From Betaproteobacteria bacterium (GTDB taxonomy: Bacteria; Pseudomonadota; Gammaproteobacteria; Burkholderiales; SG8-39), in assembly GCA_947467435.1 (NCBI GenBank), contig CANIIA010000002.1, positions 20,882 to 84,881 on the forward strand: DNA of 64,000 nt, given 5' to 3'. Shown here one piece after another: positions 1 to 64,000 of the stretch (position 1 is the stretch's first letter; each line of letters starts with the position of its first letter). Position numbers and translations under genes: made by a program. The notes below the pieces were generated by a model. The model was given only the letters and a program-made list of their open reading frames with translations. It had not been told where the DNA came from and ran no database searches.

Positions 1-57
1 CGTAGCACCTCAAGATCAACACTATCCATACAAGTCACCTTCATGCCAGCGGTCGAC

Positions 58-80
58 AAAAGCGGTGCGACCACACCAGC
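58..80 (-). terminator. Candidate intrinsic terminator downstream of the sensor kinase gene
   Basis: On the minus strand, GCUGGUG-UGGUCG-CACCGC (6 bp with one bulge) is followed by UUUUG. It lies about 60 nt 3' of the kinase stop at 140. Confidence 0.3.
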
Positions 81-119
81 GGAGAATACAAACGGAGAAT
101 ACAAAGGGAGAATACAAAG
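81..119. repeat. 13-bp tandem repeat x3, GGAGAATACAAA(C/G)
   Basis: Copies read directly at 81-93, 94-106 and 107-119. They sit between the kinase stop codon and the candidate terminator. Confidence 0.9.
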
Positions 120-139
120 GGTGATTATCCCTCTTTTAG

Positions 140-1546
140 CTACACGTCGGCAGCCGAAAAGCGCACACGCACACAGCAACCGTGGCCAAGCGATGCGTCA
201 AGGATCTCGACCTGCGCGGTGTGTAAGGCGGCAATTTCCGCCACAATCGCCAAGCCCAATCCACTGCCTGTTCCCACCGTGCCCGGCAGCCGATAAAACC
301 GTTCGAGTACGCGCGCGCGCTCGGCCTCCGGTATGCCCGGCCCGTCGTCCTCGACCTCTAACACGCAATACGTGCCGATACGGGTACTGCGCACGGTGAT
401 CCGTCCACCCACCGAACAATATTCAACCGCATTCGCAATTAAATTCACCAAGAGCTCACGCAATAAAAACGCGTCCCCCAACACTGGTGCCGATTGCAGA
501 TCAAAACCCAAATCAATTTCACGCAACAGCGAGCGATGCACCCATTCATCCGCACACTCTGTGGCCACTGCACGCAAATCGACACGCTGCAAAGACATGG
601 CTTGATGACCGCCTGGTTCCGCACGTGCCAGGGCTAACAGTTGATTGGCCAAACGCGCTGTACGAATCGTGGCGCTGTGCACCTGCTCGAGCTCAGCGCG
701 CACACTGTCTGGCGCAGGCTGTGCCAACGCCAGTTCGGTATGTGCTTGTAAACCCGCTAACGGGGTTCGCAACTGATGCGCCGCATTTTCCAAAAACCGT
801 TGTTGATTTAGATTCGCCTCCGCCACGCGACCAAATAATTGATTAATGGCGCGCACCAACGGGCGCACTTCGTTGGGCGCCTCAGCCAAATCAATCGGAC
901 GTAAATCACGCGGTGAACGCGAAGAAATTTCGACGGACAAGCGCGATAGCGGGGTCAATCCTTGGCGCACACCAAACCACAATACGCCCAGCGCAAACGC
1001 GGCCAATAAAATTTGCGGCAATAAACTACCCAGCAAAATTTCGCGCGCCAACCGTACGCGCTTGACAGTGGTTTCGGCCACACGCACTTCACAGATTTGC
1101 CCATCGCAAGGCACATCCAGTTTCACAGCGCGCACCGCCTTTTGACGAAACAGAGCATCATAAAAAACCACACGCTTTGATGCAGGTGCCGCCGTGTTTT
1201 TGAGCGCTTGCGGCGGCCCAACCAACTCCGCCTCACCGCCAAGGAGTTGGCCAGCCGAATTCAAAACGGCAAAGTGCACCGTATCAAACTCATCCGTGCG
1301 TAACACTTGCTCAGCCACCACGGGTAAGTCCAGCACGGTATTTCCATTTTGTGAACGCAATCGCTGTGAAATCGCCAACGCCACATCCGCCAATGCCTGA
1401 TCGTGGGCTTCCGTGGCCACATCAATCGACACGTAATACGCCACCGCCGCCCCCAAAGACAACGCCAGCACGATCGGCGGCAACAACAGACGCAATAGGT
1501 TGCGTCGTAAACTCAGACCAAAGTTAGTCGGCACCATTGCTCCCAT
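140..1546 (-). CDS. Two-component sensor histidine kinase (QseC/TctE-like architecture)
   Basis: 468-aa ORF. Two N-terminal hydrophobic segments (LLLPPIVLALSLGAAVAYYV, LLPQILLAAFALGVLWFGV). H-box NAAHQLRTPLAGL; ATPase boxes LVNLIANAVEY, VEDDGPGIP, GSGLGLAIV. Its start overlaps the stop of the upstream response regulator; an alternative start is M4 at 1537. Confidence 0.92.
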   Translation of the reverse strand: MGAMVPTNFGLSLRRNLLRLLLPPIVLALSLGAAVAYYVSIDVATEAHDQALADVALAISQRLRSQNGNTVLDLPVVAEQVLRTDEFDTVHFAVLNSAGQLLGGEAELVGPPQALKNTAAPASKRVVFYDALFRQKAVRAVKLDVPCDGQICEVRVAETTVKRVRLAREILLGSLLPQILLAAFALGVLWFGVRQGLTPLSRLSVEISSRSPRDLRPIDLAEAPNEVRPLVRAINQLFGRVAEANLNQQRFLENAAHQLRTPLAGLQAHTELALAQPAPDSVRAELEQVHSATIRTARLANQLLALARAEPGGHQAMSLQRVDLRAVATECADEWVHRSLLREIDLGFDLQSAPVLGDAFLLRELLVNLIANAVEYCSVGGRITVRSTRIGTYCVLEVEDDGPGIPEAERARVLERFYRLPGTVGTGSGLGLAIVAEIAALHTAQVEILDASLGHGCCVRVRFSAADV

Positions 1547-2240
1547 CCTCGTTCACCGTGACAGCGTTCGGCGCCACCCACGCTTCGAACAAATAACCAA
1601 ATCCGCGCACTGTTCGAATGCGCAACCCTGCAGGCTCGAGTTTGCTGCGTAAACGCGAGACATACACTTCAATTGCATTCACCGATAAGGCTTCGTCCCA
1701 AGCGGCCATTGATTGAATGATGTGTTCCTTGCTCACCACTTGGTCCACACGCGCCAGCAAAATTTCTAATACTGCCCATTCACGCGCCACCAACTCGAGC
1801 GGCGTACCATTTAAAAAAGCACGGCGCGCCAACACATCGAGCACTAATGGGCCATGGACGCGCTGCGGCCCTGCTTGTGATTGGCTACGACGCAGTAAAG
1901 CGCGGGCACGGGCGGCAAGTTCTGGTATTGCAAAGGGCTTCACCATGTAATCGTCTGCGCCCAAATCTAAGCCACGCACCCGATCATTCACTGCATCGCG
2001 TGCGGTCAACATCATCACAGGCATGGTGCGCTGTTCAGCACGCAAGCGGCGCAGCACTTCAAACCCATCGATTCCAGGTAAGCCAATATCGAGAATGAGT
2101 AAATCGAAGTGCTCTTGCCGTACCGCTAACGCCGCGTGTTCACCATCGCGCATCACATCAACGGCATGGCCATCCGCCTGCAAAATTCGCGACAAGCCCA
2201 AGGCCAACGAATCATCATCTTCAGCGATCAAAATACGCAT
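1524..2240 (-). CDS. OmpR/PhoB-family response regulator (RR1), cognate of the adjacent kinase
   Basis: Receiver motifs ILIAEDDD, LLILDIGLPGIDG and DDYMVKPF. Winged-helix C-terminus LRIRTVRGFGYLF. Translationally coupled to the kinase gene. Confidence 0.95.
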   Translation of the reverse strand: MRILIAEDDDSLALGLSRILQADGHAVDVMRDGEHAALAVRQEHFDLLILDIGLPGIDGFEVLRRLRAEQRTMPVMMLTARDAVNDRVRGLDLGADDYMVKPFAIPELAARARALLRRSQSQAGPQRVHGPLVLDVLARRAFLNGTPLELVAREWAVLEILLARVDQVVSKEHIIQSMAAWDEALSVNAIEVYVSRLRSKLEPAGLRIRTVRGFGYLFEAWVAPNAVTVNEDGSNGAD

Positions 2241-2283
2241 GTGGGTCAGGGTGAGCTCAGGTTGTTCACCTGCGGACGTCTAA

Positions 2284-2330
2284 TTTGTACAGATTTGACG
2301 AACTTTACCGTGATTTGTGGTGCTTTGATC
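2284..2330. promoter_or_regulatory. Five TTTG/TTTA hexamers phased at exactly 10 bp in the divergent RR1 / ACP promoter region
   Basis: TTTGTA at 2284, TTTGAC at 2294, TTTACC at 2304, TTTGTG at 2314, TTTGAT at 2324. Direct repeats with about 10-bp periodicity are the usual geometry of OmpR-family binding sites. They could also produce intrinsic curvature. Confidence 0.4.
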
Positions 2331-2427
2331 CCGAAATGACCTATAACACACGCCAACTTTGCAGGCTTTAAACCAATCTCTCGGTGGTTTTCTGTAAAGT
2401 CAGGACTCAACCAACTGCGCGATTTCG

Positions 2428-2733
2428 ATGCTGTCTCAATTCGATTTCCGCACATCACTCCAGCTACCGATGACCGCACTCAACGAAGACCTGATCTTGC
2501 CACGCGTTCAATCCATGTTGCGTGAGCGTTTTGCCCTCAGCGAGGCGCAAGTCGAGGCAACGCACGCGCTCACCGAATTGGGCGTCGACTCACTTGCGGT
2601 GATTGAGTTTATGTTCGATCTCGAGACTGAGTTTGATATTTCTTTGTCTCAAGAACGCGCGGATATTCACACCATCGGTGACATCGCCGCCCTAGTGCGC
2701 GCGACACTGGATAAAACTACCACGCAAAAATGA
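2428..2733 (+). CDS. Free-standing acyl carrier protein
   Basis: Phosphopantetheine attachment motif LGVDSLAVIEF and an acidic helix-rich sequence. ATGA overlap with the next gene. The start is uncertain (alternative ATG at 2470 gives 87 aa) and there is no clear SD at either. Confidence 0.85.
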   Translation: MLSQFDFRTSLQLPMTALNEDLILPRVQSMLRERFALSEAQVEATHALTELGVDSLAVIEFMFDLETEFDISLSQERADIHTIGDIAALVRATLDKTTTQK

Positions 2734-3974
2734 GGCGTGTTGCCCTCACCGGCGCGGGTGTGATCTCGCCGGTTGGTACCGGCAAAAGTAATTTTTTTCA
2801 GCAAATCAGCGCCGGGATATCTGGTATTCGGCGACTGCAACATCCGGACGCCCAGCGCCTCGGCTTGCAGCTGGCTGGGCAAATCCAAGACTTTGATCCG
2901 AGCCAACACTTTTCTAAAGAGCGGCTCTCAACATTGGATCGCTTTAGTCAGTTTGCCCTGGTTGCTGCACACGAAGCTTGGCAACAAGCTGCCTATCCGT
3001 CGCGCTTTGATCACTCGCGCGGCGGGGTCTTTGTCGGCACCGGCATGGGTGGTGCGAGCACACTCGAAGCGGGCTATGACGCCTTGTTTCGGCAACAGCA
3101 AAACCGCGTGCGTCCAATGTCAGTCATTGCCACCATGCCTAACGCCGCTGCGGCCAACATTGGCATTGAATTTTCATTGCGCGGTCCGTGTTACACCTAC
3201 GCGGTTGCATGCGCTTCAAGCAGCGTGGCGATTGGTGAAGCTGCCCGCGCCATTGCCTACGGTGACCTGGATGTTGCGCTGGCTGGTGGTGCTGAAGCCA
3301 TGCTCTGCCTCGGTGTACTTAAAGGCTGGGAAGCGCTCATGACCCTCGCCATCGAAGACAAGCAAGCGCCCGAACAATCTTGCAAACCGTTTGCAGCGAA
3401 CCGCTGCGGATTTGTACTCGGAGAAGGGGCCGGCATGCTGGTGCTCGAAGACCTCGAACTTGCACAATCTCGCGGCGCGACGATTCTTGCTGAATTGGTC
3501 GGCTACGGCGTATCGAACGATGCGGTACATCTAAGCCGCCCAGAACCGGCTGGACAAGCTGCCGCAATGCGCGCTGCACTCAAGCAAAGTCAACTGCGCG
3601 GTATTCATCTTGAAGACATTGGCTATATCAACGCGCATGGCACAGCCACCAAAGCAGGTGATGCCAGCGAAGTCGCCGCGATCTGCGACGTGTTTGGCGC
3701 GCATCGCACCGCACTTGCCATTAGCTCGACCAAAGCAGTCCACGGACACTTGATGGGCGCTGCAGGCGCGATCGAATTCATTGCCACTGTGTTGGCGCTA
3801 CAAGCGCAGACGCTTCCACCCACGGCACACTTAACCGAACGCGATCCAGCGTTTGATTTAGATTTCGTTCCTCTGCATGCGCGCCCAGCACCTCAACTGC
3901 GCGCCGTGATGTCGAACTCGTTTGCCTTTGGCGGCGCCAACGCCGTCTTGGTTGCCGCACATCCGGACGCTTGA
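2730..3974 (+). CDS. Beta-ketoacyl-ACP synthase, KAS I/II (FabF/NodE-like)
   Basis: 414 aa. N-terminus RRVALTGAGVISPVG. Full Cys-His-His triad context: YAVACASSSVA, INAHGTATKAGD, AVHGHLMGAAG. C-terminus NSFAFGGANAVLV. Confidence 0.93.
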   Translation: MRRVALTGAGVISPVGTGKSNFFQQISAGISGIRRLQHPDAQRLGLQLAGQIQDFDPSQHFSKERLSTLDRFSQFALVAAHEAWQQAAYPSRFDHSRGGVFVGTGMGGASTLEAGYDALFRQQQNRVRPMSVIATMPNAAAANIGIEFSLRGPCYTYAVACASSSVAIGEAARAIAYGDLDVALAGGAEAMLCLGVLKGWEALMTLAIEDKQAPEQSCKPFAANRCGFVLGEGAGMLVLEDLELAQSRGATILAELVGYGVSNDAVHLSRPEPAGQAAAMRAALKQSQLRGIHLEDIGYINAHGTATKAGDASEVAAICDVFGAHRTALAISSTKAVHGHLMGAAGAIEFIATVLALQAQTLPPTAHLTERDPAFDLDFVPLHARPAPQLRAVMSNSFAFGGANAVLVAAHPDA

Positions 3975-3992
3975 CTCACCACACGCCAATTC

Positions 3993-5117
3993 ATGCACAC
4001 ATCTTCAGCACCGCGCATCACCTTACTCGTCACCGGGAGCACCGGATTTCTTGGCAGCGCAATTGTTGCCGAGCTCCTGACTGCGCATCGTGACATCGCT
4101 TTGTTATTTCTGATCCGGGCAGAAAACCCAGAAGCGGGGCGATTGCGTCTAACCCAAAGCGTACGGGGCATGCTTGCCGATCCAGCGTTACTTTCTCATC
4201 TCACGCCAGACATGATTTTGTGCGGAGATCTGCAACACTTTGCTGAGTTACAAAACGATCCACGCGTACAACGCATTACGCATATTTTGCATGCTGCAGC
4301 CTTAGCCTCGTTTGCTTGGAAACCCGAGATTTGGCAAGTCAACGTCGAACAGACCAGTCAGTTCGCACGCGCCGTGGCACAACTGCCCGCCATGCAACGG
4401 TTTTTGCATGTTGGTACCGCAATGATTTCTGGCGACACCACCAATCAGCACGTGCATGAAACTCAGTTCCCTGCCAAGGTGCGTCACTTTGTACCCTACA
4501 CCAAAAGTAAGGCAGAAATCGAACCATTGTTGCCCACCCTGCTCGGTCGCATCCCCGTAGTGATTGCACGACCTTCGATCGTGGTAGGGCATTCGCGTAC
4601 GGGTTGCAGTGCATCGCCGAGTATTTTTTGGGTGTTTCGGATGATTCACGCAGCCAAGCGCGTACCTTTTAAAACCACCAATAAAGTCGACATCATTCCA
4701 GTTGATTTTTGTGCGCGTGCATTAATTACTCTAACGCTGTCAAGCGAATTAGCGCATGCGTGTTATCACATCTCAGCGGGTGACACAGAGAGTTGTACCT
4801 TTGATGAAATTGATGCCGCTTATACACGCGCTGAAGGCCTCGGGCGCGATGCACCGTTGCAACAAATCGACGTCGCCGATCTAAGCGCACTCGAGCCACA
4901 ATTTGAATCGTGGTTCGGCCCATGTGATACCCAACGCATGTCGACGGTAGCCAAGCTGTATCGCATCTTTGCTGGACTCAACGTCACGTTTAACAATCAG
5001 CGCATGCGTGAAGCCGGCATCGCGCCTCCACCTCGCTTTGTCGACTATTTACCGGTGTGCCAACAAACCGGCGAAGATCAACCTATCGCCGAGCAAATGC
5101 TTTACGATTTTCGTTAG
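3993..5117 (+). CDS. Extended-SDR thioester reductase / fatty-acyl reductase-type protein (NAD_binding_4 'male sterility' type)
   Basis: 374 aa. Rossmann motif LLVTGSTGFLGS near the N-terminus and catalytic YTKSK (YxxxK). Size and layout match terminal reductase domains. Co-directional with ACP and KS. Confidence 0.75.
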   Translation: MHTSSAPRITLLVTGSTGFLGSAIVAELLTAHRDIALLFLIRAENPEAGRLRLTQSVRGMLADPALLSHLTPDMILCGDLQHFAELQNDPRVQRITHILHAAALASFAWKPEIWQVNVEQTSQFARAVAQLPAMQRFLHVGTAMISGDTTNQHVHETQFPAKVRHFVPYTKSKAEIEPLLPTLLGRIPVVIARPSIVVGHSRTGCSASPSIFWVFRMIHAAKRVPFKTTNKVDIIPVDFCARALITLTLSSELAHACYHISAGDTESCTFDEIDAAYTRAEGLGRDAPLQQIDVADLSALEPQFESWFGPCDTQRMSTVAKLYRIFAGLNVTFNNQRMREAGIAPPPRFVDYLPVCQQTGEDQPIAEQMLYDFR

Positions 5118-5878
5118 CGCACGACAGACGTCGGCGCTGCGGCCGCAGGGCGATACTCTTCCAACATATAACCAAAGCCACGCACCGTTCGAATACGAAT
5201 ACCTGCGGGCTCTAATTTAGCGCGTAAGCGCGAGATGTACACCTCGATCGCGTTAGCCGATAAATCTTCGGTCCAATGCGTCAGCGACTCGATAAAGGTG
5301 TCTTTGCTCACCACCTTTTCAACATGCTCCAGCAAAATTTGCAGCACCGCCCATTCACGTGCCGCCAATTCAAGCGGCTCATCATTTAAGAACGTCCGTC
5401 GCGCGACAGTATCAAACTCAAGCGGGCCGTGCACCGCGCGCGTAGAGTGATCCACCAGACCGCGCCGAATCAACGCACGTACACGTGCAGACAATTCTGG
5501 AATCGCAAACGGCTTCACCATGTAATCATCAGCGCCTAAATCTAAACCATGCACGCGATCTCCAATGGCATCGCGGGCGGTCAAGATCAATACCGGAATA
5601 CGCTGACCGATGGCGCGTAGTCGACGCAACACTTCAAACCCGTCAATGCCAGGTAAACCGACATCCAACACCATCAAATCAAACGCGGTGGCTTGCAAAC
5701 GCTCTAACGCGAGCTCGCCATTGGCGACACATGCAACTTCATGACCATCTAGCGTCAACGCACGTGTGAGTCCTGCAGTGAGGCTACTATCGTCCTCGAC
5801 AATCAATAGGCGAGCGCTGGAGGCCTCCTGCACTGCGGTTTTTGGTTGTACTTCTGCGGTTATTGGGTCTGACATCAA
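5114..5878 (-). CDS. OmpR/PhoB-family response regulator (RR2), last gene of the czcCBA-like operon, no adjacent kinase
   Basis: Receiver motifs LLIVEDD, LMVLDVGLPGIDG and DDYMVKPF. Winged helix IRIRTVRGFGYML. Starts 18 nt after the czcA-like stop. Long sequence blocks are identical to RR1. Confidence 0.93.
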   Translation of the reverse strand: MMSDPITAEVQPKTAVQEASSARLLIVEDDSSLTAGLTRALTLDGHEVACVANGELALERLQATAFDLMVLDVGLPGIDGFEVLRRLRAIGQRIPVLILTARDAIGDRVHGLDLGADDYMVKPFAIPELSARVRALIRRGLVDHSTRAVHGPLEFDTVARRTFLNDEPLELAAREWAVLQILLEHVEKVVSKDTFIESLTHWTEDLSANAIEVYISRLRAKLEPAGIRIRTVRGFGYMLEEYRPAAAAPTSVVR

Positions 5879-5896
5879 ACTATCCTTTCAATCGCT

Positions 5897-8800
5897 TCAC
5901 GCTACCGGCGGCTCATTCGGTGAACGTAAACTGATACGACCAAATAATAGTGGTAGTAACAGCAACGTAAACACCGTCGCGCTAACGATACCGCCCACAA
6001 TCACCACCGCAAATGGACGCTGCGTTTCAGAGCCAATGCCACTCGATAAGGCCGCCGGCAGCAAGCCCAATCCGGCCATCAATGCCGTCATTAAAATCGG
6101 TCGCAAACGCATCACAGCGCCTTCAACAATCGCCTCTTCCATGCGTTTGCCATGACGAATGAGCTCGATCATCTGCTCAACCATGATCACACCGTTTTGC
6201 ACCGAAATACCCGCCACGGCAATAAAGCCAACAGCGGCCGACACAGACAAATGCAACCCCGCCAATCCCAAGCCGGCAATGCCACCAATTAAAGTAAACG
6301 GCACCATCATCAAAACAACCAGCGCGCTTCTCACTGAACGAAACGCCCAAAACAACAACGAAAAAATAGCCAGCAACGATAACGGCACAACCACTTTTAA
6401 GCGCGCCATCGCACGCTGCTGATTTTCAAACTGCCCACCCCAAGTGACGGTGTAACCCGGCGGTAAGACTACTTTTTCTGCCACCAGCTTTTGCGCTTCA
6501 GCAACAAAGCTACCCTGATCACGACCGGATAAATTTGCTTTTACTGCCACAATACGACCACCGCCCTCACGCGATACGCGTGTGGCCCCTTGCCGGACCT
6601 CGACCTTCGCCACGTCACCCAACGACACAGTGGGCAACAAATTCATACCAGGCGTGGCATTGGCAGGCACAGGCAAAGGAATTTGTAAGTGTGCAATATC
6701 ATCCACCGCATCGCGATATTGGCTTAACAAACGCACCGTCACATCAAAGCGCCGACCACCGTCGTAAAACGTATTCACTGATGCGCCCGCTAGCGCGGTT
6801 TGAATGACGTTATTGACGTCACTCACGTTTAAACCCAGTCGTGCGATTTTATTTCGGTCGACGGTAATGGTGAGTTCACTTTGTCCACCGATACGAAACA
6901 CGGCTACATCCACAGCACCGCGAATGGTATTAAGCACCTCTACAATTTGATCGCCCTTTTCCTGCAAAATTTCAAGGTCAGGGCCAAATACTTTGACCAC
7001 AATTTCCCCGCGCGCACCAGACAACGCCTCTTCGACGTTGTCTTGAATGACTTGCGAAAAATTCGTCGGTACGCCCGGAATACGATGAATGCGCGCGGAC
7101 ATATCGCGTACCAAATCATCTTTGGTGGCAAAACGCCATTCTCCACGCGGCTTGAGCTCAGCCAGTATTTCTAAGTTGTTCGGGCCCTTTGGATCGGTGC
7201 CATCATCGGGTCGGCCCACTTGAGTGACCACCATATTCACTTCAGGGTAGCTGCGCAAAATAGTCCGCACTTCGCGCTCGATATCTTTGGTTTTTTGCAG
7301 GCTACTGGGCGGTGGCATGGTAATGGTCAGCCAGATATTGCCTTCATCGAGTTTGGGTAAAAATTCACTGCCTAACAAAGGCACCACCGCAACAGAGGCG
7401 GCAAGCAAACTCAAGGACACAAAAATCAACTGACGTGCATGCTGATCTAGGGCCAACAAAAAGGCGCGATAGCGTTCTTGTAACGCATGCATCCACGCCG
7501 AGTGTTTTTCAACCATATCACCTGATTTCAAGGCGTAAGTTAGAAGGGTCGGGACAAGAATCAAGGTCAGGATAATTGCGCCAAGCAAAGCAAATGACAG
7601 CGTAAAGGTGACCGGCGTAAAAATTTTTCCTTCTACCCGCTGAAAGGTAAAGATCGGCAGAAAGGCAATAATGATGATGGCCTTTGAAAACAAGATGGGG
7701 TGACACAGCGACACCGCAGTGTGCTTTAGTTCATGTAACCGCCAACCGTACGTGCCATGGGCTGGATTTTTATCGGCTTGACTAAGCGCTAAGCGCACCA
7801 TCAGCGCTTCCACCAGTACCACCGCACTATCGACAATGATGCCGAAGTCAACGGCACCTAACGAAATCAAATTGGCCGATACGCCGCGCGCATCCATCAA
7901 AATAAACGCAAACAAGAGCGACAACGGAATCACTGTGGCGACAATCAGCGCTGCTTTCCAGTTACGCAAAAACAGCATCAACACGCCGATCACCAACAAG
8001 GCGCCCACCAGTAGATTTTCAATCACGGTGTGTACCGTGTGCTCAATCAAATCGGTCCGCTGATAAATCGGCCGGATCTTCACGCCAGGTGGTAATTTGG
8101 TGTTCACCAAATCGACTTTGGCACGCAGATCCTTCACCACCTTGGCGGCGTTTTGCCCCTTGATCATTTGCACAATACCTTCGACCACTTCATCGCGATC
8201 GTTGGCTGCAACAATGCCCTGACGCGGTCGCATGCCAATGCGCACTTGTGCAAGATCAGACACGTAAACCGGGCGCCCACCTGGTGAGGCCACCACCGTG
8301 CGGCCAATGTCGTCGAGATTTTCAAATAAACCTACGCCACGAATCACCAACGCCTCATCACCGCGACGCATTAACCCACCGCCAACGTTCGCGCTGTTAT
8401 TTGCCAAGGCTTGCGAGACTTGATCCAGCGTCACACCGTAGCGCTTCAGCGCAAACGGATCGACCCGCGCTTGGTACTCCTTGACGGCACCACCAAAGCT
8501 AATCACATCCGCAATACCAGGCACGATGCGTAGTGCGGGCTTGATGGTCCAATCTTGAATCGCGCGAATTTCGTATAAAGGCATTTCTGCCGGTGCATCC
8601 AGCACGTAACGATAGATTTCACCCACCGCCGTTGAGAGTGGCGCCAGCTGCGGCTGCGCACCCGTCGGTAGCGTGACGTTGCCCAGTTTTTCTAAGACTT
8701 GCTGACGTGCGAAGTAATCGTCGGTGCCTTCTGCAAAGGTCAGCGTGACCACCGACAATCCAGTAATCGACACTGAACGTAAATTAGTCTGACGCGGTAC

Positions 8801-9025
8801 ACCGCTCATCTCGCGTTCGATGGGTAGCGTGACACTGCGCTCGACTTCTTCGGGTGCCAGCCCCGGCATTTGCGTAACGATTTGCACCTGTACATCCTGC
8901 ACATCCGGAAACGCCTCGATGGGCAAATTTTCAAGTGCTCGAAGACCAAACACCGCGAGTGCAAACGTCAACACCAGCACAAAGACGCGCTGATGCATCG
9001 CAAACGAAATCAGCCGATCAAACAT
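5897..9025 (-). CDS. czcA: Heavy-metal-efflux RND pump, CzcA/CusA family
   Basis: 1042 aa. Starts MFDRLISFAMHQRVFVLVL. 12-TM RND layout with two large periplasmic loops. TM4 segment is VDFGIIVDSAVVLVEA. Confidence 0.93.
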   Translation of the reverse strand: MFDRLISFAMHQRVFVLVLTFALAVFGLRALENLPIEAFPDVQDVQVQIVTQMPGLAPEEVERSVTLPIEREMSGVPRQTNLRSVSITGLSVVTLTFAEGTDDYFARQQVLEKLGNVTLPTGAQPQLAPLSTAVGEIYRYVLDAPAEMPLYEIRAIQDWTIKPALRIVPGIADVISFGGAVKEYQARVDPFALKRYGVTLDQVSQALANNSANVGGGLMRRGDEALVIRGVGLFENLDDIGRTVVASPGGRPVYVSDLAQVRIGMRPRQGIVAANDRDEVVEGIVQMIKGQNAAKVVKDLRAKVDLVNTKLPPGVKIRPIYQRTDLIEHTVHTVIENLLVGALLVIGVLMLFLRNWKAALIVATVIPLSLLFAFILMDARGVSANLISLGAVDFGIIVDSAVVLVEALMVRLALSQADKNPAHGTYGWRLHELKHTAVSLCHPILFSKAIIIIAFLPIFTFQRVEGKIFTPVTFTLSFALLGAIILTLILVPTLLTYALKSGDMVEKHSAWMHALQERYRAFLLALDQHARQLIFVSLSLLAASVAVVPLLGSEFLPKLDEGNIWLTITMPPPSSLQKTKDIEREVRTILRSYPEVNMVVTQVGRPDDGTDPKGPNNLEILAELKPRGEWRFATKDDLVRDMSARIHRIPGVPTNFSQVIQDNVEEALSGARGEIVVKVFGPDLEILQEKGDQIVEVLNTIRGAVDVAVFRIGGQSELTITVDRNKIARLGLNVSDVNNVIQTALAGASVNTFYDGGRRFDVTVRLLSQYRDAVDDIAHLQIPLPVPANATPGMNLLPTVSLGDVAKVEVRQGATRVSREGGGRIVAVKANLSGRDQGSFVAEAQKLVAEKVVLPPGYTVTWGGQFENQQRAMARLKVVVPLSLLAIFSLLFWAFRSVRSALVVLMMVPFTLIGGIAGLGLAGLHLSVSAAVGFIAVAGISVQNGVIMVEQMIELIRHGKRMEEAIVEGAVMRLRPILMTALMAGLGLLPAALSSGIGSETQRPFAVVIVGGIVSATVFTLLLLPLLFGRISLRSPNEPPVA

Positions 9026-9031
9026 AGCGCG

Positions 9032-10195
9032 CTAGCTACCCGAGGCCAACTCTGAAGCAAGTAACAATGCACCGCGCACCACCACGCGCTCGCCCTCTTT
9101 GATACCCTCAGAAACGTAACTAAATTCGCGGTCTTGCACTTCGAGCGTCACTTTACGTTTTTCAAATACACCAGCTTCGCGCTCGATAAAGACAAACGAA
9201 TACAGACCATCACTCACCAACGCGGCGTTAGGAATCCGCCCCGCTGAGCGCCGCGCTTCGGCCAGCAGGCTCACGCGCGCGTACATTTCTGGGCGTAACC
9301 GCAGCAGTTTATTGTCCACTTTGCAACGCACCTGTAAACGGCGCGTCGTCGGATCAACAGCGGGCGCAATGCGCTCAACTGTTCCCGGAAATTTTTCATC
9401 TTTCCAAGCATCCACCTCAACAGACACCTCTTGTCCTACCCGCACTTTGCCGATGTGCGCTTCAGGCAAATCAACCAACACTTGTAAACGCCGTAGATCC
9501 GTAACGATGAATAATGGATCGGCTAAATCTGGGCGCACTTCCATTCCCGGATTGGCTTTTCGATCCACCACCACGCCCGCGATCGGTGTGGTTAAGGTCA
9601 TGCGCTGACCAAGTAAATTTCCACCCCGTGGATTGAGATTGGCTAAACGTAACGCAGCACGTTCTGTCTCGGCGTGCGCTTGCGCTTGATCGGCTTCGAC
9701 CGATTCCAGTTCGCGACGCGACAACACACCACCTTCGGCTAATTCACGCGCACGGCGCAGCGCCAACGCTTTGCGGTTTTCATCTGCGCGCGCCTTGAGT
9801 AAATCTGCTTGAGCCGCGCCCAAATCAGGGGCATCGATCACGGCGAGCGCAGCGCCCGCTTTTACTTCATCACCCAACAAGGTGCGCAGCTCAACCACAC
9901 GACCGGCAATCGGCGCACTGATTCGCGCAGTGGCATTTTCATCAAACACAATCCGCGCATTGAGTGGTTCGGCCAGCGGCACAGGAAACACAACCAAGGG
10001 CTCCACTGAAAGCAACGATAACTGCGACGCACCGTTCGGAAAGCGCAGCACCCCGGGCTCTTTAGCATGCACTTGCGGCGGCTCAGGAGCCACCGCCAGT
10101 GCGGGGCCACGGTTCTTATACCAAACAACCGTCATGGCAATTCCTGCCCCGATCAGCAACAGCAACACAAGCCAGTGCAGACGTTTATTTTTCAT
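9032..10195 (-). CDS. czcB: RND efflux periplasmic adaptor (CzcB/CusB-like membrane fusion protein)
   Basis: ORF 9032..10261. Preferred start is the ATG at 10195 (MKNKRLHWLVLLLLIGAG signal-anchor) with GGAAG just upstream. Coiled-coil hairpin and beta-barrel regions typical of the HlyD/MFP family. Confidence 0.88.
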   Translation of the reverse strand: MKNKRLHWLVLLLLIGAGIAMTVVWYKNRGPALAVAPEPPQVHAKEPGVLRFPNGASQLSLLSVEPLVVFPVPLAEPLNARIVFDENATARISAPIAGRVVELRTLLGDEVKAGAALAVIDAPDLGAAQADLLKARADENRKALALRRARELAEGGVLSRRELESVEADQAQAHAETERAALRLANLNPRGGNLLGQRMTLTTPIAGVVVDRKANPGMEVRPDLADPLFIVTDLRRLQVLVDLPEAHIGKVRVGQEVSVEVDAWKDEKFPGTVERIAPAVDPTTRRLQVRCKVDNKLLRLRPEMYARVSLLAEARRSAGRIPNAALVSDGLYSFVFIEREAGVFEKRKVTLEVQDREFSYVSEGIKEGERVVVRGALLLASELASGS

Positions 10196-10215
10196 GCGCT
10201 TCCAATCACAACAAT

Positions 10216-11502
10216 TCAGGGCGCGACACTTGTGCTTGCCGCAGTGATACTGGCACGCCAAGCATGTAAGGCACGTGCATGCTCTGCACGTGCGGCCAAT
10301 GCTTCGAGTTGTACAGCGCGTAAGGTGCGGCGTGCATCCAACACTTCAAGCACCGACGTGGCGCCGCGCGCAAACGCAAATTCAGCGGCTTCGGCGGTAC
10401 GCTGTGCGGCAGCCAGCAAACTGCCTTCATAGCGCTCGACACGTTCACCTGCGGCGCGCAAATCGCTATCGGCGCGCGCGATTTCGGTGGCTGCAGCAGC
10501 ACGCACGCGGGCGAGTTGATCCAGCGCCGTGTTTCGATCGACCTCAGCACGCTGAATATCGCCAGAAAAATCGTTACCAAAAAATAAAGGCACGGATACG
10601 CCAAAGCCCACGCTATTGGCCGGGACGTTGCCGGCATAGCGTTCAAACTGCGCACCCACAGAGACATCACGCGTGCGCTGACTTCGCGCCAATTCACGTA
10701 AGCGCTCTGCTGCATCAAACCGCGACTGTGCAGCACGCACATCGGCGCGGGCTTCTACTGTCGTTTCAATCGAAGTTGCGCGTACGGGCGCATTGGCTGG
10801 CCATGATTCTGCGGCACGTAGTTGGCTTGCTTGGGCTTCTTCACCAATTAAAAATGCCAACGCAAACTGCGCGCGCACGCGCTCAGCTTCGGCGCCACGC
10901 AAATCGGCCGAAGCGCGCTCTGCATCCACCTGTACACGCGCCACGTCGGCCGGAGAAATATCCCCGGCCTTTAAGCGCGTTTGTGCGACCGCGAGTGTCT
11001 TAGCAAATAATTCTGCGTTTTCACGCATCAGCGTGTTTTTTTCTTGCGCCTGTTGCAAATCAACGTACGCCGAACGCGCCGCCAACAATTGCTGTCGCAA
11101 CACATCTGACACATCGCCACGTGCAGCCATTTCGAGTCGCTGAGCGGCATCGACACGTAACGCACGCTTATTGCCACGCTCAATGGTTTGATCTACGCGG
11201 TAGATGTTATCGATGCGCTTGTTATTCCAACTGCCCGAACCCACGCCTGGGTTGCTATTGATTCCCGTGCTACTGAACGACACCACCGGGTTGGGCAACA
11301 CATCCGCTTGACGAATTTGTGCTTCGGCGCCTTCCAGTGCGCGACGTGCGGCTTGCACATCGCGGTTTGCGCGCAGCACCAACGTTTCAATTTGCGCGAG
11401 CGTGAGTTCGCGCACGGTCGATGATTGAGCGTGAACTGAAAATGCGCTAACAAATAAATATGTTGCGGCTAATAAAGACAACCGCTGGGTTAAACGTCGC
11501 AT
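10216..11502 (-). CDS. czcC: TolC-family outer-membrane efflux protein (CzcC-like)
   Basis: ORF 10216..11556. Preferred start is at 11502 (MRRLTQRLSLLAATYLFVSAFSVHAQS signal peptide). Two OEP-type repeats rich in A/R/E/L. Confidence 0.88.
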   Translation of the reverse strand: MRRLTQRLSLLAATYLFVSAFSVHAQSSTVRELTLAQIETLVLRANRDVQAARRALEGAEAQIRQADVLPNPVVSFSSTGINSNPGVGSGSWNNKRIDNIYRVDQTIERGNKRALRVDAAQRLEMAARGDVSDVLRQQLLAARSAYVDLQQAQEKNTLMRENAELFAKTLAVAQTRLKAGDISPADVARVQVDAERASADLRGAEAERVRAQFALAFLIGEEAQASQLRAAESWPANAPVRATSIETTVEARADVRAAQSRFDAAERLRELARSQRTRDVSVGAQFERYAGNVPANSVGFGVSVPLFFGNDFSGDIQRAEVDRNTALDQLARVRAAAATEIARADSDLRAAGERVERYEGSLLAAAQRTAEAAEFAFARGATSVLEVLDARRTLRAVQLEALAARAEHARALHAWRASITAASTSVAP

Positions 11503-11731
11503 AACAAGAATCCGCTTGCCTCTGTAGACAACGTATTGCCGGGCGCGGATTGTCACACCTTTGCGCTGAATGGGGAACGTACCTTACGCGCCAGGCTTGT
11601 CCACAAGCTTGCGAGAAGCTGTCTAAATTCTGACGTTGCATCGCAACATGATCGAGCGTGTAGCGATCTGTTTGGTTGCGAGGTGCTTGGGGCTGGATTA
11701 GGATCCAACGCACTGTTCCTAGGAGGGTCCG

Positions 11732-12211
11732 ATGACCATCAACGTCTCTATGCAAGTCAATGGCAAAGCCGCCAGCGTGAATGTCGAAGAACGCACGTTA
11801 TTGGTGACCGTGCTGCGCGAAGAACTTCGTCTTACCGGCACGCACGTCGGCTGCGATACCGCCCAGTGCGGTGCATGCACCGTGCATATGAATGGCAAGG
11901 CCGTAAAGTCTTGCTCGATGCTCGCCATGCAAGCCGAGGGTGCGCAAATTTTGACCATCGAAGGTGTTGCCCATGCAGATGGCAGCCTGCATCCAATGCA
12001 GGCGGCGTTTAAAGAGCATCACGGTCTGCAATGCGGTTTTTGTACCCCCGGCATGGTGATGAATGCCATCGATTTAGTGCAAGGTCGACCTAACATCACC
12101 GAAGAAGAAATTCGTCACGGACTCGAAGGTAACTTGTGTCGCTGTACCGGCTATCACAACATTGTGAAGTCGATTGCAGCTGGTGCAAAAGCAATGGCAA
12201 GCGCGAAGTAA
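11732..12211 (+). CDS. coxS: [2Fe-2S] small subunit of a molybdenum hydroxylase (CoxS-like)
   Basis: 159 aa. Motifs [38 protein letters not shown] about 6 nt upstream. Confidence 0.93.
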
Positions 12212-12255
12212 CGCTCAAAAAAACACAACCAAAATAAACGGTTCAGGAGACGACA

Positions 12256-14622
12256 ATGAATGCACCTTTGATCGGCGCACGGGTTGCGCGTAAAGAAGAC
12301 TACCGTTTCCTCACCGGTGCTGGGCAATACACCGATGATGTGAATCTGCCACATCAAACGTACGCCGCCTTTGTTCGTTCACCGCACGCACACGCAAAGT
12401 TAAAGCGCATTCAGACCAGCAAAGCCAAACAACATCCCGGTGTGCTTGCGATTTTTACTGGTGAAGACATGCAGGTGGGCAGTTTGCCTTGCGGTTGGCT
12501 GATTACCGATGTGCATGGCCAACCCATGAAAGAACCGCCGCATCCGCCCTTAGCGCAAGGCAAAGTTCGGCACGTGGGTGACCAGGTCGCGGTGGTAATT
12601 GCAGAAACGCTTTCAGCTGCGCGTGATGCCGCCGAGTTGGTCGAGGTGGAGTACGAGGTCCTTCCAGCAGTGATTGATATGGCCAAGGCCACCGCAGCGG
12701 GCGCCCCGGCCATTCATGACGCTGCGCCAGATAACACCTGCTACGTGTGGGCCTTAGGAGATCAAAGCGCGTGCGACGAAGCGTTTAAAAAAGCGGCGCA
12801 TGTCACACGTCTCAATTTAGTGAATAACCGTCTCATTCCCAATGCCATCGAGCCACGCGCAGTCAACGGCAGTTATTCGCGCGGCGATGATAGCTATACG
12901 CTATACGTCTCGAGTCAAAACCCTCACGTCGAACGTCTTTTGATGACTGCGTTTGTGCTGGGGTTACCCGAGCACAAGGTACGTGTCGTTGCACCTGATG
13001 TGGGTGGTGGGTTTGGCTCAAAAATTTATTTGTACGCTGAAGATGTGGTGGTGACTTGGGCCTCCAAACAAATCGGCGGACGCCCCGTGAAGTGGACTGG
13101 CGATCGCAGCGAATCTTTTTTAAGCGACGCGCATGGTCGCGATCACATCACGCAGGCCGAGTTAGCGCTGGATAAAGACGGAAAATTTCTGGCACTGCGC
13201 GTACACACGACAGCCAATATGGGCGCTTACCTATCCACCTTTGCGTCGTGTATCCCAACGATTTTGTATGCCACGCTGCTGGCAGGCCAATACGCCACGC
13301 CGGCGATTTACTGTGAAGTCAAAGCGGTCTTCACGAACACCGCGCCTGTCGATGCTTATCGTGGCGCAGGCCGTCCTGAGGCGGCGTACGTGGTAGAGCG
13401 CATCGTTGAAACCGCCGCGCGTGAACTGAAGATCGATCCGGCAGAATTACGGCGACGTAATTTCGTGCGTAATTTTCCATATCAAACCCCCGTGGCGCTG
13501 ACCTATGACACGGGTGATTTTCAAGCCACACTCGATGGCGCCATTCAACTGAGCGATGTCGCTGGATTTGCTCAGCGTAGAAAAGCTTCTGAAGCGGCCG
13601 GTAAATTACGCGGCCTCGGCTACGCCGCGTACATCGAAGCTTGCGGCTTGGCCCCTTCGAACATTGCTGGCGCCCTCGGTGCGCGCGCAGGGTTATTTGA
13701 AGCAGGCGAGGTACGTGTACATCCCACCGGATCAGTGACGGTGTTTACTGGATCACACTCACACGGCCAAGGGCACGAAACCACGTTCGCGCAAGTCGTG
13801 GCCGATCGTTTAGGCATGCCGATCGAAAACGTCGATATCGTGCACGGCGATACCTCGAAGGTGGTGTTTGGCATGGGCACTTATGGCTCGCGCTCGCTGT
13901 CGGTGGGTGGTACCGCGATCGTGAAAGCCTTAGACAAAATTATCGCGAAGGGCAAAAAAATAGCAGCGCACTTAATGGAAGCCGCAGAAGCCGATATCGA
14001 TTACGACAGCGGCGTATTCAAAGTGAGTGGCACGGATAAACAAAAAACCTTTGGCGAAGTCGCCTTTGCGGCGTACGTGCCACACAACTATCCGCTCGAT
14101 AAACTCGAACCCGGCCTCAATGAAAATGCGTTTTACGATCCCACCAACTTCACCTACCCCTCTGGTACATACATTTGTGAAGTCGAAGTCGATCCAGACA
14201 CGGGCACCGTGCGCGTCGATCGATTTACGGCTGTTGATGACTTTGGAAAAATCGTCAATCCAATGATTGTCGAGGGACAAGTGCATGGCGGCGTGACCCA
14301 AGGCATCGGTCAAGCCTTACTCGAAGGTTGTCATTACGATACTGAAACCGGTCAATTGATCACTGGCTCGTTTATGGATTACGCCATGCCGCGTGCCGAA
14401 GATGTACCGAGTTATGCGCTAGCAACGCGCGAAACACCGTGCACGCATAATCCGTTAGGCGTGAAAGGTTGCGGTGAGGCTGGCGCGATCGGCGCACCTG
14501 CGGCATTAATGAATGCCATCACCGATGCGCTGAGTATTTACGGTATTCAAGATTTACCGATGCCCGCTAGCCCACAAACTGTGTGGAAAGCGATCCGCGC
14601 CGCGCAACAAAAAGCGGCCTAA
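12256..14622 (+). CDS. coxL: Molybdopterin-binding large subunit, form-II CoxL-like
   Basis: 788 aa. N-terminus [17 protein letters not shown], then VGGGFGSK. Active-site loop [12 protein letters not shown] (AYRGAGR signature of form-II/putative CODH, not the form-I AYRCSFR). Confidence 0.9.
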
Positions 14623-14688
14623 ACGGATACGCATTCAGCACACGCTTTTTTTATTCCACACGAAACAACGCAACACGGAGAAATCAAT

Positions 14689-15489
14689 ATGTACGCATTT
14701 ACTTACCACCGCCCCGCCAGTGCGGCCGATGCCGCAGCGCTCGCACTCAAACACACCGACGGAAAAATTCTTGCTGGAGGACAAAGTTTGGTGCAAGCCA
14801 TGAAACTGCGCCTCGCCTCCCCTAGCGACATTATTGATTTGGGCACCGCCAAAGACCTCGTCGGCATTTCACAAAAAGGCAATCAGATCACGATCGGCGC
14901 GATGACGCGTCACGCCGCAGTTGAGCAAAGTGCTGAAGTCAAACAACTGATTCCTGCATTAGCCGATCTCGCTGGGGGTATTGGCGATCGTCAAGTGCGT
15001 CATATGGGCACACTCGGTGGAGCGCTAGCAAACAACGACCCGGCCGCGTGTTATCCCGCCGCAGTACTTGGCTTAGGCGCAACCATCCAGACCAACAAGC
15101 GCACGATTGCCGCCGATGATTTCTTTAAAGGCTTGTACGAAACCGCACTTGAGTCTAGCGAGATCATCACCGCTGTCACCTTTCCCGCTGCCAAGCGCGC
15201 GGCCTACATCAAGTTTAAAAACCCCGCTTCACGGTTTGCGTTAGTTGGCGTGTTTGTTGCGCAAATGGACCAAGGGGTGCGCTTAGCCGTCACCGGTGCG
15301 GCCTCTTGTGTGTTTCGTGTGCCCGAGATGGAAAAAGCGCTGGGGGCTGCGTTTACGCCAGAGTCAATCGCCAAGATTCATGTGAGCGCCGACGACCTCA
15401 ACTCGGATCTACATGCCGCTGCAGATTACCGCGCCCATCTGATTACCGTGATGGCCAAGCGCGCAGTGAGCAAAGCGCTGGGTCAGTAA
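14689..15489 (+). CDS. coxM: FAD-binding medium subunit (CoxM-like)
   Basis: 266 aa. ILAGGQSLVQAMKLR FAD-binding motif. Completes the S-L-M gene order. Confidence 0.9.
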   Translation: MYAFTYHRPASAADAAALALKHTDGKILAGGQSLVQAMKLRLASPSDIIDLGTAKDLVGISQKGNQITIGAMTRHAAVEQSAEVKQLIPALADLAGGIGDRQVRHMGTLGGALANNDPAACYPAAVLGLGATIQTNKRTIAADDFFKGLYETALESSEIITAVTFPAAKRAAYIKFKNPASRFALVGVFVAQMDQGVRLAVTGAASCVFRVPEMEKALGAAFTPESIAKIHVSADDLNSDLHAAADYRAHLITVMAKRAVSKALGQ

Positions 15490-15502
15490 TTTTTCTGGCT
15501 TC

Positions 15503-15539
15503 AAAAAAAAACGCGCGTCAGGTTTGGCGCGCGTTTTTT
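15503..15539. terminator. Bidirectional intrinsic terminator between convergent coxM and acyl-CoA ligase genes
   Basis: A8-ACGCGCG-tcaggtttgg-CGCGCGT-T6. The GC stem is flanked by an A-tract on one side and a T-tract on the other. Confidence 0.7.
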
Positions 15540-15600
15540 ATTGCGTCAGCAACAACAAAGCAACAACTCCATCTGACGAGTTCAATCACAACAGCCTCAT

Positions 15601-17124
15601 CTACGGGGCAACAAAATTCGCTTTCAGTTGATACTTGAGCACCTTGCCAGAACTATTACGCGGCAAGGCATCCACAAACATCACGTACTTGGGTTTTTTG
15701 TAGCCAGCAATTCGGTTGCGACAGTGCTCGATCAAGGCCTCGGCTACGAGGTGCTCACCAGGGCGCAACTCAACCCACGCGGCAACCGCTTCACCGTACA
15801 TGGCATCTGGCACACCAGCGACTGCGGCATCTTGCACCGCTGGATGTTCAAGTAAGGCGGCCTCAACTTCTTTTGAATAGATGTTGTAGCCGCCGGATAA
15901 CACCATGTCTTTTTTGCGGTCGACAATGTACAAATAGCCCTCAGCATCCCGACGCGCTAAATCCCCAGTGGCAAACCAACCGTCGCGCAGTGCTTCAGCG
16001 GTTTCTTGTGGTCGATTAAAGTACCCACGCAGCGTCACAAAGCGCCCGGGTTCACCGCTACGCACTTGCAACTCGCCAATGGCGTCCTCTTCCGTGACCA
16101 GTTCGCCAGCTGCACTCATCAAACGCACTTCAATGCCGGCAATCGGTCGACCGATCGAGGTGGGACGTGTGAGTTGCTCTTCTGGCGGTAAGTTGGTCAA
16201 CGCGCCACACTCGGTCATCGCAAAGTACGAGTGAATGCCAATTTGCGGCAACGCTTGCATGATGCGCGCCTTCACTTCACGCGGAAACGCCTCGCCCGTG
16301 GCCACCAATAAACGCACTGTGGCAAACGCTTGTGGTTGCGCTTCGATCGCGGGTAGTAACAAGCGACCCACCGTCGGCACCATTCCCAGCACGGTAATAC
16401 CTTCAGTGGCACATAAGCGCGCCGCTTCGTTGGCATCAAAGCGCGGCAAGATCACCAATGGCGAACCAATACACAACATATTAATCACGCGACCAAACGC
16501 CGTCCGGTGCGTGAGCGGTGTGGTGATTAAGTGTTTGTCGTTGGCATTGATGCCCCATTCCAAGGCGTTGATGTAAGCGTTGGGTACAAAATAATTCGAT
16601 TGGGTCAGAATCGCGCCCTTGGGTCGACCGGTGGTGCCTGAGGTGTAGGCGATCATGCAGTCGTCTTGATGGACCGGTAAATCAAATCGCTGCGGGGCAT
16701 GCGCTTGCCATAACGCATCAAAATCTAATTCTTGCCCTTGTGTTTCACCTGCCACCAAGATCACCGGCACATCGTGCGTTGCGCGCTCTAACAACGACCG
16801 CGTCTCTGGATGGATAAACATCGCACGCGGTGCGCAATCGGCCAAAATAAAACTGGCTTCCGAAGGTGTGAGCCGCGTGCCAATCGGTACGGCGATCGCG
16901 CCCACCTTGATGATGGCAAGAAACGCCAACACATATTCCGCGCAGTTGGGTAACAGCACCGCGACGCGATCACCCACACCAACCCCACGTGCGTGTAGTG
17001 CTGCAGCGAGCTGATCACTGCGCGTATCGAGCGCGACAAACGATAAGCGCAACGCACCACAAATTAAGGCTTCACGCTCTGGCGTTGCGCGTGCGTGCGC
17101 CGCCAGAAATGCTGGCAGTTTCAT
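15601..17124 (-). CDS. AMP-dependent acyl-CoA synthetase/ligase
   Basis: 507 aa. Motifs YTSGTTGRPKGA, GWFATGDLARRDAEGYLYIVDRKKD, PRNSSGKVLK. Confidence 0.93.
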   Translation of the reverse strand: MKLPAFLAAHARATPEREALICGALRLSFVALDTRSDQLAAALHARGVGVGDRVAVLLPNCAEYVLAFLAIIKVGAIAVPIGTRLTPSEASFILADCAPRAMFIHPETRSLLERATHDVPVILVAGETQGQELDFDALWQAHAPQRFDLPVHQDDCMIAYTSGTTGRPKGAILTQSNYFVPNAYINALEWGINANDKHLITTPLTHRTAFGRVINMLCIGSPLVILPRFDANEAARLCATEGITVLGMVPTVGRLLLPAIEAQPQAFATVRLLVATGEAFPREVKARIMQALPQIGIHSYFAMTECGALTNLPPEEQLTRPTSIGRPIAGIEVRLMSAAGELVTEEDAIGELQVRSGEPGRFVTLRGYFNRPQETAEALRDGWFATGDLARRDAEGYLYIVDRKKDMVLSGGYNIYSKEVEAALLEHPAVQDAAVAGVPDAMYGEAVAAWVELRPGEHLVAEALIEHCRNRIAGYKKPKYVMFVDALPRNSSGKVLKYQLKANFVAP

Positions 17125-17163
17125 CGGTTATACCAAGACAGTCAGTGAATGAGTGGGAGTGTC

Positions 17164-17601
17164 TTACGCTGGCTCAAAACCAGGCAGATCGTATTCTTCG
17201 GAAAGTTTTTCAAAGCACACTTTCACCGGCATACCGATCTTCACGTCTTCGTTTTTCACGTGATGCAAGTTCACCAACATACGCACGCCCTCTTCTAGCT
17301 CGACCAAGGCGCACAAATACGGCACGCGATCTTCATGACCTGGCCAAGCGCTGTAGGTGTTGGTAAAGCTATACACCGTGCCGCGCCCAGACACTTCACG
17401 CCACTCTAAATTGCGTCGACCATTCACCATGCTCACTGGACGCGGAAAAAACTGCGCGCGACCACTGTCTTTGCAATATTGAACGACGAGTTTTCCTTGA
17501 TGGGCCGCATCCCAAAACGGACGTGTGTCCATGTACACCCCTGGTTTTGGTAGGGGACGTGGAATTTTTTTTGGTTCAGGTTTTTTTGCAACGTCGCTCA
17601 T
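17164..17601 (-). CDS. DUF35 OB-fold protein (acyl-CoA-associated), Zn-ribbon apparently degenerate
   Basis: 145 aa. Core FWDAAHQGKLVVQYCKDSGRAQFFPRPVS...GTVYSFT typical of DUF35. Only one Cys where a four-Cys ribbon is usual. ATGA-type overlap with the upstream thiolase-fold gene. Confidence 0.8.
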   Translation of the reverse strand: MSDVAKKPEPKKIPRPLPKPGVYMDTRPFWDAAHQGKLVVQYCKDSGRAQFFPRPVSMVNGRRNLEWREVSGRGTVYSFTNTYSAWPGHEDRVPYLCALVELEEGVRMLVNLHHVKNEDVKIGMPVKVCFEKLSEEYDLPGFEPA

Positions 17602-18770
17602 GATTGCTCCAGGATCAGCACGTTAGATACACCCCAGTTACGGCCGTAGGGAATGACCCCAATCCCCGTCACCATACAATTGCGCGGGTCGCTGACTTGA
17701 CGGGCACCGGCACCGCCCAACATTTGGCGTACCCCTTCGACCAAATTCAAACCACCCCCCGCCAAGCCAGGTTGGCCAGCAGAAATTTGTCCGCCCGACG
17801 TGTTTAACGGCAGCGTGCCTTTGTAGGTGAAGTCGGTGTTCATCACAAACTCACAGCCTTTACCTTTCGGACAAAAACCAATGTCTTCCAGCGTAATCAC
17901 CAACGCGATCAGAAAATCATCGTAGGGCATGATCATGCGTACATCTTTGGCGGCCATACCGGCTTGCTTTAAGGCACGTGGACCGGCCACAGAAAATCCG
18001 GAGACGGTCATATCGGCCAGCGGATCAGCACCCTTAAAGTTAGTGATCTCGCCATAACCGACCGGATGACACATGCGCTTGGCGCCGTATTTTTTGGCTT
18101 TTTCCGTCGATGTCACTAACACGGCGTTCGCACCATCGCACACCATCACCGAATCCAACATACGTAGTGGCTCAGACACATATTTCGAGCTGAGATACTC
18201 TTCTTCAGTGAGTGGCTTTTGTAATTTGTCGCAGGCGTTGGGGTTCATCAACGCATGATTGCGCTGGGTGATTGCAAGTTTTGCCAGCGCACGATCATCT
18301 AAGCCGTATTGATGACGGTAGCGTTGCGAGAGCAAACCAAACGCACCCACCGGTCCACGTAAGCCTTGTGGGTACTGAAATTCATGACGCTGGCCGCCTT
18401 GCTCAGTCGGTCGCGATGACGATTGCGCATCTGAGGCCAGCACTAACACGGTCTCGCATAGGCCATCACGAATCGCTGCTGCTGCGCGCGCAATACCTCC
18501 AATACCAGAGGCACCGCCCAAGCCATTGAGTTGCATCCAGGTGGGCGAAATGCCAAGCATCTCGCACATGTAAACCCCCCAAAATGGATTGGCAGTTTCG
18601 CTCATGGTTTCAGCGATGGATATGCCATCGATGTCTTTGGGCTCAAGGCCGGTTTGCACCAAGACTTGTTCAAATACTTCGCCAGCCAAATCATAAGAAC
18701 TACGTCCACCCTTTAAGGTGACCTTGGTTTCGCCGTAACCAATGACGGCGATATCTTTACGCGTACTCAT
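17598..18770 (-). CDS. SCP2/Ltp-type thiolase-fold protein lacking the thiolase catalytic Cys and His (possible Ltp2-like aldol-lyase)
   Basis: ORF 17598..18887. Preferred start at 18770 (MSTRKDIAVIGYGETK). Thiolase-fold blocks are present. The nucleophile position reads LNGLGGASG and the GHP position reads SAGQPG (by-eye alignment to SCP2-thiolase motifs NNNCATG / KGHPLGATG). Confidence 0.75.
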   Translation of the reverse strand: MSTRKDIAVIGYGETKVTLKGGRSSYDLAGEVFEQVLVQTGLEPKDIDGISIAETMSETANPFWGVYMCEMLGISPTWMQLNGLGGASGIGGIARAAAAIRDGLCETVLVLASDAQSSSRPTEQGGQRHEFQYPQGLRGPVGAFGLLSQRYRHQYGLDDRALAKLAITQRNHALMNPNACDKLQKPLTEEEYLSSKYVSEPLRMLDSVMVCDGANAVLVTSTEKAKKYGAKRMCHPVGYGEITNFKGADPLADMTVSGFSVAGPRALKQAGMAAKDVRMIMPYDDFLIALVITLEDIGFCPKGKGCEFVMNTDFTYKGTLPLNTSGGQISAGQPGLAGGGLNLVEGVRQMLGGAGARQVSDPRNCMVTGIGVIPYGRNWGVSNVLILEQS

Positions 18771-19010
18771 CGCGCACCACCTTGATTGACGCGCAGCAAA
18801 GTATGTCGCGCTTGTTGGTGTGTTTGCAGCTTCATCTGTGTTCTCCGTGTCTAAATCGTGCAGCGTGATCGCCACCGTTCGCGCCAACGCGCATTGCAGA
18901 CCCCATCGTAAGGCGTTTCCCCGCTGCGATGCAGCGCGTCTGTGAAACTACGCGATACGCGTTCACAATCACCACCGAGCGCGGGCGTGTTGCGAAACGC
19001 AAACCATGCC

Positions 19011-19039
19011 TTGACGCATGCAAATCAGCCGCCTAGTCT
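19011..19039 (+). promoter_or_regulatory. Weak sigma70-like promoter candidate for the ligase/thioesterase/Mo-enzyme operon
   Basis: TTGACG (19011-19016), 17-nt spacer, TAGTCT (19034-19039). The -10 matches only 3/6. A TTGCGAAACGCAA palindrome lies just upstream at 18990-19002. Confidence 0.2.
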
Positions 19040-19072
19040 CGACTGCTATTGCTTGGCGTCTCCAAGGACTGC

Positions 19073-20644
19073 ATGCTCACTCTGCCCACCCTGTTGCGGC
19101 GCACCGCACGCTTGCATGGCAAGCATATCGCCATCCGCGATCCCGAAGGGGATCTGTCGTGGCAGGCCTATCATGCGCGTATCGTGCGCGCTGCAGGCAT
19201 GCTCCGTCATTCTTTGGGGCTTCAGCCTGGTGCGCGCATCGGCATTTTGGCGCGCAATAGTGTGCGACAAGCCGAACTCATCTATGCCGCTTATTGGGCA
19301 GGTGTCGTGCCTGTGCCCGTGAACTTTCGCTTAGCCCCCCCTGAGATTGCCGATTTGCTCGCCGACGCTGAATGTGCGGCGCTCGCCATTGAATCGACGT
19401 TTTTATCGCTCTTCGATCACCACGCACTCACCCAATGGCGTGATCGCGCCATGTTACTTGGGGCAACCAGCACCGCAGCGCAACCCATCGGACTGGGCGC
19501 GTATGACACGCTGCGTGATGCGGCTCCGCCCATCGATGCACACGAACCCGATGAGCATGATGATGCGATTTTGCTATACACCGGCGGTACTACCGGTCGC
19601 GGTAAGGGCGTGCGCATCACGCATCGCAATGTCGTGGCCAATGCAATGCAATTGGCGCATATCATGAATATCGCTGCGCAAGATAGTTACTTGCATGTCT
19701 CACCGATGTTTCATTCCACCGATTTAAAAGCCACTTGTCTCACGCTACATGGTGGCAGCCATGTTTATCTGCCTGAGTTCACACCGGCCGGCGTACTAGA
19801 GGCCATTGCACATTACGGCATCACGATTGGTAGTTTGGTGCCGACCATGATCATTCGTTTGCTACAAGACCCCGCGTTTGGCAAACACGATATCTCTACC
19901 TTACGCGTGATTAGCTACGGCACCTCTCCGATGGCCGCCGAATGGATTCGTCGTACCATAAACGCGTTTCCGAACGTGGCCATGCAACAAGTGTATGGGC
20001 TCACCGAAACTTCACCCGTACTTGCGATTTTGGATGAACACGATCACGCGCGTGCCTTGGCCGGAGAAGAGCACATCTTGCGTGCGGGCGGCCGGCCCGT
20101 GGCGGGCACCGATGTTCGCATCGTCGATGAGAACGGTCATGAAGTGCCGCCTGAAGAAAGTGGCGAAATTTTGGTGCGCGGCCCGCAAGTAGCGAATGGC
20201 TATCACAACCGTCCGCGCGAAACCGCCGAGGTGTTTCGTGATGGCTGGTTACGCACCGGCGATGTCGGGCGGCTCGATGCCGAAGGGTATTTGTACGTAC
20301 TCGATCGCAAAAAAGACATGGTCATCACCGGCGGTGAAAACGTCTACACCTCAGAAGTCGAAGCGGTGTTGTATCAACATCCCGGAGTGCATGAAGTGGC
20401 GGTGATTGGTGTGCCCGATGAACGTTTTGGTGAAGCCCTTTGCGCAGTGATTGTGCCCGCCCCAGGTCACACTTTCAGTGCTGAAGATATTATTCAGCAC
20501 TGTCGTGGGCGTATTGGTGGTTACAAGATTCCACGCCAAGTACGATTCGTCGACGCGTTACCAAAAAGCGCCATGGGAAAAACCCTCAAACAAACGCTAC
20601 GGCAAGAAGCTGTGGCCATGCAATCCGGGTCCCGTACGCCTTAG
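19073..20644 (+). CDS. AMP-dependent acyl-CoA synthetase/ligase
   Basis: ORF from 19049. The ATG at 19073 is preceded by AAGGA at 5-nt spacing. Motifs YTGGTTGRGKGV, GWLRTGDVGRLDAEGYLYVLDRKKD, PKSAMGKTLK. Confidence 0.92.
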   Translation: MLTLPTLLRRTARLHGKHIAIRDPEGDLSWQAYHARIVRAAGMLRHSLGLQPGARIGILARNSVRQAELIYAAYWAGVVPVPVNFRLAPPEIADLLADAECAALAIESTFLSLFDHHALTQWRDRAMLLGATSTAAQPIGLGAYDTLRDAAPPIDAHEPDEHDDAILLYTGGTTGRGKGVRITHRNVVANAMQLAHIMNIAAQDSYLHVSPMFHSTDLKATCLTLHGGSHVYLPEFTPAGVLEAIAHYGITIGSLVPTMIIRLLQDPAFGKHDISTLRVISYGTSPMAAEWIRRTINAFPNVAMQQVYGLTETSPVLAILDEHDHARALAGEEHILRAGGRPVAGTDVRIVDENGHEVPPEESGEILVRGPQVANGYHNRPRETAEVFRDGWLRTGDVGRLDAEGYLYVLDRKKDMVITGGENVYTSEVEAVLYQHPGVHEVAVIGVPDERFGEALCAVIVPAPGHTFSAEDIIQHCRGRIGGYKIPRQVRFVDALPKSAMGKTLKQTLRQEAVAMQSGSRTP

Positions 20645-20698
20645 TACGTCACCGCAGGAGTGCAGCGTTGATTTTTTATTTTTTTTAGGAGACATCGT

Positions 20699-21112
20699 AT
20701 GAAACCCGGATTCACTGTTGGCATGAAAAAAACCGCACGCATCACGGTCGATACTGATCGCACCATCGGCTTTATGGGTGATGCGCTACGCGTATACGCC
20801 ACGCCGATGATGGTGCGCGATGTCGAAATTACCTGCAAAGATTTTCTCGGAGAATTTCTGAGTGCCGAAGAAAACTCTGTGGGCGCGCGCGTCGAAATCG
20901 ATCATCTCGGTCCAACGCTGCGCGATATGTGGGTCGACATCACAGCAACAGTCACCGCCATCGAGGGTCGACGGGTGAATTTTGAAGTCGAAGTACGTGA
21001 TGCGCTCGATACCGTCGGTAAGGTGAAGCACACGCGCTTTATTGTGGAGCTTGCCAAACAAAAAGAGCGCCTCGAAGCCAAGGCCGCCAAGTTAGCTGCG
21101 CTCGGTCATTAA
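20699..21112 (+). CDS. Hotdog-fold thioesterase superfamily protein (FlK-like)
   Basis: 137 aa. Pattern TVD...ATPMMVRDVE...VGARVEIDHLGPT...GRRVNFEVEVRD typical of small acyl-CoA thioesterases. Confidence 0.7.
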   Translation: MKPGFTVGMKKTARITVDTDRTIGFMGDALRVYATPMMVRDVEITCKDFLGEFLSAEENSVGARVEIDHLGPTLRDMWVDITATVTAIEGRRVNFEVEVRDALDTVGKVKHTRFIVELAKQKERLEAKAAKLAALGH

Positions 21113-21205
21113 GAAGACGCACAACGCACGCATTAAGTAACACACCGCATTGCCGGACGTACAGCACGCCATTCAACCTCACTGATCACGGTCCATACAC
21201 CACCC

Positions 21206-23959
21206 ATGTCAACGACAATTCCTGTTCAACCCGTCACCAGCACGGGCGAGTCCAAGATGGTGCCGCTGTATTGCAATCAGTGCGTGTGCGGCCCTGATTT
21301 ATTTAAAGTCGAGGTGCGCGATGGTGTGGCGTTGCGCATGACCCCGAATCACGACCTCGAGGGTATTCATCCAGCCGGTGGTCGCGTATGCGTCAAAGCC
21401 TATGGCTTGGTACAAAAAACCTACAACCCCAATCGCCTGACGCAACCACTGAAACGCACCAACCCTAAAAAAGGTAAAGAACACGATCCCGGCTTTGTAC
21501 CGATTTCGTGGGATGAAGCACTCGACTTGGTGGCAGAAAAATTAAACGCTATTCGCGCCAAGGGCCTGCGAGATGAAGAAGGTTACCCACGCGTAGCAGC
21601 GACCTTTGGTGGTGGCGGCACGCCAACGCGTTACATGGGAACGTTTCCAGCATTTTTGTCCGCGTGGGGCGTTCTGGATCAAGGCTATGGTTCGGGTCAA
21701 GGAGCCAAGTGCTTTCACTCTGAACATTTATATGGTGAGTTTTGGCACCGCGCCTTCACGGTGGTTGTCGATTCACTGAATTGCGATTACGTGATTAACT
21801 TTGGCAGCAATCACGAAGCTTCCGGTGGCGTATCGGGGGTATGGCGACAAGCCGATGCGCGCTCACGCGGCTTAAAACGTGTGCAGGTTGAGCCGCATTT
21901 GTCGGTGACGGGCGCATTGTCCGGTGAATGGGTACCGATCAAACCAAAAACAGATGCTGCATTTTTGTATGGCTTGATTCATCGCATTTTGCTCGAGCGC
22001 GATTGGCAGGCTGTGTGTGATGTGCGTTTTTTAAAAGAAGACACCAATTCGCCGTATTTGGTTGGACCACACGGCTATTTCATGCGCGACACAGTCTCAG
22101 GCAAGCCACTCATTTGGGACACCGCCGCGCAATGCGCCAAGCCCTATGACGCCTCGATTAGCGATGCCGCACTGACGGGTAGCTATTGTGTCAGTGGCGA
22201 AGAACACGGACCCGATGGCGAACGCTGGCAACACACCGAGATCCAAGCGCAACCGTCCTTCGAACGGTTGCGCGAACACATGCGTAAATACACGCCGGAG
22301 TGGGCCGCAGCAGAGTGTGATGTGCCGGTAGAAACCATTCGTCGTGTTGCCGACGAATTTGTCGCGCATGCGCGTGTTGGTGCCACGATTGAAATCGACG
22401 GACAAACCTTACCGCATCGGCCCGTGGGCGTAATGCTAGGTAAAGGCGTGAACAACGGCTGGGGTGGTTATCAAGCGATGTGGGGTCGCACTTTACTCGC
22501 GAGCTTGGTGGGTGCACTCGAAGTGCCAGGTGGCACGATGGGAACCAAAGTGCGCTTGAATCGTCCTGCAGACAATCGACTAAAGAGCGCAACGCATGGC
22601 GAAGACGGATTCATGCACTACCCGTTCAATTCGACATTGAAAGCCGATTGGCAATCCAAGCCGCACATTCGCAATGCCTACAAAATGCTGGTGCCATTGG
22701 CGGCCAATTCGCCTTGGTCGGCCGCCCTGGGCCCCGCCCATTTACCTTGGCTGTTTCAACACAAAGCCCCCGCCCCTTGGCCGCGCCAAACATTGCCTGA
22801 GATGTGGATTTGTTATCGCACCAATCCAGCGATTTCATCTTGGAATGCACCCGAAGTTGCAAAACGAATCGCCGAATTTCCGTTCATGCTGGCCTTTGGT
22901 TATACCCTCGATGAATCCAACTGGATGGCGGATGTGATTTTGCCTGAGGCCAGTGATTTAGAAAGCTGGCAACTCTCACGCATCGGTGGCACCGGGTCGG
23001 CTGAACAGTTCTGGCATCACCAAGGTTGGGCGTTACGACAACCAGCGGTTGCACCCGCCGGTGATTGCAAAGACATGAGCGATATCGCGACTGAACTCGC
23101 GAAACGAACCGGTCTATTACGTGAATATAACGAAGCCATCAATCGCGGTTCTGCGGCGATGGCCTTACGTGGCAAGGACTACGACTACGCGCTCGATCCA
23201 GACATTGCCCACGATTCAAAATCGATTTGGAATGCTGTCGCGAAGGCCGCGAGTCATGAAGTGTCTGCGGGCGCAGACGTTAAAGATCTGGATTGGTTTA
23301 GCGAACACGGATTCATGATTCGTCCGTTTTCGCAACTCGAGTGGTATTTATATCCGCGCATGAAAAGCACCGGTTTACGTTTTGAACTGCCGTATCAAGA
23401 GCGCATTCAACGACATGGCGCACAACTCGAGCGGCGCCTACACGAAGTTGGGATCCAATGGTGGGATCCTCAATTAAAAGAATATGAAGCGCTGCCTGAA
23501 TACTTACGTTTTCCCGATATCTGGGAACACTACGCGACCGAATTAGGACGCGATCCTGCCGAGTTTCCGTTGTGGGCGCTCACCGCACGCAGCATGCAAT
23601 ACGCTTGGGGCGCGAACGTGGGTTTACCTTTGATTCGAGAAGTCGCGCAAAACGTCGCCGGTCACGATGGAGTGATCATTAATCGCGCTACCGCCAAACG
23701 CTTAGGCATTGCGGATGGCGATCCGATTGTTCTTGAATCAGCCAGCGGCACCACCCGGGGTCGCGCCACGCTACGCGAAGGTATTCGTCCCGACACGGTC
23801 TTATTGATTGGACAATTTGATCACTGGGCCACGCCAGTGGCTAAAGATTTTGGTGTCGCCAGTCTCAATTCTCTTACTGATCTTGCGGTCTCTCTCACCG
23901 ATGCAACCGGGAGTGGCGCAGACATCATGCGCGTCAGCGTGAAAAAGGCACCCCGATGA
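21206..23959 (+). CDS. Molybdopterin oxidoreductase large subunit (DMSO reductase family), no signal peptide
   Basis: 917 aa. N-terminal Cys group YCNQCVCGPD...GRVCVKAY (CxxCxC...C, atypical spacing). Molybdopterin-binding blocks. No RRxFLK twin-arginine motif in the first 40 aa. Confidence 0.85.
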   Translation: MSTTIPVQPVTSTGESKMVPLYCNQCVCGPDLFKVEVRDGVALRMTPNHDLEGIHPAGGRVCVKAYGLVQKTYNPNRLTQPLKRTNPKKGKEHDPGFVPISWDEALDLVAEKLNAIRAKGLRDEEGYPRVAATFGGGGTPTRYMGTFPAFLSAWGVLDQGYGSGQGAKCFHSEHLYGEFWHRAFTVVVDSLNCDYVINFGSNHEASGGVSGVWRQADARSRGLKRVQVEPHLSVTGALSGEWVPIKPKTDAAFLYGLIHRILLERDWQAVCDVRFLKEDTNSPYLVGPHGYFMRDTVSGKPLIWDTAAQCAKPYDASISDAALTGSYCVSGEEHGPDGERWQHTEIQAQPSFERLREHMRKYTPEWAAAECDVPVETIRRVADEFVAHARVGATIEIDGQTLPHRPVGVMLGKGVNNGWGGYQAMWGRTLLASLVGALEVPGGTMGTKVRLNRPADNRLKSATHGEDGFMHYPFNSTLKADWQSKPHIRNAYKMLVPLAANSPWSAALGPAHLPWLFQHKAPAPWPRQTLPEMWICYRTNPAISSWNAPEVAKRIAEFPFMLAFGYTLDESNWMADVILPEASDLESWQLSRIGGTGSAEQFWHHQGWALRQPAVAPAGDCKDMSDIATELAKRTGLLREYNEAINRGSAAMALRGKDYDYALDPDIAHDSKSIWNAVAKAASHEVSAGADVKDLDWFSEHGFMIRPFSQLEWYLYPRMKSTGLRFELPYQERIQRHGAQLERRLHEVGIQWWDPQLKEYEALPEYLRFPDIWEHYATELGRDPAEFPLWALTARSMQYAWGANVGLPLIREVAQNVAGHDGVIINRATAKRLGIADGDPIVLESASGTTRGRATLREGIRPDTVLLIGQFDHWATPVAKDFGVASLNSLTDLAVSLTDATGSGADIMRVSVKKAPR

Positions 23960-25554
23960 AACGTTACGGCATGATTGTGGACCTCAACCGCTGCGTCGGT
24001 TGTCAGACCTGCACCATTGCGTGCAAACACAGCAACGACACGCCCCCGGGTGTGCAATGGCGTCGCGTGCTTGATGTCGAGCAAGGACAGTATCCCGATG
24101 TCGAACGGCTGTTTTTAGTCACCGGCTGTCAACATTGCGCCGAACCCTCTTGTGTACCGGTGTGCCCCACGGGTGCGACACGTCAGCGAGAAGATGGCTT
24201 GGTGACCATGAACTACGATTTATGTATTGGCTGCGCTTCGTGTGCGGTGGCATGTCCATATCAAGCACGTACCATCGTGCACGAACAACACGGCTACTAC
24301 GCAGACACCCTCACCAAGCAAGAAGAAAAAACAGCGCATACCGATCGATTGGGTGTGGCCAACAAATGTACCTTTTGTATCGAGCGTATCGATACCGCGC
24401 ATACACAGGGCTTAACGCCGGGCGTTGACCCCGACGTCACACCGGCCTGTGCAGTGTCATGCATCACGCAGGCGATTCGCTTTGGCGATTTTGCCGATCC
24501 CAACAGCACCGTGTCGCAGTTGGCGCGTGATGAACGTTCGTTTCAAATGCATGCCGAACTGGGGAATGATCCGCAGATTAAATATCTGTATGAAGTTCCA
24601 CAAGCCACACCAGGGCGCGGCCCAGACGCCATCGATGTGAGTGATGAACGTTTGTCTGATCCCGCCAATCCACTGGTTGGACAGCGTCAAACATTTTGGG
24701 ACTACCGTGCCGCAATGAATTTTATTTTGGGCGGTATGGCCGCAGGTCTCATGCTGTGCGCGTGGTGGGCCGCGCAATTACAACTGATTGAAGTGCAAGC
24801 GCATCGCCAAATCAATCTTGCTGCAGCGGCAGTCATGGCGATTGGATTGTTTTTTGTGTTTCTAAAAATCGGTCGTAAGTTGCGTTTTCTGTTTGTGTTA
24901 CTGCGTCCGCAAAGCTCATGGATGACGCGCGAAACCTGGTGCGTGGCTGCACTGTATCCTGCCATCGCCATCAGCTTTGTGTGGCCACAAGCCGTTTGGA
25001 TGCATTGCATCGCGCTCGCCGCGGCTGGTTTTTTGTATTGCCAAGGACGCATCTTGCAAGCGAGCAAGGGCATTCCCGCTTGGCGCGTTGCGCGTATGCC
25101 GATGATGTTGATCTGCACCGGCATAGCAGAAGGCATCGGTTTACTTGCACTCTTGACGGCCCAATACACAACACAAAACACGCTGCCAATGTATCTTTGC
25201 ATCGCGGGGGCGTTATTCGCGCTACTCAACGCGGTATTCTGGTGGCAGTATGTACGTCAAGCACGGGCAAACGGCATCGGTCCACTAGCCCGCGCAGATT
25301 TGATCAAGGCCACCCCAATCGTGCACGGACTCGCCCATTTAGCCCCGCTAGGTTTATACGCCCTCGCCTTAGCTAAACCTGAAACGATGCACGCGCTCAC
25401 TGCGATCGCAGGACTCTGTGCAGTCGCTGGTGGTGCATGGTGGAAATTCGTCGTCATCACCCGGGCTTGTCACCAACAAGGCTTTGCCTTGCCGATGGTG
25501 CCGCAGCGCGGTTCGGGTCAGCGTGCCGCTCCAGCGCGCTACGCGCTAAATTAA
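23956..25554 (+). CDS. Fusion protein: four-cluster [4Fe-4S] ferredoxin (DmsB-like) plus polytopic membrane anchor (DmsC/NrfD-like)
   Basis: 532 aa. N-terminal half has CVGCQTCTIAC, CQHCAEPSCVPVCP, CIGCASCAVACP, CTFC...CAVSC. The C-terminal ~290 aa has about 8 hydrophobic helices (FILGGMAAGLMLCAWW...). ATGA overlap with the Mo subunit. Confidence 0.85.
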   Translation: MKRYGMIVDLNRCVGCQTCTIACKHSNDTPPGVQWRRVLDVEQGQYPDVERLFLVTGCQHCAEPSCVPVCPTGATRQREDGLVTMNYDLCIGCASCAVACPYQARTIVHEQHGYYADTLTKQEEKTAHTDRLGVANKCTFCIERIDTAHTQGLTPGVDPDVTPACAVSCITQAIRFGDFADPNSTVSQLARDERSFQMHAELGNDPQIKYLYEVPQATPGRGPDAIDVSDERLSDPANPLVGQRQTFWDYRAAMNFILGGMAAGLMLCAWWAAQLQLIEVQAHRQINLAAAAVMAIGLFFVFLKIGRKLRFLFVLLRPQSSWMTRETWCVAALYPAIAISFVWPQAVWMHCIALAAAGFLYCQGRILQASKGIPAWRVARMPMMLICTGIAEGIGLLALLTAQYTTQNTLPMYLCIAGALFALLNAVFWWQYVRQARANGIGPLARADLIKATPIVHGLAHLAPLGLYALALAKPETMHALTAIAGLCAVAGGAWWKFVVITRACHQQGFALPMVPQRGSGQRAAPARYALN

Positions 25555-25691
25555 TCGGCGTTACGCGCAACACCAAGCACTGCCAATGCTGATCAGCGCA
25601 AACGTTGCGAGCTGCGTTTAGAAACACCGCTCACACGAATGACATGTTAAGCCGGTCTATCGAGCCGGCATATTGATCGAAGGAGATTGAC

Positions 25692-26696
25692 TTGCATCAC
25701 ACCCCTCGTCGTTACTACAAAAAGCTATCCCAAATTTTTGTATGGCTTGTATTGGGCGCCCAGTTACTCATGGCCCATGCTTTTGCACAATCGGAAAACT
25801 GGCCAACACGCCCACTCAAACTGATCGTGCCTTACGCAGCCGGCGGATCCACCGATATCGTGGGACGAACCTTTGCGCAAAAAATGACCGAAGCCACTGG
25901 ACACAGCATTGTGGTTGAAAATCGCGGGGGGGCTGCAGGCAGTGTGGCGACGGCGTTATACGCAAAATCAGCTATGGATGACCATACCTTTTTAATGGTC
26001 ACCGTCGGACAACTCTCGATCAACCAGTGGATTTATAAATCGCTCGGCTACGATCCAGAAGCCGACTTACAGCCTGTTGGCCTGGTTGGACAAGTAGCAA
26101 ACGTGATGGTGGTCAACCCCAGCGCCCCTTGGAAAACCGCGCGCGAGTTGTTTGATTATGGTCGTGCCAACCCAGAAAAACTCAATTTTGCGAGCGCCGG
26201 CATTGGCTCTACCGGACACTTACTCAACGAACTGATTGCCACGCGCTTAGGCATGAAGCTGGTGCACATTCCGTACAAAGGTAATGGCCCTGCCATGCAA
26301 GCGTTACTCGCCAATGAGGTGCAGTTCAACACCGAAAACATGCCGCAATTGTTACCGCAAATTCGTGCGGGCGCGTTGCGTCCGCTGGCAGTCTCCTCGG
26401 AGAAACGCTGGTTTCAGTTGCCCGATGTACCCACCTTTGCTGAATTGGGTTATCCAGAGATCACCACCATGGTGTGGTTTGGTGTGGTGGCGCATGCAAA
26501 AATGCCCAAGCCCATCATCAACAAATTAAATCGTGAGATGGTGCAAGTCATCAAACGACCCGATGTCACCGCGCGCTTTCGTGAGCTGAGTATGGAAAAC
26601 ATCACGAGCACTCCAGAAGAAATGCTGGCGCTAGCGCGACGTGAACGCACACGCTGGCAAAAAATCGCCATTGATTCGGGTGCGCGCGCAGATTAA
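25692..26696 (+). CDS. Bug/TctC-family periplasmic solute-binding protein (orphan; no tctA/tctB nearby)
   Basis: 334 aa. TTG start 6 nt after AAGGAG. Signal peptide IFVWLVLGAQLLMAHAFA. Motifs VPYAAGGSTDIVGR, NRGGAAG, ASAGIGSTGHL. Confidence 0.9.
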   Translation: MHHTPRRYYKKLSQIFVWLVLGAQLLMAHAFAQSENWPTRPLKLIVPYAAGGSTDIVGRTFAQKMTEATGHSIVVENRGGAAGSVATALYAKSAMDDHTFLMVTVGQLSINQWIYKSLGYDPEADLQPVGLVGQVANVMVVNPSAPWKTARELFDYGRANPEKLNFASAGIGSTGHLLNELIATRLGMKLVHIPYKGNGPAMQALLANEVQFNTENMPQLLPQIRAGALRPLAVSSEKRWFQLPDVPTFAELGYPEITTMVWFGVVAHAKMPKPIINKLNREMVQVIKRPDVTARFRELSMENITSTPEEMLALARRERTRWQKIAIDSGARAD

Positions 26697-26787
26697 ATCA
26701 ACGCGACAGAGGTGTGTATTCACCTGCGCGCTGAGGGAAACGTAAGCATAGCGTCACCGCCACAGGTTTTTGCTTGAGGTAATTACG

Positions 26788-27813
26788 TTACGTTTTTGCT
26801 TTACGTTGAAGTGTCGCGGCAGCGATGCGCGTGGATGGCGATTTGCGACCGTTGCGATCGTAAGCCCGCGCTTGCAAGGTCACAAACTGCGAAATCAGTA
26901 CATCGCGCAACCAGCGATTGCCTGGATCGTTATGCACACTACGATGCCAATGCATATTGACTTGAAACGTGGGCGGAACAAAGGGTAACGGCACCTGACA
27001 CAACCCACGCTGCGTGGTGATGAAATCTGCCAACGCTTGCGGCACGATCGCCACCACGTCGGTACTCGCCACAATGACTGGCACGCTCATAAAGTGCGGG
27101 GTATGTAACACCACACGCCGCTGGATGCGGTGGCTACGAAAAAATTTTTCGAGCACTTCTTGGCTACGGCCAGAGGCTTCAATGACCACATGACCCAGTC
27201 CAGCAAACTGCGCCAGACTCATCCGTTTGCCCGCGAGCGGATGGTCACTGCGCATGATGCAAGCAAATGAATGTAAACCCACCCGCCGGTGCAAATATTC
27301 CCCGGTACGAATATCCGGGAAATAACCTACCGCAAGATCCACTTCTCCTGCATCCATGGCTTGCGCCAATGCCTGCGGTGAAAGCGTCACCGATCGCACC
27401 CGTGCGCCTGGTGCCTCTTGCGCCACGCGTTGCAACACCAAGGGTAAATAAATCCCCTCGCCAATATCTGAAAGCGCTAAACGAAATTCACGCTGCGTAT
27501 TCGTCGGATTAAATTCGGGCGGGGTAAAAAGCTGCGCTTGCACTGTGTCTAAGATGGAGCGAATAGGTTCAATCAACGCGCGCGCACGCGTGGTGGGCTC
27601 CATGCCACGCGCAGTTTTGATAAACAGCGGATCATCCAATAGCGTCCGTAAGCGCGCCAACGCAGTACTTAGCCCAGGCTGACTCATTGCAAGTTGTTGT
27701 GCAGCGCGCACCACACCACGCGTTTCAAACACGGCAATAAATACGCGCAGCAACGCCAAATCCAGATGGCGCAAACGGGTGTCGCTGTGCGATACGACGG
27801 ATCGTCGCTTCAT
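26788..27813 (-). CDS. LysR-family transcriptional regulator
   Basis: 341 aa. N-terminal HTH LRVFIAVFETRGVVRAAQQLAMSQPGLSTALARLR. Divergent from the Rieske oxygenase genes. Confidence 0.92.
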   Translation of the reverse strand: MKRRSVVSHSDTRLRHLDLALLRVFIAVFETRGVVRAAQQLAMSQPGLSTALARLRTLLDDPLFIKTARGMEPTTRARALIEPIRSILDTVQAQLFTPPEFNPTNTQREFRLALSDIGEGIYLPLVLQRVAQEAPGARVRSVTLSPQALAQAMDAGEVDLAVGYFPDIRTGEYLHRRVGLHSFACIMRSDHPLAGKRMSLAQFAGLGHVVIEASGRSQEVLEKFFRSHRIQRRVVLHTPHFMSVPVIVASTDVVAIVPQALADFITTQRGLCQVPLPFVPPTFQVNMHWHRSVHNDPGNRWLRDVLISQFVTLQARAYDRNGRKSPSTRIAAATLQRKAKT

Positions 27814-27838
27814 GGTTATCTCAAATTAAGATACTGAA

Positions 27839-27853
27839 TATCTATTTTATTGC
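27839..27853. promoter_or_regulatory. Candidate LysR-type operator, AGATA-N5-TATCT
   Basis: Dyad with perfect 5-bp arms (a T-N11-A pattern sits inside it). It lies in the divergent LysR / Rieske-alpha intergenic region, about 70 nt upstream of the alpha ATG. Confidence 0.4.
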
Positions 27854-27922
27854 ATTGTCAGATATATGTTCGGGCCGTACGATACGGGCTACATCGTCTC
27901 ACCTACGTACGGAGTCACTCAG

Positions 27923-29212
27923 ATGTCTGCCACCCCTTCTGCGAGCACCGCGCACAGCACCGGTCCTGTTTCGGCCCCGTTATCGGCGCCCCTCGATTGG
28001 CCTGCCGAAGGCGTAGCGCGTGTGCCATTTCGGGTGTTCTCCGACCCAGAGATTTACGCCCAAGAACAAGAACGGATCTTCCGCGGGCCAATCTGGAATT
28101 TTGTGTGCATGGAAGCCGACGTCGCGCAACCCGGCGATATCCGCACGGCTTGGGTCGGTGAAACGCCCGTGGTGGTGACGCGTGATCATGATCAAAAGCT
28201 TCACGTCATGATCAATCGTTGCGCGCACAAAGGCGCGCTCGTGTGCTTAAAACAGCGCGACAAACAAGACTCCCTCACCTGCGTGTATCACGCGTGGAAC
28301 TATGGGCTAGATGGACAACTCAAAACCGTTGCTTTCCGACATGGCCTGAAGGGCAAAGGCGGCATGCCCGAGGATTTTGATTCGACCAAACACCGCTTGC
28401 AGCCGCTACGCGTAGCGACTTTTTGCGGCTTGGTGTTTGCAACGTTTTCTGATCAAACCGAACCCTTGGATCAATATTTGGGCGCACCGATGTCGAAGTT
28501 TCTGGAGCGTAATTTAGGCCGTCCGCTCAAGATCCTGGGTGTACACAGCCAGATGATTCACAACAATTGGAAGCTGTACGCCGAAAACGTGCGTGACTCC
28601 TATCACGCGACGCTGCTACACACCTTCTACACGACGTTTAAAGTCAATCGTCTCGATATGGATGGCGGCATTATTCTGTCGGACAAAAAATGGCATCACA
28701 TCAGTTATGCCAAACGCGCCACGCTGGACCAAGCGGGTGAATATAAAAATGCCAATGTGCACTCAGCCAAATTTGAATCGAATTTGGCGGGCCCCGAGTT
28801 GCTCAAAGCGTGGGACGAATTTGAAGACGGCATCACCCATAGCATTCAAACCGTGTTTCCCACCTTGGTGGTGCACTTCACGCTGAACTCTCTAGCGGTA
28901 CGCTATTTTGTGCCGCGTGGCGTTGATAAAACAGAATTGTTTTGGGTATTTCTGGGCTATGAACGTGACGATGCCGCACAAGAAAAAATGCGCGTGATGC
29001 AAGGCAACCTCACTGGTGCTGCCGGCCTTGTGTCCTTGGAAGATGGCTGTATCAACGAGTTCGTACAACGCGGCTCAACCACCAGCCCCGACAAACGGGC
29101 ATTTATTGAAATGGGTGGAAAAGTGGCCGAATCGAATGAATCTTCACGCGCCACCGAGGCCTCTGTTCGTGGCTTTTGGCACGGCTACCGCAACATTATG
29201 GGATTCAATTAA
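27923..29212 (+). CDS. Rieske non-heme iron aromatic ring-hydroxylating oxygenase, alpha subunit
   Basis: ORF from 27866. The ATG at 27923 is preceded by GGAG. Rieske motif CAHKGALVC...CVYHAWNY. Mononuclear iron motif NVRDSYHATLLH. Confidence 0.92.
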   Translation: MSATPSASTAHSTGPVSAPLSAPLDWPAEGVARVPFRVFSDPEIYAQEQERIFRGPIWNFVCMEADVAQPGDIRTAWVGETPVVVTRDHDQKLHVMINRCAHKGALVCLKQRDKQDSLTCVYHAWNYGLDGQLKTVAFRHGLKGKGGMPEDFDSTKHRLQPLRVATFCGLVFATFSDQTEPLDQYLGAPMSKFLERNLGRPLKILGVHSQMIHNNWKLYAENVRDSYHATLLHTFYTTFKVNRLDMDGGIILSDKKWHHISYAKRATLDQAGEYKNANVHSAKFESNLAGPELLKAWDEFEDGITHSIQTVFPTLVVHFTLNSLAVRYFVPRGVDKTELFWVFLGYERDDAAQEKMRVMQGNLTGAAGLVSLEDGCINEFVQRGSTTSPDKRAFIEMGGKVAESNESSRATEASVRGFWHGYRNIMGFN

Positions 29213-29219
29213 ACGCACC

Positions 29220-29729
29220 ATGTCTACACCGTCCGTCACTGCACACGCCACCCACGCGGTGGATGCAAACACACACCACCGCATCAGCACGTTGTTCACG
29301 CAGTATGCACACTGCCTCGATGATGATCGCACCGATGATTGGCCGGGGTTTTTTACCGCCGATGGGCTGTATCAAATCACGACGCGCGAAAACGAGGCCG
29401 CTGGCTACCCGATTGGGCTCATGCGATGTGAAGGTCGCGGCATGATGGAAGACCGAATGCTGGCACTCAAAATTGCCAACATCTACGAACCCCAACACGC
29501 TTGCCACTTGCTGGGGCCTGCAGAAATTCATCCACACACCGATGGTAGTTATCACGCACGCTCAAATTTCAGCGTGTTTCGTACCATGCAAAGCGGTGAT
29601 GCGAGCTTGTTTGCCACCGGCAAATATCTCGATCACGTGGTCAACGAAAACGGCCAGCTGCGCTTTCAATCACGCCGCGTGATTATCGACTCACGCTGCA
29701 TCGATGTGTTGTTGGTTTTGCCGCTTTAA
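29220..29729 (+). CDS. Ring-hydroxylating oxygenase beta subunit (SnoaL/NTF2-like)
   Basis: 169 aa from the ATG at 29220, 8 nt after the alpha stop. Pattern LFTQYAHCLDDDRTDDWPGFFTADGLYQI...RFQSRRVIIDS typical of small subunits. Confidence 0.85.
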   Translation: MSTPSVTAHATHAVDANTHHRISTLFTQYAHCLDDDRTDDWPGFFTADGLYQITTRENEAAGYPIGLMRCEGRGMMEDRMLALKIANIYEPQHACHLLGPAEIHPHTDGSYHARSNFSVFRTMQSGDASLFATGKYLDHVVNENGQLRFQSRRVIIDSRCIDVLLVLPL

Positions 29730-29760
29730 TTCTGTCGCTTTAATTCTGTTGCTTTATTTC
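29723..29760. repeat. 14-bp tandem repeat GCTTTAATTCTGT(C/T) x2 plus a partial copy
   Basis: Copies at 29723-29736 and 29737-29750, partial copy at 29751-29760. The first copy contains the beta-subunit TAA. The partial copy contains the stop of the convergent CoxG-like gene. Confidence 0.85.
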
Positions 29761-30224
29761 GGCGCTGGATGCGCTTGGGTCTCAGCAATGTGCTTTTCGA
29801 GCGCTTTAAAAAAACGACCGACTAAAAATTTAGCGACGCCAGAGAGCACACGTTGGCCCACACCAGCCACGACACCACCCACCTCACCACTGCCTGTGTA
29901 GAGTAAGCGGGTTTGAGCGTCACTCACCACCTCGAGATCGAACGCGGCGTGGCCTTTCATAAAACCAATCGAGCCCTGACCTTCGACACTTAAGATGTAA
30001 TGCGCGGGCTCACGTTTTTCTTCAATCGCGACCGTACCCACGTATTCACCTGAAACATTGGCCACTTGCAGCTTCAGGCCCATTTCATAGCGATCCGGGC
30101 CCACTTCACGCACCGTATTACATCCAGGAATTGTCTTCGCTAAAACAGCCGGATCGTTCAGCAGCGCCCATAACGTGGCTTGGCTCACGGGGAGGGTTTG
30201 TTCACCTTTGAGTTCGATGGCCAT
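29754..30224 (-). CDS. CoxG-family SRPBCC protein
   Basis: 156 aa. Starts MAIELKGEQTLPVSQATLWALLNDPAVLAKTIPGC. Last gene of the minus-strand catabolic operon. Confidence 0.8.
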   Translation of the reverse strand: MAIELKGEQTLPVSQATLWALLNDPAVLAKTIPGCNTVREVGPDRYEMGLKLQVANVSGEYVGTVAIEEKREPAHYILSVEGQGSIGFMKGHAAFDLEVVSDAQTRLLYTGSGEVGGVVAGVGQRVLSGVAKFLVGRFFKALEKHIAETQAHPAPK

Positions 30225-30227
30225 GGT

Positions 30228-31229
30228 CTAGCTCCGGCACCAGCAATCGGCGCGCACACGAAAAATGTGTTGTGCGGTTCCGCCGAGGATCGCGTCACGT
30301 TCTTTGGCATCCACATGCGCTGCATGAATTAATTTTTGCGGCTCTAAATCACCAATCGGGAATGGCATGTCTGAGCCGAGCATGATACGGCCTGGGCCTG
30401 ATTTTTTAGCTAAAAATTCAAACGCATCGACATCAAACACCACCGAATCAAAATACAAAGCCTCAAATCCAGCGCGCGGATCAGCGTATTTGCCTTGCGC
30501 AATGGTGAAGTTACGCGCCAACCGTCCGAGCACAAATGGTAGCGCTGCACCGCCATGCGAGAGCACTAATTTCACACCCGGAAATTTCAGTAGATGACCA
30601 GAAAATAATAGGCGCGCTACTGCAATCGAGGTATCAGCAACACGACCAATGGCATTGACTAAATCGTATTCTGCTAATCGTGGTTCGCCGCATAAAAACA
30701 TCGGATGCAACACCACCGCGGCTTTTAAATCCGAGGCGGCTTGCCAGAATGGATCGAGATTGGGGTCATCTAAATTTCCGCCTTGGCCCTTAGGCAAGGT
30801 CCCAATCATGATGCCGCCAAAACCATCGGCCATCACTTCGCGCAACACTTGCGCGGCCATTGCGCCATCTTGTAAGGGCACGGTAGCCAAGGGTGTAAAG
30901 CGCGTTTCATTGACCAGCGCGTCTTTCATGCACTGATTGATAAAACGACTCCAAGCCAAGCCCTCTGCAGGCGGTAATTCGTAACCAAAGCTATCGAGCC
31001 ATCCCCCCACGAGTTGATGATCGATGCCGTTTTTATCCATCCATGCACGACGATCATCCAGATCAGAAAGCTTCGGCATGATCGGACGCGTCATCTCTCC
31101 GCCCGGAAATTGCATGCGTCGACCTTTGTCGTCTTGCACCAACTTCACGCCAGGAAAACGCGCGTGTTCGGTAGCAAATCGATCAAAGACAAGCTTGGGA
31201 ATGTAATGGGCGTGAATATCGATAATCAT
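30228..31229 (-). CDS. Amidohydrolase-2 family protein (ACMSD/LigW-type non-oxidative decarboxylase fold)
   Basis: 333 aa. Starts MIIDIHAHYIP (HxH metal motif). Later VLHPMF, LSHGGAALP, LGSDMPFP. Confidence 0.85.
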   Translation of the reverse strand: MIIDIHAHYIPKLVFDRFATEHARFPGVKLVQDDKGRRMQFPGGEMTRPIMPKLSDLDDRRAWMDKNGIDHQLVGGWLDSFGYELPPAEGLAWSRFINQCMKDALVNETRFTPLATVPLQDGAMAAQVLREVMADGFGGIMIGTLPKGQGGNLDDPNLDPFWQAASDLKAAVVLHPMFLCGEPRLAEYDLVNAIGRVADTSIAVARLLFSGHLLKFPGVKLVLSHGGAALPFVLGRLARNFTIAQGKYADPRAGFEALYFDSVVFDVDAFEFLAKKSGPGRIMLGSDMPFPIGDLEPQKLIHAAHVDAKERDAILGGTAQHIFRVRADCWCRS

Positions 31230-32656
31230 GCGTGCAACCTTTCGTGAGAAACCGTTTGAATCATTGTCGACATCGCTGTACGGCCAGCAATACGACCAAA
31301 AACCAGCGCGCGTAATACCGCAACTGCGTTGGGTGCGCTATCGTAAAAATGTCCGGTGATTTCACCAGCGGCAAACAACCCCGCGATGGGTGTTGCATCC
31401 ATACCAGCGCGTAAGACGCGCGCTTGCGTATCGGTGGCTAAGCCACCAAAGGTGTAGGCAATCGCACCAACCAATGGATACGCAATGAATGGCGCGCGTT
31501 CGATCGGACACGCCCAATTCGATTTAGGCGGCTGTAATTGACTGGTACTGGCCAGGCCATCCACACGCGTCGCATCAAAGTGTTTGGTGTCGCCAAGACA
31601 CGCAGCGTTGTAAGCACGCACCGTTACCTGCAATCCCGCGCGATCAATACCGGTACGTTGTGCCAACGCATCAAGCGTCTCAGCTTGGATCGGGGCGACA
31701 TCAGAACGGACCGCACGAGCCAATCCCGGAATATCCAGCGCGCGTGCATCGAGGATTGCCCAGGCTTGGCGCGCTGCCGTCTTGAAATGAATATCGCGCG
31801 AAAAATATTCCCACGTTTCATGCACGAGACCAGCACCTTCATCAATAAATCGCTGGCCTGCTTGATCCACCACAATGCCATACGGATACACCAACACCAC
31901 AGGCGCTGAGGCGGTGCTACGTGCATCAACCGGTTCGCTATGCATGCCTGCCCAATTGCCCGACGTGCGTGCACCAATGGCTTGCGCCATGCGAATTCCG
32001 GCACCATCATTCATTGCAGAGCCTGGCGAAATCGGTCGCAGTGTTTCAGCACCTGCCCCGAGGTGTTCACGGAGCATGTGTGGATTCCCTTGAAATCCGC
32101 CACTGGCGAGCACGACACGTGGGGTATGTAAGCTTCGGCGCTTTGCGTGCTGCGTGATATCGATGCCAATGATCGCGCCGCTTGCATCGCAACGTAGTTG
32201 TTCTGCACGACAGTCATACCAAAACGTCACCCCTGCTGCATGGGCTGCTTGCATCAATCCAGACACGATACTGGCACCACCGCCCTGCGGTTGAATGCGG
32301 GGTGGACCCGCACTCATGTAATACCCCGGTGCATGGAACTGCACACCATGCGCTTCAACCCATTGCAGCGTCGCTGGCGCTTCTTTGGCCAGACATTCAA
32401 AGTAATCAGCATCGTGACGCGTACCGTTCGCCAAGTGCATATCGCGCAAAAAATCTGGCGCAAGCGCGTGTACCGATTGCATTCTTAAATTTGCAGGGCT
32501 CCAACGAGTACCACCACCACACTGCTCGGGGGAGGCTTGTTCTAGCACTACGATGCGTGCCTGCGTCGCGGCTTCTGCCGCAGCCAGTGCAGCGGCCAAA
32601 CCAGCAGCGCCGTGCCCGACAACGACCAGATCAAAGGTGTCTTGCAACGCGTTCAC
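31226..32656 (-). CDS. FAD-dependent oxidoreductase (fumarate reductase / TcuA / KstD-like flavoprotein)
   Basis: 476 aa. N-terminal FDLVVVGHGAAGLAAALAAAE and C-terminal GLFAAGEITGHFY. ATGA overlap with the amidohydrolase gene. Confidence 0.85.
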   Translation of the reverse strand: MNALQDTFDLVVVGHGAAGLAAALAAAEAATQARIVVLEQASPEQCGGGTRWSPANLRMQSVHALAPDFLRDMHLANGTRHDADYFECLAKEAPATLQWVEAHGVQFHAPGYYMSAGPPRIQPQGGGASIVSGLMQAAHAAGVTFWYDCRAEQLRCDASGAIIGIDITQHAKRRSLHTPRVVLASGGFQGNPHMLREHLGAGAETLRPISPGSAMNDGAGIRMAQAIGARTSGNWAGMHSEPVDARSTASAPVVLVYPYGIVVDQAGQRFIDEGAGLVHETWEYFSRDIHFKTAARQAWAILDARALDIPGLARAVRSDVAPIQAETLDALAQRTGIDRAGLQVTVRAYNAACLGDTKHFDATRVDGLASTSQLQPPKSNWACPIERAPFIAYPLVGAIAYTFGGLATDTQARVLRAGMDATPIAGLFAAGEITGHFYDSAPNAVAVLRALVFGRIAGRTAMSTMIQTVSHERLHA

Positions 32657-32707
32657 AAGAAAAACAAATCGAGCATGGATTGATGCGAATTAGATTCAGT
32701 CGGATGT

Positions 32708-33679
32708 TCAGTTCAGCTTGATATTCGCTGCTTTAACCAAGGCCGCATTGCGCGCCAAGTCATCGCGTAAATACGCATCAAATTGTTCTGGCGAAAACAC
32801 GCGCGAATCCTGACCCAAACTGGCCCAACGTGTACGAATCTCTGGCGAGTTCAGTGCTTTGAGTGTTTCTGCGTGCAACTTGTTGACGATGTCACGCGGC
32901 GTTTTTGCATGCACGCCCATACCCACCCAGAAGTTCTGCGCAGAATTTGGTACGCCAGCTTCCTCGGTGGTGGGCACATCCGGTAAACCCGATGAGCGAC
33001 GACTCGAGCCCACGGCCAGCGCCAGCAAACGACCGTCTTTCACCATCGGAATGACATTGGTGGCTGGGCAGAAACAAAAATCGACACGGCCACTGATCAC
33101 ATCGGTGAGTGCCTCGGGTGTACCTTTATAAGGCACCGAGGTCACATCAATGCCTGTGCCCAAACGAAAACGTTCGGTGGTGAGATGCGTGGCACTGCCA
33201 GTGCCAATAACGGCGGCGTTCATTTTTCCGGGATTGGCCTTTGCATACGCAACCAAATCTTTCACCGATTTAATGTTGCGATCAGTCTTCACGGCAAGTG
33301 CGTTGGCAATATCGGCAAGCATCGTGACACCGGCCAAATCTTTTAAGGTGTCGTAAGGCAAATTCGCGACAGTCACCGGCGTCACGGTCCACGAGGAGGA
33401 CATAATCAAAATCGTGTAGCCATCCGGATCAGCTTTAGCCACGGCATTCATTCCAATACTGCCGCTACCGCCCGGGCGATTTTCAACAACGAACGTCTGA
33501 CCAGTTTGCGCAGACAAACGCTCTGCAATCGCGCGGCCGGTGATATCAGTGCCACTACCGGGGGGCAAAGGCACGATGACCTTCACCGGTTTGGTAGGCC
33601 ACGACTGTGCGTTTACTAGGCAGGTAAATACCCCAAAGGAAAAGAACAGGATGCAGCGTAAGAAAACGCGTTGGTTCAT
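32708..33679 (-). CDS. Bug/TctC-family periplasmic solute-binding protein (second orphan copy)
   Basis: 323 aa. Signal peptide ILFFSFGVFTCLVNAQS. Motifs VPLPPGSGTDITGR, NRPGGSGSIG, GTGSATHL. Confidence 0.9.
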   Translation of the reverse strand: MNQRVFLRCILFFSFGVFTCLVNAQSWPTKPVKVIVPLPPGSGTDITGRAIAERLSAQTGQTFVVENRPGGSGSIGMNAVAKADPDGYTILIMSSSWTVTPVTVANLPYDTLKDLAGVTMLADIANALAVKTDRNIKSVKDLVAYAKANPGKMNAAVIGTGSATHLTTERFRLGTGIDVTSVPYKGTPEALTDVISGRVDFCFCPATNVIPMVKDGRLLALAVGSSRRSSGLPDVPTTEEAGVPNSAQNFWVGMGVHAKTPRDIVNKLHAETLKALNSPEIRTRWASLGQDSRVFSPEQFDAYLRDDLARNAALVKAANIKLN

Positions 33680-33743
33680 GACAACACCCCTTGTTTGTGC
33701 ATGTGACTAAATAAATGATTCATTGGTTTGATTCATCACGTAC

Positions 33744-33792
33744 AAAAAAACCTGACGCCCATACATTCAGTACGTATGGAAGAAGCTGCGTC
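33744..33792 (-). terminator. Candidate intrinsic terminator/attenuator after the Mo-hydroxylase large subunit
   Basis: Minus-strand RNA reads GACGC-agcttctt-CCATAC-guacugaau-GUAUGG-GCGUC-agg-U7. The stem is imperfect and interrupted. Confidence 0.4.
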
Positions 33793-33793
33793 G

Positions 33794-36187
33794 TTATTTC
33801 ATCGAACCCGCGCTCTGCAGCGTGCTCCATATGGCCATCGGTGTCATGGGTAATTCATCGAGCGCGTGGCCACTGGGGGCCAAGGCATCGTTGATTGCAC
33901 ATGCAATGGCTGCAGGCGCACCCAAATAGCCTGCCTCACCCGAGCCCTTTTGACCAAACACCGTCAGTGGCGACGGGGTGCAGTGATCGACAATATCGAC
34001 CGAAGGTACTTCCATTGCACTGGGCATCAAATAATCCATAAACGTTTGGCTCGCCAATTGCCCGTTTTCGCTGAAGGCAAATTTTTCATACAGCGCGGCA
34101 CCAATGCCATGTGCAATACCACCCCACGTCATGCCGTGGACAATTTGCGGGCTGATCATCGTGCCGCAATCGTGGCCAATAGCGTAGCGTGTGAGTGTTG
34201 GTTGACCAGTGGCTGGATCAATTTCAACCAATACGACGTGCGCTTCAAATGAATAACATGGATACATCTGCACACGACCATCGGCCGTTGGCAACCCGCC
34301 ACCCGTGGGCACTTCAAACACAAACTTTGCTTGCAAGCCTGGCTCGAGCCCCGGGGGCATTTGATGAATGCGCCGGTGCGCAATCTCAATCAACGCATCC
34401 CAATCCATGACGCGCGATGGTTCTGCTTTCACGGACACATGACCGTCGCGATACACCAAATCATCGAGCGGGCACTTCAGGTTGTGCGCCGCAATCGCCA
34501 TCAAATTGGCTTTGATTATTTTTGCAGCACCCGCTGCAGCACTGCCTAACATGATGGCCATGCGCGAACCCACCGGACTGTTGGAGGGCAAGGCGTTCAG
34601 CGAATCCGCATGCACCACACGAATGTCAGCAGGGTCACGTTCAAGAATTTCACCAACCACGGTGGACACTAAGGTTTCATGACCCTGCCCCGAAGTGGAG
34701 GTATTCATGACACCAGTAATGGCACCGGATAAATCGACACGCACTAAACACGAATCCATCCAGGTGGTGGTGAGATTTTTTGGATTAAACAAGGGCTCAA
34801 ACGACGAGTTACCGCCCGAAGGCTCCAGACACGTTGCAATGCCGATGCCCGCCAACTTCCCAGCTGCACGCGCCGCATCACGCGCTGCCACCAACGCGGG
34901 GTAATCAGCAGCAGCCATCGCTTTATCCAGCACCGTATGGTAATCCCCACTATCGTAGGTGGTGCCACTCGGAATCAAATACGGAAATTGGTCTTTGCGA
35001 ATCAGGTTGTGTCGACGTAGCGCCACGCGATCCATGTTGAGATGACGCGCAACACGATCAATGGCAGATTCAATGGCAAAGTTAGTGGGGGCTTGACCAA
35101 AGCCACGCACCGCTTCTTGCGCGGTTTTATTGGTCAACACCGAAATGGGTTCGTATTCGACGCTGTGAATTTGATATGGCCCGACAATCGCGCCCACCGG
35201 TTTACCCAACTGCAACGGCGAGCGACCCGCATAGGCACCCACATCATCCAGCGCGCGAATTTTTAGCGCACGAATGGTGCCGTCGTTTTCAAAGGCGACT
35301 TGCATATCGAAGATCCGATCGGGGCCATGCATATCGCCACCGCGCATGTTTTCGAGTCGGTCTTCAATAAAGCGAATGGGCATCCCCAATTTACGCGCGA
35401 GATAACCCACCAACACCGTGTGTTTAATGCCGCGTTTGACGCCGTAACTGCCGCCCACATCTACATCAAAATGCACGCGTACGGCATTGCCCGGCAAACG
35501 CAAGGTGCGTGCAATTTGGTCCGGATATTTCGGCATCTGAATCGAGGCCCAGACATCCAGCAGCTGCTGCGCCGGGTCCCAACGTGCAGTGACACCAAAG
35601 GTTTCGATGGGCACCGTGGCGCTACGCGCCCAACGACAACGAAAAGACAAGGTCTGCGCCGCTGCAGCGAAATCTTCTTCGACTGCGCCCCAAACAAATT
35701 TCCGCCGATACAACACATTGGATCCATGCGCGGGATGCACTAGATGCGCATCCGGGTTCAACGCCGCTTCGGGATCGAGCAAACAAGGCAGCGTTTCGTA
35801 TTCCACCTCAACGCGTTCGGCGGCGTCTTCTGCTAACGCACGCGTATCTGCAACCACCGCCGCAACCCACTCACCGGCATAGCGCACCACTTCATGCGCT
35901 AACGGATAGCGCTTCACCAAGGGCGTATCCACGCCAACCATTAACGCTTCCGTGGCGGCGACTAGCTCTGCCCCAGTGAGCACGTAATGCACACCATCCA
36001 TGGCCAGTGCACGATCGGCATGAATCGCTTTGATGCGTGCCGACGCATGTGGACTGGCCACCAACGCTACGTGCTTCATACCCGGCACCACAATGTCGGC
36101 CACGTAACGACCGCGACCCGTTACAAAACGCGGATCTTCTTTGGTGCGACGATGCTGACCGATATAACGAAATTTACTGTTACTCAT
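33794..36187 (-). CDS. Molybdopterin-binding large subunit of a xanthine-dehydrogenase-family hydroxylase (not CODH-type)
   Basis: ORF to 36268. Preferred ATG at 36187 (MSNSKFRYIGQHRRTKEDPRFVTGRGRYVAD) forms an ATGA overlap with the small-subunit stop. The loop equivalent to the CoxL signature reads EAVRGFGQAP. The GGGFG block reads VGGSYGVK. Confidence 0.88.
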   Translation of the reverse strand: MSNSKFRYIGQHRRTKEDPRFVTGRGRYVADIVVPGMKHVALVASPHASARIKAIHADRALAMDGVHYVLTGAELVAATEALMVGVDTPLVKRYPLAHEVVRYAGEWVAAVVADTRALAEDAAERVEVEYETLPCLLDPEAALNPDAHLVHPAHGSNVLYRRKFVWGAVEEDFAAAAQTLSFRCRWARSATVPIETFGVTARWDPAQQLLDVWASIQMPKYPDQIARTLRLPGNAVRVHFDVDVGGSYGVKRGIKHTVLVGYLARKLGMPIRFIEDRLENMRGGDMHGPDRIFDMQVAFENDGTIRALKIRALDDVGAYAGRSPLQLGKPVGAIVGPYQIHSVEYEPISVLTNKTAQEAVRGFGQAPTNFAIESAIDRVARHLNMDRVALRRHNLIRKDQFPYLIPSGTTYDSGDYHTVLDKAMAAADYPALVAARDAARAAGKLAGIGIATCLEPSGGNSSFEPLFNPKNLTTTWMDSCLVRVDLSGAITGVMNTSTSGQGHETLVSTVVGEILERDPADIRVVHADSLNALPSNSPVGSRMAIMLGSAAAGAAKIIKANLMAIAAHNLKCPLDDLVYRDGHVSVKAEPSRVMDWDALIEIAHRRIHQMPPGLEPGLQAKFVFEVPTGGGLPTADGRVQMYPCYSFEAHVVLVEIDPATGQPTLTRYAIGHDCGTMISPQIVHGMTWGGIAHGIGAALYEKFAFSENGQLASQTFMDYLMPSAMEVPSVDIVDHCTPSPLTVFGQKGSGEAGYLGAPAAIACAINDALAPSGHALDELPMTPMAIWSTLQSAGSMK

Positions 36188-36684
36188 TTCGCACCGCCAG
36201 TTGCGCGTAATTTTTCTGCCGCCAGTTTCACAGCAGCAACAATCTGTACGTAACCCGTGCAACGACATAAGTTGCCGCCGATGGCGTCACGAATATCCGC
36301 TTCAGTTGGATTGAGATTGGTTTGTAACAAGGCATGCGCAGAAATCAACATACCGGGTGTGCAATATCCGCATTGCATGCCGTGGGTTTCACAAAACGCG
36401 TCTTGTAAAACACCTGGCGTGCCATCGGGCTGACTCAGGCCTTCCACCGTTGTGATGGCACAGGCATCGGCTTGCACGGCGTACATCAAACACGAACGCA
36501 CGGGTTCACCATCAAGCATCACCGAGCAGGCGCCACAAATACCGTGTTCGCAACCGACGTGCGTGCCGGTTAAACCGAGTGTGTCGCGTAAAAAATCAAC
36601 CAATGACGTGCGCGCAGGCACCGCAGCGCTACGCGGCTGACCATTCACCATCAAAGTGACGACATGTAATTTTTCAGCACTCAT
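36184..36684 (-). CDS. [2Fe-2S] small subunit of the second Mo hydroxylase
   Basis: 166 aa. Motifs [30 protein letters not shown]. Confidence 0.92.
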   Translation of the reverse strand: MSAEKLHVVTLMVNGQPRSAAVPARTSLVDFLRDTLGLTGTHVGCEHGICGACSVMLDGEPVRSCLMYAVQADACAITTVEGLSQPDGTPGVLQDAFCETHGMQCGYCTPGMLISAHALLQTNLNPTEADIRDAIGGNLCRCTGYVQIVAAVKLAAEKLRATGGAK

Positions 36685-37562
36685 GCCTTGGCCTTTTCAC
36701 AAGCGGCACGCAACACGCGGCCAAGTAACACCTGCGCGAGGTGTCGACGATATTCTGCGCTGGCGTGTAAGTCGCCTTCCGGATCAAGTGCCGCTGCCGC
36801 AGCTGCGGCCAATGCATCTAAATTTGTTGCGTTCGCAGATTGGCCGACCAATTGCGCAGCAACTTCAGGCAGGGCCTGCGGGATCGGCGCTGCACCCCCT
36901 ACACCAACGACACAGCGCGTCACCACACCCGCTGCATCGAGGGCCACTTGCGCGCAGGCCGAGGCCAAAGCGAAATCACCGTGTCGGATACTGATTTCAT
37001 CAAACGCACTACCAACATGCGCGTCACGCCACACTGGAAAACGCACAGCAACCAAACATTGGTCTGGCGCAATCGCCGTCACCATGGGGGCATAAAAAAA
37101 TTCGGCAGCACTGAGTTCGCTGCTGCCGTTGGCATCTTGCAACTCCAACGTGGCTTCCAGTACTGCAGCCACCAGCGGAATTTCTGCCGACGGATCGGCG
37201 TGCACAATCGATCCACCCAAGGTGCCACGATTGCGCGTTTGCACGTGCCCCACCCAACGCATCGCTTGAATCAACAAAGGTAACTCGCGCTGCACCAAGG
37301 CATCGGCCTGGACATGGGCTTGACGCGTGGTCGCGCCAATACGCACGCCTTCATCACAAACTGTAATGCCTTGCAGATCGGCGATGCGACCAATGTCGAT
37401 GAGTACCGCAGGGCGAGCTAAACGCATGGCCATCATCGGCACTAAGCTCTGACCACCAGCGATGAGTTTGGCATCTGCGCCATGCTCAGCGAGCAACGCA
37501 CAGGCTTGCGCAACCGAGGTCACGCGTTGATATTCAAAAGCGGCTGATTTCATAGACGACAT
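36681..37562 (-). CDS. FAD-binding medium subunit of the second Mo hydroxylase
   Basis: ORF to 37676. Probable start at 37562 or 37553 (MSSMKSAAFEYQRV). Motif LIAGGQSLVPMMAMR. ATGA overlap with the small subunit. Confidence 0.85.
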   Translation of the reverse strand: MSSMKSAAFEYQRVTSVAQACALLAEHGADAKLIAGGQSLVPMMAMRLARPAVLIDIGRIADLQGITVCDEGVRIGATTRQAHVQADALVQRELPLLIQAMRWVGHVQTRNRGTLGGSIVHADPSAEIPLVAAVLEATLELQDANGSSELSAAEFFYAPMVTAIAPDQCLVAVRFPVWRDAHVGSAFDEISIRHGDFALASACAQVALDAAGVVTRCVVGVGGAAPIPQALPEVAAQLVGQSANATNLDALAAAAAAALDPEGDLHASAEYRRHLAQVLLGRVLRAACEKAKA

Positions 37563-37633
37563 GATGCCTGTGATCACGCCGCCATGGGCGATGCAATGGG
37601 CGCTGTTTTGCAGCAATTTCACTGTTCGATATG

Positions 37634-37657
37634 GGTGCGCGATGCGGCACGCGCACC
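37634..37657. promoter_or_regulatory. Perfect 8-bp inverted repeat GGTGCGCG-N8-CGCGCACC in the divergent hydroxylase / coxD promoter region
   Basis: Read directly. About 72 nt from the FAD-subunit start and about 90 nt from the coxD-like start. Confidence 0.3.
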
Positions 37658-37747
37658 AAACACCCCGCATTTGCAAGACGCAACTAGCGTCCCCCCCGTA
37701 AATGACTGAAAATGGCGGTCCTTTTTTTGTCGCCGACCCCCGCCACT

Positions 37748-38668
37748 ATGTCTGCCGCCTCCGTTGCCCTGCCCACCACGATCGATGCCACCTTAAAACT
37801 GCTGACCTCGGCCGATTATGTGGCGGATCGCAGCCTGGCCACGTCTGTTTTCCTCGCGCTCAGCATGCATCGCCCGCTGTTTTTGGAGGGCGAAGCCGGC
37901 GTGGGTAAAACCGAAATCGCTAAAGTGCTCGCTAGCGCGCTAGGCCGAGATTTGATTCGCTTGCAATGCTATGAAGGCCTCGACATCGCGCAGGCTGCCT
38001 ACGAATGGAATTACTCGCGCCAGATGATTGAAATTCGTTTGGCTGAAGCCGCGGGCAATCAATCGCGCGAGCAACTGTCTTCCGATATTTATTCGGAGCG
38101 TTTTTTGATTAAGCGCGCGTTACTCAAAGCACTCGAAGGCAAACCGGGTCAAGCGCCGGTACTGCTAATTGATGAGCTCGATCGCACTGACGAGCCGTTT
38201 GAAGCCTATTTACTCGAAGTGTTGTCCGACTTTCAAATTACCATTCCGGAAACAGGCACCTTCAAAGCGGTCGATACCCCGATCGTCATCATCACCTCGA
38301 ATCGTACCCGCGAAATTCACGACGCGGTCAAACGCCGTTGTCTGTATCACTGGGTCGATTACCCAGACGCACAACGCGAACTCGACATCTTGCGTCGTAA
38401 AGCGCCCCAAGCAGCCGAGGCGTTAACACGAGAAATTGTGCGCTTTGTGCAAGCCTTACGCGGGATCGATTTATTTAAACTTCCAGGCGTGGCCGAAACC
38501 ATCGACTGGGCCAATGCGATGGTGGCACTCGATCAACTCGCGCTCGACCCACAAACCGTCAACGACACGCTGGGCGTGTTACTCAAATATCAAGACGACA
38601 TAGAGCGCGTACGTGGCGATGAAGCCGCGCGGCTCACCGCGTTGGCTAAAGCGACGCCCGCCAGCTGA
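37748..38668 (+). CDS. coxD: MoxR-type AAA+ ATPase (CoxD-like)
   Basis: ORF from 37712; ATG at 37748 preferred. Walker A GEAGVGKT, Walker B VLLIDELDR. Followed by a VWA-domain gene. Confidence 0.88.
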   Translation: MSAASVALPTTIDATLKLLTSADYVADRSLATSVFLALSMHRPLFLEGEAGVGKTEIAKVLASALGRDLIRLQCYEGLDIAQAAYEWNYSRQMIEIRLAEAAGNQSREQLSSDIYSERFLIKRALLKALEGKPGQAPVLLIDELDRTDEPFEAYLLEVLSDFQITIPETGTFKAVDTPIVIITSNRTREIHDAVKRRCLYHWVDYPDAQRELDILRRKAPQAAEALTREIVRFVQALRGIDLFKLPGVAETIDWANAMVALDQLALDPQTVNDTLGVLLKYQDDIERVRGDEAARLTALAKATPAS

Positions 38669-38676
38669 GCGACGCC

Positions 38677-39894
38677 ATGTTGGCCCTTCCGCAAGCGCAT
38701 CACGGTCGCGGCAAATTCGCCGAGAACGTCATGCACTTTGCGCGCTTGTTGCGCGGCGCAGGTTTGCGTGTCGGACCTGATCGTGTGATTGATTGCACCC
38801 GAGCCATTGAACTCGCGGGGACTGCGCGGCGCGACGATTTTTACTGGACGCTTTCTGCGGTCTTGTTATCACGCGAAGAACAACGCCCCATTTTTGATCA
38901 AGCGTTTGAATTATTTTGGCGGGACCCCAAGCTCATCGAAAAAATGATGCAAGCGCTGTTGCCTGCTGCGCACGGCAAAACGCAACGCGAAGAACAAGAG
39001 CAAAGCCAACGACTCACGGATGCATTATTCAATCAGCCCAAGCGTGACGTACCACAAGAAGAAGAACAAAAAATTGAGCTCGATGCCAAGCTCACTTTTT
39101 CTTCACGTGAAGTGTTGCAGCGCATGGACTTTGACACCATGTCAGCCGCCGAATTAGCGGAAGCAAAAAAAATGCTGTTGCAGCTTCGGTTACCCTTACC
39201 CGAAATTACCACGCGTCGCTTTCGGGTCGATCCGCGTGGACAGCGTGTCGATCTTCGCGCATCGCTACGCACCAGTTTGCGTAAAGGTGGCGATCTGATT
39301 CCATTAATACGTACCGCGCCCAAACAATTACATCCACCCTTGGTGGTGTTATGCGATATCTCCGGTTCGATGAATCCGTATGCGCGCATGTTTCTGCATT
39401 TCTTACATGCGATCACCAACGACCGCGATCGTGTGACGGTCTTTGTGTTTGGCACGCGCCTCACTAACGTCACGCGGCAATTACGTCATCGCGATGTTGA
39501 TGTCGCCATGCAACGCGTGGCAGAAGCCATCAAAGACTGGTCAGGCGGTACGCGCATTGGTCGCTGTCTACACGAATTTAATTATCGCTGGGCGCGCCGC
39601 GTATTCGGGCAAAATGCTTGCTTACTATTAGTCACGGACGGGCTAGACCGCGAAGCAGGTGAAGGTCTCGCTGAAGAAATGCAACGTATCGCGCTGTCGT
39701 GTCGTCATGTGATCTGGCTCAATCCATTACTGCGTTACGATCAATTTGAAGCCAAACCTGCCGGTGTGCGCGCAATGTTGCCCTACGTTGATCGCTTCCT
39801 TCCGGTTCATAATCTTAAAAGTCTGATTGACCTTTCGCATGCCATGCAACAACCGGTCATGCGTTCACACCCTGGAGAAAAACGATGGAAATGA
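38677..39894 (+). CDS. coxE: VWA-domain protein (CoxE-like)
   Basis: 405 aa. MIDAS-type DISGSM in VVLCDISGSMNPY. C-terminal IWLNPLL motif typical of CoxE-type proteins. Confidence 0.85.
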   Translation: MLALPQAHHGRGKFAENVMHFARLLRGAGLRVGPDRVIDCTRAIELAGTARRDDFYWTLSAVLLSREEQRPIFDQAFELFWRDPKLIEKMMQALLPAAHGKTQREEQEQSQRLTDALFNQPKRDVPQEEEQKIELDAKLTFSSREVLQRMDFDTMSAAELAEAKKMLLQLRLPLPEITTRRFRVDPRGQRVDLRASLRTSLRKGGDLIPLIRTAPKQLHPPLVVLCDISGSMNPYARMFLHFLHAITNDRDRVTVFVFGTRLTNVTRQLRHRDVDVAMQRVAEAIKDWSGGTRIGRCLHEFNYRWARRVFGQNACLLLVTDGLDREAGEGLAEEMQRIALSCRHVIWLNPLLRYDQFEAKPAGVRAMLPYVDRFLPVHNLKSLIDLSHAMQQPVMRSHPGEKRWK

Positions 39895-40514
39895 CGGGCG
39901 AGCAACTGATTCACGCCTCGCAAGCGGACACCTGGACAGCGCTGAATGATCCAGAGATTCTCAAAGCCTGTGTGCCTGGCTGTGAGTCGATTGAACGCAT
40001 CGGAGACAACGCGTATCAAGTGCTGATGACCGCGCGGATTGGTCCTGTAGCGGCAAAATTTAAAGGCAAATTAGCGCTCTCAGATATTCAAGCGCCCAAT
40101 TCATACGCCATTGCATTTGAAGGCCAAGGTGGCGTGGCCGGTTTTGGTAAAGGCGGCGCACAGGTGCAATTGGCCACAGAAGGCCAGCACACGCGACTGT
40201 CGTATCAAGTCAAAGCCAGCGTGGGTGGCAAGCTTGCGCAAATTGGTTCGCGATTGGTGGATGCTGCTGCTAAAAAAATCTCTGAAGATTTTTTTAAAGC
40301 CTTCAATGAAAAAGTGGCAAGCCTACATCCAGCTGCACAGAGTTCAAACGAAGCCACCGGCGCGCATGCACCGACACATGCTGATCACGACGATCACCAC
40401 CCCGAACCTGTCGCTGATGATCCAGACAAACCGCAAGTCAGCACCGCAACATTGCGTTGGCTCGCTGCCGGTGCATTGGTGGTGCTCATTGCCATTCTCG
40501 CCACCAGCTTCTAG
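39885..40514 (+). CDS. coxG: CoxG-family SRPBCC protein with His/Asp-rich linker and C-terminal transmembrane tail
   Basis: 209 aa. SRPBCC core QLIHASQADTWTALNDPEILKACVPGC. Then HAPTHADHDDHHPEPVADDPDKP, then LRWLAAGALVVLIAILATSF. Overlaps the coxE stop. Confidence 0.8.
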   Translation: MEMTGEQLIHASQADTWTALNDPEILKACVPGCESIERIGDNAYQVLMTARIGPVAAKFKGKLALSDIQAPNSYAIAFEGQGGVAGFGKGGAQVQLATEGQHTRLSYQVKASVGGKLAQIGSRLVDAAAKKISEDFFKAFNEKVASLHPAAQSSNEATGAHAPTHADHDDHHPEPVADDPDKPQVSTATLRWLAAGALVVLIAILATSF

Positions 40515-40529
40515 GACACGCTGCGCGGG

Positions 40530-41216
40530 TTAGTTGCTTGCTTGGCGGATCGCTGCAATCAGTGCTTCGGGGGCTTGCGCCCCCGAGACGCCGAGCTTGC
40601 GCTCTAAAATAAAAAAAGGCACACCGGAAATATCAAGCGCACGCATTTGCTGTTCTGTTTCAGCGACGTCGCGGGCTACAGCGCCTGCATCCCACATCGC
40701 CGTCACGCTTTCAGCCTCAAGCCCGCTGCGTTGAGCGATCTGCAGCAACTCGTCGCGCGATCCCACATCACGGCCTTGTAAAAAATAGGCTGAAAAAATA
40801 TCTTCGACCACGGCATCGCCGACCTGCTTAGATTGCGCGTAAGCAATCATTTGATGCGCCAGCTGTGTATTGGGCGTGATGGTGACGCGCGAAAAATCAA
40901 AGGCCAAACCTTCACGTGCGGCCTCAGCGGACATGCGCGCATCTAAGGCTTGGGCTTTTTCTACACTGCCAAACTTAGCACTGCGATATGTCGCACGCGG
41001 CATGCCGCTGGTAGGCATGTCGGGATTGAGCTGAAACGGCAACCAACGCACCACGCATTGCTGCGTACTCGCCAACGCTGCGATGGCTTTTTCCAAACGA
41101 CGCTTACCAATAAAACACCAAGGGCAAATCACATCAGAGACCACGTCGATGTGAACCACAGGCGGGGTGTGATGAGTGGCTGGCGCGGTCATGTGGTGGG
41201 CTTTAGTTGCCGGCAA
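40530..41216 (-). CDS. DsbA-family thiol oxidoreductase/isomerase (FrnE / HCCA-isomerase-like)
   Basis: 228 aa. Thioredoxin-fold motif VSDVICPWCFIGKRRL. Alternative start M9 at 41192 would remove the overlap with pmbA. Confidence 0.85.
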   Translation of the reverse strand: MPATKAHHMTAPATHHTPPVVHIDVVSDVICPWCFIGKRRLEKAIAALASTQQCVVRWLPFQLNPDMPTSGMPRATYRSAKFGSVEKAQALDARMSAEAAREGLAFDFSRVTITPNTQLAHQMIAYAQSKQVGDAVVEDIFSAYFLQGRDVGSRDELLQIAQRSGLEAESVTAMWDAGAVARDVAETEQQMRALDISGVPFFILERKLGVSGAQAPEALIAAIRQASN

Positions 41217-42558
41217 TCGTCATCGAATCGATCAAGATCGATCCGGTCGAACGCGAGCCACGCACCAAGGTATCCGCACCAACCTCAACAATGCCTTGAA
41301 ACATTTGCCCCAAGTGCCCGGCGATGGTGATTTCTTCAACCGGATAAGCGATCTCGCCGTTTTCAACCCAATACCCGGCAGCGCCACGCGAATAATCTCC
41401 GGTGAGTAAGTTGATGCCATGACCCAGTAATTCAGTCACAAATAATCCGCGATGCATCTGCCGTAACAACGCGGGCAAATCACGCGTGCCTGGGCGCAAA
41501 ATTAGGTTGTGATTCCCGCCAGCGCTTCCGGTGCTACGTAAGCCGAGTTTGCGCGCTGAGTAACTACCTAAAAAATAATCTTGCACCACACCTGCCGACA
41601 CAATGGCGCGCTCGCGCGTCGCCACGCCTTCTTCATCAAATGGCGCACTGGCCAAGCCTTGCGCTAACCATGGCTGTTCATCCAAAAAAACATTGGGCGA
41701 AAATATTTGCTTGCCTAAGCTATCTACAAGAAACGACGACTTGCGATATAAATTGCCGCCAGAAATCGCCGAAATAAAATGTCCGATCAACCCGCCCGCA
41801 AGTGGCGCTTCAAATAACACCGGTGCTTGGCAGGTTTTAATTTTGCGTGCGCCCAAGCGTGATAACGCGCGCTCTGCGGCATAGCGTCCTAAGCGGGTGG
41901 GATCAGCCAATGCAGACGCGACGCGCGCCGAACTGTACCAATCATCGCGTTGCATCAAGCCCTGATCCTCCGCGATCAATGAGCACGACAACGAATGTCG
42001 ACTGGTGGCATAGCCGGACAGAAAGCCCAAGCTATTGGCCAACACAAATTGCGCGTGTTGCGCTGAGACCGAGGCGCCCTCAGAGTTTTTAATTTTTTTG
42101 GATACCGCCAAGCCGGCCGATTCGCAGCGCTGTGCAATCTCAATGGCTGCCTCGGGAGTAACCGCCCAGGGATGAAATAAATCTAAATCAGGGGTGTGTT
42201 TGGCCAGTAACTCGGCATCGGGCAAGCCAGCACAATCATCTTCTGCAGTGTGTCGTGCAATTTCTACTGCTGCGGCCACTGTTTCGCGGATGGCTTGAGC
42301 TGAAAAATCCGAGGTGCTGGCATGCCCACGTTTGACACGTGGCCGATCACCCATGTAGACGGTGACACCTAAGCCCTTGTCGCGATTGTGCTCGAGCGTT
42401 TCAACGGCGCCTTGGCGCACACTCACCGACAAGCCATAGGCCTCTGAAACATCGCATTCGCAGCCACTGGCACCTAGGGTGCGAGCGTGCGCCAACGCCA
42501 ACTGCGCACATTCGCGCAATTGCGTTTCACTTTGCAAGAAACGAGAAGAATTAGACAT
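41203..42558 (-). CDS. pmbA: Metalloprotease PmbA/TldE
   Basis: 451 aa. Conserved C-terminus GDYSRGAAGYWVENGEIAYPVEEITIAGHLGQMF. Divergent from yjgA, as in E. coli. Confidence 0.92.
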   Translation of the reverse strand: MSNSSRFLQSETQLRECAQLALAHARTLGASGCECDVSEAYGLSVSVRQGAVETLEHNRDKGLGVTVYMGDRPRVKRGHASTSDFSAQAIRETVAAAVEIARHTAEDDCAGLPDAELLAKHTPDLDLFHPWAVTPEAAIEIAQRCESAGLAVSKKIKNSEGASVSAQHAQFVLANSLGFLSGYATSRHSLSCSLIAEDQGLMQRDDWYSSARVASALADPTRLGRYAAERALSRLGARKIKTCQAPVLFEAPLAGGLIGHFISAISGGNLYRKSSFLVDSLGKQIFSPNVFLDEQPWLAQGLASAPFDEEGVATRERAIVSAGVVQDYFLGSYSARKLGLRSTGSAGGNHNLILRPGTRDLPALLRQMHRGLFVTELLGHGINLLTGDYSRGAAGYWVENGEIAYPVEEITIAGHLGQMFQGIVEVGADTLVRGSRSTGSILIDSMTIAGN

Positions 42559-43114
42559 GGCGCGCTATGATAGCAGCGCTATGCATCCTACTGACCCGCA
42601 CGAAGACGAAGCGCTCGAAAATTTCGACGCACCGCTGAGTAAAACCCGTCGCAAACAACAAATGCACGAGCTGCAATTGCTGGGGGCGGCCCTGGTGGAC
42701 TTATCCAAAGAACGTCTCACACAACTGACGCTACCCGAGACGCTGCTCACGGCAGTGCGCGAAGCGCAACGCATCACCGCACACGAAGGACGACGCCGAC
42801 AGATGCAATACATCGGCAAGCTGATGCGCGATGTCGACCCCGAACCGATCCGCGAACGCTTGGCGGCTTGGAGCGGACAATCACGCGCCGAAATTGTCCG
42901 TCAGCACGCGATGGAACGCTGGCGCACGCGGCTGGTCGAAGACGACACGGCGCTCACCGAGTTTTTACAGCTCTATCCCAACTTAGATGCGCAGGTCTTG
43001 CGCAACCACATTCGTAACGCGCGCCGCGAGCAAGCCGCCGGCAAACCGCCGCGTGCGTATCGTGAACTGTTTCGCATTGTGCGCGATGCCTTCGCCCAGA
43101 ATGCGTCGACGTAA
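42557..43114 (+). CDS. yjgA: Ribosome-associated DUF615 protein YjgA
   Basis: 185 aa from the ATG at 42557 (ORF from 42479). Pattern LSKTRRKQQMHELQLLGAALVDL...RRRQMQYIGKLMR. Confidence 0.85.
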   Translation: MARYDSSAMHPTDPHEDEALENFDAPLSKTRRKQQMHELQLLGAALVDLSKERLTQLTLPETLLTAVREAQRITAHEGRRRQMQYIGKLMRDVDPEPIRERLAAWSGQSRAEIVRQHAMERWRTRLVEDDTALTEFLQLYPNLDAQVLRNHIRNARREQAAGKPPRAYRELFRIVRDAFAQNAST

Positions 43115-43173
43115 CGCTAAAGTGAAATGTTTTTTAGCGCATCTGAACCCATGTTTATTCCTCATTGATCCTT

Positions 43174-43818
43174 ATGTCTAACGTACCCGAACTGCGCATC
43201 GGCCTCGTCTCCATTAGCGACCGCGCCTCCGCTGGTGTCTACAAAGATGAAGGCATCCCCGCGCTAAAAACTTGGCTCACTGAAACCATCACAGCGCCAA
43301 GTTGGCGCGATGAAACGCGGCTCATTCCAGACGAGCCATCGGTGATTGAACAAACTTTGCGTGAACTGGTCGACAGCGTCGGATGCCAGCTCGTACTGAC
43401 CACCGGTGGCACGGGTCCGGCCTTGCGTGACGTGACCCCAGAAGCCACGCTGGCCGTGGCTGATAAGGTCATGCCCGGCTTTGGCGAGCAAATGCGCGCC
43501 CTCTCGTTACGCTTTGTGCCCACCGCGATTCTGTCAAGGCAAGTGGCTGTGATTCGATATCGCCGTGATGCCGCGCAACCGGGGGCCGGTGCATTGATTA
43601 TTAATTTGCCCGGACAACCGAAATCGATTCGCGAAACACTCGAAGGATTGCGTGACGAACAAGGGCAACCCCTTGTCGCCGGTATTTTTGCGGCCGTGCC
43701 GTATTGCATCGATTTAATTCATGGTCCTTACATCGAAACCGATCCCACCCGCTGCAAATGTTTTCGTCCCAAGAGCGCGCTGCGACCCACACCGACTCAC
43801 ATTACAATGACCAAATGA
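43174..43818 (+). CDS. mogA: Molybdopterin adenylyltransferase MogA
   Basis: ATG at 43174. Motifs LRIGLVSISDRASAGVYKDEGIPAL, LVLTTGGTGPALRDVTPEAT, INLPGQPKSI. Confidence 0.9.
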   Translation: MSNVPELRIGLVSISDRASAGVYKDEGIPALKTWLTETITAPSWRDETRLIPDEPSVIEQTLRELVDSVGCQLVLTTGGTGPALRDVTPEATLAVADKVMPGFGEQMRALSLRFVPTAILSRQVAVIRYRRDAAQPGAGALIINLPGQPKSIRETLEGLRDEQGQPLVAGIFAAVPYCIDLIHGPYIETDPTRCKCFRPKSALRPTPTHITMTK

Positions 43819-44486
43819 ACACGACGCTACTGCCTTGCATCGAACTAGAAACCGGCCCGACACCGCGCGCGAGTGTCATTTGGTTACATGGACTCGGCGC
43901 AGACGGACATGATTTCGAACCCATTGTGCAGGCGCTGCGCTTACCAAGTACACCTGCCATCCGTTTTGTTTTTCCGCACGCACCGCAACGTCCCGTGACC
44001 ATTAATGGCGGCATGCGCATGCGCGCTTGGTACGACATCTTTCAAATGGGCGGCGGCCCTGAAGATGCCGATGGAATTCACGCTTCACAAGCACAACTCA
44101 ACGCACTCATTACTCGCGAAACCCAACGCGGCGTCGCGCCCTCACACATCGTACTCGCGGGGTTTTCGCAAGGCGGCGCCATCGTGTTGCAAACCGGCTT
44201 ACGACATGCCGAGCGCCTGGGCGGCATTCTTGCACTTTCCACGTATCTACCGTTGGCATCCACCGTCGCACAAGAAGCCGCGCCCGCCAATCGTTCGCTG
44301 CCAATTTTTATGGCCCATGGGCAATACGATCCAGTGATTGCGCTGCCTCGTGCCGAACATTCTCGCGACGCGTTACAAGCACTTGGTTATGCCATCGATT
44401 GGCATGTGTATGACATGGAACACGCCGTTTGCCCGGAAGAACTAGGTGATCTGCGCGCTTGGTTAATGAACATTGTGAATCGCTAG
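43815..44486 (+). CDS. Alpha/beta-hydrolase carboxylesterase/phospholipase family protein
   Basis: ATG at 43815 forms an ATGA overlap with the mogA stop. Motifs [14 protein letters not shown] and nucleophile elbow [10 protein letters not shown]-terminal His in YDMEHAV. Confidence 0.85.
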
Positions 44487-44490
44487 TCCA

Positions 44491-45327
44491 ATGCATGCGC
44501 AGACACAACCTCAGTCGGTGATCAACCCAGGCGAGCAGCAGTACCTCGACTTACTGGCCCACGTACTAACCGAGGGCAGCGAAAAAACCGATCGCACCGG
44601 CACCGGGACGCGTTCGGTCTTTGGCGCGCAAATGCGCTTTGCACTGGCGCATGAATTTCCGTTGCTCACCACCAAAAAACTGCACCTAAAATCGATCATT
44701 TACGAGCTGCTTTGGTTTATTTCTGGCAACACCAATGTGCGCTGGTTACAAGAACATGGTGTCAGTATTTGGGATGAATGGGCCAATGCCGAAGGCGAGC
44801 TCGGACCAGTGTACGGGTATCAGTGGCGGCACTGGCGCACGCCCGATGGCCGCGAAATCGACCAACTGCGTCAGGTCATTGACACGTTGCGCACGCGCCC
44901 CGATTCACGCCGACACATCGTTACTGCATGGAATCCTGCGGACGTTGATCAAATGGCGTTACCGCCCTGCCACGCGCTTTTTCAGTTTTATGTGGCCGAT
45001 GGAAAACTGTCTTGCCAGATGTATCAGCGCAGCGCAGATTTATTTTTGGGTGTGCCCTTCAATATCGCCTCGTATGCGTTACTTACATTGATGATGGCGC
45101 AAGTATGCAATCTACAACCCGGGGATTTTGTACACACGCTGGGTGATGCGCATTTGTATTCCAATCATTTAGCGCAAACCCAGTTGCAGCTTACTCGCAC
45201 GCCACGGGCATTTCCGAAGATGCGCTTAAACCCCAAGGTCACGGATCTGTTTGCCTTTCAGTTTGAAGATTTCACGCTCGAACACTACGACCCGCATCCG
45301 GGCATTGCAGCGCCCATCGCGGTTTGA
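44491..45327 (+). CDS. thyA: Thymidylate synthase
   Basis: 278 aa. Motifs [44 protein letters not shown]. Confidence 0.97.
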
Positions 45328-45824
45328 GTACACCGCGCATTAGCCTGATCGCCGCCCTTGCACGCAATCGAGTGATTGGTGCAGGTAATCGCATGCCTTG
45401 GCATCTACCCGAAGACCTGCGTTTTTTTAAAGCCACCACCTTGGGGCACCCGGTCATCATGGGACGCAAAACCTACGCCTCGATTGGCCGCGCGTTGCCG
45501 GGTCGACGCAACGTGGTCGTGAGTCGACAAGCCAATTTACAGATCGACGGTGTTGAGATCGCGCACAGTCTTGAGGCTGCAGTCGCGCTATGCGCAGAAG
45601 CGACAGAAGTATTCGTGATTGGCGGGGGCGAGCTCTACGCACTCGCCTTACCGCTTGCCACGCGTATGGTACTCACTGAAATCGACACCGAACTAACGGG
45701 TGACACTTACTTTCCCGCGTGGGACCCCACGCAGTGGAAAGAGGTTGCAAGACAGGCAGGCCCTGCAGAGGCAGCACTACGGTTTTCGTTTGTCGATTAC
45801 TGTCGCACGCAATCAACAAAGTAG
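45324..45824 (+). CDS. folA: Dihydrofolate reductase
   Basis: 166 aa. Apparent TTG start overlapping the thyA stop (TTGA). Motifs [43 protein letters not shown]. Confidence 0.93.
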
Positions 45825-48046
45825 TGCGTCACGCCAGCTTGATCTGGCTCTTCGACCAAACCATGAATGTCAGTTTCAAAACCAGGAAACTTGGCATTGA
45901 ATTCACGCGCAAATTGTAAGTAGCGCACGATGGTCTTGTTGAAACGTTCGCCGGGAATCAACAACGGAATACCAGGAGGGTATGGCGTTAACAACACACT
46001 CGTGACGCGCCCCTCGAGTTGATCAATCGCCACGCGATCGATTTCACGATGCGCCATGGCAGCAAACGCATCCGACGGTTTCATTGCCGGTTGCATATCA
46101 GACAGATACATTTCAGTGGTCAAGCGCGCCACGTCGTTGGCTTTGTACATGCCATGAATTTGCTCACATAAATCCTTGAGGCCTAGGCGTTCATAGCGCG
46201 GTTGGCTTGCGCAAAATTCGGGCAGCACGCGCCAAAGCGGTTGGTTTTTATCGTAATCGTCTTTGAACTGCTGTAACGCAGCCACCAAGGTGTTCCAGCG
46301 CCCTTTGGTGATGCCGATCGTGAACATAATGAAGAACGAATACAACCCGGTTTTTTCAACGATCACACCGTGCTCAGCCAAGTATTTGGTGACGATGGAT
46401 GCCGGAATGCCGCTACGCGCGAACTTGCCCGACACATCCAATCCTGGCGTGATGATGGTGGCTTTGATCGGATCGAGCATGTTAAAGCCCGAGGCCAAAT
46501 TACCAAAGCCATGCCATTTTTCATTGGCCTTTAACACCCACTCTTCGCGCGAGCCAATGCCATCGGTGGCGACCTTATCTGGTCCCCACACTTTAAACCA
46601 CCAATCTTTGCCCCATTCATCATCGACTTTTTTCATGGCGCGCCGAAAATCCAGCGCTTCAAAAATCGACTCTTCCACCAACGCGGTGCCACCCGGTGGT
46701 TCCATCATCGCCGCGGCCACATCACACGAGGCGATGATGGCGTACTGCGGACTGGTCGAGGTATGCATCAAATACGCCTCATTAAACATGTGGCGATCAA
46801 GTTTTCGTGTTTGCGATTCTTGCACCAAGATTTGTGATGCTTGAGAAATACCCGCCAAGAGTTTATGCGTCGAGTGCGTTGCAAAGATCAGCGGGTCTTT
46901 GGGTCGAGGACGATCACCACCGATCGCGTGCATGTTTTTATAAAAATCATGGAAGGTGGCGTGCGGCAGCCACGCTTCATCAAAATGCAAGGTGTCAATC
47001 GAGGAGTTGAGTGTTTCTTTCAGCATCTCGACGTTGTACAACACACCATCGTAGGTACTTTGCGTAATAGTCAAAATGCGCGGTTTGCGACTACGCGCAC
47101 GACTGGCAAACGGATTGGCGTCGATTTTCTTTTGAATGTTTTCAGGACGAAATTCTTCTAGCGGAATCGGACCAATAATGCCCAAGTGATTACGCGTCGG
47201 GGTCAGAAAGACGGGAATCGCACCAGTCATGGTGATGGCATGCAGAATCGATTTGTGACAGTTGCGATCGACCACCACGATGTCATCGGGCGCAACGTTG
47301 GCATGCCACACCATTTTGTTTGAGGTCGACGTACCGTTAGTGACAAAGAAACAATGATCGGCACCAAAGATGCGTGCTGCATTGCGCTCTGATGCGGCGA
47401 CCGGCCCTGTGTGATCGAGCAGCTGACCGAGTTCATCTACTGCGTTACACACGTCAGCGCGCAGCATGTTTTCACCAAAGAACTGATGAAACATTTGTCC
47501 CACTGGGCTTTTCAAAAAAGCCACCCCACCCGAATGCCCAGGGCAATGCCACGAATATGAACCATCTTGCGCGTAATGCGTCAACGCTCTAAAAAATGGC
47601 GGGGCCAAACCATCAAGATAAGCCTTCGCTTCACGAATAATGTGACGCGCCACAAACTCAGGCGTGTCTTCAAACATATGAATAAACCCATGCAACTCGC
47701 GCAAAATGCCATTCGGGATATGACGCGACGTGCGCGTTTCGCCGTACAAATAAATTGGAATATCGGCGTTACGAAAACGAATTTCTTCAATAAAGGTACG
47801 CAGTTTTAACACCGCCGGATCTAGCTCTGGGCCGGGCGTAAATTCCTCATCATCGATCGACAAAATAAACGCACTGGCACGCGACTGTTGTTGCGCAAAC
47901 TGCGAGAGATCGCCATAGCTGGTGACACCCAACACTTCCATGCCCTCTTCTTCGATGGCTTTGGCTAACGCGCGAATGCCTAAGCCGCTGGTGTTCTCGG
48001 AGCGGAAGTCCTCGTCAATGATGACGATTGGAAAGCGAAATTTCAT
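45797..48046 (-). CDS. Orn/Lys/Arg decarboxylase, large fold-I PLP enzyme with N-terminal wing domain
   Basis: 749 aa. Starts MKFRFPIVIIDEDF. PLP-lysine region ATHSTHKLLAG. Substrate (Arg, Lys or Orn) cannot be told from sequence by eye. Confidence 0.9.
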   Translation of the reverse strand: MKFRFPIVIIDEDFRSENTSGLGIRALAKAIEEEGMEVLGVTSYGDLSQFAQQQSRASAFILSIDDEEFTPGPELDPAVLKLRTFIEEIRFRNADIPIYLYGETRTSRHIPNGILRELHGFIHMFEDTPEFVARHIIREAKAYLDGLAPPFFRALTHYAQDGSYSWHCPGHSGGVAFLKSPVGQMFHQFFGENMLRADVCNAVDELGQLLDHTGPVAASERNAARIFGADHCFFVTNGTSTSNKMVWHANVAPDDIVVVDRNCHKSILHAITMTGAIPVFLTPTRNHLGIIGPIPLEEFRPENIQKKIDANPFASRARSRKPRILTITQSTYDGVLYNVEMLKETLNSSIDTLHFDEAWLPHATFHDFYKNMHAIGGDRPRPKDPLIFATHSTHKLLAGISQASQILVQESQTRKLDRHMFNEAYLMHTSTSPQYAIIASCDVAAAMMEPPGGTALVEESIFEALDFRRAMKKVDDEWGKDWWFKVWGPDKVATDGIGSREEWVLKANEKWHGFGNLASGFNMLDPIKATIITPGLDVSGKFARSGIPASIVTKYLAEHGVIVEKTGLYSFFIMFTIGITKGRWNTLVAALQQFKDDYDKNQPLWRVLPEFCASQPRYERLGLKDLCEQIHGMYKANDVARLTTEMYLSDMQPAMKPSDAFAAMAHREIDRVAIDQLEGRVTSVLLTPYPPGIPLLIPGERFNKTIVRYLQFAREFNAKFPGFETDIHGLVEEPDQAGVTHYFVDCVRQ

Positions 48047-48047
48047 T

Positions 48048-48611
48048 TCAAATCCTGGGTAAGGTCACACCGGTTTGTCCCTGATATTTTCCGCCGCGGT
48101 CTTTGTACGAGGTTTCGCACACTTCGTCGGATTCCAGAAACAACACTTGGGCCACACCTTCGTTGGCATAAATTCGCGCGGGTAACGGTGTGGTATTCGA
48201 AAATTCGAGGGTCACATGCCCTTCCCATTCGGGCTCAAGCGGAGTGACATTCACGATGATGCCGCAGCGCGCGTACGTCGACTTACCTAGACAAATCGTC
48301 AAGACGTTGCGTGGAATACGAAAATATTCAACGGTACGAGCGAGCGCAAATGAGTTGGGCGGAATGATGCACTCAGAGCCCTTAAAGTCGACGAAATTTT
48401 TTTCATCGAAGGCTTTGGGATCGATGATCGTCGAGTTGATGTTGGTAAAGATCTTAAATTCATCTGAGCAGCGAATGTCGTAGCCATAACTTGACGTGCC
48501 GTAGGACACGATGCGCCGGCCTTCGACCGAGCGCACCTGACCAGACTCAAACGGACGAATCATGCCCTGCGCCGCCATGCGACGGATCCACAAATCGGAT
48601 TTGATACTCAT
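48048..48611 (-). CDS. dcd: dCTP deaminase
   Basis: 187 aa. Starts [13 protein letters not shown]. Later [25 protein letters not shown]. Confidence 0.95.
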
Positions 48612-48747
48612 GCGAGTTGGCCAACATCGAAAAAGACAGAAGGCCGCGATTCTAACCCCAGCACTGCGCTCGCTGGGTGGGTGTGGAAAGCCTTTTTTTA
48701 GTCCCTCAGCATTGGCTTGCTGGGGCTGGGGCCGGCGCGCTGCGCGT

Positions 48748-49839
48748 TTAGGTGTTTTGCACCACGATATTGGGAAATTTCCCGCTCAAGTCTTTTTGCG
48801 ACTCGGCGATTTTGACCGCGCAACGACGTGCAATCGACTTGTAAATCGCCGCCACCTGCCCATCGGGATCGGCCACCACGGTGGGCTTGCCAGAATCGGC
48901 CTGTTCGCGGATCGCCACATCCAGTGGCAGGCTGCCCAACAGCTCCACGCCGTAATCCGAGGCCATGCGCTGCGCGCCACCGCTGCCAAAGATATGTTCT
49001 TCGTGACCACACTTTGAGCAGATATGCGTGCTCATGTTTTCGACCACACCCAGAATTGGGATCCCCACCTTCTCAAACATCTTGAAGCCCTTGCGTGCAT
49101 CGATTAAGGCGATGTCTTGCGGGGTGGTGACGATGACCGCGCCGGTGACCGGTACTTTTTGCGCTAGCGTCAGTTGAATGTCGCCCGTACCAGGAGGCAG
49201 ATCGATGATCAAATAATCCAGCGCACGCCAGTGCGTGTCTTTGAGTAATTGCTCTAGAGCCTGCGTCACCATCGGCCCGCGCCACACCATGGGTGTGTCG
49301 GCATCAATTAAAAACCCGATCGAAATCGCCTGTAGGCCATGACCCTCCATGGGCTCGAGCATCTTACCGTCGGGGGATTCTGGACGCCCTTGAATCCCCA
49401 GCATCGTGGGTTGTGAGGGTCCATAGATATCGGCATCCAACATGCCCACACTCGCGCCTTCGGCGGCTAAAGCCAAAGCCAAGTTCACCGCCGTGGTGCT
49501 TTTACCAACGCCACCTTTGCCAGAGGCCACTGCGATGATGTTTTTGATATTCGGAATTAATTTCACGCCGCGCTGTACCGCATGGGCGACCACTTTGCTA
49601 CTCACACTCACCTTGACCGATCCGACACCGGGCAAGGCACGTAAGGCGGTTTCGACCTGGCGCTGGATGGGCGCAAATTGGCTGCGACCCGGATAACTTA
49701 ACTCAATCTCCACGCGCACTTCATTGCCCTCGATCTGCAGCTGACGCACCGCGCGTGACGCGACAAAGTCTTTGCCCGTGTTTTGATCAATGAGAGTGCT
49801 GAGGGTGGACTGAACTTGGGCTTGCGTAACTGAGGACAT
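48748..49839 (-). CDS. apbC: Fe-S cluster carrier ATPase ApbC/Mrp
   Basis: ORF to 49980. Preferred ATG at 49839 ([13 protein letters not shown]). Deviant Walker [12 protein letters not shown]. CxxC in HICSKCGH. Confidence 0.92.
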
Positions 49840-50107
49840 GGCGGCTCGCGTAACGTAAAGAAAAAGTTGGGGGTAAAGATAAACCGAAAGGTAAGGGTAA
49901 GGATAAAGGTGAAGGGGCGGTAACGGCTTGGGTTGACTGCGTCGAGCGCAGCGCAGCGAAACGCATTTGCGCAGAGGCATCAGCGGCTCATGTGGGCTCG
50001 GGTAAACAGTGTACCCAACTCAACGACCCTGCGACGAGCAATGCCGCAAATTCAACGCGAATGACCCCACACGGTTTGCTAGAATTATCTTTTCAGTTTG
50101 ACGCGCC

Positions 50108-52216
50108 ATGAACGCACAACGCAGCCTCTTTGTTACCACGGCGCTCCCGTACGCCAATGGGCCGTTTCACGTCGGCCACATCATGGAGTACATACAAGCC
50201 GATATTTGGGTGCGCTTCCAGCGCATGCAAGGTCATCGCGTGCATTTTGTCTGCGCCGATGATGCGCACGGCGCACCGATCATGCTGAAGGCACACGCTG
50301 AAGGCCTGACCCCCGAAGCGCTGGTGGCCAATATCGCGGCCGGTCGCAAACAATATCTCGATGGATTTGGCATCGACTTTAATCATTGGCACTCAACACA
50401 CTCGCCAGAAAATACCGCCCTGTCGCAGGATATTTTTCGTCGTCTGAATGCAGGCGGATTGATCGAACGTAAACCGGTCGAACAGTTTTACGATCCGGTC
50501 AAAGGGATGTTTCTCGCAGACCGCTACATCAAAGGCACCTGCCCGAAGTGTCATGCAAAAGAACAATATGGTGATGCGTGTGAAGTGTGTGGTGCGGTCT
50601 ATGCGCCCATCGAACTGATTGACCCTTACTCGACTTTGTCCGGCGCTGCACCGATCCGCAAGTCTTCCGATCATTATTTTTTTCGGCTCTCCGATCCACG
50701 CTGTACCGCGTTTTTGCGATCTTGGCTCGATAAGAGTGAACGTTTGCAGCCACAAGTGGCCAATAAAGCGCGCGAGTGGCTCAGCGGAACCGATGAACAA
50801 AAATTAGGCGACTGGGATATCTCGCGCGACGCCCCGTATTTTGGGATTCGCATTCCCGATATTGCGGAAGAAAAATATTTCTATGTTTGGCTCGATGCGC
50901 CTGTTGGCTATTTAGCGAGTCTGAAAAATTATTTCGATCGCGGCAAAGCGCGCGCGCAAGGTGAAACGCGCAGCTTCGAAGAATTTTTAAGCGCGCCCAA
51001 CACAGAGCAAGTGCATTTCATTGGCAAAGATATTATTTATTTTCATACCTTGTTTTGGCCTGCGATGTTGCACTTTGCGGGCACCCCATACAAAGTGCCA
51101 GATCATGTGTATGTGCATGGCTTTATCACCGTGTCTGGCGAAAAAATGTCGAAAAGTCGCGGCACGGGGATTAGCCCGTTACGCTATCTCGAACTGGGCT
51201 TGAATCCAGAATGGCTGCGCTATTACATCGCGGCAAAACTCAACGCCAATGTCGAAGATGTCGACTTCAATCCGGATGATTTTGTCGCGCGGGTCAATAG
51301 TGATTTAGTGGGTAAATACGTCAACATCGTGAGCCGCGTTGCCGGCTTTTTAAGTAAACGATTTGACGGGCAACTCGCGCCGCAAGGCGATGCTGCTGGC
51401 GAGGCCTTGCTACAGACCTTGCGTGCGGCACGCGAAGAATTAGCCAGCGCCTACGAAGCACGCGAATTTGGCAAAGTGGTACGCGAAGTAATGCGACTTG
51501 CCGATCTGACCAATCAATATGCCGACAGCGCACGCCCTTGGGACTTAGCAAAAGATCCTGCGCGCGCCGATGAGTTGCATCGAGCGTGCAGCACGCTGAC
51601 GCGCGCCTTTGAAGTGCTGACACGCTACTTGGCGCCGATCCTACCGAAACTCGCCGCCCAAGCTGCTGACATTCTGAATGTCGATTTTTCGCGCTGGGAA
51701 CAGGCCACACCGCTCACCCAGATCAAACCGTATTCACACCTCACGACTCGCGTTGATCCCAAACAAATGGATGCGCTGTTTGCGTTACCAACGGCTGCAG
51801 ATCAAGGCAGCGGGAGCGCAGTCAAACCCAAGACGAAAGAAACACCCACGATGTCTACCTCGCCAACTGATGATGTAGCCACTGCGCCCACCTATGCGAG
51901 CATCACCGATTTTCAGAAACTCGATTTACGTATTGCACGGATTACGGCTGCAAGCACGGTGGATGGTTCGGACAAATTACTCAAGCTCACGCTCGACTTG
52001 GGCAATGAAACACGCACCGTGTTTTCTGGCATCCAGTCGGCGTATCAACCAGAGCAATTGGTCGGACGACTGACGGTAATGATCGCCAATCTTGCACCGC
52101 GAAAAATGCGCTTTGGCATTTCTGAGGGGATGGTGCTTGCCGCCTCAGATGATGGCCCCGGCGTTTTTCTGCTTTCACCCGATACCGGTGCCCTGCCTGG
52201 TATGCGCGTCGAGTAA
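50108..52216 (+). CDS. metG: Methionyl-tRNA synthetase
   Basis: 702 aa. HIGH-type [12 protein letters not shown], Zn knuckle [24 protein letters not shown]-terminal tRNA-binding (EMAP/Trbp111-like) domain. Confidence 0.97.
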
Positions 52217-52228
52217 CCCGCCCCACCG

Positions 52229-53878
52229 ATGTTGGGTTTTCGCTTCCGTCCACGTTTAGTCGATGCGCTCAAGGATTATTCGCGCACGCACTTTGCACAC
52301 GATTTCAGCGCAGGTCTCACAGTTGGCATTGTTGCCCTCCCGCTGGCCATGGCTTTTGCGATCGCCAGCGGCGTCTCACCACAAGCAGGCATTTACACCG
52401 CCATCATCGCGGGATTTTTAATCTCAGCACTTGGTGGATCGCGGGTACAAATTGGCGGGCCGGCAGGCGCCTTCATCGTCATTATCTACGGCATCATTCA
52501 AAAATATGGTCTCGCTAATTTATTGATCTCCACGCTCTTTGCAGGCATGTTGTTGTTTGCCATGGGCGCATTACGCTTAGGCAGTTTGATTCGATTTATT
52601 CCTGTTGCTGTCGTGATCGGTTTTACAAATGGCATTGCCGTCTTGATTGCCGTTTCACAACTCAAGGATGCGCTCGGTTTACCGATCAAAACACTGCCGG
52701 CTGATTTTTTTTCGTCGATCGAACTCATTGCCCTTCACTTGCCATCGACTGATTGGCGCCCCATGTTGTTATGTGCTGTTGGAATGCTCGTCATCATCTG
52801 GTGGCCGAAATCTTTTCAATCACCACGCAGCCCTTGGCAACGCTACCTTGGCATGATCCCTGGCACCATCGTGGTGTTGATTGGCGCCACCCTCTTTGTG
52901 CGTTTCAGTGGCATCGAACTCGACACCATCGGCACACGTTTTGGTGGCATTCCGCAAGGCCTGCCTGAGATAGCGTTTCCGGCGTTTAGTTGGGCGCTGG
53001 TCAAACAATTGGTTGCCCCGACACTCACGATCGCTTTATTGGGCGCGGTCGAGTCGTTATTGTGTGCACGCGTGGCTGACAGCATGACTGATGATCGACA
53101 CGATCCAAATCAAGAGTTAATGGCCCAAGGGATCGCGAATGTTGTGACGCCATTTTTTGGCGGTATACCTGCCACCGGCACCATCGCCCGCACCGTCACC
53201 AATGTTCGTAGCGGTGCCACCTCGCCGATCGCGGGCATGGTGCATGCGGGCACGTTATTAATGATGATCTTAGTCGCTGCACCGTTGGCCGAACACATTC
53301 CACTTGCTGCGCTTTCTGCCATCTTATTGATGGTGGCATGGAATATGGGCGAGTGGCGCGAGTTTTCGCGCTTGCGTCAATTTAATCCGACCTACCGTGC
53401 CGTGATGTTGTCGACTTTTTTTCTGACCGTGATTTTTGATTTAACGGTCGCGGTGGAAGTCGGCTTAGTGCTCGCGAGTTTATTTTTTATCTACCGAATT
53501 TCTAGCTTAACGCGTGTGGAGCGCATCCACGATCTCGGCGCGTTACCTGCACAGGTTGAGGCTTATCGGTTGTATGGATCGTTGTTTTTTGGGGCAGTCG
53601 ATAAGCTCGAAGTGCTCATGGATCCACAAAGCACGCCGATCCGCGTTTTAATTTTAGATTTACAGCCGCTGCTGAACCTGGACACCACTGGACTCGAGAC
53701 GCTACACGCGCTACAAAAAAATCTACAACGTCGCGGTGCGCAACTCGTGTTAGCAGGCGCCACCGAGCAACCGCAGTCCTTGTTACAACGTTCGGGGTTT
53801 ATCTCGACCTTAGGTGCGGAAAACGTAGTGGCTGATGTGACCTTAGCCATCCACCGCGCACGCGCGATCTGTGGTTGA
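52229..53878 (+). CDS. SulP-family anion transporter with C-terminal STAS domain
   Basis: 549 aa. Motifs DFSAGLTVGIVALPLAMAFAIASG, multiple TM helices, STAS region VLILDLQPLLNLDTTGLETL. Confidence 0.92.
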   Translation: MLGFRFRPRLVDALKDYSRTHFAHDFSAGLTVGIVALPLAMAFAIASGVSPQAGIYTAIIAGFLISALGGSRVQIGGPAGAFIVIIYGIIQKYGLANLLISTLFAGMLLFAMGALRLGSLIRFIPVAVVIGFTNGIAVLIAVSQLKDALGLPIKTLPADFFSSIELIALHLPSTDWRPMLLCAVGMLVIIWWPKSFQSPRSPWQRYLGMIPGTIVVLIGATLFVRFSGIELDTIGTRFGGIPQGLPEIAFPAFSWALVKQLVAPTLTIALLGAVESLLCARVADSMTDDRHDPNQELMAQGIANVVTPFFGGIPATGTIARTVTNVRSGATSPIAGMVHAGTLLMMILVAAPLAEHIPLAALSAILLMVAWNMGEWREFSRLRQFNPTYRAVMLSTFFLTVIFDLTVAVEVGLVLASLFFIYRISSLTRVERIHDLGALPAQVEAYRLYGSLFFGAVDKLEVLMDPQSTPIRVLILDLQPLLNLDTTGLETLHALQKNLQRRGAQLVLAGATEQPQSLLQRSGFISTLGAENVVADVTLAIHRARAICG

Positions 53879-54181
53879 TGGTTGGCGACGCGTCATCTTC
53901 AATGTCGACACCACTTCGAAACAATTTGGAACGACGCGAAGACCGAGAGAAAAAAACTGCACCGGACGCGCACCAGAGATGAGGGAGCCGACGAGAGTCA
54001 GCGCCCCCGCGCCCTCCGTCGCACTCCCAGCCCCGAGACCCTCATTCCAGTTCGCGTCCGGCCGCCGGCAAATTAGCACGCGATACTGAATTTCTTACGT
54101 TTGGCAGACGTAATAATTTGATAAAAATTGATCAAGTACCGAGCGACTCTAGACTTGGTGCTTTAGCGAAGAACTGCTTAC

Positions 54182-54304
54182 CGGTTTAGGGTACGCGCAC
54201 CTGACGGTTTAGGGTACGTGCACCTGACGGTTTAGGGTACGTGCACCTGACGGTTTAGGGCACGCGCACCTGACGGTTTGGGGCACGTGCACCTGACAGG
54301 TTAG
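54182..54304. repeat. 23-bp tandem direct repeat, 5 full copies plus a partial sixth
   Basis: Unit CGGTTTAGGGTACG(C/T)GCACCTGA at 54182, 54205, 54228, 54251 and 54274, with a partial CAGGTTAG at 54297. Variable positions are 7 (A/G), 11 (T/C) and 15 (C/T). The partial copy contains the fdrA stop codon. Confidence 0.95.
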
Positions 54305-55779
54305 AGACGCACACACTGTGCGGCAAGCCGAGCCGCTTGGGCGTTTGACCCCGCCACAATCACGCCGGCAGCGCGCAGGCGTTCAACTTGCACACGAAAG
54401 TTTTGTGGGTCTGCATCCGTACCTGTCACTGATGCAATGATCGGTACATCACTCGATCCAACCGATCGTAGTGCGTTGACAATCAATCCAGCTGGATCCG
54501 CGTGTGCACCATATCCAATCACCAAATCAATCATCACTGCTGCGGTATCCGCGGCGGCGAGTACCTGCAACAACAATTCATTGCGCAGATCGGGTTCGAT
54601 CATCGGATGCGGGCGACCTCGCGTGTAATCGTCATCACCCAAATCAATCATGGTATGCGCCGCCCCTTGCGGTCGATCCACATGCGATGCGCCCGGCACG
54701 GGCACATTCGATTGCACATCGGCAAGTCCAAGTTCTGCCAAAACGATTTGCGCTTCACTGCATAACGTGCCGCCACAAAACAATCCACGCAGCCAGCCTG
54801 AACGTGTTGCCAATGCGGGTGCCCCCGCATCATCCAACGCACGCCCAAGCACCACTTGTACCGCTGCACTCAGCGTTGCAGCGTGCGTCACGTGCTTTGG
54901 TAATTGCATGCTGGGCGCACCCAATAAACACAAAGTCACTGGTTTTTTACAAGCACTTGCACGGGCCACGATACGCGCAGTTACTGCTGCGGCGGGTGGT
55001 TTTGAAATAATCACGATATGTCGTGTGGCTGGGTCGGCTTCTAGCGCATCAAACGCGGCCATTGTCATTAATCCACCCACGGCCTCTTTTAGATCACGTC
55101 CCCCCACGCCGATGCCATGAGAAACACCACGACCATTACGCGCAAGTAACGTACTAACCTCTTGCAAGCCCGTACCCGATGCAGCAATCAAGCCGACATC
55201 GCCCCGTGGCACCACGTTGGCAAATGCGACCGGCGCACCCGCAATCAATGCTGTGCCGCAGTCCGGTCCCATCATCAGCAATCCACGCGAGATCGCAAAT
55301 TGTTTGAGTGCAATTTCATCTTCGACGGTGACGTTGTCGGAGAACATCATCACGTGCAATCCGCGTGCAAGGGCGGCACGCGCTTCGGCTGCTGCAAATT
55401 CTCCGGGTACAGAAATCACCGCTAAATTTGCATCTGGCATGATCTCTAAGGCTGCGCGCATCGAGCGCACAGTGGTCATACCGGCATCAGCGCTCGCTTG
55501 TGCACCACCAGAGAGTCGGGCTTCGGATTCGCTCAACGCGGCTGTTGCACTCACCGTATCAACCGCACGAATCGCAATAATTAAATCATCGGCCTGCGCC
55601 TTCGCGCCTTCGACATCCAATAAACCAGAGCCTTCTAATAACGCACGATTACTCGGCGTGCCAATCATCAACGACGCTTCAAGTACGCCGTCGATTGCAT
55701 TTAGGGCGCGCGAAATTCGCATTAATGCCACTGAGTCAGCATAAAAGCCACGACGTACTCGGTTCACCACCACGCTCAC
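54301..55779 (-). CDS. fdrA: FdrA-family protein (CoA-ligase alpha-like; AllF-like)
   Basis: 492 aa. Starts MSVVVNRVRRGFYADSVALMRISRAL, characteristic of FdrA. Succinyl-CoA-synthetase-alpha-like central region. Confidence 0.88.
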   Translation of the reverse strand: MSVVVNRVRRGFYADSVALMRISRALNAIDGVLEASLMIGTPSNRALLEGSGLLDVEGAKAQADDLIIAIRAVDTVSATAALSESEARLSGGAQASADAGMTTVRSMRAALEIMPDANLAVISVPGEFAAAEARAALARGLHVMMFSDNVTVEDEIALKQFAISRGLLMMGPDCGTALIAGAPVAFANVVPRGDVGLIAASGTGLQEVSTLLARNGRGVSHGIGVGGRDLKEAVGGLMTMAAFDALEADPATRHIVIISKPPAAAVTARIVARASACKKPVTLCLLGAPSMQLPKHVTHAATLSAAVQVVLGRALDDAGAPALATRSGWLRGLFCGGTLCSEAQIVLAELGLADVQSNVPVPGASHVDRPQGAAHTMIDLGDDDYTRGRPHPMIEPDLRNELLLQVLAAADTAAVMIDLVIGYGAHADPAGLIVNALRSVGSSDVPIIASVTGTDADPQNFRVQVERLRAAGVIVAGSNAQAARLAAQCVRL

Positions 55780-57236
55780 GACTGCACCCCCAAGGTGAGC
55801 GCAAACGCTTTCAAGCCTTGTTCAAAGCACGCCAGCGGTGCACGCGATACACCGGCACCCACCTGACCAACACCCGGTTGCCGATGTGCAATGCCGGTGT
55901 TAATGGCCGGTTGAATGCCTGTTTCAACCACGCGACGGACATCAATGCCTGTGGGGACACCTTCAAAATCTAGTGCAGGGATGGTCCATTTTGGATTGCG
56001 CGCAAGCGTAATTTCAGACATCGCACGCGTGAAGCCCAACGCATCGCTCGCGCCTCCTGCGCCAATAAATCCAACCACCGCCGGTGCAGCCGCCATCGCA
56101 AAGGCACCCACACCAATGGTTTCCATAATGGCTGAATCACCCATATCGGGGTTGGCGTCGGCCTCTGTGTAACCAGGAAAATACAAGCCTTGCGGCATTT
56201 CAACCGGTGCGGTGAACCACACATCCCCTGTACCGGAAAGACGCACACCAAAATCAGTGCCGTTTCGACACATCGCGGTCACCATCGTACTTCCAGCAAT
56301 GCCACGTGCGGGATCGGCAATGCTTTTACCCATCGCCATCCCAATATTCAAAAAGAACTGCTCGTTGCCCGCAATAAACGCCAACATCTTGGCGAGCGCT
56401 TCGCCATCGCTGACCACCCGCGCAAAATGCGGTGCTAACGCCCGTAACACGAGCGCTGAACACGCCACGTTGCGTTGATGCATTTCGTCGCCCATGGCCA
56501 ATCCGCGCGAAATCAACGGGATCAAATCTAATCCACCGGCGGCACGCAACGCTGCACCCAAAGCAGGACCAAACGAATCCGCTAACCAATGCAACCGATC
56601 GACCACCTCAGCATCATTTGCGCCAAAGCGCATCACCTTACCAAGGCCTTCATTGATCATGCAAAACGCGCGATTTCCAAACGTGCGGTTCTCTACGATC
56701 ATGACTGGCATCGAGCGTGTGGTCATACCGGTCATCGGACCCACGGCATCAAAATGATGATTCGGATGAAACGCCACACCGCCGTTGGCGGCTAATTTTG
56801 TTGCTGCAGCAAGATCGGGCGCCCAGCCTTCAAACACAATGGCACCCGCTACCGCGCCTTGCATTGGTCCGCACATGCGATCCCAAGTGATCGGCGGGCC
56901 TGCATGCAAAATCACGCGCTCACCTAATCCTGGAATCACTTGGCCAGCAGGCTGCACATCCACAAGGACCGGGGCGGCATCTAACATGCGTTTTAATGCT
57001 TGCGCATTGGCCTCTGCAATCTGCGTTTCATATGCCGCAAGACGCGCCAGCAACTCTGCTAACTGCCGCTGACCACCTGCAGGAGGACGCCAGTCAACTT
57101 GCACAACCGAAATTTGTTGCGCCGCCATCTCTTGCGCAAAACTGGAGAGCCCAATGTTGATCACACGCGGGGTGGCGCTAAGGAGTTGCTGAATTGCAGA
57201 CAGCGATGGTTGCTCAGGCGATTGATGGTTTGACAT
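55776..57236 (-). CDS. DUF1116 protein (YlbE/AllG-like)
   Basis: 486 aa. ATGA-type overlap with fdrA. The call rests mainly on its conserved pairing with fdrA, DUF2877 and carbamate kinase. Confidence 0.75.
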   Translation of the reverse strand: MSNHQSPEQPSLSAIQQLLSATPRVINIGLSSFAQEMAAQQISVVQVDWRPPAGGQRQLAELLARLAAYETQIAEANAQALKRMLDAAPVLVDVQPAGQVIPGLGERVILHAGPPITWDRMCGPMQGAVAGAIVFEGWAPDLAAATKLAANGGVAFHPNHHFDAVGPMTGMTTRSMPVMIVENRTFGNRAFCMINEGLGKVMRFGANDAEVVDRLHWLADSFGPALGAALRAAGGLDLIPLISRGLAMGDEMHQRNVACSALVLRALAPHFARVVSDGEALAKMLAFIAGNEQFFLNIGMAMGKSIADPARGIAGSTMVTAMCRNGTDFGVRLSGTGDVWFTAPVEMPQGLYFPGYTEADANPDMGDSAIMETIGVGAFAMAAAPAVVGFIGAGGASDALGFTRAMSEITLARNPKWTIPALDFEGVPTGIDVRRVVETGIQPAINTGIAHRQPGVGQVGAGVSRAPLACFEQGLKAFALTLGVQS

Positions 57237-57264
57237 GATGTGTTAAGTATACCGTTGCACTGCT

Positions 57265-58242
57265 ATGATCGCTACGATGAAACCGACTATTCCGCAAATT
57301 CCTGATCGTCTTGTGGTGGCGATTGGCGGCAACGCCACCCACCCCGAAAATATCCGCGGCACCACCGAGGAACAAGAGCTCGTGGCGGCTCGCGCAGCAC
57401 GCTCATTAGCACCGCTGCTGCAACGACACAACCAATTGATCCTCACACACGGTAACGGTCCGGTCGTCGGAAAAATTTTGCTGCGCCAATACTACGCACG
57501 CGAACATGTTCCTCCGATGCGCCTTGATGTGTGTGTTGCGCATAGCCAAGGCGGCATTGCACATTTGATGATGCAAGGACTCGAAGACGAGTTAAATCGC
57601 GCACAATATGATCGGCGTGTCGCCTGCGTCATTACCCGCGTCGAGGTCGATCCACAAGACCCAGGATTTTTACATCCGTCCAAACCGATTGGTCCGTTTT
57701 TTAGTGAAGAAGAAGCACGCCATCTGCAAGCGCAATTGGGCTGGAGCATGATGGAAGATGCAGGACGCGGTTGGCGATACATCGTCGCTTCACCCAGACC
57801 ACGTCGCGTGCTCGATCTTGAATTAATCGATTCGCTCTCACGTCAAGGCATTGCAGTGATTGCCGCCGGTGGTGGTGGCATTCCAGTGATCCAACGTGCA
57901 GATGGATCGCATTGCGGTGTACCGGCGGTCATCGACAAAGACTTAACTTCGGCGCATCTGGCCAATGCGCTGGGCATTGAGACGCTGATGATTTTGACGG
58001 CCGTGCAAAAAGTTGCCATTCATTTTGGTCAACCAGAGCAACAATGGTTAGACACCGTCACCGCCAGCGACATGCAACGTTACATGACTGAAGGTCATTT
58101 CGCCAAAGGCAGTATGGCGCCAAAAATCGACGCGGCACTACGCTTTCTTGCCGGTGGCGGTAAGCGCGCCATCATCGCGCATTTAGATGAAGCGTTACCC
58201 GCGATTGAAGGCAACGCCGGTACGCATGTCATCGCCGACTAA
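57265..58242 (+). CDS. Carbamate kinase (YbcF/AllK/ArcC family)
   Basis: 325 aa. Motifs LVVAIGGNA, LTHGNGPVVG, AAGGGGIPV, GSMAPKI. Alternative start at 57277. Confidence 0.92.
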   Translation: MIATMKPTIPQIPDRLVVAIGGNATHPENIRGTTEEQELVAARAARSLAPLLQRHNQLILTHGNGPVVGKILLRQYYAREHVPPMRLDVCVAHSQGGIAHLMMQGLEDELNRAQYDRRVACVITRVEVDPQDPGFLHPSKPIGPFFSEEEARHLQAQLGWSMMEDAGRGWRYIVASPRPRRVLDLELIDSLSRQGIAVIAAGGGGIPVIQRADGSHCGVPAVIDKDLTSAHLANALGIETLMILTAVQKVAIHFGQPEQQWLDTVTASDMQRYMTEGHFAKGSMAPKIDAALRFLAGGGKRAIIAHLDEALPAIEGNAGTHVIAD

Positions 58243-59083
58243 CGCGATCACGGTTCTGCATCTCACACATTGGGGACGGGCCGCAGAAGCGGCACTCACT
58301 CAGCATACGCAGGCTCAGGTGTTTGCAGTATTTCAGCGCAGCGCCTATTTAGAAACGAATGACGGTTTATGTTGTATTGGCAGCGACACGCTAGGCGAAG
58401 GGCCCTTAAATGCGTGGTGCCAATCGATGCCGCCTCTCACGGTTGGGCAAACCGTGCAACTCGATCAAGTGCATACACAGCGTTGGCCGATCGCACCGTG
58501 GCCAACATTTGCCCATCCATATTTTTCGCGCACACTCCACGCATTACAACAAGCAGCGCAAGGGCATCGACCGAACGATGGCTTTGGTGCATGGATTGAA
58601 GATCCGATCCACTGGCGTGTCCCTCAGGCCATGCACATGGCGCAGGTCGCGTGCGATGCGTTACAACAGTGGTTATCACAACCCAACGTTGCACTGCACT
58701 CAATACACGCGTTACTTGGTTTGGGTCCAGGGTTAACACCCTCGGGCGATGATCTAATTGGTGGTGTGCTCTGTGCGTTACATGCGGTGGGAGAAACGCA
58801 ACGTGCCAACCACCTCGCGCAACACGTGCTGCCGTTGGCCGAGACGCACACCAATCGCATCAGTCGCGCGCATTTGGCTTGCGCAGCACAAGGCGAATGT
58901 CGCGCCGATTTACGCAGCCTCCTGTGTGCCTTGTTACAAGCACGCACTGACTTCGCCGCGCTACTAGCAGCTGTTGATCAAATTGGACACACGTCTGGCT
59001 GGGATACGCTCGCCGGCATGGTGTTGGTATTGCATCATTACGCTCAGCAACGCCAGGAGCCAGCACAGCAACAACAGACTTAA
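58226..59083 (+). CDS. DUF2877 protein (YlbF/AllH-like)
   Basis: ORF from 58187. The first ATG at 58226 overlaps the carbamate kinase end by 17 nt. Motif LLGLGPGLTPSGDDLIGGVLCALHA typical of DUF2877. Confidence 0.75.
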   Translation: MSSPTNAITVLHLTHWGRAAEAALTQHTQAQVFAVFQRSAYLETNDGLCCIGSDTLGEGPLNAWCQSMPPLTVGQTVQLDQVHTQRWPIAPWPTFAHPYFSRTLHALQQAAQGHRPNDGFGAWIEDPIHWRVPQAMHMAQVACDALQQWLSQPNVALHSIHALLGLGPGLTPSGDDLIGGVLCALHAVGETQRANHLAQHVLPLAETHTNRISRAHLACAAQGECRADLRSLLCALLQARTDFAALLAAVDQIGHTSGWDTLAGMVLVLHHYAQQRQEPAQQQQT

Positions 59084-62000
59084 TCTGTTGCACTCGCCGA
59101 TGCGCTGGCGTATTGCACCTGAACGTTTTGTGGTGTGAGCCAAGCAACTAAGCGGCTAAACAATTCATCCTCAGGGCGCACGCGCCAGGCATCGCCAAGG
59201 TTGACTTCCACCTCAGCCTGCCCGTTGTTGTAATGCACCTGGACCGGACAACCTTCAGTGCGACTTTGCGCTCGAAATTCGTTCAGCAATTGCTTTAGGC
59301 GCGCCGCATCGGCTTGACCATTCATGGCTAAGCGTAAACGACGGGCATAGCGTAAACGCAACGTGGCCAAATCAAGAATATCTTCAGCACTCACGCGCAA
59401 TCCACCAGAAAATTCATCGCGCTGCACTTTACCTAAGACAATCAGCAAGCTGTCTTCTTTTAATTTATCGCGATGCCGATCATATAACTCACTAAACACC
59501 GTAATTTCAATCTGCGCGCTGGCATCATCGAGCATGACAACTAACATCTTGCCGCGACGCGTCATTTGCGTACGTGCCGATTGCACGATACCAGCGAGCC
59601 AGACGACCCCCTGACCCGGTGCAAGTCGTGCAAGCGGCGTGCGAGAAAAACCAGCCAGCAACGGGTCGTACACAGAAAACAAATGCCCCGAGAGGGTAAA
59701 GCCCAGCGCAACCTTTTCTTCGACGAGGCGTTGTCGCGCATCCCACGCCGGGACATTCAATAAACGCAATGACGCACTACGCGACTCCGAGGGGTCACCA
59801 AACAAACTGACCTGTGATGCTTGGCGTTCGTCTTGTTCTGCTGCTTCGATGGCCAAGCCCACACTGGCCAGGAGCGCCGCACGCTCGGTGCTTAGTGCAT
59901 CAAACGCGCCAGCGCGAATCAACGCTTCGATCACACGACGGTTCACGATACGTTTATCCACACGCCGACAAAAATCAAACAAGTCAGTAAAGGGTGCATC
60001 GCGACGCGCAAGCAATAGGTTTTGGATCGCCGACTCACCCGTGCCGCGTATACCACCCAGGCCATATCGAATCGTTTTGGTATCCACAGGCACAAAGCGG
60101 TAGTCCGAAGCGTTGACATCGGGGGGCAAGACAACCAACCCGTTAGCCAAACAATCTTCATGTAAGGCACGCACCTTGTCGGTGTCGTCCATCACGGCGG
60201 TAAAGTTCGCTGCCATAAACGCAGCCGCATGATGCGTTTTTAAATACGCTGTGTGATACGCCACCAACGCGTACGCAGCCGCATGCGATTTATTAAAACC
60301 ATAACCCGCAAAACGCTCCATGTAATCGAAGATTTCATTGGCTTTGTGGGTGTTAATATTTTTTTCTGCTGCGCCTGTGACAAAAATTTCGCGTTGCTGC
60401 GCCATCTCTTCGGGTTTTTTCTTGCCCATCGCGCGACGCAATAAGTCTGCACCCCCCAACGAATAGCCGGCACACAACTGTGCGGCCTGCATCACTTGCT
60501 CTTGATACACCATGATCCCGTAGGTAGGCGCCAAAATTGGTTCAAGCAGAGGGTGTAAGTAATCAAAACGTTTACCGTGTTTGCGATCGATGTAATCCGG
60601 GATCAGATCCATCGGACCAGGTCGATACAAGGCCACCAAGGCGATGATGTCCTCAAAGCGATCTGGACGTGCGCGACGAATCATGTCGCGCATGCCGCGC
60701 GATTCCAACTGAAACACCGCCGTCGTGTTTCCTGAAGCAAGTAATTGGTAAGTCGCGCGATCATCCAACGCGAGCGTCTGTAAATCGAGTCCTACACCAC
60801 CCATTGCATGTATATCGCGCACCGCCCAATCGAGAATGGTTAGCGTGGTGAGCCCAAGAAAATCAAACTTCACCAACCCCATCGCCTCGACATCGTCTTT
60901 GTCTAGTTGCGAGATTACGTTCTCGGTGCCCTCGGCTGCATAGAGTGGACAAAAATCGGTGAGCTTGCCGGGTGCGATCAACACACCGCCAGCATGCATT
61001 CCGACGTTACGCACCAAGCCCTCCAGCTTGCCGCCCAACGCCAGTAGCTCGCGGACTTCGTCTTCATTGCGCTCACGTTCTGCTAATAATGGTTCAGCCA
61101 ACAAGGCATCTTGTAGCGTGACTGTTTTGCCAGGCTGCACCGGAATCAAGCGCGCAATTTGATCGCAAAAACCGTAACCCAAGTCGAGCACCCGACCGGC
61201 ATCCCGCACCACCGCACGCGCAGCCATCGTGCCAAAGGTGGCGATTTGCGACACGCTCTGCGCGCCATATTTTTCACGCACATAAGCAATGACCCGGTCC
61301 CGACCTTGCTGACAAAAATCAATATCAAAGTCGGGCATCGACACGCGCTCAGGATTTAAAAAACGCTCAAACAGCAAGTCGTATTTCAAAGGATCTAAAT
61401 CCGTGATTCCCAACACATACGCCACCAACGAACCCGCCCCCGATCCACGACCCGGACCCACTGGTACGCCGTGGTTCTTTGCCCAGTTAATAAAGTCCGC
61501 CACAATCAAAAAGTAACCAGCAAACCCCATCTGTACGATGGTTTGAATTTCAAATACCAAGCGCGCGGCATAACGCGGTTCTGCCGTTGCACGTTCGGCT
61601 TCTTGCGGATACAACTGCGTTAAGCGTCGCGCTAAACCTTGCGCTGATTCACGCTCAAGGTGCGCTTCAACGCTGACGCCTTCAGGCGTTGGAAAAGCCG
61701 GTAGACGGGTGGTACCCAACTCAATTTCTAAATTACAACGACGCGCGATTTCTACTGCATTGATGAGCGCTTGCGGTAAGTCAGCAAAAAGCGCCTGCAT
61801 TTCTGCAGTACTTTTAAAATACTGATCTTCGGTGAAGTGACGTACGCGACGCTGATCGCCCAACACCTGACCTTGGGCAATACATACGCGTGCTTCATGC
61901 GCCTTAAATTCATCGGGCTGCATGAATTGCACCGGATGGGTGGCCACCACTGGAAGCTGTGTTGCTTTGGCGAGCGCTACGGTGCGTGCGACCAGGGTTT

Positions 62001-62535
62001 CACCTTGCGCAAATCCAGCGCGCTGAACTTCAAGATAGAAACGTCCCGGAAAATCTTTGGCCCACGCTTGTGCAAGCTGATGCGCCAACGTCGTTTGCTG
62101 ATCACTCAGCGCTTGTCCAATGTCGCCCAAGTGGGCGCCAGACAACGCAATCAGTCCTTCGGTGGATTCGCTAAACCAAGCTTTACGTAACTCCGCGCGG
62201 CCACGTGATTGATTTTCTAACCACGCACGAGAAAGTAAGGCGCATAAGCGCAAATAGCCCGCGTGGTTCGCTGCCAGCAACAAGATGCGCGACGGTTTTT
62301 CGCGGTCTGTTTCGTTACGCACCCAACAATCTGCGCCAATTAACGGCTTGACCCCTTTGGCGCGTGCCGCACGATAAAACTTCACCAACCCAAAGAGATT
62401 TCCTAAGTCTGTCAGCGCCAACGCTGGCATGTGATCTTCAGCCGCGCGCGCCACAGCCGCATCCAGACGCACCAAGCCATCACTCACCGAATATTCGCTG
62501 TGTAATCGCAGATGCACAAAAGCGGAGGCACTCAT
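59080..62535 (-). CDS. dnaE: DNA polymerase III alpha subunit
   Basis: ORF to 62871. Conserved PHP-domain start MSASAFVHLRLHSEYS at 62535 gives 1151 aa. Motifs GPGRGSGAGSLVAY, PDFDIDF, FNKSHAAAYAL. Confidence 0.97.
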   Translation of the reverse strand: MSASAFVHLRLHSEYSVSDGLVRLDAAVARAAEDHMPALALTDLGNLFGLVKFYRAARAKGVKPLIGADCWVRNETDREKPSRILLLAANHAGYLRLCALLSRAWLENQSRGRAELRKAWFSESTEGLIALSGAHLGDIGQALSDQQTTLAHQLAQAWAKDFPGRFYLEVQRAGFAQGETLVARTVALAKATQLPVVATHPVQFMQPDEFKAHEARVCIAQGQVLGDQRRVRHFTEDQYFKSTAEMQALFADLPQALINAVEIARRCNLEIELGTTRLPAFPTPEGVSVEAHLERESAQGLARRLTQLYPQEAERATAEPRYAARLVFEIQTIVQMGFAGYFLIVADFINWAKNHGVPVGPGRGSGAGSLVAYVLGITDLDPLKYDLLFERFLNPERVSMPDFDIDFCQQGRDRVIAYVREKYGAQSVSQIATFGTMAARAVVRDAGRVLDLGYGFCDQIARLIPVQPGKTVTLQDALLAEPLLAERERNEDEVRELLALGGKLEGLVRNVGMHAGGVLIAPGKLTDFCPLYAAEGTENVISQLDKDDVEAMGLVKFDFLGLTTLTILDWAVRDIHAMGGVGLDLQTLALDDRATYQLLASGNTTAVFQLESRGMRDMIRRARPDRFEDIIALVALYRPGPMDLIPDYIDRKHGKRFDYLHPLLEPILAPTYGIMVYQEQVMQAAQLCAGYSLGGADLLRRAMGKKKPEEMAQQREIFVTGAAEKNINTHKANEIFDYMERFAGYGFNKSHAAAYALVAYHTAYLKTHHAAAFMAANFTAVMDDTDKVRALHEDCLANGLVVLPPDVNASDYRFVPVDTKTIRYGLGGIRGTGESAIQNLLLARRDAPFTDLFDFCRRVDKRIVNRRVIEALIRAGAFDALSTERAALLASVGLAIEAAEQDERQASQVSLFGDPSESRSASLRLLNVPAWDARQRLVEEKVALGFTLSGHLFSVYDPLLAGFSRTPLARLAPGQGVVWLAGIVQSARTQMTRRGKMLVVMLDDASAQIEITVFSELYDRHRDKLKEDSLLIVLGKVQRDEFSGGLRVSAEDILDLATLRLRYARRLRLAMNGQADAARLKQLLNEFRAQSRTEGCPVQVHYNNGQAEVEVNLGDAWRVRPEDELFSRLVAWLTPQNVQVQYASASASATD

Positions 62536-62638
62536 CCTTTGAATTTTATCACTCAGGGGGCGCGTCGCTGCGCACGTCTTCAGGCCGCATTCAAACCAGT
62601 CGGGTGAGCATCGCGCGCGCCTGTTACGATGCATTGTC

Positions 62639-63553
62639 ATGCCCACACAATCCTCAACCGACGCGCACGCCGCTTTGTCGCAGCCTCGCACTGGCGTTGC
62701 ATTTGCCGCGTTGTTGGCTGGCGCAACGTGCATCGCGCTGTCGCCGATTTTTGTGCGCTTATCCGAGGCAGGTCCCACTGCAACTGCTTTTTGGCGCGTG
62801 GCGTTGGCCGTGCCTTTGTTGTGGTTGTTACGTGGCCTGGTGCTGCGACAGTCTGCCGAGGTGACACCCATTCCAATTCCAACCTACGCTTTACTCGCGG
62901 CCGGTGTTGCGTTTGCAGGCGATTTAGCGTTTTGGCATATCTCGATCAAATTTACTTCGGTGGCTAATTCAACGCTGTTGGCGAATCTTGCCGTGCTGTT
63001 TGTCACCTTTGCGGTGTGGGTGCTGTATGGTCAAAAACCCACGCGCGGTTTTACGCTTGGGCTAACGGCAGCGCTGATTGGTATTGCCATGCTTGTGGCC
63101 AGTAGCGTGCAGTTTTCATCCACCGCGCTGCTTGGTGATTTGTTGGGCGTCATTACAGCGATGTTTTATGCGTGGTACATCCTCAGCGTCAAACGCTTAC
63201 GCGATGCTGGTGTGCACACGCTGCATTTAATGGCGGTGACAACCACCATCACCGCGGTGTTATTACTTCCGGTGGCCTTGTTCAGTGGCGAAACACTCTG
63301 GCCACACAGCCTGCACGGTTGGGGCGTACTGCTGGGCATTGCGTGGATTTCTCATACCGCCGGTCAAAGCTTGATTGCTTGGGCGCTGGCGCATCTGCCC
63401 GCGGCATTTTCTTCGGTGAGTTTGTTACTGCAACCAGTGCTTGCGGGCGTGTTTGCTTGGACGCTGCTTGCCGAACCATTAAGCACACTGCAAATCGTTG
63501 GCGGCATTATTGTACTGATCGGGATCGCGCTGGCTCGACGTGCCAGCGTGTAA
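62639..63553 (+). CDS. DMT-superfamily (EamA-type) transporter
   Basis: 304 aa. About 10 hydrophobic helices in two similar halves. Confidence 0.85.
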   Translation: MPTQSSTDAHAALSQPRTGVAFAALLAGATCIALSPIFVRLSEAGPTATAFWRVALAVPLLWLLRGLVLRQSAEVTPIPIPTYALLAAGVAFAGDLAFWHISIKFTSVANSTLLANLAVLFVTFAVWVLYGQKPTRGFTLGLTAALIGIAMLVASSVQFSSTALLGDLLGVITAMFYAWYILSVKRLRDAGVHTLHLMAVTTTITAVLLLPVALFSGETLWPHSLHGWGVLLGIAWISHTAGQSLIAWALAHLPAAFSSVSLLLQPVLAGVFAWTLLAEPLSTLQIVGGIIVLIGIALARRASV

Positions 63554-63561
63554 CCGCTACG

Positions 63562-64000
63562 TTAAACCACCACCGTTTGTTCGCCCTCGCCGGCGTCAAT
63601 CTCACCGATGGTGTAGACGGTTTCACCATGTGCTGTGAGCACTTCGGTCGCGCGCGATACGTCGTCTCGTGACACCACCACTACCATGCCGATGCCACAA
63701 TTAAATACGCGATGCATTTCTTCTTCTGCGACACCACCCTCGCGCTGCAACCACTCAAATAGTGCGGGTCGTTTCCAACTCGAGGACTGAATCACTGCGC
63801 GCAGCCCAGGTTGCAAGACACGCGGCACATTCCCGGTGATACCACCACCAGTAATGTGCGCCATCCCCTTGACCGTCAGTGTCTGCATTAAGGCGAGTAG
63901 CGATTTCACGTAAATGCGGGTCGGTGCCATGATCACTTCAGCCAATGGCCGGTCGTCAAACGCTGCCTGTAAATCGGGTTGCGCGCGATCAATAATTTTT
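63562..64000 (-). CDS. purM: Phosphoribosylformylglycinamidine cyclo-ligase (AIR synthetase), C-terminal part, truncated by the window edge
   Basis: Motifs [18 protein letters not shown] and [12 protein letters not shown]. The reading frame stays open to position 64000. Confidence 0.9.

Follow-up and report, generated by a model that had tools for sequence, protein, structure and literature searches.

The four genes at positions 19073-25554 of the window (the stretch of 64,000 nucleotides of Betaproteobacteria DNA that was analysed) form an operon that is a sister-clade relative of PadABCD equipped with its own CoA ligase; together they probably encode a module, homologous to PadABCD and complete in itself, for carboxylate alpha-oxidation. 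All four are co-directional (+) and encode, in this order, a FadD-type CoA ligase, a FlK-family hotdog thioesterase, a Mo-bisPGD subunit and a ferredoxin/anchor fusion (Table 1); ORF and Pfam calls thus agree with the first-pass annotation, which had listed a ligase, a thioesterase, a Mo oxidoreductase and an FeS/anchor protein as consecutive genes. The start of the fusion gene (23956) overlaps the stop of the Mo gene by 4 bases. The gene order is kept in dozens of unrelated contigs, a conservation that goes far beyond chance.

Table 1. Features of the Mo operon and its neighbours in the window
Feature	Position	Strand	Evidence
FadD-type acyl-CoA ligase 'lig1'	19073..20644	+	Pfam AMP-binding + AMP-binding_C
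PadA-position FlK-family hotdog thioesterase, 137 aa	20699..21112	+	Pfam PF22636 FlK
PadB-like Mo-bisPGD catalytic subunit, 917 aa	21206..23959	+	Pfam Molybdopterin + Molydop_binding
PadC-like ferredoxin + PadD-like anchor fusion, 532 aa	23956..25554	+	Pfam Fer4_11 and related + NrfD
TctC/Bug periplasmic carboxylate receptor	25692..26696	+	Pfam TctC, 208.6 bits
Thiolase-fold (Ltp2-like) protein, divergent operon	17598-18887	-	Pfam
DUF35/ChsH2-OB protein, divergent operon	17164-17601	-	Pfam
Second FadD-type ligase, divergent operon	15601-17124	-	Pfam
Xanthine-oxidase-family enzyme (2Fe-2S, Mo, FAD subunits), CoxL/glyceraldehyde-dehydrogenase type	11732..15489	+	Pfam, NCBIfam

The canonical pad cluster used as a reference was that of a Rhodocyclaceae MAG (locus L071), where PadB is named by its cluster and is not the biochemically studied PadB of Thauera or Aromatoleum. 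In this locus, FlK-like, PadB, PadC and PadD genes lie directly upstream of PadF, PadG, PadH and PadI, which score 155, 760, 629 and 836 against NCBIfam equivalog cut-offs of 150, 700, 475 and 700, respectively. The Mo subunit of the window is 59% identical to L071 PadB over 903 aa, and its close relatives carry the JGI label 'phenylacetyl-CoA:acceptor oxidoreductase'. Homology therefore supports the PadBCD-like logic that the first-pass annotation had read from a Mo enzyme next to a CoA ligase and a thioesterase.

In a neighbour-joining tree of Mo subunits (rooted with 29%-identical outgroups, 30 bootstraps), the PadB-like family was monophyletic with respect to the outgroups. The window sequence fell in a clade (clade I, recovered in 30/30 bootstraps) that is reciprocally monophyletic with the clade holding L071 and L069 (clade II); a position inside the canonical PadB clade was consequently rejected. 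The expected kinship with PadB is thus real, but the enzyme belongs to a separate sister clade that had been overlooked. Mo subunits of the two clades are about 59% identical; 288 of the 917 alignment columns are invariant, indels specific to either clade are absent and the fixed differences number only 4, which argues for the same core chemistry. All clade I members come so far from MAGs or metagenomes. The comparison of 81 loci (26 of clade I and 55 of clade II) shows that clade I differs from canonical Pad in that its anchor is fused, it has a FadD-type ligase of its own and it lacks PadEFGHI; genes resembling PadG or PadI at more than 50% identity were found in none of the 26 clade I loci.

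The Mo subunit is a member of the Mo/W-bisPGD (DMSO reductase) superfamily: it matches PF00384 Molybdopterin (66 bits) and PF01568 Molydop_binding (39 bits), and the fold of its AF2 model (pLDDT 71.7, pTM 0.78) matches ArrA, PcrA, EbdA and Nap at probability 1.00. No twin-arginine motif was found at its N-terminus, and no ATG, GTG or TTG lies between an in-frame stop (21134-21136) and the ATG at 21206, which excludes a cryptic Tat signal further upstream; the lack of a Tat signal had been correctly noted. The N-terminal cysteine group, described as atypical (CxxCxC...C), is present in the window as C23-x2-C26-x-C28...C62; only C23, C26 and C62 are invariant among 68 relatives, 53 of which have Ala in place of C28. 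A further cysteine, C169, is invariant within the motif GQGxKCxHSEHLYGEfWHRaF; in ArrA and PsrA, the Cys that ligates Mo aligns to the loop in which C169 lies. C169 is probably the Mo ligand in the PadB-like family.

The last gene of the operon encodes a PadC-like ferredoxin with four [4Fe-4S] clusters (about residues 1-211) fused to a PadD-like, NrfD/DmsC-type 8-helix quinone anchor (about residues 245-532), with 16 Cys in four groups and eight hydrophobic segments between residues 252 and 501. The two parts are 56% and 32% identical to PadC and PadD of L071, and the fusion occurs in 21/26 clade I loci compared with 2/55 clade II loci. No export signal was found on the fusion protein, which opens directly at its first CxxCxxCxxxC motif. 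The loops and tail carry 17 K+R on the side of the FeS domain and 2 on the opposite side, which, by the positive-inside rule, places the FeS domain in the cytoplasm. With no Tat or Sec signal on any subunit, these results uphold the proposal of a membrane-anchored Mo complex facing the cytoplasm.

The Mo enzyme is very unlikely to be a Psr/Phs/Arr/Ttr-type respiratory reductase, or a hydroxylase similar to ethylbenzene dehydrogenase or transhydroxylase that acts on a free, non-CoA substrate. ArrA, PhsA and PsrA do provide the nearest solved structures and NCBIfam models (ArrA 6cz7 is the nearest structure, at 20% identity), and EbdA and PcrA are among the fold matches; however, identity to solved structures does not exceed 20%, and the scores are far under the family cut-offs (PhsA, 164 versus 694; ArrA, 134 versus 1600; EbdA, 41.5 versus 2000; type II alpha, 103 versus 985). 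The missing Tat signal, the cytoplasmic FeS domain, the absence of a haem-b gamma-subunit gene from the operon, the 59% identity to L071 PadB and the tight conservation of the adjoining thioesterase gene also contradict this reading. Membership of the Psr/Phs/Arr reductases was rejected on the PhsA and ArrA scores, the identity to 6cz7 and the lack of a Tat signal, and membership of the type II EBDH-like enzymes (EbdA, S25dA) on the scores, the lack of a Tat signal and the lack of a gamma-subunit gene. The alternatives first listed for the enzyme (ethylbenzene dehydrogenase, steroid C25 dehydrogenase, transhydroxylase) are not supported, since EbdA scores so low and pyrogallol transhydroxylase is missing from the sequence-based PDB matches. 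The window complex shares with ArrAB and PsrABC a Mo-bisPGD fold, a four-cluster FeS partner and a probable Cys ligand to Mo, and with PsrC the NrfD-type 8-helix anchor; it differs from them by an identity of about 20%, and because they are Tat-exported, periplasmic and reduce inorganic substrates, whereas the window complex faces the cytoplasm in a CoA-ester context.

The 137-aa protein can be assigned by sequence to the FlK-family hotdog thioesterases (PF22636; 102 bits, cut-off 27). Its residues T35, E43 and H69 align with T42, E50 and H76 of FlK (3kv7), which we take to be the catalytic residues, and their equivalents are invariant in 65/65 homologues that adjoin PadB-like genes. Compared with FlK of Streptomyces cattleya, the window protein has the same hotdog fold family and conserved Thr/Glu/His, but low overall similarity (E about 1e-11), a Mo enzyme as its genomic partner, and presumably a 2-oxoacyl-CoA as its substrate. 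It is 46% identical to the product of the gene upstream of padB in L071, and a FlK-like gene occupies the position directly upstream of the padB-like gene, that of padA, in 63/81 related loci (21/26 in clade I and 42/55 in clade II). The window thioesterase thus corresponds to padA, and from its position padA of Aromatoleum aromaticum EbN1 would belong to the FlK family. In EbN1, the gene upstream of padB, padA, is annotated 'accessory protein', and thioesterase function is predicted for another gene, padK (PMC9765128 Table S1). These annotations, and the absence of a TorD/NarJ-type chaperone among the Pfam-scanned ORFs of the window (several small ORFs lie outside the scan), would fit a FlK-like protein that assists the Mo enzyme, in maturation or otherwise, and leaves hydrolysis to the Mo enzyme or to a third protein. 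We consider this improbable in view of the strong Pfam FlK match and of the invariant catalytic triad equivalents.

The longest ORF of lig1 opens at a TTG (19049); the ATG at 19073, which is preceded by an AAGGA motif, is the likelier start. The protein scores 478.6 on NCBIfam PRK06187 (cut-off 476), and its best solved relatives are 8weu and 8wev, deposited as a fatty-acyl-CoA synthase and a feruloyl-CoA synthetase, respectively. An orthologue of lig1 (50-79% identity) immediately precedes the thioesterase gene in 14/26 clade I loci and in 0/55 clade II loci. The type of ligase used for phenylacetate is PaaK; that lig1 is of the FadD/feruloyl-CoA-synthetase type is a point against a PadABCD-like reading. 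So is the fact that no PadEFGHI, PaaK-type ligase PadJ, IorAB or TPP decarboxylase was found in the 64-kb window.

Set beside PadBCD plus padA (EC 1.17.5.1; Thauera aromatica, Azoarcus evansii, Aromatoleum aromaticum), the operon has homologous Mo, FeS and anchor parts (59%, 56% and 32% identity to L071), a small FlK-like gene directly upstream, no Tat signal, three invariant N-terminal Cys with GPD, and an invariant Cys in the loop that would provide the Mo ligand. The cytoplasmic orientation is probably also common, as judged family-wide from the missing Tat signal and for the window fusion alone from computed topology. It differs in that PadC and PadD are on one polypeptide, the operon brings its own FadD-type ligase where canonical Pad has the PaaK-type PadJ, the phenylglyoxylate dehydrogenase PadEFGHI is missing, and the N-terminal FeS motif contains one additional Cys (C28). 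Oxygenases and CoxL-type enzymes are among its neighbours, because of which the host looks aerobic.

Clade I loci often adjoin oxygen-dependent enzymes. They also recurrently adjoin xanthine-oxidase-family enzymes and IorAB, an association that the first-pass annotation had missed. A xanthine-oxidase-family large subunit is encoded within 10 kb in 10/26 clade I and 20/55 clade II loci, with differing subfamilies. The large subunit in the window scores 674 bits on CO_dehy_Mo_lg and 665 on glyceraldDH_alpha, both under cut-off, and this CoxL-type enzyme is a possible partner of the Mo operon. In clade II clusters of Burkholderiales MAGs (e.g. L079, labelled Ramlibacter tataouinensis), a FlK-like gene also precedes PadB and a xanthine-oxidase-family enzyme also adjoins; there, however, the ligase is PaaK-type and the adjoining enzyme is a true 4-hydroxybenzoyl-CoA reductase (alpha subunit 1176 bits, cut-off 995), whereas the CoxL/glyceraldehyde-dehydrogenase-like enzyme of the window reaches only 373 bits on the 4-hydroxybenzoyl-CoA reductase model.

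Genes for an IorA/IorB-type arylpyruvate:ferredoxin oxidoreductase directly follow the fused anchor in L008, L009/L084, L011, L025 and the P0087 contig. IorAB makes arylacetyl-CoA. In the P0087 contig, a PaaK-type ligase and a xanthine-oxidase-family enzyme are encoded downstream, and in L089 the module is preceded, a few genes away, by a StyA-like monooxygenase gene and followed closely by an aldehyde dehydrogenase gene. These contexts are hints of arylacetyl-CoA within clade I. Other clade I contexts are heterogeneous: L085 has UbiD decarboxylases, L081 has a P450, and the copies in L088 and L012 are orphans. The window itself encodes an AndAc/AndAd-like (anthranilate-dioxygenase-like) Rieske oxygenase (433 bits, cut-off 750), as well as an Amidohydro_2 protein and a TcuA-like flavoprotein. 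These neighbours, the varied clade I contexts, the sister-clade position and the dedicated ligase found in clade I only would all suit an enzyme of the same family and alpha-oxidation chemistry whose substrate is not of the phenylacetate type: an aliphatic, alicyclic, phenylpropanoid-derived or heteroaryl-acetyl CoA ester, such as indoleacetyl-CoA or 2-aminophenylacetyl-CoA. The presence of IorAB after the operon in five clade I loci and of a PaaK-type ligase in one, together with just four fixed residue differences between clades, speak against such a substrate, which we regard as a real but minority possibility. Our best guess for the substrate is arylacetyl-CoA.

The divergent operon assigned to a shared pathway by the first-pass annotation is present on the minus strand. 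The best PDB matches of its thiolase-fold protein are 9myr, 4u4e, Ltp2 (6ok1) and BbsB (7pxp). It has GGASG where thiolases have C(A/G)SG, so that Gly replaces the nucleophile Cys, a residue that the Ltp2 aldolase also lacks; a DUF35 partner is present, and the second catalytic Tyr of Ltp2 is not evidently conserved in the alignment. The trio (thiolase-fold protein, DUF35 protein and ligase) could act with the Mo operon and the Bug receptor in one new oxygen-independent pathway that activates a carboxylate, oxidises its side chain and cleaves it, and it adjoins the Mo operon in the window, L002, L017 and L021 and also occurs, differently arranged, in the alphaproteobacterial L012. This combined route is nevertheless unlikely. 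The trio occurs within 10 kb in only 4/26 clade I loci; none of the other 22, nor any of the 55 clade II loci, has it. Of the four loci that do, three are relatives of the window at 87-99% and L012 is an independent arrangement, so that the four amount to about two independent observations. In addition, it is not evident how a retro-aldol or thiolase-type step could be linked chemically to a 2-oxo acid, and as the thioesterase frees CoA, a subsequent CoA-dependent lyase step would be costly. Association of the divergent operon with the Mo operon is only possible. The downstream Bug receptor also exists as annotated, and L002, L006, L007 and L017 likewise have a TctC gene behind the operon, but with only 34-36% identity; its role as the uptake component of the system is possible and uncertain.

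The alpha-oxidation module would work as follows. First, the ligase would convert R-CH2-COOH into its CoA thioester, R being most likely aryl or heteroaryl. Second, the PadB-like subunit, at the cytoplasmic face of the membrane, would turn the alpha-methylene into a 2-oxo group, a four-electron oxidation for which water supplies the oxygen. Third, the electrons would leave by way of the N-terminal FeS site, then travel along the PadC domain with its four [4Fe-4S] clusters and reach a quinone site in the PadD-type anchor part of the fusion. Finally, the PadA/FlK-like thioesterase would split the 2-oxoacyl-CoA into CoA and a free 2-oxo acid (an arylglyoxylate). This chemistry is proposed by analogy with the Thauera enzyme, which reportedly oxidises phenylacetyl-CoA by four electrons in a quinone-linked reaction, taking the oxygen from water; we likewise infer what class of substrate is used, that quinone is the acceptor and what becomes of the product. 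The route had been presented as possibly undescribed, but its steps from ligase to thioesterase repeat those of the known upper Pad pathway, with the thioesterase as padA counterpart; conversion of phenylacetyl-CoA to phenylglyoxylyl-CoA and phenylglyoxylate has been described (PMC9765128, PMC5109826).

TPP decarboxylases, CoxL-type or NAD-dependent aldehyde dehydrogenases, UbiD decarboxylases and Ltp2-like lyases adjoin clade I loci and are candidate enzymes of lower routes. We tentatively suggest, as an idea more likely wrong than right, that clade I is an oxygen-independent, quinone-linked alpha-oxidation module of aerobic, largely uncultured Alpha- and Betaproteobacteria, which would convert arylacetates or related acids to 2-oxo acids and feed these into oxygen-tolerant lower routes instead of the oxygen-sensitive PadEFGHI. 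If this is true, oxic habitats would harbour an alternative to the Paa epoxide pathway that has gone unrecognised, namely the clade I module.

The four genes that the first-pass annotation had described were all present as open reading frames with the corresponding Pfam and NCBIfam domains. Its analogy to PadBCD, the phenylacetyl-CoA:acceptor oxidoreductase, could be raised to homology by comparison with L071, a Rhodocyclaceae MAG cluster validated by PadF, PadG, PadH and PadI equivalogs and used as canonical reference in place of the Aromatoleum/Thauera PadB sequences. L071 carries, in this order, a BzdR-type regulator, an FlK-like gene, the Mo subunit (PadB), a four-cluster ferredoxin of 215 aa (PadC), a DmsC-like anchor (PadD), a group matching the NCBIfam equivalogs PadF (score 155, cut-off 150), PadG (760, cut-off 700), PadH (629, cut-off 475) and PadI (836, cut-off 700), and an IorA-like gene; it represents the canonical pad cluster of Thauera, Azoarcus and Aromatoleum (PMC5109826, PMC4453571). 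The window Mo subunit is 59% identical to L071 PadB over 903 aa; residues 1-211 of the FeS-anchor fusion are 56% identical to L071 PadC, residues 245-528 are 32% identical to L071 PadD, and the hotdog protein is 46% identical to the product of the L071 gene upstream of padB. In A. aromaticum EbN1, padB is immediately preceded by padA, which carries the annotation 'phenylacetyl-CoA dehydrogenase, accessory protein' and is induced together with padBCD (PMC9765128 Table S1). In view of these identities and of the padA position in EbN1, the operon was taken to be a PadABCD relative plus a ligase.

Features of the window in and around the Pad-like operon
Feature	Position	Strand	Remarks
CoxL/glyceraldehyde-dehydrogenase-like XO-family enzyme	11732-15489		
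Divergent operon (ligase, DUF35 protein, thiolase-fold protein)	15601-18887	-	island member
AMP-forming CoA ligase	19073-20644	+	ATG 19073 preceded by AAGGA motif; longest ORF from TTG 19049
FlK-family hotdog protein, 137 aa	20699-21112	+	Pfam PF22636, 102 bits
Mo subunit, 917 aa	21206-23959	+	Molybdopterin and Molydop_binding domains
N-terminal FeS site of Mo subunit	21272-21298; 21389-21391	+	C23-D31; C62
FeS-anchor fusion, 532 aa	23956-25554	+	ferredoxin domains, then NrfD/DmsC-type membrane domain; 4-base overlap with Mo gene stop
TctC/Bug receptor	25692-26696		downstream of fusion gene
LysR regulator	26788-27813		island member; divergent to Rieske oxygenase
AndAc/AndAd-like two-subunit Rieske oxygenase	27866-29729		
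CoxG, Amidohydro_2, TcuA-like flavoprotein, second Bug receptor			island members
Second XO-family enzyme	33794-40514 (region)	-	FAD 36681-37676; 2Fe-2S 36184-36684; Mo 33794-36268
CoxD-like AAA, CoxE-like VWA and CoxG genes	within 33794-40514	+	after second XO-family enzyme

Residues T35, E43 and H69 of the hotdog protein correspond to Thr42, Glu50 and His76 of FlK and are invariant in 65 of 65 homologues adjoining PadB-like genes. padA would encode an FlK-family 2-oxoacyl-CoA thioesterase, an assignment that is open to test. In a scan of regulatory sites, promoter-like sites were below shuffle expectation and terminator-like sites did not exceed it.

The Mo subunit is remote from all curated models and solved structures compared. 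Its scores against NCBIfam models were 164 bits for PhsA (cut-off 694), 134 for ArrA (cut-off 1600) and 41.5 for EbdA (cut-off 2000). The closest PDB sequence match was ArrA (E = 1.5e-34), which was also the top match of the AlphaFold model (pLDDT 71.7, pTM 0.78) with 20% identity and a TM score of about 0.6; the PadB family is thus without a solved structure, its closest PDB match being only 20% identical. The other water-dependent hydroxylases named in the first-pass annotation as alternatives were not supported, given the EbdA score and the absence of pyrogallol transhydroxylase from the PDB sequence matches of the Mo subunit.

Protein searches returned 3884 matches to the Mo subunit, of which the best 120 share 67-89% identity with it at a length of about 912 aa; many of these 120 bear the JGI name 'phenylacetyl-CoA:acceptor oxidoreductase', and automated KO annotation already names these proteins PadB. 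Among species-representative genomes the relatives numbered over 596, with the top 80 coming without exception from Beta- and Alphaproteobacteria MAGs, and the search seeded with L071 PadB gave only MAG or metagenome proteins among the best 120 listed. No cultured isolate was among the top matches listed for either clade described below. The sources were MAGs and metagenomes of lakes, soil and marine sites for all of the best 80 genome loci and for the 120 proteins of each list. An exact-protein look-up found no identical copy of the window protein, and the plasmid collection held no relative of the Mo subunit above 28% identity, so that its matches were usable as outgroups only.

Neighbour-joining of 68 full-length Mo subunit sequences, with two outgroups about 29% identical as the root, resolved two reciprocally monophyletic clades. 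Clade I (22 sequences, including the window) was recovered in 30 of 30 bootstraps; L071 and L069, the two loci that carry PadEFGHI, belong to clade II (46 sequences). Sequences of one clade share on average 71-72% identity, and those of different clades 59%. Gene contexts were counted by tblastn in the 10-kb flanks of MAG contigs, ORF clustering having been dropped because shadow ORFs in high-GC loci spoilt it. Since some loci are incomplete, the counts are lower bounds: the fused FeS-anchor was found in 21 of 26 clade I loci vs 2 of 55 in clade II, an upstream FadD-type ligase (at least 45% identical to that of the window) in 14/26 vs 0/55, a PadG/I-like gene above 50% identity in 0/26 vs 2/55, and an upstream FlK-like gene in 21/26 vs 42/55. 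Between the Mo subunits of the two clades, 288 of 917 columns are invariant, and the search for specificity residues and indels found no clade-specific indel and just four fixed differences, which we read as the same core chemistry in both clades. The earlier proposal of an undescribed route was scaled back: the window system is a sister-clade variant of the known PadABCD, not a new kind of system.

Anaerobic degradation of 4-hydroxyphenylacetate combines PadBCD with a PaaK-type ligase and 4-hydroxybenzoyl-CoA reductase. Many clade II loci of Burkholderiales, such as L079, have PadD followed by a ligase of the PaaK type (609 bits) and by a genuine 4-hydroxybenzoyl-CoA reductase, whose alpha subunit scores 1176 bits (cut-off 995); they are anaerobic-type 4-hydroxyphenylacetate modules. 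L079 (9555-21601) and the similar loci L032-L077 comprise FlK-like, PadB, PadC, PadD, PaaK-type ligase, 4-hydroxybenzoyl-CoA reductase and benzoate-CoA-ligase-like genes, in Burkholderiales MAGs labelled Ramlibacter, Rubrivivax and Rhodoferax. These genera are usually held to be aerobes. A search of the literature on EC 1.17.5.1 and K18361 found no aerobic or fused variants.

The location of the enzyme was deduced from export signals and topology. A twin-arginine motif is missing from the Mo subunit, as the first-pass annotation had stated, and a cryptic Tat signal at an upstream start was excluded, since no ATG, GTG or TTG occurs between the in-frame stop at 21134-21136 and the ATG at 21206. 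The fusion protein begins directly with its first cluster motif and has no signal. It contains 16 Cys in four CxxCxxC...C groups and eight hydrophobic segments (residues 252-501), with 17 Lys and Arg in the FeS-side loops and C-tail vs 2 on the opposite side. Under the positive-inside rule this charge bias places the FeS domain, and with it the Mo subunit, in the cytoplasm; together with the lack of an export signal on any subunit, this upheld the proposal of a cytoplasm-facing Mo enzyme.

The N-terminal CxxCxC...C group reported earlier was found as C23, C26, C28 and C62 of the Mo subunit. Throughout the PadB family this FeS site is unusual in sequence, reading C-x2-C-V-A/C-G-P-D...C with three invariant Cys and an invariant Gly-Pro-Asp, of which Asp31 is possibly the fourth cluster ligand; C28 is confined to the subclade of the window. 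Four Cys of the Mo subunit are invariant family-wide (C23, C26, C62 and C169). C169 lies within the invariant motif GQGxKCxHSEHLYGEfWHRaF, in the loop matched by alignment to the Mo-ligand Cys of ArrA and PsrA. It is likely to be the Mo ligand, although the residue-level alignment is uncertain there and the model is of low confidence in that loop.

To our knowledge, PadBCD is among the few enzymes that oxidise the alpha-carbon of CoA-activated acids without O2, and we know of its biochemistry for Thauera only. The Thauera enzyme is reportedly quinone-linked and oxygen-stable and takes its oxygen from water; it is said to form free phenylglyoxylyl-CoA and to co-purify with hydrolase activity. 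If this chemistry is taken over for the window enzyme, the most likely mechanism is as follows: the ligase would form an acyl-CoA, the Mo enzyme would oxidise its alpha-CH2 to a 2-oxo group in a water-dependent, four-electron reaction, the electrons would reach a quinone at the anchor by way of five FeS clusters, and the PadA/FlK-like thioesterase would free the 2-oxo acid. PMC9765128 confirms the known pathway in outline.

Some clade I contexts hint at arylacetyl-CoA substrates. In L008, L009/L084, L011, L025 and the P0087 contig, IorA/IorB genes come straight after the fused anchor, and the P0087 contig also encodes a PaaK-type ligase and an XO-family enzyme; in L089, the module is preceded, at a distance of a few genes, by a StyA-like monooxygenase gene and closely followed by an aldehyde dehydrogenase gene. 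The built-in ligase is of the FadD/feruloyl-CoA-synthetase type, and clade I neighbourhoods are diverse (UbiD decarboxylases in L085, a P450 in L081, orphan Mo genes in L088 and L012), which together disfavour a simple phenylacetate assignment.

Three clade I-type loci illustrate these neighbourhoods. In L084 (73% identical), a PRK08199-type TPP enzyme (727 bits, cut-off 539) is divergent to the operon, and IorA/IorB and a TRAP transporter follow the operon (L084:6198-7871, L084:14471-17975); the TPP enzyme and IorA/IorB are candidates for arylglyoxylate decarboxylation and arylpyruvate supply. In L085 (6481-16851; 75% identical), the ligase-FlK-Mo-fusion operon lies between two UbiD-family decarboxylase genes; an ornithine-cyclodeaminase-family gene separates the fusion gene from the downstream UbiD gene, after which comes a TctAB transporter gene. 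At L088:10001-12742, a PadB-like gene with 75% identity to that of the window is an orphan: it lacks an accompanying thioesterase, ligase and anchor, and its neighbours are PALP, aldehyde dehydrogenase, Fe-ADH, PhyH and HMGL-like genes.

Catabolic genes of an aerobe-like betaproteobacterium form an island at 11.7-40.5 kb of the window, and housekeeping genes lie beyond 40 kb. The Rieske oxygenase and LysR pair is conserved beside the Pad-like operon in L002, L004, L006, L007 and L017; orthology of the oxygenase to anthranilate dioxygenase was rejected (433 bits, cut-off 750). An XO-family enzyme was a neighbour of the Pad-like operon in 10 of the 26 clade I loci and in 20 of the 55 clade II loci; these enzymes fall into different subfamilies. 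The window XO-family enzyme was rejected as a 4-hydroxybenzoyl-CoA reductase of the kind found in clade II (373 bits vs 995), being CoxL/glyceraldehyde-dehydrogenase-like. No PadEFGHI, IorAB, PaaK-type ligase or TPP decarboxylase was found in the 64-kb window.

The thiolase-fold protein of the divergent operon lacks the nucleophile Cys (GGASG) and its closest solved relatives are of the SCP-x/Ltp2/BbsB type, so that its earlier label of Ltp2-like lyase is fair. Co-occurrence of the divergent trio with the Pad-like operon was seen only in three 87-99% relatives of the window (L002, L017 and L021) and in L012, where the trio is arranged independently of the window-type order. The association of the two operons is therefore suggestive but weak, three of the four loci being close relatives. 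In L012 (8490-22025, a Rhodospirillaceae MAG), a PadB-like gene (72% identity) with no adjoining FlK-like or FeS/anchor gene is followed directly by the large and FAD subunits of an XO-family enzyme, and then by a ligase and the thiolase-like/DUF35/ligase trio; a different electron-transfer partner is a possibility for this enzyme.

In conclusion, the PadABCD system itself was already known, and what is new here is the sister clade, its built-in FadD-type ligase and its fusion. As a catalytic subunit plus fusion, clade I offers a simpler two-polypeptide enzyme for expression and structure work. The sister clade, which stands well apart and is equipped with a ligase of its own and a fused electron-transfer/anchor subunit, occurs abundantly in metagenomes of lakes, soil and marine sites; its abundance and the adjoining oxygenase genes suggest that PadBCD chemistry reaches beyond denitrifying aromatic degraders.

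Follow-up and report, generated by a model that had tools for sequence, protein, structure and literature searches.

Which substrate is served by a molybdenum hydroxylase whose genes are followed by those for a periplasmic receptor, a flavoprotein and an amidohydrolase? The question is raised by seven genes in the window, which denotes the full 64,000-nt stretch analysed and in whose positions all coordinates are given. On the minus strand, they run in the following order.

36681..37553, minus strand: M, FAD-binding subunit, 290 aa (FAD_binding_5 PF00941, 2.5e-46; CO_deh_flav_C PF03450, 4.8e-21)
36184..36684, minus strand: S, subunit with two [2Fe-2S] clusters, 166 aa (Fer2_2 PF01799, 1.5e-30; Fer2 PF00111, 3.5e-09)
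33794..36187, minus strand: L, molybdopterin-binding catalytic (Mo) subunit, 797 aa (Ald_Xan_dh_C PF01315, MoCoBD_1 PF02738 and MoCoBD_2 PF20256, 1e-27 to 3e-64)
32708..33679, minus strand: Bug/TctC periplasmic receptor of a tripartite tricarboxylate transporter, with signal peptide, 323 aa (PF03401, 6.7e-66)
31226..32656, minus strand: TcuA-like FAD flavoprotein, 476 aa, GTG start (FAD_binding_2 PF00890, 1.2e-38)
30228..31229, minus strand: ACMSD-like Zn-dependent amidohydrolase-2 (Amidohydro_2) protein, 333 aa, starting MIIDIHAHYIP (PF04909, 1.4e-25)
29754..30224, minus strand: CoxG-like SRPBCC protein, 156 aa (PF06240, 2.3e-23)

The first-pass annotation had listed these seven genes in this order, and Pfam confirmed all of them with the predicted domains; the observation as a whole was confirmed, and the interpretation attached to it was partly supported. 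Gene callers identified the same genes on six metagenome contigs encoding an identical Amidohydro_2 protein, and the seven-gene order was identical in another MAG with different flanks. The ATGA overlaps noted earlier fell at three junctions, M/S, S/L and flavoprotein/Amidohydro_2, and spacers of 114, 51 and 3 nt were found at L-Bug, Bug-flavoprotein and Amidohydro_2-CoxG, respectively. As had been proposed, the operon genes look co-transcribed. The L-Bug spacer indeed contains the hairpin suggested to be an attenuator (33744..33792, minus strand; −14.8 kcal/mol, followed by T7), but that role did not hold up, as the fold was not significant (z = −1.17; 26 of 200 shuffles equally stable) and not conserved, being found only in the window and the 98%-identical locus L012, whereas the spacer is short or replaced by an overlap in other relatives. 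A terminator scan, whose own site total was no higher than in shuffles, did not detect the hairpin. Thus, the hairpin is weak and is not supported as a regulatory element.

The L translation contained both motifs reported previously, EAVRGFGQAP and GGSYGVK. HMMER aligned EAVRGFGQ to AYRCSFR of CoxL and CutL, AYRGVGFT of Qor and AYRAPGRY of Kdh; the loop in L has no Cu-binding Cys, falls two residues short of that in CO dehydrogenase (CODH), and is not AYRGAGR. With neither the form I nor the form II signature present, the earlier exclusion of both CODH forms stands. All NCBIfam equivalogs scored L far under their cut-offs, the top one being CODH grp5 (477 versus 950 bits); the closest solved structure in a PDB search was quinoline 2-oxidoreductase QorL (1t3q_B, 415 bits), and identity to nicotine dehydrogenase was 33.6%. 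Rather than a CODH, M-S-L is a molybdenum hydroxylase from the CoxL/Qor branch. Its known relatives allow no assignment of the substrate, in agreement with the first-pass annotation: L belongs to an orphan clade, and neither the L clade nor the Amidohydro_2 clade has any characterised member. The M-S-L order, previously read as a pointer to quinoline 2-oxidoreductase and nicotine dehydrogenase, has no diagnostic value, since the coxMSL genes are arranged identically.

Key residues of L are Gln217, Arg252, Phe363 and Glu751, together with the loop QEAVRGFGQAP; the catalytic Glu751 and Gln217 are kept. Both the loop QEAVRGFGQ and the Arg that follows GGSYGVK (KR motif) showed no variation among the 120 closest database homologues or among the L proteins of 80 related loci; Arg252 and Phe363 are invariant. 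We take the latter two to correspond to Glu802 and Phe914 of xanthine dehydrogenase, on the basis of residue numbering and matching spacing rather than a structure: Gln217-Arg252 and Arg252-Phe363 span 35 and 111 residues, and Gln767-Glu802 and Glu802-Phe914 of the bovine enzyme span 35 and 112.

The top PDB match of the Amidohydro_2 protein was human ACMSD (2.4e-38, full-length alignment). H6, H8, R48, H175, H225, R236 and D287 were invariant among 167 family members, a set comprising the catalytic His, the Zn-binding residues and both Arg that bind the substrate in ACMSD. Given this conservation of HxH, His, His, Asp and both Arg, the non-oxidative decarboxylase proposed earlier is most plausible, and the protein is most plausibly a putative decarboxylase of a di-acid. 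Decarboxylation is nevertheless a prediction, because Amidohydro_2 enzymes can have other activities, including those of hydratases, C-C hydrolases and lactonases. The lumazine route uses one as a ring isomerase, and both the lumazine cluster (PMC12391406) and the pic cluster (10.1101/530550) are published precedents for a molybdenum hydroxylase working with an Amidohydro_2 enzyme. With these two precedents, the pyridine-carboxylate analogy of the first-pass annotation is reasonable for the pairing of enzymes, but the protein is not PicC-like. A PicC orthologue was ruled out: PicC carries an EEH motif and resembles gamma-resorcylate decarboxylase, whereas the protein here has HxH and matches that decarboxylase at only 1e-11.

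The first-pass annotation had missed two flanking gene groups, the divergent coxD/coxE/coxG genes and a convergent LysR-Rieske module.

37712..38668, plus strand: coxD-like AAA+ (MoxR-type) ATPase, putative maturation factor, divergent from the operon (PF07728, PF00004)
38677..39894, plus strand: coxE-like VWA protein (PF05762, 1.7e-67)
39885..40514, plus strand: second CoxG-like protein, 209 aa (PF06240, 3.1e-34)
25692..29729, both strands: LysR-Rieske module next door (Pfam), consisting of the next four genes
25692..26696, plus strand: Bug receptor
26788..27813, minus strand: LysR regulator
27923..29212, plus strand: Rieske oxygenase alpha subunit (longest ORF from 27866)
about 29169..29729, plus strand: Rieske oxygenase beta subunit

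The coxD-like gene is arranged alike in loci L007 and L011. The LysR-Rieske module converges on the operon's coxG. Its alpha subunit was 45.9% identical to TphA2 (7vju; 428 bits), kept H210, H215, D356, R309 and I290 as well as the TPADO-only N224, S243 and R390, and fell in the TphA2 sequence cluster, which also holds hydroxypicolinate 3-monooxygenase. The module adjoins M-S-L in close relatives and, independently, in locus L083, that is, in two divergent lineages; in Hydrogenophaga, Paralcaligenes and Lacisediminimonas, the LysR-alpha-beta-Bug block occurs by itself. The link of the module to the operon is uncertain.

Gene neighbourhoods were then counted in 61 informative related loci. M-S-L and the Amidohydro_2 gene form the conserved core; the latter gene was present in 42 loci and immediately followed L in 27. 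Such loci occur in Beta- and Alphaproteobacteria, with both proteins approximately 70 to 83% identical across most of them, and the pairing of a molybdenum hydroxylase with an ACMSD-type decarboxylase is common among uncultured Burkholderiales. A Bug orthologue (at least 50% identity, near L) accompanied the module in 30 of the 61, and conservation in many loci was limited to Bug, M-S-L and Amidohydro_2, without ring-cleavage genes. The flavoprotein, which the first-pass annotation had counted into the set, proved not to be a core member: it occurred in seven loci, mostly those with L at least 78% identical. The coxD-like gene was found in eight, coxD/E occurring chiefly among the closest relatives, and the 156-aa CoxG orthologue in 13; the coxG2-like gene alone recurs more widely (17/61 at 40% identity or more). 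Recurrent partners elsewhere were a UbiD with HmfF (furandicarboxylate decarboxylase) as top PDB match (144 bits), UbiX and a PcaD-type enol-lactonase.

As for the accessory products of the operon itself, the top PDB matches of the Bug receptor were BugE and Bug27 (199 bits each) and a terephthalate-binding protein (178 bits). The flavoprotein matched NCBIfam TcuA PRK08274 over its full length with 312.6 bits, under the cut-off of 369, and is a putative C-C desaturase; another TcuA-like gene, of independent occurrence, is located close to the L orthologue of Burkholderia sp. PAMC 26561.

We propose, with a probability of about 45%, that the operon serves the catabolism of a carboxylic acid taken up by the cell, for which a planar (hetero)aromatic di-acid is the most probable candidate. 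The Bug receptor would hand the acid to the tripartite tricarboxylate transporter, and M-S-L, as is usual in its family, would place a water-derived hydroxyl on an sp2 C-H, with Phe363 stacking on the ring and Arg252 holding a carboxylate if the motif equivalence applies. Electrons would pass from the two [2Fe-2S] clusters through FAD to a membrane acceptor, the CoxG proteins being possible anchors, and CoxD and CoxE may help the molybdenum centre to mature. The new hydroxy or oxo group would lie next or vinylogous to the carboxyl-bearing carbon, and the ACMSD-type zinc enzyme could release that carboxyl as CO2 while the conserved Arg48 and Arg236 grip the di-acid. For the TcuA-like flavoprotein, which is largely an add-on of the closest relatives, the probable role is to desaturate either the substrate in a reduced form or some related acid. 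Among candidate substrates, 2,5- or 2,3-pyridinedicarboxylate fits this chemistry best.

The di-acid route is supported by the domain content and operon structure, by the retained catalytic Glu and Gln with the CODH Cys loop missing, and by the invariant loop and Arg with spacings like those of xanthine dehydrogenase. Furthermore, the M-S-L/Amidohydro_2 pairing spans classes with the ACMSD residues invariant and Bug recurring, aromatic or heteroaromatic acids are the substrates of the partners UbiD, UbiX and PcaD-type lactonase, a Rieske oxygenase that shares its dicarboxylate-binding residues with terephthalate dioxygenase adjoins the module in two divergent lineages, and the pic and lumazine pairings set precedents. 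Against it, the flavoprotein and coxD/E are mainly restricted to the closest relatives and the Rieske module stands alone in cultured genera. N-heteroaromatic pathways do not usually lack ring-cleavage genes, and their absence from many loci is easier to reconcile with a product that already belongs to central metabolism.

Such a product is offered by a CoA-free ring opening of 2-furoate or pyrrole-2-carboxylate, an unlikely route but the best of the alternatives, in which M-S-L would hydroxylate C5 to give an enol-lactone or lactam, and hydrolysis by Amidohydro_2, or by the PcaD-like enol-lactonase of relatives, would yield 2-oxoglutarate. A two-enzyme module of this kind explains the lack of other conserved pathway genes. 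The PcaD-type enol-lactonase occurs in twelve related loci, passes TIGR02427 in L051 (261.8 versus 255.85) and follows L in several loci without Amidohydro_2; the recurrent HmfF-like UbiD and UbiX point the same way, as do, in the manner of hmf clusters, an enoyl-CoA hydratase in L083 and L092 and a CoA ligase in L083. However, UbiD, UbiX and lactonase genes are all missing from the window, lactonase and Amidohydro_2 genes occur together in several loci, and all ACMSD decarboxylase residues are kept, among them a pair of carboxylate-binding Arg, whereas furoate carries a single carboxylate. We know of no description of free furoate being hydroxylated by a molybdenum enzyme. The genuine hmfABCDE-type cluster of D. 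shibae differs in its 983-aa L (35.6% identical to L here), its L-M-S order, and its CoA ligase and hydratase. A precedent for the second step is lumazine DHLI, an Amidohydro_2 enzyme attacking a lactam made by a molybdenum hydroxylase (PMC12391406).

Slightly less likely still is a CoA-free route for an aliphatic tri- or dicarboxylate, whereby the TcuA-like protein would desaturate a tricarballylate-like acid to an aconitate-like enoate, M-S-L would hydroxylate the vinyl C-H to an oxalosuccinate-like enol, and the ACMSD-like enzyme would form a 2-oxo acid, for example 2-oxoglutarate. This suits the near-TcuA score, the independent TcuA-like gene near the L orthologue in L092, the tricarboxylate transporter family of the receptor and, again, a minimal module ending in a central metabolite. 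The enol HO-C(COO-)=C(COO-)-R would mimic the ACMSD substrate H2N-C(COO-)=C(COO-)-R, for which both Arg are kept, and molybdenum-dependent hydroxylation at an enone beta-carbon has a precedent in the steroid enzyme AtcABC. Nevertheless, 54 of the 61 loci lack the flavoprotein, the TcuB partner is absent, and the UbiD/UbiX, enol-lactonase and Rieske oxygenase of relatives indicate aromatic substrates; cis-aconitate is already served by a housekeeping route, and to our knowledge no CoxL-branch enzyme acts on a simple enoate.

That a molybdenum enzyme of another role lies beside transport and decarboxylase genes by chance is improbable. The flavoprotein, coxD/E and Rieske genes do differ among lineages, and the long spacer with its weak hairpin lies 3′ of L, but start and stop codons overlap, Amidohydro_2 directly follows L in different classes with both proteins similarly conserved, and the seven-gene order is kept in a MAG with other flanks.

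A true picolinate pathway, with M-S-L as PicA, the Rieske enzyme as PicB and Amidohydro_2 as PicC, is largely refuted and very improbable: the three enzyme classes, which the pic cluster also contains, and the shared TphA2 cluster speak for it, but Amidohydro_2 is not of the PicC type, pic subunits are ordered L-M-S rather than M-S-L, picD, picE, picF, picG and the ferredoxin and reductase genes are missing, and the Rieske enzyme retains the residues for a second carboxylate, a group that 6-hydroxypicolinate does not have. Least credible is an aerobic form I/II CODH or the "2-furoyl-CoA dehydrogenase large subunit" after which JGI names homologues, because, although the top NCBIfam models are CODH large subunits and coxD, coxE and coxG are there, the scores reach about half the curated cut-offs, the loop is of neither CODH form, the operon has no CoA ligase, and the differences from the D. 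shibae cluster leave the furoyl-CoA label unsupported.

In M, the AGGQS motif was present in the translation; an alternative ATG at 37562 would extend the protein to 293 aa, and the metagenome contigs call the 290-aa form.

The ORF and Pfam analysis recovered, on the minus strand between 29754 and 37553, all seven ORFs with the domains that the first-pass annotation had predicted, together with two flanking gene blocks, coxD/coxE/second coxG and Bug-LysR-Rieske, that were absent from that account.

Genes of the Mo hydroxylase locus, with domains assigned by Pfam
36681-37553 (alternative ATG at 37562), minus strand: M, FAD subunit, including a CO_deh_flav_C domain
36184-36684, minus strand: S, [2Fe-2S] subunit
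33794-36187, minus strand: L, molybdopterin subunit, 797 aa
32708-33679, minus strand: Bug/TctC receptor
31226-32656, minus strand: FAD_binding_2 flavoprotein
30228-31229, minus strand: amidohydrolase-2 (Amidohydro_2) protein, starting MIIDIHAHYIP, 333 aa
29754-30224, minus strand: CoxG protein (coxG1)
37712-40514, plus strand, upstream and divergent: coxD-like AAA+, coxE-like VWA, and second coxG (coxG2)
25692-29729, mixed strands, downstream and converging on coxG: Bug receptor, LysR, and Rieske oxygenase alpha/beta

The same genes were called on six metagenome contigs encoding an identical Amidohydro_2 protein. The ATGA overlaps proposed for several junctions were found at M/S, S/L, and flavoprotein/Amidohydro_2, and the remaining gaps measured 114, 51, and 3 nt. 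Matching gene calls, overlaps, and short gaps together indicated that the operon reading was sound. The genes around the locus are housekeeping ones (pmbA, darP, thyA, metG, and dnaE), which places it in the core chromosome; the host is an uncultured Burkholderiales bacterium, its nearest genome being a 98%-identical MAG. The locus is also adjoined, in six of six metagenome contigs, by a gene pair (21206-25554, plus strand) encoding a 917-aa DMSO-reductase-family molybdopterin oxidoreductase and then a 532-aa protein with a number of 4Fe-4S domains and a membrane part weakly resembling NrfD. For the coxD-like and coxE-like genes (together 37712-39894), the top NCBIfam match of the coxD-like protein was "MadB family AAA-type ATPase" (273 bits, under the cut-off of 475), and that of the coxE-like protein was the "MadC family VWA" model, likewise under its cut-off.

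The attenuator hairpin that had been suggested for the spacer between L and the Bug gene did not stand out from shuffled sequence. It folds at -14.8 kcal/mol and carries a T7 tail, with z = -1.17, and 26 of 200 shuffles folded equally well; a terminator scan found sites no more numerous than chance. Among the relatives, only the 98%-identical one has the hairpin spacer, the others showing a short ribosome-binding spacer or overlapping genes. At most, the hairpin is a weak, lineage-specific partial terminator.

M, S, and L gave the complete Pfam set of the three-subunit xanthine oxidase/Mo hydroxylase type (E values from 1e-9 to 3e-64), with a hammerhead and two Moco-binding domains in L, two [2Fe-2S] domains in S, and CO_deh_flav_C in M. 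Alignment showed that L keeps the catalytic Glu (GSGE751AG), opposite Glu743 of quinoline 2-oxidoreductase (Qor) and the CODH Glu, and the Gln adjoining Mo=O (SIQ217MPKY), opposite the Gln of both enzymes. In the HMMER alignment the L loop QEAVRGFGQ lay opposite AYRGVGFT of Qor, AYRAPGRY of ketone dehydrogenase (Kdh), and VAYRCSFR of CODH. L therefore carries neither CODH signature, as had been claimed: it lacks both AYRGAGR and VAYRCSFR, the CODH loop being two residues longer and holding the Cu-binding Cys. Form I CODH (CoxL) was rejected on the missing Cys, the loop shorter by two residues, and a TIGR02416 score of 447 against a cut-off of 991, and the form II CoxL-like assignment was rejected because EAVRGFGQ, not AYRGAGR, occurs throughout 120 homologues. 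All NCBIfam equivalogs matched L at about half their cut-offs. Among solved structures, QorL ranked first (415 bits), with two CODHs close behind (388 and 379 bits); orthology to QorL was rejected because its score lies near those of the CODHs and because the loop and the residue after GGxxGxK differ. Homologues of L on plasmids of cultured bacteria included a nicotine dehydrogenase (33.6% identical) and a Dinoroseobacter HmfA-type subunit (35.6%); the plasmid search returned one clade match, in Burkholderia sp. PAMC 26561 (72%), all others being at most 40.5% identical.

Across the 120 closest database homologues and the L orthologues of 80 genome loci, the loop QEAVRGFGQ[A/S]P was invariant, and so was the Arg that immediately follows the GGS[Y/F]G[V/L]K motif. 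Gln217 and Arg252 of L are 35 residues apart, and Arg252 and Phe363 are 111 apart; the equivalents in bovine xanthine dehydrogenase (XDH), which we take from its GGGFGGKE and FRGFGG motifs to be Gln767, Glu802, and Phe914, are spaced by 35 and 112. In the alignment, the Arg252 position is Ala in Qor, Gly in Kdh, and Val in the CODHs, and the Phe363 position is Val, Pro, and Ser, respectively. As far as residue positions can tell, a stacking Phe and a cationic residue replacing the substrate-binding Glu of XDH would fit a planar, anionic substrate.

The 120 top homologues of L (75-98% identity) come nearly all from Burkholderiales or Betaproteobacteria MAGs. The 80 genome loci, with L 69-98% identical, were searched by tblastn with the window proteins, and genes were counted in the 61 loci having at least 4 kb downstream of L. 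A crude ORF-clustering census suffered in part from spurious ORFs on the opposite strand of high-GC loci, and the counts given are those of tblastn.

Orthologues of window proteins near L among 61 related loci (tblastn)
Amidohydro_2 protein, at most 9 kb from L: 42 loci, in 27 directly after L on the same strand
Bug receptor: 30 loci
coxG2-like: 17 loci
coxG1: 13 loci
coxD: 8 loci
TcuA-like flavoprotein: 7 loci
Rieske alpha: 5 loci

The flavoprotein and coxD/E were almost limited to the lineage whose L is 78% or more identical. One MAG, L007, reproduces the seven-gene operon exactly, with the divergent coxDEG genes next to pmbA, but lacks the Rieske genes. The Amidohydro_2 family is conserved as strongly as L, at 72-84% identity among the closest non-identical homologues. 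Selection acts on M-S-L and the Amidohydro_2 gene as a unit, usually accompanied by a receptor of the tripartite tricarboxylate transporter (TTT) type. Other genes recur around this unit in the relatives. UbiD decarboxylases occurred in 17 related loci, their top PDB match being the furandicarboxylate decarboxylase HmfF (144 bits) and their identity to a proteobacterial (D. shibae) HmfF-type protein 28%, and UbiX recurred beside them. A PcaD-type enol-lactonase was found in 12 loci, one copy (locus L051) scoring above the TIGR02427 cut-off; ABC or TTT binding proteins were frequent; and single loci had an enoyl-CoA hydratase, a CoA ligase, a second TcuA-like gene, or a 563-aa FAD_binding_2 protein. 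The last was seen in Betaproteobacteria bacterium RIFCSPLOWO2_02_FULL_63_19 (L009/L027, 3188-15526), where it surrounds M-S-L/Amidohydro_2 together with three UbiD-family genes; the Bug/TcuA-like pair is absent there, a different flavoprotein subfamily having been recruited to the module. The plasmid of Burkholderia sp. PAMC 26561 (NZ_CP014310.1, locus 5030-17835; L 72% identical) is the only cultured-strain plasmid with a clade member, and the strain is a candidate for experimental work. M-S-L is followed there by a PcaD-like hydrolase, enoyl-CoA hydratase, CoxG, and XdhC, and preceded by a TcuA-like gene and a succinate-semialdehyde dehydrogenase.

The closest solved relatives of the Amidohydro_2 protein were the ACMSDs (PDB 2wm1 and 2hbv; 2.4e-38, full length); isoorotate decarboxylase and LigW followed at a wide distance, and gamma-resorcylate decarboxylase (gamma-RSD) reached 1.3e-11. 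Its H6, H8, H175, H225, D287, R48, and R236 lie opposite H6, H8, H174, H224, D291, R47, and R235 of human ACMSD. These seven residues comprise the metal ligands with the N-terminal HxH and the Asp, a second-shell and a catalytic His, and the two Arg by which ACMSD holds its substrate's carboxylates, and all were invariant in 167 family members. The most economical reading is a putative decarboxylase of a di-acid. The likening of this protein to a picolinate-pathway decarboxylase is reasonable as an analogy, but the protein is not an orthologue of PicC. The authors of the PicC study describe that enzyme as sharing 45% identity with gamma-resorcylate decarboxylase and carrying an EEH metal motif (10.1101/457895), whereas the window's protein has HAH and matches ACMSD far better than gamma-RSD. 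Its relationship to ACMSD is nevertheless distant, the ACMSD-like homologues found on plasmids being 28-32% identical. The Trp of the ACMSD KYWLPW segment is not kept. The kynurenine/nitrobenzoate pathway setting of true ACMSD is also missing, as 3-hydroxyanthranilate dioxygenase and aminomuconate genes are absent from the annotated neighbours, and the family is tied instead to a Mo hydroxylase. JGI names the Amidohydro_2 partners "aminocarboxymuconate-semialdehyde decarboxylase".

Along its entire length the flavoprotein fitted the TcuA model (E 4.6e-93), but at 312.6 bits, under the equivalog cut-off of 369; TcuA identity was rejected on this score and because the annotated neighbours include no TcuB-like gene. 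It also differs from TcuA in lacking tcuC and in sitting inside a Mo hydroxylase operon. Weaker NCBIfam matches included ketosteroid dehydrogenases and 4-oxocyclohexanecarboxylate desaturases. FAD_binding_2 relatives desaturate or reduce C-C bonds adjoining carboxylates or ketones. In the alignment, AYTFGG takes the place of the fumarate-reductase HHTMGG, the Arg of the C-terminal NRLGGN is missing, and the proton-donor Arg position is ambiguous. In our reading, the flavoprotein would be a feeder desaturase, an addition seen mainly among the closest relatives.

The Rieske alpha subunit of the neighbouring block shares 45.9% identity with TphA2 of terephthalate dioxygenase and 36.6% with salicylate 5-hydroxylase. 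Its iron ligands are conserved, as are I290 and R309, the latter binding a carboxylate, and also N224, S243, and R390, where NagG has Trp, Met, and Met; according to Kincannon et al., these last three residues occur only in terephthalate dioxygenases (TPADO), where they hold the second carboxylate. The same residues were present in co-located orthologues and in a Paucimonas MAG (L083), where the genes are arranged differently, Bug-LysR-alpha-beta lying downstream of M-S-L, the Amidohydro_2 gene, and one for an alpha/beta hydrolase. The block also stands alone, as LysR-alpha-beta-Bug, in Hydrogenophaga, Paralcaligenes, and Lacisediminimonas (L095-L098). In no locus examined, whether the window or the stand-alone copies, was the tphB dehydrogenase or the reductase gene tphA1 found beside the Rieske module, so that a canonical terephthalate pathway was judged unlikely despite the TPADO residues. 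From its residues, the module predicts an aromatic para-dicarboxylate substrate in the neighbourhood and may represent an undescribed family of aryl-dicarboxylate hydroxylases; because the block also stands alone, its link to M-S-L is only suggestive.

Most clade members (P0003-P0120) are named "2-furoyl-CoA dehydrogenase large subunit" by JGI, and one is named "3-oxo-Delta1-steroid hydratase/dehydrogenase large subunit". HmfABC, whose substrate is a heteroaromatic acid, belongs to the same superfamily of Mo hydroxylases, and some related loci contain UbiD/UbiX, enoyl-CoA hydratase, and Bug-type receptors, as with hmf. A genuine hmfABCDE-type cluster nevertheless differs in identity, subunit order, and partners, which leaves the 2-furoyl-CoA dehydrogenase label unsupported: the D. 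shibae pDSHI01 cluster has an HmfA-type L of 983 aa, 35.6% identical to that of the operon, in L-M-S order and with an obligatory CoA ligase and a hydratase, both of which the operon lacks.

Other characterised systems resemble the operon in part. QorMSL of Pseudomonas putida 86 (PDB 1t3q) shares its M-S-L order, short Cys-free loop, and catalytic Glu and Gln, but differs at the loop (AYRGVGFT versus EAVRGFGQ), Arg252 (Ala), and Phe363 (Val); its partners oxoO/oxoR are absent at the operon, and quinoline is not a carboxylate, whereas the operon has a carboxylate receptor and a putative di-acid decarboxylase. PicA, PicB, and PicC of Alcaligenes faecalis JQ135 are a Mo hydroxylase, a TphA2/NagG-subfamily Rieske hydroxylase, and an Amidohydro_2 decarboxylase of a hydroxylated pyridine carboxylate, the same classes as M-S-L, Rieske, and Amidohydro_2 in the window. 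However, PicC is of the gamma-resorcylate-decarboxylase branch (EEH), as opposed to the ACMSD branch (HxH) of the window's protein, PicB is a four-component enzyme against alpha and beta only, PicA has the order L-M-S, and the 2,5-dihydroxypyridine genes are absent from the window. In lumazine/pterin cluster I of Cupriavidus sp. LA-1, which comprises LuDH, DHLI, and XCDC/UbiX (PMC12391406), the lactam produced by a Mo hydroxylase is passed to an Amidohydro_2 enzyme, and UbiD/UbiX are present, as in many relatives of the window's locus. Unlike the operon's enzyme, LuDH is not a member of the COX group, depends on NAD+, and is encoded in the order L-S-M, and DHLI is an isomerising heterotetramer (108 kDa) of two paralogous subunits of about 27 kDa that needs a GTPase (PMC12391406). 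Membership of this cluster type was rejected since the operon has a single 333-aa Amidohydro_2 gene and GTPase, UbiD, UbiX, and deaminase genes are absent from the window. DHLI shows that, instead of decarboxylating, an enzyme of the Amidohydro_2 family may attack the lactam coming from a Mo hydroxylase. Within the library searched, there was no description of a characterised M-S-L, ACMSD-like, and TcuA-like combination; those on quinolinate dehydrogenase genes, pyridine-dicarboxylate catabolism, and a Mo enzyme for pyrrole-2-carboxylate returned only pic, dip, and lumazine papers as relevant. Because the same enzyme classes are published in the pic and lumazine systems while the defining features of each are missing here, the locus is best described as belonging to an orphan but abundant clade of CoxL-branch hydroxylases that has a fixed ACMSD-type partner.

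The best-supported scheme for the operon is uptake, hydroxylation, decarboxylation, and hand-off. A carboxylate would enter via the TTT system, M-S-L would hydroxylate an sp2 C-H, the ACMSD-type enzyme would remove an adjacent or vinylogous carboxyl, and the product would pass to pathways encoded elsewhere. The analysis shows the classes of the enzymes, that L is no CODH, the conserved gene pairing, and the conserved residues; the reaction order, the parts played by Arg252 and Phe363, decarboxylation, and the class of substrate are inferred from these. On chemical reasoning, pyridine dicarboxylates would suit such a route, as they offer a free carbon beside the ring N, two carboxylates for the two Arg, and a carboxyl placed ortho to the newly added hydroxyl or vinylogous with it; in formal terms, for example, closing the oxidised ACMSD substrate into a cyclic lactam gives 6-hydroxyquinolinate.

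Two less probable alternatives to this scheme would each explain why many loci keep only the receptor, hydroxylase, and Amidohydro_2 genes. The first is a CoA-free ring opening of furoate or a pyrrole-carboxylate, in which the Amidohydro_2 or a PcaD-like enzyme would hydrolyse the lactam or lactone and 2-oxoglutarate would result. The second is an aliphatic, tricarballylate/aconitate-type route that would likewise end in 2-oxoglutarate. A more far-reaching proposal, which we regard as rather unlikely, is that Bug, M-S-L, and the ACMSD-like enzyme form a self-contained two-step module turning a common environmental di- or tricarboxylate into a central metabolite. Such a module may be abundant in uncultured Burkholderiales and some Alphaproteobacteria. 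M-S-L may in that case act on a non-heteroaromatic, aconitate-type enoate in a CoA-free "desaturate, hydroxylate, decarboxylate" sequence, or the module may salvage pyridine dicarboxylates formed abiotically from aromatic meta-cleavage products and ammonia; either version, if true, would give CoxL-branch enzymes a substrate class or an ecological role that is new for them. Dipicolinate was rejected as substrate because its known (dip) degradation is Moco-independent and oxygenase-initiated and its carboxyls occupy both carbons beside the ring N.

CoxL-like Mo enzymes without a CODH signature are very common in genomes and metagenomes and frequently carry the wrong label of CO dehydrogenase, xanthine dehydrogenase, or furoyl-CoA dehydrogenase, and since orphan Mo hydroxylases are so common the locus will not surprise specialists. 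It does define one clade, by the invariant QEAVRGFGQ loop, the Arg at the XDH Glu802 position, the ACMSD-type partner, and the TTT receptor, and this clade includes many sequence clusters from soil, groundwater, and activated-sludge metagenomes. To our knowledge, no clade member has been characterised. Identification of the substrate would correct annotation across many MAGs and extend the models of these communities by a further route of carbon/nitrogen turnover, and the question is directly testable because receptor, hydroxylase, and decarboxylase can be assayed separately.

The window encodes a second Mo hydroxylase on the plus strand (12256-15489). Its L subunit (12256-14622, 788 aa), 32% identical to that of the operon, has the form II loop AYRGAGR and the motif GGGFGSK, and is followed by a 266-aa FAD subunit without a CO_deh_flav_C match; two AMP-binding CoA ligases and a thiolase-like gene adjoin it (15601-20644). 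Among the housekeeping genes, 54301-59083 encodes CoA-ligase (FdrA/AllF-like), AllG, and AllH domains and an amino-acid (carbamate) kinase, a set characteristic of allantoin/oxalurate catabolism by the oxamate carbamoyltransferase branch.
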